A DNA stretch of 64,000 nucleotides, taken from NCBI RefSeq assembly GCF_036971445.1, contig NC_091470.1, positions 11,780,001 through 11,844,000 on the forward strand, in the 5' to 3' direction. The stretch comes from Narcine bancroftii (taxonomy: Eukaryota). The notes below the pieces were generated by a model, which was not told the origin of the DNA, made no database searches, and saw only the letters and a program-made list of their open reading frames with translations. Positions 1 to 64,000 of the stretch are shown piece by piece. The translations under genes were made by a program, and so were the position numbers. Within the stretch, counting starts at the first letter, position 1; each line of letters starts with the position of its first letter.

Positions 1-630
1 ACATCTCCCACGCCCGACAGTGCTCCCGTCTCCTAGATCGTTGTCTTCGCTGGGTGCCTTCCTGCTAGCCTCTCCCCAAACTGTCCTTGCTCACTTCCTC
101 CTGTGCCCTCTCCTTCTAACAGGAAGGTCCCTGCTTGGGAATCGTCATTGCCACCATCGCCTCTGGGTAGGCCTCTCCTCTGGCACGAGGTCAGCTCATT
201 TCACTCTCTCCTCTTGCAACTTTTGCCTTTTTTCACATTTCTTTATCACTTCAACTATCCTGTCTCTTTTGTGGATTCTTACAGCGGGTTTCTACACCTT
301 AACCTCTCTTTTCTAATCTTTCTGACGGGGAGCGCTCCAACCTCACTACTGCCGCCATTTGCCTCTTGACCTATTTATTGTTCATGCAGACAACTTAGAA
401 TAAGTTGCAACCAGAATATACACTTATCTGGCATCTACCATGGGCACCGATACCAGGGGCTTCACTGGACTGACTTTGGGGGCAGTGCTGAGGATCAGGG
501 AGTTTAGAATTAGAGATCTTGTACAGACAACATTATAAAAGGGATAGACGAGAGAGAAGCAGGGTGCCCTCACTAAATTTAGTTGAGAGTTAGACTGATG
601 TTTGCATTGTAGAGAAGTAAGGGTGATGGG

Positions 631-1106
631 TGTCAGAAATAAAACTTCTCACACATGAGTCTCTTTAAAACTGATGACACGACAAGCTTTATTTACAAGT
701 CTGCAGAGTTGGACTCAACTGGTTTCTCACCAGTTAAGCCCCGATACATACAGTGCATTGATTTTTATACCTTTATTATTTGCCCTTCCCCTTCTTATTA
801 ATACTGTTTTAATTGGTTAGTATTACAAAAACATTCTAAGTATAACTGCATTATTAATTATCACGTTCGTTACGTACGCTGTGAACTCTACATTCATTGA
901 ATTCTGTTTCTCACACTTCTTATCAATCCTTTGTCTCCTGCATGTCTCTCACTATGACCATGAAAAGATAGGTTTAAAAAAACATATTCAGCAGCTCCTT
1001 CTGTCCTTGACTGCTAGTAAACTCTCTGTCCGTTCTGGCTTCCCTGTTTCTGATTAATCATCACATTTTAACTTAAGTCTTTTTAACCTAAATTCTCTAT
1101 ATCACA
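631..1106 (-). repeat. ERV 3' LTR (476 bp)
   Basis: Matches 8463-8939 apart from 2 substitutions and a 1-nt poly-A indel (compared by eye); minus strand reads TGTGAT...TGACA; AATAAA at ~688-693. Confidence 0.97.
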
Positions 1107-1130
1107 ATCCACCCCTTTCTCTCTTTAAAA
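1107..1130 (-). promoter_or_regulatory. Polypurine tract with upstream U-box
   Basis: Minus strand TTTT-AAAGAGAGAAAGGGGTGG-AT directly before the TG of the 3' LTR. Confidence 0.9.
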
Positions 1131-1188
1131 TGTGTTGAATATATGTATAGATATGAATGGGGATTCTAAGCTAGGGAAGAGAAATGTT

Positions 1189-2892
1189 TTATGATACATT
1201 AATCTCACGCTGAAATAAAAGTCTTACAGGGTCTCCCATCCCCCCTGGTTGCATAGCTTGTTCGACCATGGAAATCACCAGGCTGCGTAGATAGGGAATA
1301 ATACAGGGCAAAATAAGTAGGAGGAATAAAATACCTCCGATGACCCACAAGAAGGTACGCCACCAGGTTCCTCCAAACCATTTGTCCATCCAATTAAATT
1401 GTGGGAAAGGATGCCAGGTTTGAACCGGTACATGGGACAATGTACGAATATTATCAGCGATTTTACGAACGGCTTTTCCATTATCATCAATCTGTAAGCA
1501 GCAGTTAGTCAAATTAAGTTTGCCACATACACCTCCTTCCGTGGCTAGGAGATAGTCTAGGGCTAGACGGTTCTGATATATAGCAGAGCGCATTTGACCT
1601 TGCTGGGATGCAAGTAATTGCAGGGCTATAGCTGTTTGATTTGTAACAATTTCAAGCACTGCTTGTAAGCGAATTATGCGATTTAACATATATATAGGAG
1701 TACGATAACCCCAAGATCCATCTTGAGCCCATGTAGCGGGACCATAATATTGAATTATGCGCTCTGGAGGCCAATCATCTCTCCATTCTCCCAAATGTAC
1801 CGTGGTAGAGCGGGGTTCACGATGTAATGTATCAAAGACCTTCACGCCTAATTTATGACCGTGATCGTGGGGTAGAAGGAAAAATTCTGGGCGGATTATT
1901 CCTAGGAAACAAGTTCCACTCCACTGTGAGGGAAGACGAGTATAAGCTTTATTACCACATACCCAGAATAATCCATTTGGGGATACTCCATACCCCCTTT
2001 CCCAAACTCTTCTAAGAACAGGATTTGATTGGTATGGTCCTGTGATGGTGGAAGTGGTACAATTCCAAAACTGAATACTGCTATTAGACAGGGGTAGGCA
2101 ATTAGTTTTAAAAACAGTGGATAAGAACCAAGTCTGAGGTTTAGGAAACCAAGTGAAAACACCAGGCGAAATGCGAATCCATACAGCCTTGCAGGGACTT
2201 TCTCCTACTGGGTATTTGCCGGCTCGTGAGAGACAATAAAAACCAGAGGGGACGTTAGAGAGAGACCAGGTTTCTCTTGATCTCGTTCGGTTAGTTGTCC
2301 AAATGCGGGAAATCATGGTCAATGAATTGAGAGGTTCTCCCCACCAAGGCCATTGTTCTGACATCCGTGGACCCCCGCAGACCCAACAATTGGTTACATT
2401 AAAAGTTCCTGCAATTTTAGTTGCCAGATCTACAAAAAGGTTATCTCCCCCAATTGCATTACCGAAACTTACATGGTTATTTGGATGGACTCGAACTAAG
2501 TCCGGCTGTCTTAAAGGGACAGGCAATCTCGAGTGTGGAGTGTAACTTCTCATTGGAACAGTACGTTGGTGTATGCAAAACCAGAGTCCATCAGGGCATG
2601 GTGGGCTTGAGTCACCTTTCCAACCGTTAAGAGGGAAAGGAGTGGTATTAGGAATCTGTATATAATGGCCCATATTATTTCCTTCTTTTTCCACACAAGG
2701 GGTATATGGATGTTGGGTGGTATTTTCTGCCCAGCATTTCTCAGGAACTGAGGTATGGGAAATGAAATTACCTTCCTTTCTTCCCCAAATGTGGTCCTGA
2801 AACAGGACCACTGTATCTCTGCATTTCTTACATTTCACACCTGATAAAGACATAGGCAAACTAAGAAAAATCAAAGAACATAACAATAACAT
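1189..2892 (-). CDS. env: Envelope glycoprotein (567 aa, intact), ERV3/HERV-I-type gamma-class Env
   Basis: Signal peptide MLLLCSLIFLSL; SU CWVC (CxxC); REPR minimal furin site; WPPERIIQYYGPATWAQDGSWGYRTPIYMLNRIIRLQAVLEI block typical of ERV3-like Envs; ISD YQNRLALDYLL; CX7CC; C-terminal TM helix. Confidence 0.95.
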   Translation of the reverse strand: MLLLCSLIFLSLPMSLSGVKCKKCRDTVVLFQDHIWGRKEGNFISHTSVPEKCWAENTTQHPYTPCVEKEGNNMGHYIQIPNTTPFPLNGWKGDSSPPCPDGLWFCIHQRTVPMRSYTPHSRLPVPLRQPDLVRVHPNNHVSFGNAIGGDNLFVDLATKIAGTFNVTNCWVCGGPRMSEQWPWWGEPLNSLTMISRIWTTNRTRSRETWSLSNVPSGFYCLSRAGKYPVGESPCKAVWIRISPGVFTWFPKPQTWFLSTVFKTNCLPLSNSSIQFWNCTTSTITGPYQSNPVLRRVWERGYGVSPNGLFWVCGNKAYTRLPSQWSGTCFLGIIRPEFFLLPHDHGHKLGVKVFDTLHREPRSTTVHLGEWRDDWPPERIIQYYGPATWAQDGSWGYRTPIYMLNRIIRLQAVLEIVTNQTAIALQLLASQQGQMRSAIYQNRLALDYLLATEGGVCGKLNLTNCCLQIDDNGKAVRKIADNIRTLSHVPVQTWHPFPQFNWMDKWFGGTWWRTFLWVIGGILFLLLILPCIIPYLRSLVISMVEQAMQPGGMGDPVRLLFQREINVS

Positions 2893-2898
2893 TGTGAA

Positions 2899-5800
2899 TT
2901 AAGTCTTTTTGCGAAATCGTAAGGTAAGAGGTTTTTCTCCAGGAATACAAGTCCAATCTGAGTTCGTATCAGGGTCCTGTGGCGCCTCTACAGGTCCCTT
3001 AAATCTGGATGCGTGTGTCCACCCCTTCTCTCTTGTTCGTGCTGCAGCTTCTGTAGTTAAGAGAACTTGGTATGGACCTTCCCACTGGGGCTGGAGTTTT
3101 TCAGTCTTCCAGGTCTTGATAAGAATCCAGTCTCCTGGTTCCACTTTGTGTAAAGAAAAGTCTAGAGGCGGTGTTTGTGCCAATAGTCCTCTCTTTCGTA
3201 AATCTGTAAGAGAGCGTGACAGTGCCTGTAAATAGTTCCTAACAAATATATCCCCTTCCCCCAAGGTGGGACACCCCTCAACTGTACTCCAGAAGGGAAG
3301 CCCAAACATCATTTCATAAGGGGACAGCCCTACATCTTTTCGTGGGGCAGTACGAATTCTCAATAAGGCTAGGGGCAGACACTTTATCCAAGGCATTTTA
3401 GTTTCCACCATTAACTTTGTCAATTGGATTTTTAGTGTTCCATTCATACGTTCGACCTTCCCTGAGCTTTGTGGATGCCAAGGGGTATGTAATTTCCAAG
3501 AGACCTGTAATGCATCACAAATCAATTGCTGGATTTTTGAAGAAAAATGTGGACCCCTGTCTGAGTCTATAGAATCCATTATACCATATCTGGGGATTAT
3601 CTGCTCTAGGAGGAGGCGAGCTACTGTAGAGGCTGTAGTATTTATTGTTGGGAAGGCTTCTACCCATCGGGTAAAGTGATCTATTATCACCAACAGATAT
3701 TTCCATCTTTGAACTTGAGGTAACTCTGTGAAGTCGATCTGGATACGTTGAAAAGGGCGTATGGCTAATGGTTGACCTCCCATGGTCCCTGTCCTCATTA
3801 TCTTCTTATTAATTTTTGTGCATAGGTAACAATTTTGCACCTCTTGTTGGGCCAAGGTGTAGATTCCTTTACACACATATTCTCGAAGCACTGTGTCACA
3901 TAAGGCTTGGGTGCCCCAGTGGCTCTGTTGATGCAGGTGTTTTAAAATATTGCGAGTTATTTCTTTATTTAGAACAATTCTTCCATCTGGTGTTTTCCAT
4001 GTTCCATCAGGTAACTGGCTTGCGCCCAGCTGATCCATGTTCTTTTCTTCCTTAGCAGTGAAAATGGGAGCTGTCTTTATGCCTTGCCTTATTGGGATTA
4101 AAGTCAGCAAACGGACTTCTTGTTGCATGGCTGCTCTTTTGGCTTCTTCATCAGCCAGTCTGTTTCCAATTGCTGTCGGGTTATCTCCCCTTTGATGGCT
4201 TGGTATGTAGACCACTGCTATTTCTTGGGGTAATGTTAAGGCTTCTAGAGTCAGAGTAATCATCTGTTCGTGTGCCAATTCCTTTCCTCTTGATGTAATT
4301 AGACCACGCTCCTTCCAGATCTTACCAAAGGTATGCACTACTCCGTATGCGTATTTGGAATCTGTGTAAATCGTTCCAATTTTCTTTGCCAGTATTCTGA
4401 GGACTCTCTGCAAGGCATATAGTTCACAGGATTGTGCTGACCAGCTTCCGGGTAGTCTCGTGGATTCTACTACTTTCCAAGTATTTCCTTCTATTATAGC
4501 ATACCCATTTCTTCTCATTCCGTCAACACATCTGGCGGAGCCATCAATGTAGAATTCATATCCTTCTCCCAGCGGAGTATCGCAAAGGTCTTCTCGGGTC
4601 TTGGTCTGAAGATCTGTCAACTCGACACAGTCATGCTCCACCTCTTTCTCTGTTTCACTGCCGTATAAAAATTGAGCTGGGTTGCAGCTATTAATTTTTG
4701 CAAACTGTAAATCTTCTCCAACCATTAAAATGGTTTCATACTTTAATATGCGAGAATCAGTCAGCCATCGATGGGCAGTTTGTGTTAATAAAACACTCAC
4801 AGAATGGGAGGTGTACACAGTCATCTTTCCTCCAAAAGTAAGTTTACGTGCTTCCTCTACCAACAGAGCAGCAGCCGCTACTCCCTGGATACACGTCGGC
4901 CATCCGCGAGACACTGGGTCCATCATTTTGGAAAGGAAAGCTACTGGGTGTCGCTGACCGCCTTTTTCCTGTGTTAAAACTCCCACAGCTGTTCCTTGGT
5001 TATGAGTGACAAATAGCTGGAAGGGCTGTTTTAAAGAGGGCAGAGTGAGCACTGGGGCTCGTGTTAGGCAATGTTTCAAGTCCTCGAACCATCCCTCCTC
5101 CTCCTGGGTCCATTTCAATGGATAGTCATTTTCATTTGTCAGTTTATCATACATAAACTTCACCAAAGCTGAGTAGTCCTCTATCCATAACCTAGACTAT
5201 CCTAAGAGTCCCAGGAATTGTCTTATTTCCTTCTTATTACGGGGTAAAGGCATTCTAGTGATTCCCGCAATTCGTTCAGGGGTAATCCGTTTCTGTCCTT
5301 TACTTATCTGGTGTCCCAGATATATCACAGTTTTCTCAACAAACTGTAACTTGTTTCTGGACACTCGTAGACCCTTTTTCCCCAGATAATTCAAGAGTCT
5401 AATGGTCTCTCTCCTCATTTCTTGTTCCTTGGGTCCTGATAATAGTAAATCATCCACATACTGCATTAGTTGGGAATCATCAGATTGTGGATAGTCCATC
5501 AGGATTTGTTCTAGCATTTGTCCAAACAGGTTTGGAGATTCAGTGAACCCTTGGGGCAATACAGTCCACCGAAACTGTCTCCGTCTACCTGTCCATGGAT
5601 TTTCCCATTCAAACGCAAACATATCTCTACTTTCCTCTTCTAACGGACAAGTCCAGAAGGCATCCTTTAAGTCGATAACACTAAACCACTCATGGTCTGG
5701 GGGAATCCGACTCATAATAGTATAGGGATTAGGCACCACTGGGTGGCGGGTCTGAACAATAGCATTCAAACTTCTTAGATCCTGAACTAGGCGATAGGAT

Positions 5801-6426
5801 CCATCTGACTTTTTTACTGGGAGTATAGGGGTGTTATAAGGTGACATGCATTCTTCTAATAGTCCGTCTCGTATTAAAGTCTCAATTACCGGCTGTAGCC
5901 CTTTTCTCCCTTCCAAAGAAATAGGATACTGACGTTTCCTTACCGGCTGATGACCTGGTATTAATGTGACATGTAAAGGTGGGATGTCCAGACCTCCTCG
6001 ATTTCCCTCCTTATACCAGACTCTCTCGTCAATCTGCCGTTCATCCTCTTCCTTTAAAGCGCAGAGGTGGACTCGCACTTCTCCGTCCACAGGGAGAGCA
6101 CCCAAACCTAGGAGAGCCTGTAAGTCCCTTCCTAGGAGGTTAAATCCAGCCGAAGGTAATAACAAGAGGTCTTGTACCCCTTCTCTTTCTTCCAGTTTCA
6201 CTGTTACTTGGGGAATTATTGATACCATTCTGGGAGCCCCTTCTATCCCAGAAATTGTCAAATTACTTTTTATAGGCTCAGTTCCGATTGGCACAGTTAT
6301 TACACTACTTCGTTCCGCTCCTGTGTCCACCATAAACACCACCTCTTCTCCCTTGGGACCAATTTTTAGTTTTACCAGGGGTTCCCTCTTATATTTGGTC
6401 CCTAACATTTGGAACCCCTGACACCC
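2899..6426 (-). pseudogene. pol: pro-pol (PR-RT-RNaseH-IN), in frame with gag, with one premature TAG at 5197-5199
   Basis: PR VDTGA; RT LPQGF and YVDD; RNase H IDGS/YTDS/NRLAD; IN HHCC, IDFT/DSDRG/VERMN (DDE), GPY module. ORFs 5197..6408 and 2899..5166 share one frame: FLGLLG*SRLWIEDYSALVK, with the stop at the conserved Tyr of GYxRLWI. Confidence 0.93.
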
Positions 6427-6429
6427 CTA
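6355..6429 (-). promoter_or_regulatory. gag UAG readthrough signal with predicted H-type pseudoknot
   Basis: UAG-GGG-UGU, then stem1 CAGGGGUUCC(6420-6411)/GGAACCCCUG(6385-6376); loop GGGACCAA(6402-6395) pairs with UUGGUCCC(6362-6355). Confidence 0.8.
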
Positions 6430-7917
6430 ATCTTCTTCCATAAGTTCGAGGGCACGCAATTCCCTCTTGTATCGGGGGCATTCCCTCTTAAAGTGTCCTT
6501 CCTCATTGCAGTAATAGCACTTAACGAACCTCCGGGGTCTTCCCTCTCTTGGATATTTTGGATTGTTTAGAGGAAGGTTTTGTTTTCTTTCCCCTCTGGA
6601 TTCAGCATTCATCTGTCGGATAGTCTGTACCATAACCTTTGTCGCCTTCTTTTGATCTTCTTCTTCTCTCTGCACATATACTTTTTGTGCCTTTTTTAAC
6701 AGTTCACTTAGGGGTTTTTCACTCCAGTCCTCCTCCTTTTCTAGTTTCTTTCTAATGTCTTGCCATGATTTGGAAACAAATTCAATTCGAATAAGCTGTT
6801 CACCCATTGGTGTACTAGGGTCCACACCAGCATACTGTTGGACATTCTTTCTCACCCTCTCCAAAAAATCAGTAGGGGACTCGTCTTTCCCCTGGTGGTT
6901 CCCAAATGCCTTGGTAAAATTGTGACCCTTTGGCCCAGCCTCCCGTATCCCTTTAATTGTCCACTCTCTATATTGTCTCATACTTGCCAATCCCTCGGGT
7001 GTTCGTTTGTCCCACCTGGGTTCATTTAAGGGATATTTTTGTTCATGGGGTCTAGGGTCCCCAGGTTGTTCATATTCCCACATGAGGAGGGCAGCCCGTC
7101 GAATCATCTGCCTCTCCTGGGGTGAAAATAATGTTCCCATTATTGCCTGCATCTCTTCCCACATATATGTGTTTGGTCCCAAGAATTGGTCAAGCTGTTC
7201 AGCCAGTCCTATAGGATCTTCCAATAACTTTTTCATTTCTTTCTTAAATCCCCGCACCTCTGTACTAGTTAGGGGAACATTCACATATCCCGTTCCCCCT
7301 CCCGGTCCTCCCATAGGAACTTCTCTCAGGGGATTTAGGTTTATTGAAAACTTTGATGGTCCTGGACCAGTCTGGGATCTTGTCCAGGGTCGGTTTACCG
7401 GTGGAAGTTTAGGGTCCGACTCCCTTAATTCCTCCTTTTTATCCCGGCCCCCTTCGGGGCAATCAGATTCATCACCTTTCCCCTCCGGTAATAAGCTTTC
7501 CTCGGGCGCAGTAGGCACCGGGGGAATATAAGGAGGGGGAAGGTTGTCCAGAGGTTCCCATTTCTTTTCTCCTGCCACTCTCAATTTAAAACATTCTGTT
7601 AAGGATCCTGGCCAGGGAACCCAACAAAATGCATATGCTGACTCTTCTTGATTCACCTTTGGTCTCGAATTTACATATATGTTTAATGCTTGTCTAACCC
7701 AATCCTCATCAGATCCAAATTTCGGCCACCAGACCGAGGAACCTTTAATAGGTTGTTTTGACCAAAGGAGACAATATTGGACCATCTTTTTCTTGTTTTT
7801 GTCCCGATATCTTTTACTATCCCAATTTTCAAACATTCTCCCCAAAGGGCTGTCAAGGGGTACTCCCAGGAATTGTCCTGAATTTTCAGACGAGCCCTTA
7901 GATTTTGATCCTCCCAT
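6427..7917 (-). CDS. gag: Gag polyprotein (496 aa, intact)
   Basis: MGGSKSK myristoylation start; PPPY and PTAP late domains; MHR QGKDESPTDFLERV; single CCHC knuckle CYYCNEEGHFKREC; ends in TAG in frame with pro. Confidence 0.96.
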   Translation of the reverse strand: MGGSKSKGSSENSGQFLGVPLDSPLGRMFENWDSKRYRDKNKKKMVQYCLLWSKQPIKGSSVWWPKFGSDEDWVRQALNIYVNSRPKVNQEESAYAFCWVPWPGSLTECFKLRVAGEKKWEPLDNLPPPYIPPVPTAPEESLLPEGKGDESDCPEGGRDKKEELRESDPKLPPVNRPWTRSQTGPGPSKFSINLNPLREVPMGGPGGGTGYVNVPLTSTEVRGFKKEMKKLLEDPIGLAEQLDQFLGPNTYMWEEMQAIMGTLFSPQERQMIRRAALLMWEYEQPGDPRPHEQKYPLNEPRWDKRTPEGLASMRQYREWTIKGIREAGPKGHNFTKAFGNHQGKDESPTDFLERVRKNVQQYAGVDPSTPMGEQLIRIEFVSKSWQDIRKKLEKEEDWSEKPLSELLKKAQKVYVQREEEDQKKATKVMVQTIRQMNAESRGERKQNLPLNNPKYPREGRPRRFVKCYYCNEEGHFKRECPRYKRELRALELMEED

Positions 7918-7991
7918 TTTCCCACCTAGATCTGTTTATCGTTGCTGAGGACCCTCTCGCTCTGGACCCTACTCCCTTCCTCTCAGACGCC

Positions 7992-8116
7992 TCGTCGGAG
8001 GTGCTGTCCCTCCTTCGGTTACCGCTGAGGTTTTCCTGGGGTCGACCCCTCTCTTCTCGGCACTTCGTCGGAGGTGCTGTCCCTCCTTCGGTTACCGCCG
8101 AGGTTTCCCTGGGGTC
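7992..8116 (-). repeat. 52-bp direct duplication in the ERV leader (candidate packaging stem-loops)
   Basis: Copies at 7992-8043 and 8065-8116 with 2 mismatches; each has a hairpin containing CGACG on the minus strand. Confidence 0.7.
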
Positions 8117-8253
8117 TATCCTAGAGTCCCGCGACAGGGTCCTCACACAACGACAAAAGATCTATACTTAATCTATTCCGTTAGGTTTTTATCCAAACAG
8201 GTGTATCCCGTTACACCTGTTACCCAATCCCCACACCACAATCGTAAGTCGTC

Positions 8254-8261
8254 ACTTACCG
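8254..8261 (-). promoter_or_regulatory. Probable major splice donor for env mRNA
   Basis: CG|GTAAGT consensus donor between the PBS and the gag ATG. Confidence 0.7.
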
Positions 8262-8442
8262 GTGTCTTCCCGGGGATTGAACCGTCACCCTTCTCCTCTC
8301 CGTCTTGTCGTGTCACCCTGTCCGGATACCACTCGCTCAAGCCGCCCGAAGCGACGAGCAAGGGACTAGGAGCCGCTGAACTCAGCGGGGTGCACCGCCT
8401 CCGATGTCCCTCTTCTCGCCTCCCCTCACGGCCGGAGTGTAG

Positions 8443-8460
8443 ATCCCGGACGAGCCCCCA
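8443..8460 (-). promoter_or_regulatory. Primer binding site, tRNA-Pro
   Basis: TGGGGGCTCGTCCGGGAT, the 18-mer known as the MLV PBS-Pro, 2 nt after the 5' LTR. Confidence 0.95.
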
Positions 8461-8462
8461 TT

Positions 8463-8939
8463 TGTCAGAAATAAAACTTCTCACACATGAGTCTCTTTAA
8501 AACTGATGACACGACAAGCTTTATTTACAAGTCTGCAGAGTTGGACTCAACTGGTTTCTCACCAGTTAAGCCCCGATACATACAGTGCATTGATTTTTAT
8601 ACCTTTATTATTTGCCCTTCCCCTTCTTATTAATACTGTTTTAATTGGTTAGTATTACAAAAACATTCTAAGTATAACTGCATTATTAATGATCACGTTC
8701 GTTACGTACGCTGTGAACTCTACATTCACTGAATTCTGTTTCTCACACTTCTTATCAATCCTTTGTCTCCTGCATGTCTCTCACTATGACCATGAAAAGA
8801 TAGGTTTAAAAAAAACATATTCAGCAGCTCCTTCTGTCCTTGACTGCTAGTAAACTCTCTGTCCGTTCTGGCTTCCCTGTTTCTGATTAATCATCACATT
8901 TTAACTTAAGTCTTTTTAACCTAAATTCTCTATATCACA
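8463..8939 (-). repeat. ERV 5' LTR (477 bp): CCAAT (~8644-8648), TATAAAA (8601-8595), R hairpin (8573-8543), AATAAA (~8525-8520)
   Basis: Near-identical to 631-1106; motifs read directly on the minus strand. Confidence 0.97.
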
Positions 8940-9769
8940 ATGGGGGCAAGTGAGTATGTGGAACGGCCACGGCTGTGATTTACTGCTCATTCACTGTATG
9001 TGTCTGTCCAGCAGCCCTTTCTGCGTCCACCACGAGTTCTGGCAGCCCATTCCAGGCACCTACCACTGTCTGTGTGAACAAAATTGGACCCCCCCCCCCC
9101 CCCAACCTTCTCCGTCACCTTAAATACGTCCTTTCTTGTGCGAAATCTTTACCCTGGCCCTACATAATAGAATCCTTTCCGAGACACCTAGTGTCCGTGG
9201 ATTCACCTCCAGCCTCACGCAGCCTCTGCAGCCGCACAGACTCCTGTTTGATCCATCGGCCGCCCGAGCTCCAGATCCAAACCTCCAACACCATCAGGAA
9301 GCCTTCAGCGACCAAGGCCCTTCTTGCCCTCATCACCCTCTCGAATCCCGGCTCCGATACCTGGACCCATGGACCAGTCTCCAGCAGCCCGCAGTCCGTG
9401 CGGGTCCCCTGGCTGCGTCACCTCCATTCCGCAGCCTGTGTGGAGCCTTCAGTGCAAGAGCCCCTCCCTGGCCCTCTGCTGTAGTCGTCGACCTGGCAGA
9501 TCATTTCCTCTGCTTCTGGAGTTCTTCCCCTTTCAGCTGCCCTTCACAAGTCTGCTGCTCCTCCAGACGCTGCCATCCCTCCTGCAGCACTGGTGCCGCC
9601 AACTTGGCGCAGACCCCGAGGTTGCAGGATTAAACAAAACACCGTTAGTTCATTTCCAAAGCTGTTTAAAGTCTGTAAAGAGTAGAATAAAGATGGGGTA
9701 GCAGGACCCTGCAGAGCAGAGCTGTGTGTCTCCCAGGTCCACAGCACTTCTACTTTTCTCACAGTCCCG

Positions 9770-11035
9770 CGAATTCCCGATGTCCATCCAGTCCCGTCCA
9801 CTCCCGAAGTCCCCGCAGACCCGCCCACTCCCGAAGTCCCCGCAGTCCCGTCCACTCCCTGTCCCCCCCAGTCCCCTCCACTCCCGATGTCCCCCCCAGT
9901 CCCCTCCACTCCCGATGTCCCCGCAGACCCGCCCACTCCCGATGTCCCGGCAGACCCGCCCACTCCCGATGTCCCCGCAGACCCGCCCACTCCCGAAGTC
10001 CCCGCAGTCCCGTCCACTCCCTGTCCCCCCCAGTCCCCTCCACTCCCGATGTCCCCCCCAGTCCCCTCCACTCCCGATGTCCCCGCAGACCCGCCCACTC
10101 CCGATGTCCCGGCAGACCCGCCCACTCCCGATGTCCCCGCAGACCCGCCCACTCCCGAAGTCCCCGCAGTCCCGTCCACTCCCTGTCCCCCCCAGTCCCC
10201 TCCACTCCCGATGTCCCCCCCAGTCCCCTCCACTCCCGATGTCCCCCCCAGTCCCCTCCACTCCCGATGTCCCCGCAGACCCGCCCACTCCCGATGTCCC
10301 GGCAGACCCGCCCACTCCCGATGTCCCCGCAGACCCGCCCACTCCCGAAGTCCCCGCAGTCCCGTCCACTCCCTGTCCCCCCCAGTCCCCTCCACTCCCG
10401 ATGTCCCCCCCCCAGTCCCGCCCACTCCCGATGTCCCCGCAGACCCGCCCACTCCCGATGTCCCGGCAGACCCGCCCACTCCCGATGTCCCCGCAGACCC
10501 GCCCACTCCCGAAGTCCCCGCAGTCCCGTCCACTCCCTGTCCCCCCCAGTCCCCTCCACTCCCGATGTCCCCCCCCAGTCCCGCCCACTCCCGATGTCCC
10601 CGCAGACCCGCCCACTCCCGATGTCCCGGCAGACCCGCCCACTCCCGATGTCCCCGCAGACCCGCCCACTCCCGAAGTCCCCGCAGTCCCGTCCACTCCC
10701 TGTCCCCCCCAGTCCCCTCCACTCCCGATGCCCCCCCCCCAGTCCCGCCCACTCCCGATGTCCCCGCAGACCCGCCCACTCCCGATGTCCCGGCAGACCC
10801 GCCCACATCCCGATGTCCCCGCAGACCCGCCCACTCCCGATGTCCCCGCAGACCCGCCCACTCCCGATGTCCCCGCAGTCCCGTCCACTCCCGATGTCCC
10901 CGCAGTCCCGTCCACTCCCGGTCCCCCCCAGTCCCGTCCACTCCCGATGTCCCCGCAGTCCCGTCCACTCCCGGTCCCCGCAGTCCCGTCCACTCCCGGT
11001 CCCCCCAGACCCACCCATTCCCGATGTCCCCGCAG
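9770..11035. repeat. CpG-rich 27-bp minisatellite (cccgatgtccccgcagacccgcccact) with 162-bp higher-order repeat
   Basis: Variant unit ccctgt recurs at 9857, 10019 and 10181 (6x27); this array produces the repetitive ORFs in all six frames. Confidence 0.9.
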
Positions 11036-11139
11036 GGAACAGGGCCCACACATCTGAGTGAGGGAGCGTCCCACTGTGGAGGAGCGCCGGGGCAGACTGG
11101 GGCAGGAGCCAGGCGGGAACCACGGTGATGAGTGGAACG

Positions 11140-11251
11140 GCACGAAACGGAAGTGACGACAGAGTGGGGCGGAAGCATTCCTTCTCGTCTCCAGAGTGGG
11201 TCGGACGTGACGTCATCGTGTTGGAATTGGGAGGACGGAGCGCAGGTGAGG
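11140..11251 (+). promoter_or_regulatory. GPATCH2L CpG promoter and probable non-coding exon 1 (donor 11245/11246)
   Basis: ETS/half-CRE CGGAAGTGACG 11148-11158; GC box plus ETS GGGGCGGAAG 11166-11175; CRE TGACGTCA 11208-11215; CAG|GTGAGG donor. Confidence 0.7.
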
Positions 11252-11309
11252 CCCGGGTCCGGGTGATGGGGGGGGGGGGGGGCAGAGGCAGAGGGTTGAG
11301 GGGAAAGGG

Positions 11310-11770
11310 TTTGGGTGTTGAGGGTGGGTGAGGGTTGAGGGGGGAGGGGATCTGGGGGTGGGGATGGGGGTGGGGGTTGAGGAGGGTGGGGTTAGGTGTT
11401 GAGGGAGGGAGGTGGGTGGGGGTTGAGGGGGGAGGGGATCTGGGGGTGGGGGTGGGGGTGGGGGTTGAGGAGGGTGGGGTTAGGTGTTGAGGGAGGGAGG
11501 TGGGTGGGGGTTGAGGGGGGAGGGGATCTGGGGGTGGGGGTGGGGGTGGGGGTTGAGGAGGGTGGGGGTGGGAGGTGGTTGAGGAGGGTGGGGTTAGGTG
11601 TTGAGGGAGGGAGGTGGGTGGAGGTTGAGGGGGGAGGGGATCTGGGGGTGGGGGTTGAGGAGGGAAGGGGTGGGAGGTGGTTGAGGAGGGTGGGGTTAGG
11701 TGTTGAGGGAGGGAGGTGGGTGGGGGTTGAGGGGGGAGGGGATCTGGGGATGGGGGTTGAGGAGGGAAAT
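11310..11770. repeat. G-rich tandem repeat in GPATCH2L intron 1 (G4-prone)
   Basis: Repeated ggggttgaggagggtggggttaggtgttgagggagggaggtggg blocks. Confidence 0.85.
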
Positions 11771-11825
11771 GGTGGGTGGTCTGCGGGTGGGGACAGGGGA
11801 ATGGTGATGGGGTTGGGGGAAATCA

Positions 11826-12385
11826 GGACTGAGTGCCTTAAGGCATGGGAGCAGAAATAGACCATTCAGCCCATCGAGTCTACCCTGTCATTCTATCATG
11901 AGCTGACCCATTTCACACTCAGCCCCACTGCCCGGCCTTCTCCCCATAACCTTTGATGCCCTGGCTAATCAAAAATCTGTCAATCTCTACCTTAAATACA
12001 CCCAAATACCTGGTCTCCGCTGCTGCCTGTGACAACAAATTCGCCAGCCTCTGGCTGAAGAAATTCCTCTGCATTTCTGTTCTAAGTTGTGGCATCTTGT
12101 CCTGGACTCTCCCACCAGGGGAAACAAGAGCTGTCAAATGTTCCTCATATGATAATCCTTTAATTCCCGGAATCATCCTTGTGAACCTCCTCTGAACCCT
12201 CTCCAACGTCAGCTCATCGTTTCTTCAATGAGGAGCCCAAAACTGCTCACAATCCTCCCCGTGAGGATGCCTTATAAACCCTCAACATCACATCCCTGCT
12301 CTTAGATTCGATTCCTCTTGAAATGAATGCCAGCATCGTATTTGCCATCTTTACCACTGACTCGCCCTGCATGTTTCCGTTCAGG
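11826..12385 (-). mobile_element. CR1 LINE 3' fragment
   Basis: ERVQRRFTRMIPG...RNFFSQR...GIKGYGEKAGQW is the CR1 ORF2 C-terminus; boundaries approximate. Confidence 0.85.
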
Positions 12386-12577
12386 GGTGCTGGGTGTTTT
12401 GTGGGAAGTCGATGATGCAGGGTGGGGGTTGGTGTTACGGGGGTGGCACTCCAGGGGTGAGGATTATGGTGGGGGATAGCATCGTTACAGGTGTTGGAAA
12501 GTGAGTGTTATGGGGTGGGGGGGGGGGGGGTGATCCCACACCGGCTTGACCTCCGTGTCTGTGTCAGGCGCAGCATC

Positions 12578-13194
12578 ATGGATGAGCTGGCGCACGACCT
12601 GGCGTCTGCGCTGGATGAGACGTCGGAGCAGGCGCGGCTGGATGAAGAGGCATGGGAGGGCTCAGCACTGAGCCCACAGCAGCAGCAGCGCAGGCAGGCA
12701 CGCAAGCGGCGCGGCAGGAAACGGCGCTCGTTGTGCAGCCATGCACTGGAGCACAGCCGCTGCTTCAGCGAGGCGTCAGAGTCGAGCCAGGAGGAGGGGG
12801 GTGCCAGCGAGTCGGACCCTGACCGCGCCGTCGTCAAGCGTCTATGCTCCCTCAATGTGACGCTAAAGAAGCACCACGCCTGGCACGAGTCGGACTCCTT
12901 CACCGAGACAGCACCGGCGCAGCCGCTCCGCCGCCGGCGCAGGGTTAAGCGCAGCGGCTGCGTGGCCGCGGGCGATGTCAGTGCCACGCTGCAGAAGAAA
13001 CTGAAGGTATCGGAGGCCCGTCCCCCTCCCCACGTCCCCACATGCCCCCTGCGGGGGGGCTGCCAGCACAAGAAGCAGCGGCTCTCCCACTGGGGGTCCG
13101 GTGGCGCCTGGAGGGGGGCTCAGGGGGGGCACAAGGAAGGCGGGCACTGTGACCCCGAGGAGCACAAGGCATCTGACGAGAACATGACTGACAG
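12578..13194 (+). CDS. GPATCH2L: GPATCH2-like protein, coding exon 1 (exon starts 12568)
   Basis: MDELAHDLASALDETSEQ, RRQARKRRGRKRR, SEASESS, WHESDSFTE, SDENM motifs; acceptor tcag at 12567; donor AG|gtaggg, phase 2. Confidence 0.92.
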
Positions 13195-13697
13195 GTAGGG
13201 GGTGGGGATGTTCCCGGGTTGGGGGATGGGTGGGCTCTGTCCCTTCTCTCCCACATCTTCAGGGGAATGTGCACCTCTCTCCTCCCCATGGTCTCTTCCT
13301 CTCCTACAACATGAGCCAGTCCCCCTCCCCCACCGCCTCGTCCTCTACCCTGTCCCGATCATCCCTTCCTCTGTCCTCATTCCACCCCTGCCCTGTCCAT
13401 GTCTCCATCGTCCCATCCCTAGTTCCCACGGATATTGTCCCCTTCCCCAGTCCCTGTCATTTGTGCTCCCCTCCTGGTGTGTCAGAGTGTGATCATGATT
13501 GGTGGGTGTGCACACGTTGTGGGGTGTTGGTGGGGAGTGACTGTGGCCAGCCATGTAGGGGTGTGTGTGTGTGAGAGTGTACGTACGTCAGGACTTATCT
13601 GTGTGTGAGTTGAGGTGTGTGGTTATGAGTGTGCATGTTTGGGTGTGTCTGTGTGCACAAATATGTCTGTGTGTGATGTGCTTGTGTGACTTGTTTG

Positions 13698-16600
13698 AGT
13701 GTGTGGGTATTGAAGGTGTGATTGTTGAGGATGTGTGGGGTGGTGGGTGATGTGTGTGGGTATTGAAGGTGTGTTTGTTGAGGATGTGTGGGGTGGTGGG
13801 TGATGTGTGTGGGTATTGAAGGTGTGTTTGTTGAGGATGTGTGGGGTGGTGGGTGATGTGTGTGGGTATTGAAGGTGTGATTGTTGAGGATGTGTGGGGT
13901 GGTGGGTGATGTGTGTGGGTATTGAAGGTGTGTTTGTTGAGGATGTGTGGGGTGGTGGGTGATGTGTGTGGGTATTGAAGGTGTTTTTGTTGAGGATGTG
14001 TGGGGTGGTGGGTGATGTGTGTGGGTATTGAAGGTGTGTTTGTTGAGGATGTGTGGGGTGGTGGGTGATGTGTGTGGGTATTGAAGGTGTGATTGTTGAG
14101 GATGTGTGGGGTGGTGGGTGATGTGTGTGGGTATTGAAGGTGTGATTGTTGAGGATGTGTGGGGTGGTGGGTGATGTGTGTGGATATTGAAGGTGTGATT
14201 GTTGAGGATGTGTGGGGTGGTGGGTGATGTGTGTGGGTATTGAAAGTGTGTTTGTTGAGGATGTGTGTGGTGGTGGGTGATGTGTGTGGGTATTGAAGGT
14301 GTGTTTGTTGAGGATGTGTGGGGTGGTGGGTGATGTGTGTGGGTATTGAAGGTGTGTTTGTTGAGGATGTGTGGGGTGGTGGGTGATGTGTGTGGGTATT
14401 GAAGGTGTGTTTGTTGAGGATGTGTGGGGTGGTGGGTGATGTGTGTGGGTATTGAAGGTGTGTTTGTTGAGGATGTGTGGTGTGGTGGGTGATGTGTGTG
14501 GGTATTGAAGGTGTGTTTGTTGAGGATGTGTGGGGTGGTGGGTGATGTGTGTGGGTATTGAAGGTGTGATTGTTGAGGATGTGTGGGGTGGTGGGTGATG
14601 TGTGTGGGTATTGAAGGTGTGATTGTTGAGGATGTGTGGGGTGGTGGGTGATGTGTGTGGATATTGAAGGTGTGATTGTTGAGGATGTGTGGGGTGGTGG
14701 GTGATGTGTGTGGGTATTGAAGGTGTGTTTGTTGAGGATGTGTGGGGTGGTGGGTGATGTGTGTGGGTATTGAAAGTGTGTTTGTTGAGGATGTGTGTGG
14801 TGGTGGGTGATGTGTGTGGGTATTGAAGGTGTGATTGTTGAGGATGTGTGGGGTGGTGGGTGATGTGTGTGGGTATTGAAGGTGTGTTTGTTGAGGATGT
14901 GTGGGGTGGTGGGTGATGTGTGTGGGTATTGAAGGTGTGATTGTTGAGGATGTGTGGGGTGGTGGGTGATGTGTGTGGGTATTGAAAGTGTGTTTGTTGA
15001 GGATGTGTGGGGTGGTGGGTGATGTGTGTGGGTATTGAAGGTGTGTTTGTTGAGGATGTGTGGGGTGGTGGGTGATGTGTGTGGGTATTGAAGGTGTGTT
15101 TGTTGAGGATGTGTGGGGTGGTGGGTGATGTGTGTGGGTATTGAAGGTGTGATTGTTGAGGATGTGTGGGGTGGTGGGTGATGTGTGTGGGTATTGAAGG
15201 TGTGATTGTTGAGGATGTGTGGGGTGGTGGGAGATGTGTGTGGGTATTGAAGGTGTGTTTGTTGAGGATGTGTGGGGTGGTGGGTGATGTGTGTGGGTAT
15301 TGAAAGTGTGTTTGTTGAGGATGTGTGGGGTGGTTGGTGATGTGTGTGGGTATTGAAGGTGTGTTTGTTGAGGATGTGTGGGGTGGTGGGTGATGTGTGT
15401 GGGTATTGAAGGTGTTTTTGTTGAGGATGTGTGGGGTGGTGGGTGATGTGTGTGGGTATTGAAGGTGTGTTTGTTGAGGATGTGTGGGGTGGTGGGTGAT
15501 GTGTGTGGGTATTGAAGGTGTGATTGTTGAGGATGTGTGGGGTGGTGGGTGATGTGTGTGGGTATTGAAGGTGTTTTTGTTGAGGATGTGTGGGGTGGTG
15601 GGTGATGTGTGTGGGTATTGAAGGTGTGTTTGTTGAGGATGTGTGGGGTGGTGCGTGATGTGTGTGGGTATTGAAGGTGTGATTGTTGAGGATGTGTGGG
15701 GTGGTGGGTGATGTGTGTGGGTATTGAAGGTGTTTTTGTTGAGGATGTGTGGGGTGGTGGGTGATGTGTGTGGGAATTGAAGGTGTGTTTGTTGAAGATG
15801 TGTGGGGTGGTGGGTGATGTGTGTGGGTATTGAAGGTGTGTTTGTTGAGGATGTGTGGGGTGGTGGGTGATGTGTGTGGGTATTGAAGGTGTGTTCGTTG
15901 AGGATGTGTGGGGTGGTGGGAGATGTGTGTGGGTATTGAAGGTGTGTTTGTTGAGGATGTGTGGGGTGGTGGGTGATGTGTGTGGGTATTGAAGGTGTGA
16001 TTGTTGAGGATGTGTGGGGTGGTGGGTGATGTGTGTGGGTATTGAAGGTGTGATTGTTGAGGATGTGTGGGGTGGTGGGTGATGTGTGTGGGTATTGAAG
16101 GTGTGATTGTTGAGGATGTGTGGGGTGGTGGGTGATGTGTGTGGGTATTGAAGGTGTGTTTGTTGAGGATGTGTGGGGTGGTGGGTGATGTGTGTGGGTA
16201 TTGAAGGTGTGTTTGTTGAGGATGTGTGGGGTGGTGGGTGATGTGTGTGGGTATTGAAGGTGTGTTTGTTGAGGATGTGTGGGGTGGTGGGTGATGTGTG
16301 TGGGTATTGAAAGTGTGTTTGTTGAGGATGTGTGGGGTGGTGGGTGATGTGTGTGGGTATTGAAGGTGTGTTTGTTGAGGATGTGTGGGGTGGTGGGTGA
16401 TGTGTGTGGGTATTGAAGGTGTGTTTGTTGAGGATGTGTGGGGTGGTGGGTGATGTGTGTGGGTATTGAAGGTGTGATTGTTGAGGATGTGTGGGGTGGT
16501 GGGTGATGTGTGTGGGTATTGAAGGTGTGTTTGTTGAGGATGTGTGGGGTGGTGGGTGATGTGTGTGGGTATTGAAGGTGTGTTTGTTGAGGATGTGTGG

Positions 16601-19600
16601 GGTGGTGGGTGATGTGTGTGGGTATTGAAGGTGTGTTTGTTGAGGATGTGTGGGGTGGTGGGAGATGTGTGTGGGTATTGAAGGTGTGTTTGTTGAGGAT
16701 GTGTGGGGTGGTGGGTGATGTGTGTGGGTATTGAAGGTGTGTTTGTTGAGGATGTGTGGGGTGGTGGGAGATTTGTGTGGGTATTGAAGGTGTGATTGTT
16801 GAGGATGTGTGGGGTGGTGGGTGATGTGTGTGCGTATTGAAGGTGTGTTTGTTGAGGATGTGTGGGGTGGTGGGAGATGTGTGTGGGTATTGAAGGTGTG
16901 TTTGTTGAGGATGTGTGGGGTGGTGGGTGATGTGTGTGGGTATTGAAGGTGTGATTGTTGAGGATGTGTGGGGTGGTGGGTGATGTGTGTGGGTATTGAA
17001 AGTGTGTTTGTTGAGTATGTGTGGGGTGGTGGGTGATGTGTGCGGGTATTGAAGGTGTGTTTGTTGAGGATGTGTGGGGTGGTGGGTGATGTGTGTGGGT
17101 ATTGAAGGTGTGATTGTTGAGGATGTGTGGGGTGGTGGGTGATGTGTGTGGGTATTGAAGGTGTGATTGTTGAGGATGTGTGGGGTGGTGGGTGATGTGT
17201 GTGGGTATTGAAGGTGTGTTTGTTGAGGATGTGTGGGGTGGTGGGTGATGTGTGTGGGTATTGAAGGTGTGATTGTTGAGGATGTGTGTGGTGGTGGGTG
17301 ATGTGTGTGGGTATTGAAGGTGTGTTTGTTGATGTGTGGGGTGGTGGGTGATGTGTGTGGGTATTGAAGGTGTGATTGTTGAGGATGTGTGGGGTGGTGG
17401 GTGATGTGTGTGGGTATTGAAAGTGTGTTTGTTGAGGATGTGTGGGGTGGTGAGTGATGTGTGTGGGTATTGAAGGTGTGTTTGTTGAGGATGTGTGGGG
17501 TGGTGGGTTATGTGTGTGGGTATTGAAGGTGTTTTTGTTGAGGATGTGTGGGGTGGTGGGTGATGTGTGTGGGTATTGAAGGTGTGTTTGTTGAGGATGT
17601 GTGGGGTGGTGGGTGATGTGTGTGGGTATTGAAGGTGTGATTGTTGAGGATGTGTGGGGTGGTGGGTGATGTGTGTGGGTATTGAAGGTGTTTTTGTTGA
17701 GGATGTGTGGGGTGGTGGGTGATGTGTGTGGATATTGAAGGTGTGTTTGTTGAGGATGTGTGGGGTGGTGGGTGATGTGTGTGGGTATTGAAGGTGTTTT
17801 TGTTGAGGATGTGTGGGGTGGTGGGTGATGTGTGTGGGTATTGAAGGTGTGATTGTTGAGGATGTGTGGGGTGGTGGGTGATGTGTGTGGGTATTGAAGG
17901 TGTGTTTGTTGAGGATGTGTGGGGTGGTGGGTGATGTGTGTGGGTATTGAAGGTGTGATTGTTGAGGATGTGTGGGGTGGTGGGTGATGTGTGTGGGTAT
18001 TGAAGGTGTGTTTGTTGAGGATGTGTGGGGTGGTGGGTGATGTGTGTGGGTATTGAAAGTGTTTTTGTTGAGGATGTGTGGGGTGGTGGGTGATGTGTGT
18101 GGGTATTGAAGGTGTGTTTGTTGAGGATGTGTGGGGTGGTGGGTGATGTGTGTGGGTATTGAAAGTGTGATTGTTGAGGATGTGTGGGGTGGTGGGTGAT
18201 GTGTGTGGGTATTGAAGGTGTGATTGTTGAGGATGTGTGGGGTGGTGGGTGATGTGTGTGTGGGTATTGAAGGTGTGATTGTTGAGGATGTGTGGGGTGG
18301 TGGGTGATGTGTGTGGGTATTGAAGGTGTGTTTGTTGAGGATGTGTGGGGTGGTGGGTGATGTGTGTGGGTATTGAAGGTGTGATTGTTGAGGATGTGTG
18401 GGGTGGTGGGTGATGTGTGTGGGTATTGAAGGTGTGTTTGTTGATGTGTGGTGTGGTGGGTGATGTGTGTGGGTATTGAAGGTGTGTTTGTTGAGGATGT
18501 GTGGGGTGGTGGGTGATGTGTGTGGGTATTGAAGGTGTGATTGTTGAGGATGTGTGGGGTGGTGGGTGATGTGTGTGGGTATTGAAGGTGTTTTTGTTGA
18601 GGATGTGTGGGGTGGTGGGTGATGTGTGTGGGTATTGAAGGTGTTTTTGTTGAGGATGTGTGGGGTGGTGGGTGATGTGTGTGGGTATTGAAGGTGTGTT
18701 TGTTGAGGATGTGTGGGGTGGTGGGTGATGTGTGTGGGTATTGAAGGTGTTTTTGTTGAGGATGTGTGGGGTGGTGGGTGATGTGTGTGGGTATTGAAGG
18801 TGTGTTTGTTGAGGATGTGTGGGGTGGTGGGTGATGTGTGTGGGTATTGAAGGTGTTTTTGTTGAGGATGTGTGGGGTGGTGGGTGATGTGTGTGGGTAT
18901 TGAAGGTGTGATTGTTGAGGATGTGTGGGGTGGTGGGTGATGTGTGTGGGTATTGAAGGTGTGTTTGTTGATGTGTGGGGTGGTGGGTGATGTGTGTGGG
19001 TATTGAAGGTGTGTTTGTTGAGGATGTGTGGGGTGGTGGGTGATGTGTGTGGGTATTGAAGGTGTGTTTGTTGAGGATGTGAGGGGTGGTGGGTGATGTG
19101 TGTGGGTATTGAAGGTGTGTTTGTTGAGGATGTGTGGGGTGGTGGGTGATGTGTGTGGGTATTGAAGGTGTGTTTGTTGAGGATGTGTGGGGTGGTGGGT
19201 GATGTGTGTGGGTATTGAAGGTGTGTTTGTTGAGGATGTGTGGGGTGGTGGGTGATGTGTGTGGGTATTGAAGGTGTGTTTGTTGAGGATGTGTGGGGTG
19301 GTGGGTGATGTGTGTGGGTATTGAAGGTATATTTGTTGAGGATGTGTGGGGTGGTGGGTGATGTGTGTGGGTATTGAAGGTGTGATTGTTGAGGATGTGT
19401 GGGGTGGTGGGTGATGTGTGTGGGTATTGAAGGTGTGTTTGTTGAGGATGTGTGGGGTGGTGGGTGATGTGTGTGGGTATTGAAGGTGTGATTGTTGAGG
19501 ATGTGTGGGGTGGTGGGTGATGTGTGTGGGTATTGAAGGTGTGTTTGTTGAGGATGTGTGGGGTGGTGGGTGATGTGTGTGGGTATTGAAGGTGTGTTTG

Positions 19601-20107
19601 TTGAGGATGTGTGGGGTGGTGGGTGATGTGTGTGGGTATTGAAGGTGTGTTTGTTGAGGATGTGTGGGGTGGTGGGTGATGTGTGTGGGTATTGAAAGTG
19701 TTTTTGTTGTGGATGTGTGGGGTGGTGGGTGATGTGTGTGGGTATTGAAGGTGTGTTTGTTGAGGATGTGTGAGGTGGTGGGTGATGTGTGTGGGTATTG
19801 AAGGTGTGTTTGTTGAGGATGTGTGGGGTGGTGGGTGATGTGTGTGGGTATTGAAGGTGTGTTTGTTGAGGATGTGTGGGGTGGTGGGTGATGTGTGTGG
19901 GTATTGAAGGTGTGTTTGTTGAGGATGTGTGGGGTGGTGGGTGATGTGTGTGGGTATTGAAGGTGTGTTTGTTGAGGATGTGTGGGGTGGTGGGTGATGT
20001 GTGTGGGTATTGAAGGTGTGTTTGTTGAGGATGTGTGGTGTGGTGGGTGATGTGTGTGGGTATTGAAGGTGTGTTTGTTGAGGATGTGTGGGGTGGTGGG
20101 TGATGTG
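13698..20107. repeat. 53-bp satellite, ~120 copies, almost C-free on the + strand
   Basis: Unit tgtgtgtgggtattgaaggtgt(gt/ga/tt)ttgttgaggatgtgtggggtggtgggtga; period 13761 to 13814. Confidence 0.97.
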
Positions 20108-20540
20108 AGTGCTGTTGGTTATCAGGTTATAAGGGCTGATATAGATGTTACATCTGATATGAAGGAGGTTAAAAGTGAAATGTTGAGATGTTCTTCAGAG
20201 GTGAAGGAAGTTAAAAGAGTTATTTTGGCTCTGCAGAGGGATAACGATGTAGATGTTCATAACGATAGAATTGAAAGGGTTGAAAATTCGGTACATTCTG
20301 AGAGAAACAGAAGAAAGAAATGATGCATAAGATGGGGATGTTGGAGAATCAAAGTAGATGGAATAATGTTTAGATTGTTGGACTTAAAGAAAATTTTGAA
20401 GGAATTGGCGACCCTGTGGAATTTTTTCGAAAATTGATTCCTGGAATCTTGGGTGAAGAAAACATTCCAAATGGAATTGAACTGGAAAGGGCTTTCCAGG
20501 GGAAGCCCCGGCCAAATCAGCCCATAGAGTTCTATTGATT

Positions 20541-23513
20541 CTTCTTTTCTTTGGCTTGGCTTCACGGACGAAGATTTATGGAGGGGGTAAAAAGTCCACG
20601 TCAGCTGCAGGCTCGTTTGTGGCTGACAAGTCCGATGCTGGACAGGCAGACACGATTGCAGCGGTTGCAGGGGAAAATTGGTGGGTTGGGGTTGGGTGTT
20701 GGGTTTTTCCTCCTTTGCCTTTTGTCAGTGAGGTAGGCTCTGCGGTCTTCTTCAAAGGAGGTTGCTGCCCGCCAAACTGTGAGGCGCCAAGATGCACGGT
20801 TTGAGGCGATATCAGCCCACTGGCGGTGGTCAATGTGGCAGGCACCAAGAGATTTCTTTAGGCAGTCCTTGTACCTTTTCTTTGGTGCACCTCTGTCACG
20901 GTGGCCAGTGGAGAGCTCGCCATATAACACGATCTTGGGAAGGCGATGGTCCTCCATTCTGGAGACGTGACCCACCCAGCGCAGCTGGATCTTCAGCAGT
21001 GTGGACTCGATGCTGTCGACCTCTGCCATCTCGAGTACTTCGACGTTAGGGATGTAAGCGCTCCAATGGACGTTGAGGATGGAGCGGAGACAACGCTGGT
21101 GGAAGCGTTCTAGGAGCCGTAGGTGGTGCCGGTAGAGGACCCATGATTCGGAGCCGAACAGGAGTGTGGGTATGACAACGGCTCTGTATACGCTTATCTT
21201 TGTGAGGTTTTTCAGTTGGTTGTTTTTCCAGACTCTTTTGTGTAGTCTTCCAAAGGCGCTATTTGCCTTGGCGAGTCTGTTGTCTATCTCATTGTCGATC
21301 CTTGCATCTGATGAAATGGTGCAGCCGAGATAGGTAAACTGGTTGACCGTTTTGAGTTTTGTGTGCCCGATGGAGATGTGGGGGGGCTGGTAATCATGGT
21401 GGGGAGCTGGCTGATGGAGGACCTCAGTTTTCTTCAGGCTGACTTTCAGGCCAAACATTTTGGCAGTTTCCGCAAAGCAGGACGTCAAGCGCTGAAGAGC
21501 TGGCTCTGAATGGGCAACTAAAGCGGCATCGTCTGCAAAGAGTAGTTCACGGACAAGTTTCTCTTGTGTACCGGATGTAAACAGCGTCTTCATTGTTGGG
21601 GTCTTTCATGGCTTGGTTCAGCATCATGCTGAAGAAGATTGAAAAGAGGGTTGGTGCCAGAACACAGCCTTGCTTCACGCCATTGTTAATGGAGAAGGGT
21701 TCAGAGAGCTCATTGCTGTATCTGACCCGACCTTGTTGGTTTTTGTGCAGTTGGATAATCATGTTGAGGAACTTTGGGGGACATCCGATGCGCTCTAGTA
21801 TTTGCCAAAGCCCTTTCCTGCTCACGGTGTCGAAGGCTTTGGTGAGGTCAACAAAGGTGATGTAGAGTCCTTTGTTTTGTTCTCTGCATTTTTCTTGGAG
21901 CTGTCTGAGGGCAAAGACCATGTCAGTAGTTCCTCTGTTTGCGCGAAAGCCGCACTGTGATTCTGGGAGAATATTCTCGGCGACACTAGGTATTATTCTA
22001 TTTAGTAGAATCCTCGCGAAGATTTTGCCTGCAATGGAGAGCAACGTGATTCCCCTGTAGTTTGAGCAGTCTGATTTCTCGCCTTTGTTTTTGTACAGGG
22101 TGATGATGGTGGCATCACGAAGATCCTGAGGCAGTTTACCTTGGTCCCAACAAAGCTTGAAAAACTCATGCAGTTTGGCATGCAGAGTTTTGCCGCCAGC
22201 CTTCCAGACTTCTGGGGGGACTCCATCCATACCTGCTGCTTTGCCACTTTTCAGTTGTTCGATTGCCTTATATGTCTCATCCAGGGTGGGAACCTCATCC
22301 AGCTCTAGCCTTAGGGGCTGTTGAGGGAGCTGGAGCAGGGCGGAATCTTGGACTGAGCGGTTGGCACTGAAAAGAGATTGGAAGTGTTCTGACCATCGGT
22401 TGAGGATGGAGATCTTGTTGCTGAGGAGGACTTTGCCGTCTGAGCTGCGCAGCGGGCTTTGGACTTGGGGTGAGGGGCCGTACACAGCCTTTAGAGCCTC
22501 GTAGAAACCCCTGAAGTCGCCAATGTCCGCGCTGAGCTGGGTTCGTTTGGCGAGGCTAGTCCACCACTCATTTTGGATCTCCCGGAGTTTGCGCTGAAGA
22601 TGGCTGCATGCGCGACGGAAGGCTTGTTTCTTCTCTGGACAGGACGGCTTTGTAAGGTGAGCCTGGTGGGAAGCTCGCTTCTTTGCCAGCAGCTCCTGGA
22701 TTTCCTGGCTGTTTTCGTCGAACCAGTCCTTGTTTTTCCTGGAGGAGAAGCCCAGTACCTCTTCAGTGGATTGCAGTATGGTAGTCTTCAACTGATCCCA
22801 GAGGGTTTCAGGGGACGGGTCCGTGAGGCGGATTGCATCGTTGAGCTTTGCTTTGAGGTTTGCCTGGAAGTTTCTTCTCGCTTCGTCTGACTGCAGGTTT
22901 CCAACATTGAACCTCTTTCTGGGGGCTTTATTGTTCTTGGGCTTTGGTTTGAAGTGAAGGTTGAGCTTGCAGCGAACCAGCCGGTGGTCAGTGTGGCATT
23001 CCGCGCTAGGCATGACCCTGGTGTGGAGCACATCTCGTTTGTCACTTTCTCGCACCAGGATGTAGTCCAGGAGGTGCCAGTGTTTGGATCGGGGATGCAT
23101 CCAGGTGGTCTTAAGGCTGTCCCTCTGCTGAAAAAGGGTGTTTGTAATGACAAGCCGCTGTTCTGCGCAGAGCTCCAACAGGAGGCGCCCATTGTCGTTG
23201 CACTTGCCGACGCCATGCTTGCCCAGGATTCCTGGCCAGGTTTCTGAGTCTTTGCCGACACGAGCGTTGAAGTCGCCCAGGATGACAACCTTGTCGGCTG
23301 TAGGGGTGCGTTGGATGAGGTTGCGCAGGTCGGTGTAGAACTTGTCCTTTTCTGCTGGTTCCGCCTGGAGGGTTGGAGCATAGACACTGATGAGGGTGAT
23401 GTGACGCTTGTTCTGAAGGGGGAGTCGCATGGACATGATTCGGTCCGAGAGGCCTGTCGGAAGGTTTTCGAGTTTGGAGGCAATGAAGCTCTTGACCATG
23501 AAGCCTACACCAG
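20541..23513 (-). mobile_element. 5'-truncated RTE-clade LINE (AviRTE-like), EN+RT, one internal deletion/frameshift at ~21570
   Basis: TSD ATTGATT at 20534-20540 and 23514-23520; GDFNARVG, GVKQGCVLAP, LLFADD; (GAA)-type 3' tail; two long ORFs 21547..23499 and 20601..21593. Confidence 0.93.
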
Positions 23514-24362
23514 ATTGATTATAGGTCTGCGATATCGAGACAAAGAGAAAATTTGAAGATTGGCTGTCCAGAAAGTAACACAGTGGTGGAGAGAAGGAAA
23601 CAATTCAATCCAGTGAAGGTGATTCTTTCGAAGAACGGCTAAAAGTTTACTTTTTTATATCCAACTACGTTGAAGGTGTTTTTGGTGAATGAATGAGCCA
23701 AGTTCTTTATGGGTGAAGAAGAACTACGTAGATTTACAGAATCACTTCCTACTATTAAAGAAGAGCAGCAGAATTGTTGAGTTTTAGTCTCTGACAAGAA
23801 TTTGAAAGAGTCGTGCTGTCGATCCAAATTACGTGAAGAAAGCTGGGCCACAGCAGATTGTAAGTTGTCGAAAGGAGTCTCAGTTCCATCTTCGATGGAA
23901 ACATCTTTAATTGGTGATGGTCAAGTTCATGTGGACCTTGAAGTGGCTAGTGATTTATTATTTTCTAAAGTGTAATTAATTAATGGTTCTCCCTTGGGGA
24001 GGGGGGGTTGGATGTTCTTCCTTCATATCGTGGTAGCTGCTGTGACCCGTATGGTGGAGGGAAATAGTGCATTATATTTGTATTCAGCACTTTTTGGCAT
24101 TTTTTATAGTTTAATTATTAATTTTTTTGTTTGGTTATTAATGGATTTTTCTTTTTAAGGGCCAGAGATGCGCACAGGAGTCCATTTGAGTTGATAGAGA
24201 GAGAAATGGGGGAGAACAGGATTGGAAGAGATTTTGATTTGGGATAATGGATGATAAAAATAAATTAATTTTTTTAGTTTTAATGTAAATAGGATAAATA
24301 GTACAATTAAAAGTATTTTTTTTTAATTATATGAAAAAGATGAAGGTTGATGTTATATATAT

Positions 24363-24571
24363 ATTTTTTTTTAATTTTATTTTTTTATTTTTTATTTTTC
24401 ACACCATAAATCACATTAGCCATGATACACACTTTTTCCTTTTCACACATATACAGTGACATTTTCTCCCCCCCCCTCCCTCCTCCCAACCCACCCCCCC
24501 CCCTCCCATCCATTTAAGGTATACAATCTAGGTTACATTAAACCAGTCAGACAATGTTGTCATTCAACAAT
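24363..24571 (-). mobile_element. Short antisense LINE 3' end inserted in the L1 endonuclease region
   Basis: T-rich tail with TTTATT (AATAAA on minus) and poly-purine 3' UTR; approximate. Confidence 0.5.
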
Positions 24572-26644
24572 ATTTTAATGAGAAATTCATTTGACAGAAA
24601 AAGTAAATTAAAAAGGGATTCATTGGGCCAAGGTATCCCTCCAACTTTTAATTCTAAAGCAATAGGAGTGACTATATTCATTAAAAAAACATTACCAGTA
24701 AAATGTTTGATATTGATTAATTGTCAGATTTATTCTGAAATGTGACCACTTATGAATATTTATGCACCAAATGTAGGCGATGAAGATTTTATAAAGAATA
24801 CTTTTTATTCTTAGTGGAAGTGCAGGAAAAGGTGTTAATAGGAGGAGATATCAGTTGTTGTCTTGATCCAGTATTGGATAATCATCTAAAACGGTAATAA
24901 GAGCTAAAGTGGCGAAGGCGATATTAAGATTTATGAAGCAATTAAATTTAGTTGATATTTGGTGAAAGTTGAATCCTGGAGAAAGATTATTCTTTTTATT
25001 TGAGAATAGATTTTTTAAAATATCGGCACAGTTACAAGGAAAGATTAATAAAGTTGAGTGTGGAGCAAGAATCCTTTCTGATCCCTCACCACTTTTATTG
25101 ATATGTTCAACTTTAAAGGAAGAAAATATTCCCTATAGAAGGAAAATTTAATTCTGCATTAATAAAAAGAGTACATAAGAAAGAAAATTCAATTATTTTT
25201 AGAAGTCAATTTTAATTCAGTAGATAATAAATGTATTATTTTGGATGCGTTAAAAGCATATATGGAGGTCAAATAATAAGTCACATGGCTAAAATTAAAA
25301 AGGAATATATAATTGAGACAAATCAATTAGAACAGGACATAAGTAAATTAGAAAAAAATCTACAAAATAATCCTTCTGAAGAAAGGAAAAAAATTAATAA
25401 AATTTTTTATATACTTCAATATAACATTATACAGACATATAGAACAGAAAAATTAGGAGAAAAAGCTTATAAAGTGTTTGTATGGCAATTGAAAGCTGAA
25501 CAGACATCAAGAGTCATTAATGTAGGTTAAAAAAAATCCCCGGGGACTTTTACATAACAAACCACAAGAAATAAATGATGTATTTAGGGAATTTTATTCT
25601 GAATTATGTCAAGTGGAATCAGTACATGGTGAAAATAAGTTAGACTCAAAATACTTTATCTAGTCTAAATGATAGGGAACAGAAAGATTTGGATGTAGTA
25701 TTTACGATAAGGGAAATTAGTGAGGTAATGTGTTCAATGCAAAATAACAAATCGCCAGGAAATGATGGATTTCCTATAGGATTTTTATAAGAAATTTAAA
25801 GATCTTTTAATAGGTGCTAAACTGTGTTTGAAGGTACATTCTCTGCTGGAGTCCTTTTTAATGGCAGTCAATACAGTAATTCCAAAAAAAGATAAGAGGC
25901 CCAATGAAACCAGCATCTTATAGACCAATTACATTATTAAATGTTGATTATAAAATATTAGCAAATAGATTGGCAAAGTATTTACCAAAATGAATACATA
26001 TGGATCAAACTGGATTTGTTAAGGGTTAGAAATCTGCACTAAATGTACTGAGGCTTCTTAGTTTAATACATTTGGTTAAAAAAGTGTGGCAGTCACTTTC
26101 CCCGCTGAAAAGGCATTCAATAGATTAGGATGGGATTTCCTCTAAAGTTTTAGAGAAATTTAATTTGGGTTCCATGTTTATAGATGAAAGATAGTGACAA
26201 ATGGATGGATTTCACATCTTTTGAATAAATGAGATCAAGTAGACCAGCTTTATTTGATTTAGCAATAGAACCATTAACTGAATTAATAAGACAAGATTCA
26301 AAGATTGTGGGTATTAAGGTAAAACTAGAAGAATGTAAAATAAATTTATTTGCAGATGATGTTTTGATTGATTTAACAGATCCTTTAAATTCTTTGCAAC
26401 AACTTAAAATTAGAATAAAAGAATATGGAGAAATATTGGGATATAAAATAAATTGGGAGAAAAGTAAAATTATGTCTTTAGTTAATGGAGATTATCAGAA
26501 ATGTAAGGAAGTAATTGAATCCAGATGCCCAGATCTTGGAATAAAATATTAAGGTGCAATCAGATTTGACAAAAAATATTAAAATTAAATTATTTATTTT
26601 TATTAATGAAAATTAAAGATTTGGAAAAATGGAGTATGTTACCT

Positions 26645-29600
26645 TTTGGGAAGCTACGATGAAGGAGACTAACGACCACCATGTTGGAGGTTCACAACGA
26701 CCGTTTATTTCAAATCCCCCGCGCGCCCCTTTAAGGGCAGCGTGAGCTCCGCCCCCGCACGGCCGGTGACGTCATCACGTCTGCCTGAGGCGTGCGCTGG
26801 GCTAAAGCCACGAGGCAAGGAGGTCCCCCAATGGCGCCATCTTCTCGTGGCTGCCCCACCATGTGGTGGTACAAGCGGGGCCAGTTCTTCACGAGTGTGT
26901 GCGCCGCCACACAACCCCCACCAGAACTGGCTTACGCGTCCCGCCACTTGGGCGGATGGCCTTCGCACTTGGGCTGAGCCATTTGAACTGGTTAAGTGAG
27001 GTCCAGGTGCACCGTAAACAGTTTACTTTTACCCCCAATGTCCAACATGAAAGTCTTGTCGGACTGCTGCAGGACTCTGTACGGATCTTCATAAGGGCGC
27101 TGAAAGGGCAGTGTGCGTGCCACACCGGATGAAGATGAATTTGGCCACATACCAGCTCTTTGGGCAGTCGGGCTGATTGGGCACCGTGGTGCATAAGAGG
27201 CGGGGGGGCCAGCGAGGCGAGTTTGTTGTGGAGATCTGCCAACAGGGTTGGGTGGACAGTCGTGGAGTCTGTTTCCGGGCCAAAGAACTCACCAGGTAGC
27301 GACAGTGGCATGCCATACACCAACTCTGTAGACGATACTTGCAGATCCTCCTTCGGAGCTGACTTGATGCTGAGGAGGACCCAGAGCAACTCATCTGCCC
27401 ATCCGAGACTGGTGAGGTGGGCCATGAAGGCCGACTTTAGGTGGCGGTGAAATCACTCCACCAGGCCATTAGCTGCGGGTGATAAGCCGTGGTGTGGTGG
27501 AGCTTAACCCCCAGCAGGCTCGCCAACTGAGCGCCTCTGTCACTGGTGATGTGCGCCAAGACTCCAAACCTGGCGATCCAGTGAGCAAGGATACCTTACT
27601 GCAGCTGTACAGGGCCTTGGTGAGACCCCACCTGGAGTATTGTGTGCAGTTTTGGTCACCTTATCTAAGGAAGGATGTTCTTGCAATGGAGGGAGTGAAA
27701 TGTTCTTGCAATGGAGGGAGTGCAGAGGCGATTCACCAGGCTGATACCTGGAATGGCAGGAATGACTTAGGAGGAAAGATTGCGCAAATTGGGATTGTAC
27801 TCGCTGGAGTTTAGAAGATTGAGAGGGGATCTCATAGAGACATATAAAATTCTGGCAGGACTGGACAGAGTGGATGCAGATGGGATGTTTCCAAGGATGG
27901 GAAAATCCAGAACCCGGGGCCATGGTTTGAGGATAATAGGCAAACCATTTAGGACCGAGATGAGGAGGAATTTCTTGACCCAGAGGGTGGTGAATCTGTG
28001 GAATTCATTGCCACAGAGGGCAGTAGAGGCAGGTTCATTAAATATATTTAAGAGGGAATTAGATCTATTTCTTCAGTATAAGGGTATTAAAGGTTACGGA
28101 GAGAAGGCGGGGACGGGGTACTGAACTTTAAGATCAGCCATGATCTCGTTGAATGGTGGAGCAGGCTCGAAGGGTCGAATGACCTACTCCTGCTCCTATC
28201 TTCTATGTTTCAAGCAAGTTCCTGGCACATGTTTTGGCAGAAGTATCCTTGATGGGGTTGGCTTCTGGCCACCTTGTGGTCTGGTCGACCACCATCAGCA
28301 GGTAGCGCGCCTCTCTGGACATTGGTAGGGGGCCCACGATATCAACATGTATGTGCTGGAACCTTTTGACCGCCAGGTCGAACTGTTAAATCGGGGCCTG
28401 CATTTGCCGATGGACCTTGGTCTGGCACTGTGTGCAGGTCTTTGCGATTTGGGCTACCTCCTTCTTGAGCCTGTGTCAGACAAACTGCTCTGCCACCATC
28501 CGCACCGATGTCTTGACTGAGGGGTATGCGAGATGGTGGACCATGCTGAAGACCCATAACCTCCATTACGGCAGGACTACTGGGCGTGGCGAACCGGAGG
28601 AAACGTCACAGAGCAGCGTGTCCGGGCTGTCCGGCAAACGGATGTCCTGGAGGCGGAGCCCTGTAATGGCGGAACGGTGTGCCTGCATTTCTGTGTCTTC
28701 CCTCTGTGCCTGTGCCAACTGGGTGTAGTTTAGGCTGGGGGCAAGGCTGTGGATTGCGGTCAAGTGAGTGCATCCACCACGACATTGTCTCTACTTGCTC
28801 TGTGCTGGATGTCGGTGGTGAACTCTGACACGTAGCAGAGGTGGTGCTGCTGGCGAGCTGACCAGAGATCTTTGGCCATCGCGAAGGCTTGCGTGAGTGG
28901 CTTGTGATCGGTGAATGGCCTGCCCTCCGGGAAGTACCAGAAGTGTCGGATGGCCAGGTACAGGGCCAGGTGCTTCCTGAAGAAAGCCAGCGGGCGCCAC
29001 TGGCCATCAACCCACTGCTCGAGCACGCCCCCAACAGCCGTGGCCGAGGCATTTACCAAGACCGCGGTGTGGGCCTCTGGGCACGGGTGGGCCAATAGTG
29101 TGGCGCTCGCCAGTGCATCCTTTGTTGCTGTGAAGGTGCCCTACGCCTCTTCTGACCAAACTAGGATTTTTGTCTTTTGCAGCGATCATCAAGAATAACA
29201 GCCACAGATGCGGGCTGCACCGGGGATGAACGATGGTAAAAGTTCACCATACCAACAAACTCATGCAGGCCCTTGAGGGTGGTGGGTTTTGGAAACTGGC
29301 GCATGGCTGCTACTTTTTCTGGTGCTGGAGCGGCTCCGGCTGCCGAGATGGTGTGTCTTAGGAACTGCAGTGTCTGCCTGCCGAACTGGCACTTGGCCAT
29401 GTTGACCGTGAGGCCAAATTCTGCCAAATAGGCAAACAGGATGTGGAGATGGACTTTGTGCTCCTCTTGGTCATGGCTGGGAATAAGAATGTCATCAAGA
29501 TATATGTACACAAAGTCCAGATCCCTACCCACTGTGTCCATCAGACACTGGAAAGTCCAAAGGGCATCCGCAAGAATTCAAATAGCCTGAACGGGGTGAC

Positions 29601-31360
29601 GATCGTGGTCTTACCGATGTCTTCAGGATGGACCGGGATCTGATGGTAGCCCCATACCAGGTTGACTTTCGAAAAGACCTGGGCGCCGTGCAGGTTTGCT
29701 GTGAAGTCATGAATGTATGGGATGGAATACCTGTCCGGCGTAGTCACATTGTTCAAGCGCCGATTATCCCTGCAGGGTTGCCAGCCCCCGGAAGACTTGG
29801 GGACCATGTGGAGAGTGGAGGCCCAGGGACCGTCGGACCAGCGGATGATCCCCAATTTTTGCAGGCGAGAGAACACCTCTTTGGCCAGCTGTAGCTTCTC
29901 TGGCGGTAGTCGCCTGGCCTTGGCATGCAGCAGGGGCCTTGCGTGGAGATGTGATGATAGACTCCGTGCTGGGGCATGGCGGCGGTGAACTGTGGCTGCA
30001 GGATGGTGGGAAATTCATCGAGTATGCTGGAATACGTCTCTGAGAGCGGTGATGGCGGCTTGCAGACTTCCGTGGCATCGAGGCAGACTGAGACTAATCG
30101 TTTGCCCTTCGCATCCACCAGCAGGCCATGTGCTCTGAGGACGTCGGCCCCCAACAGCGCAGTACCCACTGAGGCCAGCATGAACCTCCAGCAGAACTTG
30201 TCTTTCCCAATCCGGATCTGCACCCTTCAGATGTTGAAGGTTTAGATGGCGGAACTGTTGGCTGCACACAGGGCAGGACCCCGTGCTCGGGTACGGGTCT
30301 CAAGGGCGGTCGGGGGTAAGATGCTCAGTTCAGCTCTGGTGTCCACCAGGAAACGCCAGCCGGTGGACTTATCAATCACATGCAGGAGGTGGCTGGCCAC
30401 ACTGCCACACTGTTTTCCTGAAAAGTACAGGGCTGCCTGCCCTTATGAGCTTGAGCCCCCCAGCGTTGATGGTAGAAGCACCAGGTGGGGTGGTGCTCCT
30501 CCGGCTTGTGCTTGTGGGGGGGTGGGGGGGGGGGCTGTGACCAGCTGGGCCCTGGGCGGGTGACATGGCAGAGGGCGGCTTCATTTTCCATTTTGGTTCG
30601 CCAGAGGGTGTCTACTCGGGCCATGACTCACCGTGGATCCATGAAGTCCACGTCTGCCAGCAGGAGGTGAATGTCTTCGGGCATCTGCTCCAAGAAGATC
30701 TGGCGGAACAAGAAGCAGGGCTTGTGATCCTCCGCCAGCATCTTGTCCATGAGGTGTTCTGTCTCCTAGCCCGTCTAGATGCAGAAGTCTTGAGGCGCGC
30801 TGCTGTGGGGAGAGACCGAATGTGCCAAGAAGGAGGTTCTTGAGTGCAGGGAATTTACCCTCGGCCGGCGGGTCGTGGAGGAGGTCGTCCATCCTGGCCG
30901 CGGTCTCTTCATCGAGTATGGTCACGACGTGGTAAAACATCATGGCATCTGAAGAAATGTTGCTGAGGTGAAACTTCGCCTCTGCCTGCCCAAACCACGT
31001 ACGTGGGCGATGTGTCCAGAAGGGGGGCAGTTTCACTGCGACGGCATTGATCTCGGCGGGATCCATACTGGGAGGCCAGAAAAACATCTGGACTTGGGGT
31101 CACCAATGTAGTGGCAACTACAATGAAGGAGACTAATGACCACCACATTGGAGGTTCTCAGTGACCATTTATTTCAAATCCCACGTGCGCCCCTTTAAGG
31201 GCAGTGTGAGCTCCGGCGTGGGCGGTGACGTCTGATGTGCGCATGCTGGGCTAAAGCCACAAGGCAAGGAGGTCCACCGATGGCGCCATCTTCTCATGGC
31301 TGCCCCACCATGTGGCAGTACAAGCGGGGCCGGTTCATCATGAGTATGTGCGCCGCCACA
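26645..31360 (-). mobile_element. Degenerate Ty3/Gypsy LTR retrotransposon, probably CsRn1 lineage
   Basis: LTRs 26645-26911 and 31107-31360; TSD ACCT (26641-26644 and 31361-31364); PBS TGGTGACCCC (tRNA-Trp-like); gag AVKLPPFW and CFYHQRWG (CHCC-type); RT YLDDIL; many frameshifts. Confidence 0.9.
27584..28212 (+). mobile_element. CR1 3' fragment nested in the Gypsy integrase region
   Basis: LYRALVRPHLEYCVQFWSP...RNFLTQRVVNLWNSLP; TTCTATGT-type tail; possible TSD AGCAAG. Confidence 0.9.
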
Positions 31361-33136
31361 ACCTATTACTTTGATGGGTAGAGTAAATTGTATTAAGATG
31401 AATGTTTTTCCTCGAATACAGTATTTATTCCAATTGATTCCAATCTCAATTCCTCAAAAGTTTTTTTTAAGGAATTAAATGATTGTGTTAGAAAATTTTT
31501 ATGGAAATGGAAAATGGCTAGGGTTTCTTTGGAAAAATTGGCATGGAAATGGAAATATGATTTAGGAGGTTTCCAGCTCCCCAATTTGATAAATTATTAT
31601 AAAACAGCACAATTGAGATTCATTAATGTAATGTGCGAGTTATATAATGTTCCAGGAGGGAGTAAATATAGAACTGAATAGGAGAAACTGAACCACCACA
31701 TTTTATATATAAATGCAATGCAAGATTGTTAATAGCAAAGAATGAAGCACCCCATGGTGAAACATAAAATTGAACTTTGGAATAAAATTGAAAAAGAGAT
31801 TGGAAGAAGAGGTTTAATGTCTGGACGAACACCTTTATTTTAAAATAGACTTTCCATTCTCTATGGAAATAAATTCCTAAACATTTGGCAAAGTTGTGGT
31901 ATTAAGAAAATTAAAGATTGTTTTGAAGCCAGGAAATGTATTACTTTTAGTAAAATTAAGGAAAATTTTAACATATTGAAAAATACAAAATTTTGTTATA
32001 AAGTTAAGAGATTTCTATGTGAAATTTCTGGTCAAGATTTAGTATTACCAGCGGAGACAGAAGTAGAATTATTATTAAGTAATAGGAATGCAAATAAAAT
32101 TATTTCAGAGATGTATAAATTATTACAAAAGAAGGCTTGAAAAGAGGGAAATCAGGACATAAATGGGAGGTGGATTTAAATAAGCAAATAGATGAACGTA
32201 GATGGATTCAGATATGTAGAGAGAGTATGAAACGTACAATCAATGTGAGATATCGGCTGGTTCAATATAATTTTATTCATCAGTTATATTTAATACCACA
32301 AAAGTTACATAATATGAATTGTACTTACTCAGATTTATGTTTTAGATGTGGACAAGAAGTTGGTACGTTTTTTGCATTTGACTTGGCTGTGTTCCACAAT
32401 TAAATTTATTTGTCTTGATTTGGGTAATTTATTAGAATGAATAACTGGAGTTAGATTCTTACAGGATCCAATGTTATTTTTACTGGGAGATGTTAGAGGG
32501 ATTAAACCTAAATAAAAACTGAATATGTATCAAGTAAAATTTGGCAATAACTAGAAAATGTGTTGCTATAACTGGGAAGTCTGATATTGATTTGGGAATC
32601 GAGAGATGACGTTTACTCCGCTTGAGAAAATTACTTATAATTTAAGAGATAAATATCGCATTTTGTGAAATATGGAACCCATATTTATACACAATGGTAT
32701 TAAAATTTAGATGAATCACAAATATTCCCTTTCTTCTATCAGTCTCTATGAATAAATACACACGTTTAATATATCAAGAGGTGAGAAGCATCCTGTTGGG
32801 GCTTTCTTCTCCCTTTTCTTCTCTTTCGTTTAGTTTGGAGAGGGTTGGGGGGATTTAGAGGAGGTTTTTCTTTCTTTTGTATTTTTTTACTTTCATTTTT
32901 TATATAAAATACCACACAATTTTGTGATATGCTTGTTAAGTGGTTTTATATTAAATAAAATATTTTTTTAAATCTGCTGGCCAACTGCATTCTGACGTGG
33001 TTTCCCCACTGCTCAGTAGCAAACAAGCGGGGTCATCAATACGGCCCAGAAGGTTATGGGCTGCGCTCAATGTTGTTCTTTTTCTACAATGACAATAAAG
33101 GTTATCGTGTGTGTGGCGGTGTGGGGTGTGTGTGCA

Positions 33137-33885
33137 CGCACCATTAACATGGTGTTCTGTTCCACTGAGGCCAGCTGTGTGTGTGCGCGTGCCATTTTGT
33201 GTGTGAGTGCGTGTGTGTGTGCGCGCGCGTGCCATTTTGTGTGTGAGTGCGTATGTGTGTGTGCGCGCGCGCACCATTTTGTGTGTATGTGTGCACGCAT
33301 GTGTGCGCCATTTTGCTTGTGTGCGCGCGCGCGCGCATATTTTGACACTCAGGTTTCTTACACTGAGGCCAGCTGTGTGTATGCGTGTGCCATTGCGTGC
33401 GTGTGCCTGTCTGTCTGTCTGTCTGTCTGTCTGCGGCCCATTAACACTGTGCCCTGTTCCAGTGAGGCAAGCAGCGTGTGTGTGTGTGTGTGACTGTGTG
33501 TGTGTGTGTGTGTGTCTGTCTGTCTGTCTGACTGTCTGCGGCCCATTAACTCTGTGCCCTGTTCCAGTGAGGCCAGCAGTGTGTGTGTGTGTGTCTGCGG
33601 CCCATTAACTCTGTGCCCAGTTCCAGTGAGGCCAGCAGTGTGTGTCTGTGTCAGTCTGCGACCCATTAACTCTGTGCCCTTTTCCAGTGAGGCCAGCAGT
33701 GTGTGTGTGTGTGTCTGTCTACGGCCCATTAACTCTGTGCCCTGTTCCAGTGAGGCCAGCAGAGTGTGTGTGTGAGCTTCCGTCTGTGTGTCTGTCTGTC
33801 TGTCTGTCTGTCTGTCTGCGGCCCATTAACTCTGTGCCCTGTTCCAGTGAGGCCAGCAGAGTGTGTGTGTGAGCTTCCGTCTGTG

Positions 33886-33918
<33 letters not shown>

Positions 33919-34524
33919 GCAGCCCATTAACTCTGTACCCTGTTCCAGTGAGGCCAGCAGTGAGTGTGTGTGTGTGTGTCTGTCTGCGGCCCATTAACAC
34001 TGTGCCCTGTTCCAGTGAGACCAGCAGTGTGTGTGTGTGTCTGTCTGCGGCCCATTAACTCTGTGCCCTGTTCCAGTGAGGCCAGCAGTGTGTGTGTGTG
34101 TGTCTGTCTGCGGCCCATTAACTCTGTGCCCTGTTCCAGTGAGGCCATCAGTGTGTGTGTGTGTCTGTCTGAAGCCCATTAACACTGTGCCCTGTTCCAG
34201 TGAGGCCAGCAGTGTGTGTGTGTGTGTCTGTCTGCAGCCCATTAACACTGTGCCCTGTTCCAGTGAGGCCAGCAGTGTGTTTGTGTGTCTGTCTGCAGCC
34301 CATTAACTCTGTGCCCTGTTCCAGTGAGGCCAGCAGTGTGTGTGTGTGTCTGTCTGCAGCCCATTAACTCTGTGCCCTGTTCCAGTGAGGCCAGCAGTGT
34401 GTGTGTGTGTGTGTCTGTCTGCAGCCCATTAACTCTGTGCCCTGTTCCAGTGAGGCCAGCAGTGTGTGTGTGTGTCTGTCTGCAGCCCATTAACTCTGTG
34501 CCCTGTTCCAGTGAGGCCAGCAGC
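33137..34524 (+). repeat. Tandem array of the GPATCH2L exon-3 3' splice-site cassette with (TG)n/(TCTG)n spacers
   Basis: Unit gcccattaactctgtgccctgttccag|tgaggccagcag; 16 AG-bearing copies, the last being the real acceptor at 34511, plus 2 degenerate upstream CAC copies. Confidence 0.92.
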
Positions 34525-34570
34525 GTCTGCAGCAGTGATGGACTCTTCACCAATGATGAAGGACGACAAG
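34512..34570 (+). CDS. GPATCH2L: GPATCH2L coding exon 2
   Basis: (S)EASSVCSSDGLFTNDEGRQ(G), matching the conserved SSVCSS..GLFTNDEGRQG motif; phase 2 to phase 1; donor gtaggg. Confidence 0.93.
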
Positions 34571-35266
34571 GTAGGGCCTTACACAACGTGGTGGGGAGAG
34601 GGGCAGAATTGTAGGATTGGGGCCTCGGGCAGCCCTGCTATGAAGTGGATGTGCCAGGCTGTTGTGCTGGGTGTTCTGTGAAGGGGTTTTCCAGGAGGGG
34701 GCTGATCCGGGAAAGGGTTGTGTCTGCTGGGGGTTTTATGTGGGTGGGATTTTCTGGTAGGATATATTGACCCTGGGGCTATTTTCTGGATGACACGTGT
34801 TTGCGGGGTATGAGCCTGGGTGTTGGGATTTCCAGAGGTCTGTAAGCCCGGAGGTGGTTTTTGGTGGACGGGCAATCATGGTGGGATGTCTGAGAGATGT
34901 AGAGCGAGGGTGGTGGGTTGTCTGGGGGATGGGTGATTGTGGAAGGGTATTTGAGGATGGGTGAGCGTAGGTTTGGGCTTTCTAGGCTATGGGTTAGTGT
35001 GGGGGACGAATGAGTGTGGAGGGTGTTCTAGGAATGGGTGATCGTGGGGGTGTGGTATCTGGGGGACTGGTGAGCGTGGGGGGGGGTTTCTCGTGATGGG
35101 TGAGCGTGTGGGGGTTTCTGGGGACAGATGAGCATGGGGGCATGTTTGGGGATGTGGGTGAGATATCTGGTGGATGGGTGATTGTGGGGGTAAGGTATCT
35201 GGCAGATGGCCGAGTGCGGTGGGTATTTGCTGAGAAATCACCACCTCTCTCACTGCCCCTCCCCAG

Positions 35267-35443
35267 GTGATGATGAGCAGAGTGACTGGTTCTATGAGGG
35301 GGAATGTGACCAGGGTTTCCGGGTGCCCAATCTGCGGCTACACCGGGAAAGTTCACCAGTGATACCAGTGACCGAGGTGGGGCCAACAGTGACCACCTAC
35401 CCCTCACCACCATTCCTGCTGCCATCCCGACCCGCCCAGAGAG
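35267..35443 (+). CDS. GPATCH2L: GPATCH2L coding exon 3
   Basis: DDEQSDWFYEGEC...FLLPSRPAQR; ccccag acceptor, gtgagt donor; 177 nt. Confidence 0.93.
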
Positions 35444-35479
35444 GTGAGTGGGAGAGTGGCCTGTGCTGCAATTGGCTGA

Positions 35480-36325
<846 letters not shown>

Positions 36326-36412
36326 CCCTCATCCCTGATGGAGCTGGCAGTAAGGTGATGGGCAGAGTGGCCCCAGGAGCGGTGTGGACTAACCTGGTTT
36401 GTGTGCCGACAG

Positions 36413-36480
36413 GAGGGTCCAGTGGGAGCCGTGCCAAGCGACAGAGTGGACCACTTTGGACAGGACCCCTTCCAGAGGGA
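36413..36480 (+). CDS. GPATCH2L: GPATCH2L coding exon 5
   Basis: ACTAAC branch point, gacag acceptor, EGPVGAVPSDRVDHFGQDPFQR, gtgagt donor; phase 0 to phase 2. Confidence 0.8.
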
Positions 36481-36782
36481 GTGAGTGCCCCGTGGTGCGT
36501 CCCACCCCCCAGCAGTGCCCCACCCTCCCCGGCTGGAGGGAGGTGGGCTGTGGGGTGGGGTCATGTCGGGTTGCGGTAGGGCCTAGGGTGGTGAGGGGTG
36601 TGGAGGGGCTGGGGGTTGGGGTGGAGTGGGTGTAGGGGAGGGGCTGGGGGAGTAGGTGGTGTGAGGGAGAAGGTCGGGTTGGGGTGGTGGGGTGAGTTTG
36701 GGGGAAGTGTGGGGGAGTAGAGGGTGGCTGGAGGAGTTGTGCTCCCCCAACCCCAGTTGCTGACTATGGGTGGTGTGTTCAG

Positions 36783-36861
36783 GCTGCGCAGGAACGTTTG
36801 CATGCGGGGTCCGTACCGGGAGTGGAGTGTGCTGAGCCGCCTGCAGCCCCTGCCTCTAGGG
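36783..36861 (+). CDS. GPATCH2L: GPATCH2L coding exon 6 (poorly conserved)
   Basis: ttcag acceptor and G|gtaagt donor; 79 nt bridges phase 2 to phase 0 exactly; peptide not recognised. Confidence 0.6.
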
Positions 36862-37329
36862 GTAAGTACGGTTTGGCTGCATTTATGGGGGGGGGAATGT
36901 GGGAGGAGCGGGCAAGTGAGTTGTGGGGGCCGAGGGGTGTTGATATAGGGATTGGGATGTTTAGGAGGAGGTTGGGGTTGTAGCGGGGAGGGGATGTGGG
37001 GGAGGAGACGTTGGGGTTGTAGTAGGGAAGGGGATGTGGGGGAGGTGGTTGGGGTTGTAGGGATGAGTGGGTTTTGGGGGGAGGAGATGTTGGGGTTGTA
37101 GGAGGGAAGGGGATGTGGGGGAGGAGACATCAGGGTTGTAGGTGGGCGGTGCAGGGACCATGGCCGTACAGTGCTGTGGAGGGACCCAGCCATCGATAGG
37201 CAGGGGTCTCCCTGGTTCATGTTGGAGGGTTAAGGTGGAACTGGGGGGGGTCTTGGTCAGGGGGGGGTCTTGGTCGGGGGGGGGGGTTCACAATCACCTT
37301 TCTGTGACTCCTCCTCTCTGTGCCCACAG

Positions 37330-37415
37330 TTTAACCCATTGATGCCTCTCTACCCACTGGATGTCCTGACCGACGGCGCCCACAGGAGGGGTAACCCCCA
37401 GCACAGCCGGTCACG
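37330..37415 (+). CDS. GPATCH2L: GPATCH2L coding exon 7
   Basis: FNPLMPLYPLDVLTDGAHRR, similar to mammalian [20 protein letters not shown]; cacag/gtgagt. Confidence 0.9.
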
Positions 37416-37598
37416 GTGAGTGCCACACCCCACCTCCCTTTTCTCTCTTCCCCCATCTCCCAATCCCCCCTCCAAACGCACGGAACCCTTCAGGCAGAGG
37501 GTCCCAGGCCTTGTCTCTACGGCTGGTGCTGTTAGACCACACTGTTGGGCGGGGAGATCATCACTGCTGCCATTGATTTGGCCATTCTCTCCTCTCAG

Positions 37599-37684
37599 GC
37601 AGACGAGTGTGCACCTGGGGTCGCTGTGTACGAGTGGCGTGAAGCGCAGGCGCAAGACTTCCACCATGTCCAACCCTGGAACAG
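37599..37684 (+). CDS. GPATCH2L: GPATCH2L coding exon 8
   Basis: QTSVHLGSLCTSGVKRRRK; tctcag/gtaggg; phases compatible. Confidence 0.85.
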
Positions 37685-38021
37685 GTAGGGTCTGGGACTG
37701 ATATGGGGCCGGCTCGGGAGAATGGGGCAGTGGGGTTAGTGTGTATCTGACAAGGAGTGGTGGGGGAAAATCAGTGTGGGGACAGACATTGGGGGGGATC
37801 AGTGCGGGGACGGACTCAGTGGGGGGATCAGTGTGGGGACGGACACGAAGGAAGGATCAGTGCGGGGACGGACATGGGGTGGGGGGGATCAGTGTGGGTT
37901 GGACATGGGGCGGGGGGATCAGTGCAGGGATGGACACGGGGTGGGGATGGGGGTGGTGAGATGCCTAGTACTTGTTGTAGTGGGGCAGTATTCGTGTACT
38001 GTGGTGCTCTCTTTGTTGCAG

Positions 38022-38206
38022 CCGCCTCCTCCCACATTGCCGAGACTGAGGGGCACAGCCCGGATTGTGCTGCCAACAAGACGTCAAGCTGCATGGAATG
38101 GGCGGAGGGTGAGAACAGGGCTGGGTCGGGAGCTGAGAGTCCTGGGCCTGGCCAGCCTGTCAGTGCCGTGATGTCTCTGCCGCATGTGGCAGGGACTCAG
38201 TTGTGA
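38022..38206 (+). CDS. GPATCH2L: GPATCH2L last coding exon (spliced CDS 1437 nt, 478 aa)
   Basis: ttgcag acceptor, phase 1 compatible, TGA at 38204-38206; candidate ATTAAA at 38822-38827. Confidence 0.7.
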
Positions 38207-38954
38207 GGAGTTGTGTATGTATATCACCCTCTGTGGGAGGCCCCCTGCTCTGTCCTCCCCGATTCGGAGCGCTGGCCTAGACCTGGGCAATGCACAGTTC
38301 CACTGGCTGCCTCACTGAGCTGTGTGGACTCCAGCCATCAGGGTGGATTGGCAGGGGCCAGCACATGTGAAATCTTTCCCTCACAATCCCAGGCTTTTCT
38401 CTGGCTGGGCCAGCCTGCATTGGAATGGGAACAGCATTGTTACGCCTGTGATGCATCTCGCTGTCCCACTGCTGTGTTGTAATTGTCTGAGGACTCCATG
38501 TACAGGAGGTTTGAGTCAGAGTCCAGGTTCATTCTGTGATACAGACAGTGAGTAAATATGTGCCGAGGTGTGTTGCAGCATCATGCAGTGTTACACCCAC
38601 TGCTAATCCAAGTGTATTCATGTCGTCAGTCTGTGGCAAGTGTGGAGATGCCCTTCTTTAGATTAGTTCCACTGTTTCTGTGTGACGTCTCGACGCCCTC
38701 TGTCAAGTGTTCGTGTTTTCCCTGTTCCTGCCACTTGCATTGTTAACTTCATCTCTGACATTACTCGGTGCTTTCTGAAAGGGAATCTATTCACCTGAGT
38801 AAGGTTTTAAGAGAATTTTAAATTAAAATATTTTGATATTTTCCAGCTATTTGCTGTCCAGTGAATTGTCTGTTTCTTCGGTACTGGTGAGTTTCATCTG
38901 TGGGCAGGGCCTGAGTACATGTGGTGTCTCCCAAATCCTCAACGTGGTCTAGGT

Positions 38955-39340
38955 GCCCCTTGCCCTTCACTGTCCCCATTCACCCCCCTCCCTCTCTGCC
39001 CTTCACTGTCCCCATCCACACCCTCCCCCTTCTGCTCTTCACTGTCTCCAACCACCCCCATCCCCCTGTCCTTTACTGTCCCCATCCACCCCCCTTCCCC
39101 TCTGCCCTTCACTGTCCCCATTCACCCCCCTCCCCCTTCTGCTCTTCACTGTCTCCAACCACCCCCATCCCCCTGTCCTTTACTGTCCCCATCCACCCCC
39201 CTTCCCCTCTGCCCTTCACTGTCCCCATTCACCCCCCTCCCCCTTCTGCTCTTCACTGTCTCCAACCACCCCCATCCCCCTGTCCTTTACCGTCCCCATC
39301 CACCCCCCTTCCCCTCTGCCCTTCACTGTCCCTATCCACC
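38955..39340. repeat. C/T-rich tandem repeat (ttcactgtccccatccacccc subunits)
   Basis: Three higher-order copies visible. Confidence 0.8.
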
Positions 39341-40069
39341 CTGGCCAGTTGCTGAACTGGGGTTACTCTCCCCATTGCTGTGATGTTGAAACTTCCCAGT
39401 CTGGCCAGTGGTCGAGAAGTAAGACTGTCCACGGTGACGCAGGTAAGTTGGGCAGAGCACCGGTCAGCCGTTTGTGTTCCTGGAAGGTTCACGGTTATGT
39501 ACTTTGGGTGGATTAGCAGGGCTTGGACATAGTGAGCATTAGGACCCTGGTGGATGGAGACAGAGAGACCTTGATTGTGGCAGAATAGGTCAGAAGGGTG
39601 GTGTGGAATATTAGCTTTCCTTCGCAAGGGCAGAGAACAGAGTTGGAAGGGATTTCCTGTCCAAGTTCCTGTGTGAATGTCAGATTTGTCCCCTCATCCA
39701 CCACTTCCGCCTGCTGTTCCACGCATCCATGACCTTGTCAAAGACCTTGCTCAATAGCATTCCCTCTTACTCCTTCAAAATGCTGAGTGTAGTCTGACTC
39801 CAAGGCAGGACACCGAGCCAGGTCTCTGAGGTGCCCCCATGAGTGGTCAGCCACTCTTACCTGCAGCGCAAGTACAGAAAACTGGGCAGGTTTGGGGGGA
39901 AGGGGAGAGATTTGGAGGGGATCTCGTGGAACCCTCTTCACCCAGAGAGTGGGGAGTATGTGCCAGCAAGAATGGGGGAGGGGTCATTCACAATTAGGGC
40001 TTTGCACCCAGAGAGTGGGGAGAACCAAATGCATGCTGCCGGGGAGGGTGGGGATGCAGTCACTAGCAG

Positions 40070-40420
40070 TTACCCACACAGGCTGGGGATGACCAACGAC
40101 CCACACACAGGCTGCTGAGGTAGTCCAATGACCCACACGGTGCTGGGGACGACCAACATCCCACACGATGCTGGGGACGTCCAACATCCCACACGGTGCT
40201 GGGGACGTCCAACATCCCACACGGTGCTGGGGACGTCCAACATCCCACACGGTGCTGGGGACGTCCAACATCCCACACGGTGCTGGGGACGTCCAACGGC
40301 CCACACGGTGCTGGGGACGTCCAACAACCCACACAGTGCTGTGGATGCCCAACGACGCACACGGTGCTGGGGTCACCCAACGACCCACACGGTGCTGGGG
40401 ACGACCAATGACCCACACGG
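40070..40420. repeat. 28-bp minisatellite (cccacacggtgctggggacgtccaacat)
   Basis: Period 40141 to 40169. Confidence 0.9.
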
Positions 40421-41169
40421 GCTACTGGAAATGTAGTTCAAGGACCAACACAGGGTTCTGGAGACTTGCTTATGGGAACCAGGATACGCCCCTGCACGTC
40501 CTGGATTCTTGTCAACATTTTTCATTTAATTAGTACATCCTGCTCAACACTGCCTTCGTGGATGGACATGCCTGTTCCTGTGATGGACTGTCCTCTGGTC
40601 GATGGACATTTATCCCAGGTCTCTGTTCTACAAAACTCCCCAGGGCCCTGACATACACCCTGCAAGTCGAGCCCTGTTTCAACTGCACTACCTCACACTT
40701 GTCTGAGTTAAATTCCATCTGCCGTTTCTTGGCCCACTTTCTCAAAATCAGCCTTGTCTCAATTCAGCACATTTTTGTGGATTATCTCAGTTTTGTCTTG
40801 AAGTAGTTTAAAACTGATGGAGATCTTCTCACTGGACCCAAAGTGCTCCCTGCTGTCACTTCAGTCACTTGCCCTGTCTCGTACCCTCAATCTCCCAACG
40901 ATCTCCCAAGGAGACCCTCACTAAGCCCTGTTAAGTCTTCCCCCATCATTCCTCTCACCTGACCCTCTTTCGCTCCTGTTGCATCTGTATCCTGAAACAT
41001 TGAGCTGCCAGTCCTGCCCCTCTCTCAGCTCTGTTATACTATCCCTGTGTCCCGAGCCAATCCACACTCTCAGCCCACCTGCCTGAAGTTTTAGATGGCT
41101 TACACTGAAATAAATGCAGATTAAACCACTCTCTTTGCGTACTCCTGCTTATCCTGTCCAGTACACTTG

Positions 41170-41345
41170 TGCAGTGAACTTGGATTCACTAGTCGTGTGT
41201 GGTGCTGATGCCCCCACCTCCTAGCTCTGCCCCCCTGGGTTCCCGCCTAAACCCAGAACCATTCCGAAGACGACCCTACTCTTAGTTATAAGCTAATAAA
41301 AGTTTTGTTCTCCCTCCAGTTGTGAGAACTTTTATTCTCGCGACA
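41170..41345 (+). mobile_element. Short solo LTR
   Basis: TG...CA ends, flanking direct repeat ACTTG (41165-41169 and 41346-41350), internal AATAAA. Confidence 0.6.
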
Positions 41346-44300
41346 ACTTGCTCACTTTGAGTACAGTATTGGCCCCCCAACTTCCCACCTGCTCTGAGAC
41401 TGGACCCCTGCCCATCTAGTTTAAACATTCCAGAGAAACACAAACAAATCTCCTGGCCAGGACTATGGACCCCTCCAGTTCATGCTGCCCCTCCCTCTTG
41501 TACTGGTGCCCATTTCTCCAATGGTCCCAGAACCTGAATTCATGAATCCCTGCTCAAGCACTTCAGCCATGCATTTACCTTTCTACTCCTAACCTCACCA
41601 GCATGTGGCTCTGGGAGTAACCAGTGATTCTACACTCGAGCTTCTGCTTTCAGCCTCCTTTCCCAGCTCTCTCACCCCTTTCCCTCCCCATTGTGCACAG
41701 TGACCATCCCCATGACAATATCCTGGAACCACTTAGATGCAGCATAACATCCTGGGGTCCCTCGTCCCCACAGAAGCCGCTGTCTGCCCCCCTCCTCACT
41801 AGGGCACCACCTATCACTATCCCTCTGCCCTTCCCTGCTGGGCCTCCAAGCCAGTTGTGATGCCACTGACCTGGCTGCTGCTTCGTTATCCCCCGCTCAC
41901 ATTTCCATAAAAAAGGCCAATTTACCTTTTATGCGGGGAGATTCCTCAGCCGGCTGCGGAGGGTGGAGGAGGCAGGTCGTGCGGAGCGGGAGGTGTACAG
42001 CGCAGGAGCAGGACTGTATTCCCCAGTCTAACGTGGACTATTGAAGTCCCCCTGGGCCACCGTAATATTGCCTTCCTACATGGGAAAACTCCTATTGGAA
42101 TTTGCAGCCCTCGTCCAAATGCTGTTTAGAGACGTGTTTCTCCCATCAGGGTCGTTTACCCTTTGCAGTTCCTCAACTCCACCCACAGGGATTCTACATC
42201 CTCTATGCCACTTCTTGCTGAGGATTTCATTTCATACCGACAGAGCCATCCCACCTCGTCCCCACCCCACCCCACCTGCTCTTGGATGTTGAGCTCCCAG
42301 AACATGGTACCTGCCAATGTCTAACTGCTCACCTCCCTTGTTTTGTAGACTGTGTGCAGGTATATTTGGCACCGAGTTCAGAACTCTTCTCACATTTGTC
42401 TCTGCATCACCCCTGCTTAACTTTGTTTCACTCTCCAAGTTTCCTGTTCCACTTTATTTTATTTTGGAGCCTTTATTTACTTCTCCTGTGCTCTGACACC
42501 CTGGGACATTTTGGAAGATATGTTTGCCTTGTTGTTAGGGCAGAGGAGAGGGACCAGGAATCTGGAAGGTGGAGAATTCAATCCCAATGTGCTGGAGAAA
42601 GTCAGCAGGTCGCTTTACTGGAAGTAAAGGATGACCCATGTTTGGGCCAGGTGTTATGTGGAGACGAGTGATGGGTGAGAGGGCTGGGAGTTGAGAAAGA
42701 TGCTCCTACAGAGGGACGGAAAGGGGTGGGGAGCTGGGGGAAGAGAGACCAGGGAGGGAGTTCCTGAAAATTGGTTAATGAGATACAGGATATAAAGTGC
42801 AGGTAGCCTTGGTTCAGCAATGCGTGAGGTCATGGACACACTTACGTATGGAAATTGGGCAGGGAATTAAAATGGTCCACTCTATTGCAGCCAAGGTGCT
42901 CAATGAAGCGATCTCCCAGCCTGCGTACAGTCTCTCCTATGTAAAGGAGACCACGACGGGAGCACCAGATGCAGTAGACGGACGAGCCCTGCAGATTCAT
43001 GTGTTGCTTCACTTGGAAGGACTGTTTGGGCCCTGAAGAATAGCAGTCACAGGGTTAGGTACCAAGGAGGTGATTGGTGGGGAGGAGGGAGTGGGCAAGG
43101 GAGCAAACATGGAGTATTATTTCAAAGTACAGTCCTTTCGGCCCACAATGTTGTGCTGACCCATGTAAACCTACTCCACAAAATTCTAATTATTCCATAC
43201 ATTAAACCCATAACCCTCTATTTTTACCGTATCCATGGGCCTGTCTAAGAGTCTCTTAAATCCCCTAATATTCCAGCCTCTATCACCACCGTGATTCCAG
43301 GCCCCCACAACTGAGTTTAAAAAAACAAATCTACCCTGACGTCTCCCCTAAACCTCCCTCCCTTCAGCTTGTACACATGTCCTCTGGTGTTTGTCACTGT
43401 CACCCCTTGTCCGTCCACTCTATTTCCCAGAATCTTGTTGACCTCTATCAAGTCTCCTCTCATCTTTTTCATTCCAAAGAGAGAAGCACCAGCTCTGACA
43501 ACCTTGCCTCATAAGATAAGTTCTCCTCTTCAACCTTTTTGAGGCATCTCCATCCTCCTGTAATGAGGCGACCAGAATAGAATAGGGTCGAAACCTGAAC
43601 CTTCAGATTCCAGGACAGTTTCCTGCTCTTCTCAGACACCTGAATGGGCCGGTGGAGAAAGGTTCTGGTGGGAGAAGCGGATATGGAGCCTAACAGATGT
43701 TAGGGTTAGGGTTAGGGAGAGAAGGATCAGGGCTTCAAGTAGAACTGGGCCAGCCAATCATGGGGCAGACATGGGATTAAAGGGTCTGTTCCTGTGCCCC
43801 CACCCCCCCCACCCCCAAACTCACACACCATGCCTCATCATGGCCCGTGCCTTGTAACTCCCCAGAGTCCTGCAGTTCACCACTCCCTGCTCATTTGTCT
43901 TGCATTACCTGTTTAAGGACAGACTGAGCACAATGAATGGAGGGTCACCTCTCCTCCACGATCACACTCAACTCTCCATCTACATCTGGACACTGACCCA
44001 ACTCCATCCTCACCACTGCAGTGAGCTGTGTATGAAGAACAAGGGGACAGAATCCAGGAGATTGAAAGTCACAAGGCCCAGTGCCAAGATATCCTCTCTC
44101 AATGGAAATAAGATGGGGTTGATCACTAACTTCAGCAGGAGGGGCAGAGCCAACACGTCCATTAATGACACGTCGAATGAGTAAATTTCTTCAGAATGAA
44201 CATCCCTGGTGATGTGACGTGGGATGAGCAGGTTGATGCTCTGGTCAGGAATGCACCAGTTTTCATCAGGAGACGAAGGAAGTTCAGCATATCCCGCCAT

Positions 44301-44384
44301 CCCCCAGCACCTCTACAAGGACCCCAGCGAGAGCAGATCACAGCTTGGGATGGGAGAGTCAGGGCAAGTAATCAGTCAGTGAGC

Positions 44385-44735
44385 AGTGGGATTGGTCAGT
44401 GGGGCTTGTGATAGGTCAGTGCTGATCATGATTGGTCAGTGGGGCTTGTGATTGGTCAGTGATGATGGTGATTGGTCAGTGGGGCTTGTGATTGGTCAGT
44501 GATGATGGTGATTGGTCAGTGGGGCTTGTGATTGATCGTTGTTGGTTGCGACTGGGCAGTGGGGGTGTATGATCGGCAAGTGGGCACATGTGAATTGCCC
44601 AGTATTGGGTATGTGATTGATTAGTGGGGTGGGGGTGTGACTGGCCGGTGTAGGGTATGTGATTGGCCAGTGGGGGTGCTGCGTGATTGGCCGATGGGGG
44701 GGGCTGATTGGCCTATGCACCGTGTGATTGGGCAG
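44385..44735. repeat. 20-bp-period repeat of TGATTGGTCAG (inverted CCAAT boxes)
   Basis: ATTGG at 44391, 44431, 44451, 44471, 44491, 44511 plus degenerate copies. Confidence 0.75.
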
Positions 44736-44799
44736 TGTGAGGCATGTGAATAGTCAGTGGGGGGGGGGTGGTGTGGTCAAGGTGATCAGATCTCCATCA

Positions 44800-47670
44800 C
44801 AGAGCCTGGCCCCTCAGAAGGGAAGGGGTAGAAGAGGAGAGGAGAGCAATGGTGATTGAGGGCTCATTGGTTAGACGAAGGGATAGGATGTTTGGTGAAT
44901 GAGATTGAGCCTCCTGGATGGTGCGTTGTCTCCCAGGTGCCAGGGTCAGGGACGTCTCTGATCGAGTTCATGGGGGAGGGTGAGCAGACAGATGTCCACG
45001 TGGGTACCAATGACATAGAATGGAGTAGGGATGAAGTCCTGAAGAGGGAATATAGGGAGTTAGGAAAGAAGTTTAAGAAAGTGACTAAATGTAAACCTGG
45101 GAATTATAGGCCCGTGAGTCTGACGTCTGTGATGGAAAGTGTTCTGAGGGATGGTATTTACAAATATTTGGAGGTACAGGAATTACTAGGGAGTAATCAA
45201 CATGGTTTTGTCAGGGGTAGATCATGCTTGACAAACCTGATTGAGTTTTTCAAGGGGGTTACAAAAAGGGTTGATGAAGGAAAAGCTGTGGATGTTGTCT
45301 ATTTAGACTTTAGTAAAGCTTTTGACAAAGTTCCCCACAGGAGGTTAGGAAAAAAGGTGGAGGCATTAGGTATAAATGAGGAGGTAGTGAAATGGATTCA
45401 GCAATGGTTGGATGGGAGGTGTCAGAGAGTAGTGGTAGAAAATTGTTTGTCCAATTGGAGGCCGGTGACTAGTGGAGTTCCTCAGGGATCGGTCCTCGGT
45501 CCACTATTGTTTGTTATATATATTAACGATCTGGAAGTAGGGGTGGAGAATTGGATAAGCAAGTTTGCGGATGGTACAAAGATTGGTGGTGTTGTGGACA
45601 GTGAAGAAGATTACTGTAGATTAAAAGGTGATTTAGGAAAGCTGGAGGTGTGGGCTGAGAAATGGCTGATGGAATTTAATACAGATAAGGGTGAGGTGTT
45701 ACATTTTGAAAAGGCAAATCTAAAATAGGTCATATGCATTAAATGGTAGGCTATTGAGACGTGCAGAGCAACAAAGGGATTTAGGAGTTGTGGTAAATAG
45801 TACCCTCAAGGCTGATACTCAGGTAGATGGTGTGGTGAAGAAGGCATTTGGAATGTTGGCCTTCATAAATCGGAGTATTGAATTCAAGAGTAGGGAGGTT
45901 ATGATGAAATTGTACAAGGCATTGGTGAGGCCAAATTTGGAGTACTGTGTACAGTTTTGGTCACCAAATTATAGGAAAGATATAAACAAAATAGAGCGAG
46001 TGCAGAGAAGGTTCACGAGAATGTTGACAGGATTTCAAGGTTTGAGTTACAGGGAAAGGTTGTGCAGACTGGGGCTTTTTTCTCTGGAGCGTAGAAGATT
46101 GAGAGGGGACTTGATAGAGGTGTTTAAGATTTTAAAAGGGACAGACAGAGTAAACGTGGATAGGCTTTTTCTACTAAGAGTGGGGGAGATTCAAACTAGA
46201 ATGCATGGTTTAAGATTGAAGGGGAAAAATTATAAGGGGAACATGAGGGGAAATTTCTTTACGCAGAGGGTGGTGGGGATGTGGAATGAGCTTCCGGCAG
46301 ACGTGGTCGAGGCGGGATCATGGGTTACATTTAAGGAAAGACTAGATAGTTACATGGATAGGAGGGGACTAGAGGGGTATGGACCGGGTGCTGGTCAGTG
46401 GGACTAGGAGGGTGGGGATTTGTTACGGCATGGACTAGTAGGGCCGAACTGGCCTGTTCTGTGCTGTAAGTGGTTATATGGTTATATGGTTAAGTTAAAA
46501 AGCAATTCCTCAAGGGTGGTGATCTCGGGATCGCTGCCTGTGCCACGTGGCAGAGAGGGTAGGAACAAGGAGTTGTGGCAGATGAATGTGTGGCTGAAGA
46601 ATTGGTGCAGGGGGCAGGGATTCAGATTTCTGGATCATTGGGATCTCTTCTGGGGAAGGTCTGACCTGTACAAAAAGGTTGGCTGCACCTGAACTGGAGG
46701 GAGACCAATATTCTGGCAGGCAGGTTTGATGGGGGTTGGTTTAAGCTAGTTTGGCAGGGAGGTGGGAATCAGAATGTGAGGGCAGAGATTAGGTTAGAAG
46801 GACAAAAGCTTGATGCTGTGTGCTCTGAGTTGGTGAGGAAGGACAGGCAGGGGACAGAACATAAAGGGAGCCAGTTAGAGGGGATGAAATGTGTCTATTT
46901 CATTAGGGGTATTAGGAAAAAAGGGGATGAACTTAGAGCCTGGATCAATACGTGGAACCTTGATGTTGTGGCCGTTACAGAAACTTGGTTGGAGGAAGGG
47001 CAGGATTGGCTGACGCAGGTACCTGGGTTTAGGGGTTTTAAAAGGAATAGGAGCGGAGGTGGGGGTGGGAAGTAGTATTATGGGTCAGGGATAGTATCAT
47101 GGCTATAGAAAGGGAGGAGGCTGCAGAGGGAGGGCCCACTGAGTCAGTGTGGATGAAGTCAGAAACAGGAAGGGAGCTATCACTGTGCTGGGAGTCACCT
47201 ACAGGCCCCCAAATAGCCCTCAGAACTGCAAGGAGCAGATCAGCAGGCAGATTTTGGAATGGTGGGAAATACAGGGTTGTAGTTATTGGTGATTTCAACT
47301 TCCCTAACATTGACTGGCATCTCCTGACTGCAAGAGGGATCGATGGGGCTGAATTTGTCAGGTGTGTCCAAGAAGGATTCCTGACACCGTGTGTGGACCG
47401 GTCGACGAGAGGAGAGACCAGACGGGATCTGGTTCTGGGGAATGAACCTGGTCAGGGGGCGGACCTCTCAGTGGGGGAGCATTTTGGTGAGAGTGACCAC
47501 AACTCCCTGAGCTTCAACATAGCTATGGAAAAGGATATAAACAGTCAAACTAGGGAAGGGCCAATTACGAAGGGATGAGGCAGGAACTCGCGAGAGTAAA
47601 TTGGAAACAAGGGTGAAAGCACAGAAGTAACGTGGAGGGAGTTTAGGGACCACTTGTGCTGGGTTCAGTT
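44800..47670 (+). mobile_element. Decayed CR1 (SGNH-esterase ORF1 plus ORF2 endonuclease) split by a younger CR1
   Basis: VHVGTNDI, WDLFWGRSDLYK, VAVTETWL, GDFNFPNIDW, SDHN; boundaries approximate. Confidence 0.85.
45074..46491 (+). mobile_element. Nested 5'-truncated CR1 (RT to 3' end)
   Basis: NYRPVSLTS, GVPQGSVLGP, KFADGTK; (TGGTTATA)n tail; probable TSD AAGTT (45069-45073 and 46492-46496). Confidence 0.9.
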
Positions 47671-47699
47671 TGGAGAGGTGGGAGAGACCTGAAAATGGA

Positions 47700-50600
47700 T
47701 GCGTAAGATGAGTACATTAAACTATATAACTATTAATATTAATGGAATCCACAATCAAATTAAGAGAAAAAAGCTACCGACACTACTTAAAAAGGAGAAA
47801 ATAGACTTAACTGAGTTAGAACACTGCAAACTGAAGAGAGACTTGGGTGGGTCATGTAGAGGCATCATCATACAATTCAAAAGCCAGGGGAGTTGCCATA
47901 TTAGTTAATAAGAATCTGCCAATGAAGATAAAGGAAGTAATAACAGACCCAGCGGGGAGATACGGAATGATGATGTGCCAGATTTAGTCAGATTTTTGGA
48001 ATTTGGGGAACATTTATGATGATCAGGAATTTATGCAGGACATATTTTTAAAGGTGGCAGACACACAGGGACACATTTTACTGGGGGGGGGGAGTCTTTA
48101 ATTTTAACCTTGACCCATTGATAGATAAAAACCTGAAAGACAAATAAATAATAAAGCAGCCAAATTTACATTAAACTCAATGCATGATATGAAGATAATT
48201 GACATATATGGAGAAAACAACACCCAAAAGAAAGAGATTATTCATAACATAACATAACAATTACAGCACGGAAACAGGCCATTAGGCCCTTCTAGTCCGC
48301 ACCGAACCAAACACCCCTTTCTAGTCCCACCTCCCTGCACAATGCCCATAACCCTCCATCTTCTTCTCATCCATATACCTGTCCAACCTTTTCTTAAATA
48401 ATACAATTGACTCCGCCGCCACTATTTCTCCCGGAAGCTCATTCCACACGGCTACCACTCTCTGAGAAAAGAAGTTCCCCCTATTACTGAAACAGACACA
48501 AAACCTATTCAAGGATCGATATGTTTGTTGTCAGCACAGATTCAGGGGAGAGTTCGAAACACTGAATATAAAGCAAAACTGATATCTGGCCTCTCACCCT
48601 TATTCGTGACAATTGATTTAGAGGATATTCCACCTAAAACAGATAGATGGAGGCTAAACCCTATATTGTTAAAAAGGCAAGGTTTTCGGGAATATATGAA
48701 CAACAAATCAAAATATTTTTCAATACAAATTCAGTAACAGATAAATGTATATTAAGGGATGCAATAAAGGCCTTTATTAGAGGACAAATAATTAGTCATA
48801 CAACTAAGATTAAAAAAGAATATAATCAGGAAATAGAGCAGTTGGAAAAAGATAGTAATTAGAGAAAAAGATTGAATGAGACGTGAAGATACAGAGAAAA
48901 AGAGAGAATTGGGAGAGAAAAAAAATGACACATTACAAACATACAAAGTGGAGAAAAGCATTATGAAAACAAATCAAAGATATTATGAATTAGGAGAAAA
49001 AACCCATAAAATATTGGCTTGGCAGCTAAAAACAGAACAAGCAAAAAGGACGATCTTAGCAACAAGGAAGGAGAATATACAGATTTCATATAAATCCATT
49101 GGAGATAAATAGAATTTTTTTAAAAATTATAAGCAATTGTATCAAATTGAAAACTCAGGGAATAGATGATTTTTTGTCGACCATTACAATTGGAAGATCA
49201 AAATAAATTACTAAAACCCCTGACAATTACAGAAATACAGGATACACTAATGATAAATGATAAAGTGCCAGGTGAAGATGGATTCCCTACAGAGTTTTAT
49301 AAGGTATTTAATAATCTATTAATCCTGCCCTTTTTAGAAGTAATGAAACAGATGGAAGAGACCCAGAATTTACCTGACTCATATAAAACAGCAATAATTA
49401 CAGTAATTCCAAAAATTGGAAAATAACAGCTGTCAATGGCGTCATATAGATCAATATCTTTACTCAATACAGATTATAAATTAATTACAAAGTTACTAGC
49501 AAATAGATTAACAAATTGTGTTCCAAAATTAGGATTTGTTAAAATTGGAAGAACGGCAGATAATGTCTGTAAATTTGTTAATTTAATCCATACAGTGCAA
49601 ATAAATAAAACATCAACTGTGGCAGTAACTCTAAATGTAGAGAAAGCTTTTGATAGGGTGGAATGAAATTATCTGTTTAAAGTACTACAGAAATTCAAAT
49701 TACCAGAAACATTTATTAATTGGATTAAAGCATTGCATAATGGACCTTTGACAAAAGTGGTAACAAATGGATATGTTTCAGATCACTTTAAATTGAGTAG
49801 ATCAACTAGGCAGGGATATTATAGAACCATTGGCAGAGCTAATAAGAAAAGAACCAACAATAAAGGAAATAAAAGTAAAAGAGGAATTTTAAATGAGCTT
49901 GATTGTGAATTATAGTATAGTATATTTAATGAACCCAGGTAAATCAATAAAAAGGTTATATACAAAATTGAAAGATGGATATCAGGATACAAAGTTAATA
50001 TTGATAAAAGTGAAGTGATGTCAATGAACAGTTGATTATACAAAATATAAAAGGGAATCCCCTTTTAAATGGCACTCACAGCCTACACCTTTTGGGAGGA
50101 TTTAAACTTAATATTAAATGGAATTACAAAAAAAATAGGAATCCAAAAGATCCAGAAATCTTCCTGTTAAACAACATCAAAGCCAAAGAATTAGGCCTAA
50201 AATTAGACAGGATACAAAAAAGATTTGTTATGATTACACTTGCAGTAGCATAAAATGCAAAATGATTAACTCAGAGAGTGGTGACTGAGTGGAATGACCT
50301 GGTAGAGGTGGTTGCAGCAGGGTCAGTTTTGTCATTTAAGAGGAGGTTGGATGAGTGCATGGATGTGAGGGGGTTGGAGGGTTATGGGCAGGGAGCAGGT
50401 AGGTGGTACGAGTGGAGTTTCACTTAAATTGGTGCGGACTAGAAGGGCCGATATGGCCTCTTTCCATACTGTGATTGTCATATGTATAACTTGGAAAATG
50501 GAGGCAAACTTAAAAAATACAACAATGGTCCATAGAAATGAACAAGTGTATTCCATGAGAAAAAATTCCATACAATCTAAAAGACAAATATACTTTACAT

Positions 50601-50910
50601 GAACAAATTTGTAAATGATACATAGAGTACATTAGAAACCACTGATTTCAGACCTCCATCTCTTAAAACGATAAGCTACAAATTCAAAAATACTTCAATA
50701 TGGAATTTAGGACAATACGATTTCTTTTTTTTTCTCTTTTGTGTTCTTATATTGTTTATTTATATTTTTTCTTGCTTTATGTTACAGGAGGTGGGGAGGG
50801 TGCAGGGAAAGGGGGAAAAGGTCACTGTGTGTATTTTAATGAAGAATGTATATATTGTTATTGAAATGGTTCACAGTGAAGTATTAAATAAAAAATCATT
50901 AAAAAAAACA
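47700..50910 (+). mobile_element. Second decayed L1/Tx1-clade ORF2 remnant with small CR1 inserts (~48243-48485 minus; ~50270-50490 plus)
   Basis: ITININGIHNQIKRKK, PGEDGFPTEFYK, SYRSISLLNTDYKL, EKAFDRVE; AATAAA plus A-rich tail at ~50890-50910. Confidence 0.85.
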
Positions 50911-52632
50911 GAGAGAAAGCACCCTCTGCACCGTCCCATCACACACTCCCTGGGTCAGACACAGAGTGAAGCTCCCTCCGCATCGTCCCATCACACACTC
51001 CCGGGGTTAGACACAGAGTGAAGCTCCCTCCGCACCGTCCCATCACACACTCTTGGGGTCAGACACAGAGTGAAGCTCCCTCCACACTGTCCCATCACAC
51101 ACTCCCAGGGTCAGACACACAGTGAAGCTCCCTCCACACCATCCCATCACACACTCCCAGGGTCAGACACAGAGTGAAGATCCCTCTGCACCATCCCATT
51201 ACACACTCCCGGGGTCAGACTCAGAGTGAAGCTCCCTCCGCATCGTCCCGTCACACTCTCCCGGGGTCAGACACAGAGAGAAGCTCCCTCCGCACCATCC
51301 CAAAAAACACTCCCAGGGTCAGACACAGAGTGAATCTCCCTCCACACAGTCCCATTACACACTCCCAGGGTCAGACACAGTGAATCTCCCTCCACATCGT
51401 CCCATCACACACTCCCAGGGTCAGACAGAGTGAAGCTCCCTCCGCACCATCCCATTACACACTCCCGGGGTCAGACACAGAGAGAAGCTCCCCCTGCACC
51501 GTCCCATCACACACTCCTGGGGTCAGACAGAGTTAAGCTTCCTCGGCACCGTCCAATCACACATTCCCAGGGTTCAGACACAGAGTGAAGCTCCCTCTGC
51601 ACTGACACATCACGTGCTCCCAGGGTCAGACACAGAGAGAAGCTCCCTCCGCAACATCCCATCACACACTCCCAGGGTCAGACACAGAGTGAAGCTCCTT
51701 CCGCACCGTCCCATAACACACTCCTGGGGTCAGATGCTGAGTGAAGCTCTCTCTGCACCATCCAATCACACACTCCCGGGATCAGACACAGAGTGAAGCT
51801 CCCTCCGCACCATCCCATCACACACTCCTGGGGTCAGGTGCTAAGTGAAGCTCACTCCGCACCATCTGATCACATACTCCCGGGATCAGACACAGAGTGA
51901 GGCTCCCTCCACACCTTCTCATCACTCACTTCCGGGGTCAGACACAGAGTGAATTTCCCTCTACACCGTCCCATTACACTCTCCTGGGGTCAGACACACA
52001 GTGAAGCTCCCTCCACACCATCCCATCACACACTCCCAGGGTCAGACACAAAGTGAAGCTCCCTCTGCACTGTCCCATCACACACTCCTGAGGTCAGATG
52101 CTGAGTGAAGCTCCCTCCGCACTGTCCCATCACACACTCCTGGGGTCATGCTGAGTGAAGCTCCCTTCGCACTGTCCAATCACACACTCCCAGGATCAGA
52201 CAGAGAGTGAAGCTCCCTCCGCACCTTCTCATCAACAGGGGAGAAACACAGAGTGAATCTCCCTCCACACTGTCCCATCACACACACCCAGGGTCAGACA
52301 CAGAGTGAAGCTCCCTCCTCACCATCCCATCACACTCCTGTGGTTCAGACACGGAGTGAAGCTCTCACTGCATTGACACATCACACTTTCCTGGTGTCAG
52401 ACACAGAGAGAAGCTCCCATCACACCGTTGAATTACACACTCCCAGGGTCAGACACAGAGTGAAGCTCCCTCCACACCATCCCATCACACAATCCTGGGG
52501 TCAGACAGAGTGAAGCTCCCTCCGCATCATCCCATTACACACTCCCAGGGTCAGACACAGAGTGAAGCTCCCTCCACACTTTCTCATCACACACTCCTGG
52601 GGTCAGACACAGATTGAAGTTCTCTCCGCACT
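50910..52632. repeat. ~53-bp degenerate satellite (gggtcagacacagagtgaagctccctccgcaccgtcccatcacacactcc), ~33 copies
   Basis: Visible periodicity. Confidence 0.92.
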
Positions 52633-52642
52633 GCCTCTGATG

Positions 52643-54437
52643 GTGACCCTGACCCTGACCCTGTCCCTGCCCCTGACCCTGACCCTGCCCCTGTCCCTGC
52701 CTCTGTCCCTGACCCTGACCCTGTCCGTGCCCCTGACCCTGACCCTGACCCTGACCCTGACCCTGACCCTGTCCGTGTCCCTGACCCTGTCCCTGCCTCT
52801 GTCCCTGACCCTGCCCCTGACCCTGCCTCTGCCCCTGACCCTGTCCGTGTCCCTGCCCCTGACCCTGCCCCTGCCCCTGACCCTGCCCCTGACCTTGCCT
52901 CTGCCCCTGACCCTGTCCGTGTCCCTGACCCTGTCCCTGCCCCTGAACTTCCCCTGCCCCTGACCCTGTCCCTGACCCTGCCCCTGTCCCTGACCCTGCC
53001 CCTGACCCTGTCCCTGCCTCTGTCCCTGACCCTGCCCCTGACCCTGTCCGTGTCCCTGACCCTGTCCCTGCCTCTGCCCCTGACCCTGACCCTGTCCGTG
53101 TCCCTGTCCCTGCCTCTGTCCCTGCCCCTGACCCGTGTCCCTGACCCTGTCCCTGCCCCTGACCCTGACCCTGACCCTGCCCCTGACCCTGCCTCTGCCC
53201 CTGACCCTGTCCGTGTCCCTGACCCTGTCCCTGACCCTTCCCCTGCCCCTGACCCTGCCCCTGACCCTGCCTCTGTCCCTGACCCTGCGCCTGACCCTGA
53301 CCCTGTCCGTCCCTGACCCTGTCTCTGCCTCTGTCCCTGACCCTGACCCTGTCTGTGTCCCTGCCCCTGCCCCTGACCCTGCCCCTGACCCTGACCCTGA
53401 CCCTGTCCGTGTCCCTGACCCTGTCCCTGACCCTTCCCCTGCCCCTGACCCTGCCCCTGCCCCTGACCCTGCCTCTGCCCCTGACCCTGTCCGTGTCCCT
53501 GACCCTGTCCCTGACCCTTCCCCTGTCCCTGACCCTGCCCCTGACCCTGACCCTGTCCGTGTCCCTGACCCTGCCGCTGACCCTGTCCGTGTCCCTGACC
53601 CTGCCCCTGTCCCTGACCCTGACCCTGACCCTGCCCCTGCCCCTGACCCTGCCTCTACCCCTGACCCTGTCCGTCCCTGACCCTGACCCTGTCCGTGTCC
53701 CTGACCCTGCCCCTGACCCTGCCTCTGTCCCTGACCCTGACCCTGTCCGTGTCCCTGACCCTGACCCTGTCCCTGCCTCTGTCCCTGACCCTGCCCCTGA
53801 CCCTGTCCGTGTCCCTGACCCTGTCCCTACCTCTGCCCCTGTCCCTGACCCTGACCCTGCCTCTGTCCCTGACCCTGACCCTGTCCCTGCCTCTGTCCCT
53901 GACCCTGCGCCTGACCCTGACCCTGTCCGTGTCCCTGACCCTGTCCCTGCCTCTGTCCCTGACCCTGCCCCTGACCCTGACCCTGTCTGTGTCCCTGCCC
54001 CTGACCCTGCCCCTGCCCCTGACCCTGCCTCTGCCCCTGACCCTGTCCGTGTCCCTGACCCTGTCCGTCCCTGACCCTGACCCTGTCCGTGTCCCTGACC
54101 TTGTCCCTGACCCTTCCCCTGCCCCTGACCCTGCCCCTGACCCTGACCCTGCCTCTGCCCCTGACCCTGTCCGTGTCCCTGACCCTGTCCGTCCCTGACC
54201 CTGACCCTGTCCGTGTCCCTGACCTTGTCCCTGACCCTTCCCCTGCCCCTGACCCTGCCCCTGACCCTTCCCCTGCCCCTGACCCTGCCTCTGACCCTGA
54301 CCCTGACCCTGTCCGTGTCCCTGACCCTGACCCTGCCTCTGTCCCTGACCCTGCCCCTGACCCTGTCCGTGTCCCTGACCCTGACCCTGACCCTGACCTT
54401 GACCCTGACCCTGCCTCTGTCCCTGACCCTGACCCTC
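52643..54437. repeat. Hexamer array (CCCTGA/CCCTGT/CCCTGC/CCGTGT), ~1.8 kb, telomere-variant-like TCAGGG
   Basis: Read directly from the sequence. Confidence 0.95.
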
Positions 54438-54504
54438 CACCTTTATCCCTGACCCATCCCCTTTGCTCCCTGACGATGGATCAAGGCTGAAATCTCTGCC
54501 CCTC

Positions 54505-54687
54505 AAAGCCACGTGACACGTGACGTCAGACGGTTTCCTGGCAACGAAGGTAAACAACAGGAAACTGACGGGAGGCGCGGAGTCCGTGTATCGGGATCTG
54601 ATTGGGACTGGTGGAGTCCGGGTCCGAGACATTCCGGGACTGGGCGAGATCGGGATCGGGCCTGGGACTGAGCGAGTCCGAGTGAGT
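54505..54687 (+). promoter_or_regulatory. Probable ZC2HC1C promoter and non-coding exon 1 (candidate donor 54681/54682)
   Basis: E-boxes CACGTG at 54510 and 54517; CRE TGACGTCA 54521-54528; RFX X-box GTTTCCTGGCAAC 54533-54545; forkhead GTAAACAA 54550-54557; CGA|GTGAGT. Confidence 0.7.
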
Positions 54688-54699
54688 CGGGATTGAGAA

Positions 54700-54960
54700 A
54701 GTCCGGATCTGAGCGAGTCCGGGTCTGAGAGAGTCCGGGATTGAGAGAGTCCAGATCTAAGAGGATCCGGGATTGAGGAAGCCGGGTCTGAGCGAGTCCA
54801 GGATTGAGAGAGTCCAGATCTAAGAGGATCCGGGATTGAGGAACCCGGGTCTGAGAGAGTCCAGATCTAAGAGGATCCGGGATTGAGGAACCCGGGTCTG
54901 AGAGAGTCCAGATCTAAGAGGATCCGGGATTGAGGGTCTGAGAGCGTCTGGGATTGAACA
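54700..54960. repeat. 16/47-bp tandem repeat (gagagtccagatctaagaggatccgggattgagg)
   Basis: ccagatctaa at 54751, 54814, 54861, 54908. Confidence 0.85.
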
Positions 54961-55309
54961 AGTCCGACTCCTGGTGTCCAGGGGGATGTAGTTCCTGAAG
55001 GAGCAGGTCCAGGTAAAACAGCAGCTTCCATCGCCCCCCCCCCCAACAGATTGGAGGAAGGTTGGGGGGTGGGGGATCCCACCATGTGCCCTGTGCCAGG
55101 GTACACGTGCCCCACTCTGGAAGGTGCCTGGTTCAGGGTAGGGGAGGGGCTGTCAGGGAGATGGGGGGTGCTGATGTTGACAGAGTGATGGGTGGCTGGA
55201 ACGGGATGCTAGGAATCGGGCGAGGGGGCGGGGGGTGAGGAAGCAGGGGCAAAAATCGAATCTGGGTCTTCAGTGGAACACATGGACTAAACTGCTCTTG
55301 TATCTACGT

Positions 55310-58300
55310 CCAAATTCCAGCCTTTTCCCCATATCCTTTTGTACCCTGACTCATTAGATACCTATCAATCTACCTTTTAAACTCCCCCAATGATCGGGCC
55401 TCCACAGGTGGATGTGGCAACGAATTCCACAAATCCACGACCCTTTGGCTAAAGAAATTTCCCCTCATCTCTGTTTTAAATGGGTGCCTTCTAATTCTAA
55501 TTGTCCCGGATTCACCCACCAAGGGAAACATATTATTCACATCTACTGTGTCCAATCCTTTCAGCATTTGATATGTTTTTGAGATCCCCGCTCATTCTTC
55601 TATAGTCCAATGAACACAGTCCAAGAGCTGCTAAACATTCCTTATATGTTAGCCCCTGCATTCCAGGAATCATCCTGGTAAATCTTCTCTGGACTCTCTC
55701 CAACATCATGACATCCCTTCTAAGGGGCCCCAAACTGCACACAGTTCTCCAAATGAGGACTCACCAGGGCCCCGTAGAGCCTCATCAACACCTCTTTACT
55801 CTTATACACCATTCCTCTTGAAACGAAGGCCAACATAGCATTCGCTTTCTTCACCTCTGATCCAACCTGGTGGGTAACCTTTTTGTTATCCTGCACGAGG
55901 ACTCCAGGTCCCTTTGCACTTCTGAATTTTGAATTTTCTCCTCATCTAAATAATAATCTGCCTGTTTATTTCCTCTTCCAAAATGTCCATCCGTACATTC
56001 TCAACATTGAGTCTCATCTGCCATTTCTTTGTCCTCTCTCCTAAACTGTCCAAGTCTCTCTGCAACCTTTCAGTTTCTTCAACACTTCCTACTCTACCAC
56101 TTGGTGTCATCTGCAAACTCGGCCACAAAACTATTCATTCCATAATCTAATCATCAGTCCACATTGTAAAAAGAAGCGGCCCCAAACCAATCCCTGTAGA
56201 ACACCACGAGTAACTGGCAACAGGATCCCTTTATTCCCACCCTTTGTTTCCTGCCTATCAGCCAAAGCTCTGCCCATTCTAATATCTTCCCTGTAATTCC
56301 ATGGGCTCCATTTTATTAAACAGCCTCTTATGCAGCAACTTATCGAAGGTCTTTTGAAAACCCAGATACACAACATCCTTGTCCAGCCTACTTGAGATTT
56401 CCTCAAGAATTCCATTAGTTTGGTCAGGCAGGATCTCCCCTTCATAAACCCATACTGGCTGGACCCATCATATCATGCACCTCAAGGTATTTCATCCTTG
56501 AGGATTGACTCCAATAATTTTCCAACTACCAAAATCAGACTAATAGGCCTATAATTTCCTTTTTCTGCCTCCCTTCTTTTGTAAACAGTGGATCTATATT
56601 TGCGACCTCCCAATCCCCTGGAACCATGCCTTTCCAAAGCCTCCAATATCTCCAAGGCCACCTCCTTCAGAATCCATGGGTGCACCACATCCGGTCCGGG
56701 GGAATGACCTTCAGTCCATTCAGCTTACTAAACGCTATCTCTCTCTAGTAATCCTGACTGTACTTAATTCTATTTCCAGAGACCTCTGACTATCAGGTAT
56801 GTTGCTATTTTCTTCCTCAGTGACAACTGATGCAAAATCCTCTTTTCATTCTCTGCCATCTCTTTGTTACCCATTATAATTTCTCCAGCATCATTTCCAA
56901 TCAGCCCTAGATCTACCATGTCTCTCCTTTACTCTTTATATATTTTGAAAAAAAGCTCTCTGTATCTTTTGTCCGTTATTTGCCAACTTCCTTTCATAAT
57001 TCATCTTTTCTTTCCTAATGACTTTCTTTGTCTCTTTCTGTAACTTTAAAAGTTTCCCAGTCCTTTGTTTTCCCACTAATTTTTGCTTCCTTGTCTGCCC
57101 TCCATTTTGCTTTTATTTTAGCCTAAACCTCTATCGTTTGGCCACATTTGTGCCATTTTTCCATTCAGAATTTTCATTTGGAATATATCTAATCTGCACT
57201 GTTTTTATTTCTTTTAGAAATATCCTCCAATTCTGCTCTGCTGTCCCTCCATCTAGTTTACTTTTCCAGACAACTTGGGCCAGTCCTTTCTTATCCCACT
57301 GTAACTCCTTCTGTTCCACTGAAGTATTGACACGTCTGATATCTGTTTTTCCTTTTCAAATCATTTTATGATCACTACTCCCTAAGGGTTCCATTACCTT
57401 TAGTTCCCCAATCACTTCAGGATCATTACACATCACCCAATCCAAAGACCCCGATCCCCTGATGGGCTGATTAACAAGCTGCTCCAAAGAGCCATCCCAT
57501 ACACATTCAACAAATTCTCTCTCCTGAGATCCAGAACCTTCCTGACTTTCCCAATCCCCTTTCATGTTAAATTCCCCCATAATTATTTTGACATTTTTCT
57601 TTTGACACACTTTTTCTATCTCCAGCTATAACTCATGGTCCACTTCCTGGCAGCTGTTTGGGGGCCTGTATATAACTAATAATAGGGCCCTTTTAGTCTT
57701 GCCATTTCTGAACTCAACCCATAAGGATTCTACCACTTCTGACCCTATGTCCCTTCTTTCTAGTGATTTAACATCATTGCTTCCCATCAGGGTCAGGTCA
57801 CCCCCTCTACTCACCTGCCTATTTTTCCTCTACACCGTGTACCCTTGGACATTCTGCTTCCAATCACATCGATCATTAAGCCATGTCCCGGGGATGTCCA
57901 CAATGTCATTTCTTTAATCTGTAGGTGTACAACAAGGTCATCTACTTTATCCCTAATGCCCCGTGTGCTTGGGTACAGGTCCCTTAAGCCAGTATCTGTT
58001 ACCGATCTTGCTGTATTTCTATTGTACAGTGAATTATCCTGACTTTTCACCTGCCTGTCCTTTTTGTCGTCTTTACTGCACATTATTTTTGCCATTTTTA
58101 AAATTTCCTCTTTCTTGACACTAACACCCTGGTTCTCTCCCCTGCCAACTTAGTTTAAACCCTCCCTTATAGTGATATTAAACATCCCCATCAGGATACT
58201 GGTATGCTTGGAGTTCAGGTTTATCCCATCCTTTTTGTACAGGTTAAATCTTCCCCAAAATAGATCCCAAGAACTTGTAACCCTGACCCCCGCACCACTC

Positions 58301-58320
58301 CCGTATTCATCTGCCTAAAT
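55310..58320 (-). mobile_element. Decayed CR1 (EN+RT), antisense in ZC2HC1C intron 1
   Basis: IYRPPN, LGSSDH, NYRPISL, GRSCLT, ERVQRRFTRMIPG, RGNFFSQRVV fragments. Confidence 0.85.
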
Positions 58321-58334
58321 CTGCTATCCTTGCA

Positions 58335-60330
58335 GAATACACAGATCGGAGTGGGGAACGCAGGTCGGGGTGGGTACATAGAGCGGGATGGGTACACAGG
58401 TCGGGGTGGGTACACAGATTGTAATGTGTACACAGGTCAGGGTGGTTACACAGATCAGGGTGGGTACACAGGTCGGAGTGGGTATCCTGCCACAGGTTGT
58501 GGCAGGATATGCAGGCCGGAGTGGGGTACACAGGTCGGGGTGGGTACATAGATCAGGGTGGGTACACAGATTGTAATGTGTACACAGGTCAGGGTGGTTA
58601 CACAGATCAGGGTGGGTACACAGGTCGGAGTGGGGTACACAGGTTGTGGCAGGATATGCAGGCCGGAGTGGGGTACGGTCAGGGGGGGTACATAGATCAG
58701 GGTGGGTACACAGATTATAGCGGGGGGTACACAGATCAGGGTGGGTACACAGGTCAGTGTGGGTATACAAATTGTAATGGGTACACAGGTCAGGGTGGAT
58801 ACACATGTCAGGGTGGATACACAGGTCAGAGTGGGGTACACAGGTCGGGTGGGTACACAGGTCGTGTGGATACACAGGTCAGGGTGGGGTACACAGGTTG
58901 TGGTAGGATACGCAGGCCAGTGTGGGGTACACAGATTGGGGTGGGGTACACAGGTTGTGGCAGGATATGCAGGCCGGAGTGGGGTACACAGGTCAGGGTG
59001 GGTACATAGATTGTAGTGGGTAAACAAGTCAGGGTGCATACACATGTCAGGGTGGATACACAGGTCAGAGTGGGGTACACAGGTCGGGTGGGTACACAGA
59101 TTAGGGTGGATACACAGGTCAGGGTGGGGTACACAGGTTGTGGTAGGATACGCAGGCCAGCGTTGGGTACACAGATTGGGATGGAGTACACAGGTTGTAG
59201 CAGGATATGCAGGCCGGAGTGGGGTACACAGGTCGGGGTGGGTACATAGATGAGGGTGGGTACACAGATTGTAGTGGGTGGTACACAGGTTGGGTGGGTA
59301 CATAGATCAGGGTGGGTACACAGGTCAGGTGGGTACACATGTAGTGGGTATACAAGTCAGGGTGGATACACAGGTCAGGGTGGATACACAGGTCGGAGTG
59401 GGGTACACAGGTCGGGTGGGTACGCAGATCAGGGTGGGTACACAGGTCAGGATGAGTGCACAGATTGTAGTGGGTACAAGTCAGGGTGGATACACAGGTC
59501 AGGGTGGAGACACAGATTGGGGTATATACACAGGTCGGAGTGGGGTACACAGGTCAGGGTGGATACACAGGTCAAGGTGGGTACACAGGTCAGGGTGGGT
59601 ACATAGATCGGGCTGTGTAGACAGATTGTAGTGGGTACACAGGTCAGGATGAGTGCACAGATTGTAGTGGGTACAAGTCAGGGTGGATACACAGGTCAGG
59701 GTGGAGACACAGATTGGGGTGGATACACAGGTCAGAGTGGGGTACACAGGTCAGGGTGGATACACAGGTCAAGGTGGGTACACAGGTCAGGGTGGGTACA
59801 TAGATCGGGCTGTGTAGACAGATTGTAGTGGGTACACAGGTCGGGGTGGGTACACAGATCAGGGTGGCTACACAGGTCGGAGTGGGGTACACAGGATGTG
59901 GCAGGAAATGCAGGCCAGAGTGGGGTACACAGGTCGGGGTGGGTACATAGATCAGGGTGGGTACACAGGTCAGGGTGAGTGCACAGATTGTAGTGGGTAC
60001 GTCAGGGTGGATACACAGGTCAGGGTGGAGACACAGATTGGGGTGGATACATAGGTCAGAGTGGGGTACACAGGTCAAGGTGGGTACACAGGTCAGGGTG
60101 GGTACATAGATCGGGGTGTGTAGACAGATTGTAGTGGGTACACAGGTCGGGGTTGGTACACAGATCAGGGTGGGTTCACAGGTCGGAGTGGGGTACACAG
60201 GTTGTGGCAGGATATGCGGGCTTGAGTGGGGTACACAGGTCGGGGTGGGTACACAGATTGTATTGGGTACACAGGTTGAAGTGGGTACACAAGCTGGAGT
60301 GGTACACAAGTCGGGGCAGGATACGCAGGC
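58335..60330. repeat. ~18-bp-subunit minisatellite (gggtgggtacacaggtca)
   Basis: Visible periodicity; source of the LCTHPD/GGYT pseudo-ORFs. Confidence 0.92.
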
Positions 60331-60759
60331 CGAGTGAGCACAGTTCAGTGGGATACACAAGACAGACAGTTATACACAGATCCGAGTGCTGACTCCCACT
60401 GTGCAGCCCACACAAAAGCTGCAGAATCTCAGCAGGTGGGAAGGGGAGATGAAAAGGAGGTGAGAATTAATATTGGGAGAGGGAGGGGAAGGGGTGGGGA
60501 GAGATCTGGATGAAAGGAGACATGAGAGGGAGTGTCTGAGGGAAGTGGAGGAGTGGAGGGGAAGTCATGTTGTGTGAAGGACAACTCTTCACCTCGCACT
60601 CTACTGCCTCCTCCACCTATGGTGGTCTGGTTCGAGGGGCTCTGTCTGGGTTCGGGGGAGGGTTGTTCAGGGGGGACTTCCCCTGTGGGTCGTCCCATCC
60701 ATCTGCCCTGTCTGGTCACACTGACTTGTGCCCTCTCTCCACAGCTCGCTGGTTGGCTG

Positions 60760-62511
60760 ATGGGTCCCCACCTGCACATGGACGTGGTCTCCCCCTGCTC
60801 GAAGGGTAGGAACTGCAGCAAGCTGCCCCCCATCAGCCGGCGACCCCCCGAGCCTGTGGCCCCCCTGACCAGGCTGGACCTGCTGAAGGAACAGTTGCAC
60901 CAGAAGCTCGAGATGGAGAAGCAGGCCAAACTGACCACCATTTACAGGATGCAGTACCAACAGGCTCTCCAGCGCTTGCGGACCACCTGCCTGCAGCAAG
61001 CCCACCTCGTACCCCGCTGGGCACCCGGACCACGAGGCAAGAGGGGCCCTGGCATTGACAGGTCCCACTCTCTGAAGCCCCTTGAGCCCCCAGGGTCTGT
61101 GGTCTCTAACGCCCCTGACCGGCCCAGGGACAGGGAGCTAGAGGGACAGTCTCCTGGCATCCCCCTCACCACAGCTCAGCCACGCTGCAGGGACCAGGAG
61201 CAGGAACAGCTGCATTCCCCTGCCGGATGGGGGCTAGGCCACGACCCACTCTGGAGCCACTGCCTGATGCTGCGGCTCTCCCACAGGGAGAGCCTCGTCC
61301 AGCAGCAGCTGAGGAACATCGAGGAGGAGTTGTGGCAGATCCAGAGTCAGCGTGAAGAATCCAGAGAGGGGATGGGGGACTGGGAAAGGTCAATGGGGCA
61401 GAAAGTAGAGGGGGAGAGGTCACGGAAAGAGAGGTCACACAGAGTGAGGTCAGCGAGGGCAGAGGGGAAGAGGTCAGAGAGAAAGAGGTCGGAGAGATCA
61501 GGGAGGTTGGAGAGGAAGAGGTCAGGGAGGTCAGAGGGGGAGAGATCAGAAGGGGAGAGGTCAGAAGGGGACTGGGAGAGGTCAGAAGGGGACTGGGAGA
61601 GGTCAGAGAGGATGGGGAGAAAGAAGTCAGGGAAATCAAAGGGGGAGAGATCAGAGCAAGTGAGGGCAGGGAGGTTGGAGAGGAAGAGGTCAGGGAGGAC
61701 AGAGGGGGAGAGGTCAGAGGCAGGGGAGTCAGAGGGGGAGAGGTCAGAGGCAGGGGAGTCAGAGGGGGAGAGGTCAGAGGCAGGGGAGTCAGAGGGGGAG
61801 AGGCTATGGAGAGAGAGGTCATGCCGGTCAGAGGGGAAGAGGTCAGGGAGGTTGGAATGGGAGAGGACAGGGAGAAAGAGGTTGGAGGGGGACAGGTCAG
61901 GGAGGTCAGAGAGAAGGAGGTCGGAGGGGGAGTGTTCAGGGAGACTGGAGAGGGAGAGGTCAGGGAGGACGAATTCAGGGAGGGAGAGGGCCGTGCTGGA
62001 GAAAGGGACGATTGAGCAGGAAAATTGGGAGAGAAAAGATAAAGAAAGGCTGGGAGAGGCACAGAGAGAGAGGGACAAACTGCGAAGGAGCAGAGGGCAT
62101 GGCAGGGAGTGGGGGGCTGAGGACGCCCTCAGGGAGAAAGGAGTGAACAGAGGAGCAGAAGTTACAGAGGAGAGCTGCTGGTCAGTGGAGCAAGAGAGAC
62201 ACAGCAAGCTGCTGGCAGACGACAGGGAGGCTGTGCGTGGAGAGGCAGGCACACGGGACAAGGGCACTGAGGGGGCAGAGAAGAGAGGAGGCAGTTATAC
62301 GACAGAGTGGAATGGACACTATTCTCCAGAGGAGAAAACTCACTGCTCCTTCTGTGGAAGACGCTTCGTGCTTGACCGCCTGGAAACGCACATGGAGATC
62401 TGCAGGAAGGTCCACAGACGGAAAAGGAAAGTCTACGATTCAGCACTGAAGAGAGCGAAGGGGACGGACCTGGAGAACTACCAGTGCAGCCACAAGGTCA
62501 TCCCTGTCCCG
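60760..62511 (+). CDS. ZC2HC1C: Zinc finger C2HC domain-containing protein 1C, large coding exon (exon starts 60745; gene probably continues beyond the window)
   Basis: ctccacag acceptor; C2HC finger CSFCGRRF...HMEIC followed by KRKVYDSALKRAKGTDLE (ZC2HC1/FAM164 signature); GIDRSHSLKPL; donor CCG|gtgagg in phase 0 (read-through stop at 62553 if unspliced). Confidence 0.85.
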
Positions 62512-62584
62512 GTGAGGAAAGGGAGGCTCCATCAGAACCGATCCCCATCTTAGAGGGAGTCCACCTATCCGAACTCGTAACACA

Positions 62585-64000
62585 CCTGTCCCAATCAACG
62601 CAGTATCCCAGTGTTACACAGTGACAGACCCGTCCCCATCAGTACTGCACCCCAGTGTTACACAGTGTCAGTCCCGTCCCCATCAAACCATTACCCCAGT
62701 GGTATACAGTGACAGCCCTGTCCCTACCAGTACTGCACCCCAGTGTTACACAGTGACAGTCCCGTCCCCATAATCCAGTACCCCAGTGTTATACAGTATC
62801 AGTCCTGTCCCTACCAGAACTGCACCCCAGTGATACACAGTGTAAGTCTCGTTCCCACCAGTACAGTACCCCAGTGTTACACAGTGACAGTCCCATCCCC
62901 GTCAGTACTGCACCCCAGTGTCACACAGTGACAGTCCTGACCCATCAATCCATTACCTCAGTGGTATACAGTGACAGACCTGTCCCTACCAGTACTGCAC
63001 CCCAGTGTTACACAATGTAAGTCCCGTTCCCACCAGAACAGTACACCAGTGTTACACAGTGACAGTCCCATCCCCGTCAGTACTTCACCCCAGTGTTACA
63101 CAGTGACAGTCCTGTCCCCATCAATCCATTACCCAGTGTTATACAGCGAGAGTACTGTCCCTACCAGTATTGCACCCCAGTTTCACACAGTGACAGACTC
63201 GTCCACACCAGTACTGTTCCCCTGTGTTACACAGTAACAGACCGTCCCCACCAGTACTGTTCCCCTGTGTTACACAGTAACAGACCATCCCCACCAGTAC
63301 TGTACCCCAGTGTGACTCCGTAACAGACCGTCTCCATCAGTATGGTACTCCAGCGTTACATAGTGACAGCCCCTTCCCCACCAGTACTGCACTCCAGTGT
63401 TACATAGTGACAGACTCATCCCCACCGATACAGTTCCCCAGTGTTACACAGTGACAGACTCGTACCCACCAGTTCTGTACCCAGTGTTACTCAGTTACTG
63501 ACCATTCCTCAACAGTACTGTACCCCAGAATTACACAGTGACAGACCCCACCCCACCAGTACTGCACCCCAATGTTACTCAGTAACAGAACGTCCCCAGC
63601 AGTACTGTTCCCCAGTGTTACTCCGTAAAAGACCGTCCCCACCAGTACTGTTCCCCAGTGTTACTCCGTAAAAGACCGTCCCCACCAGTACTGTTCCCCA
63701 GTGTTACTCCGTAAAAGACCGTCCCCACCAGTACTGTTCCCCAGTGTTACTCCGTAAAAGACCGTCCCCACCAGTACTGTTCCCCAGTGTTAAACAGTGA
63801 CAGACCCGTCCCCACCAGTACTGTACCCCAGTGTAACACAGTGACAGATCTGTCCCCACCAGTACTGTTCCCCAGTGTTACACAGTCACAGACACATCCC
63901 CACCAGTACTGTACCCCAGTGTAACACAGTGACAGATCTGTCCCCACCAGTACTGTACCCTAGTGTTACACAGTGACAGACTCGTCCCCACCAGTACTGT
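62585..64000. repeat. ~43-bp minisatellite (cccaccagtactgtaccccagtgttacacagtgacagaccgtc)
   Basis: Visible periodicity to the window end. Confidence 0.92.

Follow-up and report, generated by a model that had tools for sequence, protein, structure and literature searches.

Sixteen near-identical acceptors before one GPATCH2L exon of the ray Narcine bancroftii, likely a neutral mirage-like minisatellite

When an intron ends in a run of near-identical acceptors, which of them is used, and is the run a regulatory device or a tolerated accident? The question is raised by a window of 64,000 nucleotides from Narcine bancroftii (the whole stretch of DNA analysed here), in which an earlier, sequence-only reading had proposed that the spliceosome must choose the last of 16 acceptors preceding an exon of GPATCH2L, possibly through a microsatellite-tuned splicing switch. 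We consider that the array is a tandem amplification of the GPATCH2L intron/exon junction, probably of the neutral kind known as "mirage" minisatellites, rather than a regulatory device.

The assignment of the gene to GPATCH2L is confirmed by the window exon 12578-13192, which is 100% identical to the Narcine bancroftii protein of that name; all 120 matches listed for this exon (of 451) are GPATCH2L or unnamed, and a Pfam search of exon 2 gave no match. Nine window exons reproduce protein P0001 exactly, which also bears out the donor at 13194|13195 and the exon at 34512-34570 proposed earlier. Only one of the 17 splice sites in this map is duplicated, namely the acceptor at 34512.

12568..13194, plus strand: first coding exon (exon 2), with its ATG at 12578; according to the exon map, a phase-2 intron of 21.3 kb begins at its donor, 13195.
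34486..34511, plus strand: signals of the true acceptor (branch-like motif, pyrimidine tract and AG), with a predicted, consensus-inferred branch A at 34493 (-19).
34512..34570, plus strand: true 59-nt exon (..SEASSVCSSDGLFTNDEGRQG), with its donor at 34571, found in spliced contigs of 4/4 runs and conserved in homologs.
35267..38208, plus strand: remaining seven coding exons, without duplicated boundary; their first two junctions were seen in RNA contigs.

The donor of the long intron (13195) reads GTAGGG. U12-type donors start with GTATCC or ATATCC, and a minor (U12) intron was thus ruled out. The peptide at the junction has a constant length in 10/10 shark and ray proteins from the search and in 9/9 further members of the ray cluster, and an insert at this point is absent from all 19 proteins (one from Narcine bancroftii and 18 others). 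Unrelated inserts occur at the junction in 6 of the 120 listed homologs, all from birds or mammals, and one homolog lacks the motif. Among the matches listed in the literature on GPATCH2L splicing, nothing concerned the 34512 junction.

The array, whose last copy is the true acceptor, and its older neighbours comprise the following features.

33137..33177, plus strand: oldest degenerate copy 1, with an exon-like start at 33166 and AC in place of the acceptor AG.
33335..33375, plus strand: old degenerate copy 2, with an exon-like start at 33364 and a CAC end, more diverged than copy 1.
33434..34523, plus strand: array of 16 acceptor cores (15 decoys and the true site).
33949..33965, plus strand: decoy with a donor-like GTGAGT at 33960, 11 nt past its AG, a candidate frameshifting microexon with no evidence of use.

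A core scan of 33137-34570 returned 18 matches, 16 of which are AG acceptor copies with exon-like starts from 33463 to 34512, each consisting of a branch-like motif followed, past the AG, by 12 exon bases. The 15 decoy starts named earlier and the true start at 34512 were recovered exactly, with an AG before each, and the two most 5' copies, previously described as bearing CAC instead of CAG, are the two older ones at 33166 and 33364. A decoy unit of 59-105 nt is thus made of 12 exon nucleotides, (TG)n(TCTG)n, the branch-like motif, a short pyrimidine tract and AG; Tandem Repeats Finder (TRF) reported a period of 61 over 33517-34523 (16.0 copies, score 1183). When a 41-nt core (-29..+12) is compared with that of the true site, the decoys at 34325, 34386 and 34451, the three nearest, show no difference and the remaining 12 show 1-3, so that identity declines from 41/41 beside the exon to the loss of AG in the two oldest copies. 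Of the 10 most 5' copies, 9 share a G-for-A variant.

The unit is private to this locus. A degenerate 26-letter core pattern matched the 3.3-Gb genome 16 times, always within the GPATCH2L array (reversed control, 0), and a DNA search of the genome with the unit found one extra match only, a paralogous exon on contig C9 with a single acceptor, which we take to be GPATCH2-like. Confined in this way, the unit derives from the gene's own splice junction, and a dispersed satellite or mobile element was rejected on the same ground. The repeat unit spans the exon-intron boundary of its host gene, and AG is kept in 15 of the 17 extra copies, AC standing in its place in the oldest two, which may stem from one event. 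Substitutions in the decoy AGs are too few for a test of selection. All 16 AG copies read AG then TG; recursive (ratchet) splice sites were therefore discarded, the AG-GT motif being absent from every one of them. The donor-like GTGAGT at 33960 has a crude consensus score of 5.5 of 9, versus 6.5-7.5 for three real donors.

The array could have originated from a short duplication across the acceptor, in a region of high minisatellite turnover, and subsequent slippage or unequal exchange would have expanded it, most recently next to the exon, with (TG)n slippage varying the length of the units. Exon +14..+22 matches intron -37..-29 over 9 nt (shuffle p 0.003, post hoc), a weak lead towards an origin by microhomology; against it, the decoys depart from the exon at +12, ahead of the match, and CpG decay accounts equally well for the G-for-A variant.

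What would follow if a decoy were used can be read from the frame. The earlier arithmetic was right in that the decoys at -61, -187, -248 and -311 shift the frame, and that at -126 is in frame and open, adding 42 Cys/Val-rich residues. In all, 4 of the 15 decoys are in frame (-126, -372, -435 and -885), and a single path is open, the other 14 meeting a stop inside the array.

34386..34511, plus strand: sole in-frame open decoy path (-126), encoding 42 aa, of which 8 are Cys and 10 Val.

The 14 stops lie more than 635 nt before the last junction. Since, by the standard rule, stops that far before the last junction are expected to trigger nonsense-mediated decay (NMD), rare use of these decoys would mostly be removed. 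The 42-aa insert of the open path was absent from the RNA contigs (4 runs) and from the database proteins examined. With the same donor, the exons starting at the four nearest decoys would measure 120, 185, 246 and 307 nt, lengths that by themselves do not rule these decoys out.

Evidence on actual splicing comes from contigs of four runs (four samples) of one study, used out of five given by a search for runs that contain the locus. None of the runs listed was on record as RNA; that label was the tool's guess for the four, and their contigs proved to be spliced. In each run, one contig skips both downstream introns (GT..AG) and has a loose 5' end at 34509 equal to the end of exon 2. Bases 34509-34511 being common to donor and acceptor, the exon 2 junction is to 34512. 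Exon 2, 34512 and the next two junctions are therefore joined in 4/4 runs, and the expectation that the last of the 16 acceptors is chosen is upheld. The major GPATCH2L form is spliced normally, the contigs being blind to minor forms. The contig reference covered 34410-35650, with only about two array units inside. Within it, decoy 34451 is where any decoy junction should have mapped, and exon 2 letters stood at that decoy on none of the loose ends listed for the four runs, in a data type that drops rare variants and a table of pieces that omitted 6 of 20 records. Mapping of contigs on the donor side listed two intron contigs and no exon 2 contig, and is uninformative on junctions.

Array-derived contigs were also present in 4/4 runs, at a depth of 7-45 versus 52-96 for the spliced contig, contig depth being a poor measure; as their source, unspliced intron and decoy use cannot be told apart. 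X1 and X3, the runs where their depth was high, also have intron contigs next to the donor; the two runs with low depth have none. This fits unspliced background from about 15 collapsed copies.

These contigs bear on the alternative that survives best, in which the nearest decoys would be used at a low, unregulated rate, mostly ending in NMD, and in which copy number or (TG)n length would lower GPATCH2L output in the manner of a splicing QTL. Such leakage is rather unlikely, although several observations agree with it: the three nearest decoys match the true site throughout the core, array-derived contigs occur in every run, and the position of the stops in 14 of the 15 paths means that their products would be depleted from steady-state RNA. 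No decoy junction is among those listed in the contigs, however, and the array depth tracks the intron contigs of X1 and X3 as unspliced background would, within the limits of depth as a measure.

If the array is instead neutral, it offers a clean natural experiment on acceptor choice. The sixteenth acceptor prevails over fifteen that match it in branch motif, tract and AG, and the decision must therefore come from the sequence past the AG, namely exon body and donor. What sets the true site apart from a decoy is found beyond +12: decoys run into 6-13 TG dinucleotides per 30 nt, versus 3 in the true exon, and the true site runs into a purine-rich exon with a donor 59 nt away. At +13, the true exon has C and most decoys have T. 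As the last copy alone possesses a full exon and a donor, exon definition across the 21-kb intron would commit the last site, and the array would be tolerated because its decoys, which keep the branch motif, tract and AG, have just 12 exon bases before (UG)n and no exon body. UG-binding proteins may add repression, as a possible helper of this exon-dependent commitment. Masking of the decoys by RNA structure was rejected: the segment 34300-34600 folds worse than its shuffles (z +2.82; 99/100 shuffles fold at least as well).

Boundary-spanning repeats of this kind have precedents. In amphioxus, mirage minisatellites occur in Adh3, troponin C, the globins BflGb6 and BflGb9, and PGBD5, and leave regular splicing intact (PMC3087553, PMC3902484). 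The GPATCH2L array shares with them head-to-tail copies of an intron/exon boundary, kept splice signals, undisturbed regular splicing, turnover of copies and divergent edge units. In BflGb6, the intron 3' end and the 5' part of the exon are likewise repeated, with 3-6 copies there versus 16 in GPATCH2L. Unlike the amphioxus hosts, that of the present array is a vertebrate, and its units, known here from one assembly, hold a (TG)n(TCTG)n microsatellite that varies their length and frame. We found no paper on boundary-spanning minisatellites in cartilaginous fish in a search whose coverage left out most subscription journals.

Better dissected in function is the 37-bp VNTR of human F7 intron 7, with 5-9 identical donor sites of which only the exon-adjacent one is used, in-frame pseudo-sites being unused too (PMC1557585). 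In both genes, the edge unit of the VNTR spans the real splice site, but in F7 it is the donor side and in GPATCH2L the acceptor side, with a branch motif; F7 was dissected with 50 constructs, whereas the GPATCH2L array is known from sequence and RNA contigs. A choice decided downstream would be the acceptor-side mirror of the F7 model. In the human CBS variant 844ins68, the intron/exon 3' junction is duplicated and the distal copy reportedly selected, with help from the intervening sequence (as cited in PMC1802585); CBS has one extra copy and G runs, against 15 copies and UG tracts in GPATCH2L. Finally, one study of beta-globin constructs in which the 3' site was duplicated, with 14, 55 or 205 exon nt after it, reports use of the distal site only (PMC5389562). 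There too an upstream acceptor with a truncated exon loses, and the 14 nt are close to the 12 nt of GPATCH2L, but those constructs are artificial, with two sites and a short intron, and were spliced inefficiently in vitro.

A second acceptor-spanning array lies in the neighbouring gene NEK9.

L098 8183-8514 (G000:C5), minus strand: 10-copy array, its unit mostly 34 bp long, about 58 kb to the right of the GPATCH2L array.

Its unit, unrelated to that of GPATCH2L, combines the end of a NEK9 intron with about 11-13 bases of the exon that follows, and three NEK9 database isoforms follow the last array copy. It is the sole short-unit boundary array in NEK9 as mapped (1010 of 1031 aa in 24 pieces, 23 exons, three of them with less than 520 nt of flank). 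What is new is this second, 10-copy acceptor array; mirages as a kind were already described in amphioxus. The next NEK9 exon is triplicated whole with its flanks (L098 7705-5910, minus strand, spacing 780 and 857 bp), and the database protein includes each of the three copies; its motif occurs once in most shark and ray NEK9 proteins checked, and twice in Pristis.

Around the locus, 19% of 464 kb is minisatellite, versus 3.6% at kinesin loci. None of 90 kinesin-domain matches with flanks (of 122 in the genome) had duplicated edges, some of these edges being domain ends rather than exon boundaries; the same test found the GPATCH2L control. Further boundary arrays thus number 1 in 31 local exons versus 0/90 elsewhere, a local enrichment that is suggestive only. 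A de novo scan of the 464 kb recovered the control and four other candidates, two of which were inspected: one was the NEK9 array taken from the wrong strand and the other had no sign of an exon. The scan is insensitive, as it missed the NEK9 array as an acceptor because of its weak tract. Together, the GPATCH2L and NEK9 arrays suggest that mirages are not a lancelet peculiarity and arise where minisatellite turnover is high.

A broader proposal would have acceptor arrays recur at the minisatellite-rich chromosome ends of this ray, with the (UG)n of GPATCH2L silencing 15 functional decoys, allele length or the level of a UG-binding protein tuning output via NMD, and one TG gain letting the nearest decoy give an in-frame insert. 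We hold this combination to be quite improbable. The narrower switch inherent in the sequence-only reading, in which TDP-43 or CELF would silence the decoys and their release, or (TG)n slippage, would redirect splicing towards NMD or the 42-aa Cys/Val-rich insert, is very unlikely. It draws on the richness in TG within 30 nt after each decoy, on the repression of CFTR exon 9 through TDP-43 by UG tracts at its acceptor (PMC12171016), and on arithmetic, since a single TG gain turns the last 61-nt unit into one of 63 nt, in frame. However, the branch point of the true acceptor is preceded by the same (UG)n tract as those of the decoys, and an upstream repressor of the CFTR type therefore cannot discriminate between the true site and the decoys. 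Reading frame acts only after a decoy is used. The array looks young and still turning over, and the NEK9 array has the same layout without UG tracts, so that the pattern can be explained without UG repression. With no decoy junction listed and no insert in the spliced contigs or in the 19 shark and ray proteins, the microsatellite-tuned switch is not borne out, and the array is better read as a neutral amplification.

That the assembly mis-expanded a short duplication is extremely unlikely: the count of 16 comes from the assembly alone, and short contigs collapse the units and leave the copy number unconfirmed, but the units carry distinct, ordered substitutions, and the RNA-run contigs contain tandem units with unit-to-unit junctions and the 5'-type variant (A>G at 34484, 3/4 runs), which argues against an artefact. 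Boundary arrays can also mislead gene annotation and read mapping; the neutral array favoured here would gain in importance only if use of the decoys could be measured or varied with allele length.

Several other features of the window are recorded here; labels of the mobile elements were given by inspection or from translations.

1192-7935, minus strand: endogenous-retrovirus-like element just upstream of GPATCH2L, with four long ORFs in the order gag, protease/pol, pol, env (labels from translations).
13699-20111: tandem array in the same 21-kb intron, about 500 nt past the donor, with 121 copies (97% identity) of a 53-bp unit; its plus strand has next to no C, with a GC skew near 1.0.
20600-23600 and 26900-31100, minus strand: the 21-kb intron also holds an RTE-like LINE, which has long ORF pieces, and a gypsy-like LTR element (labels by inspection).
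52644-54436: simple array of about 300 copies of TGACCC.
58338-60316: simple array of 109 copies of an 18-bp unit.
60526-62550, plus strand: long ORF whose middle is repeat-expanded and whose end resembles a C2HC-type zinc finger; we take it to be probably ZC2HC1C, by synteny with NEK9.
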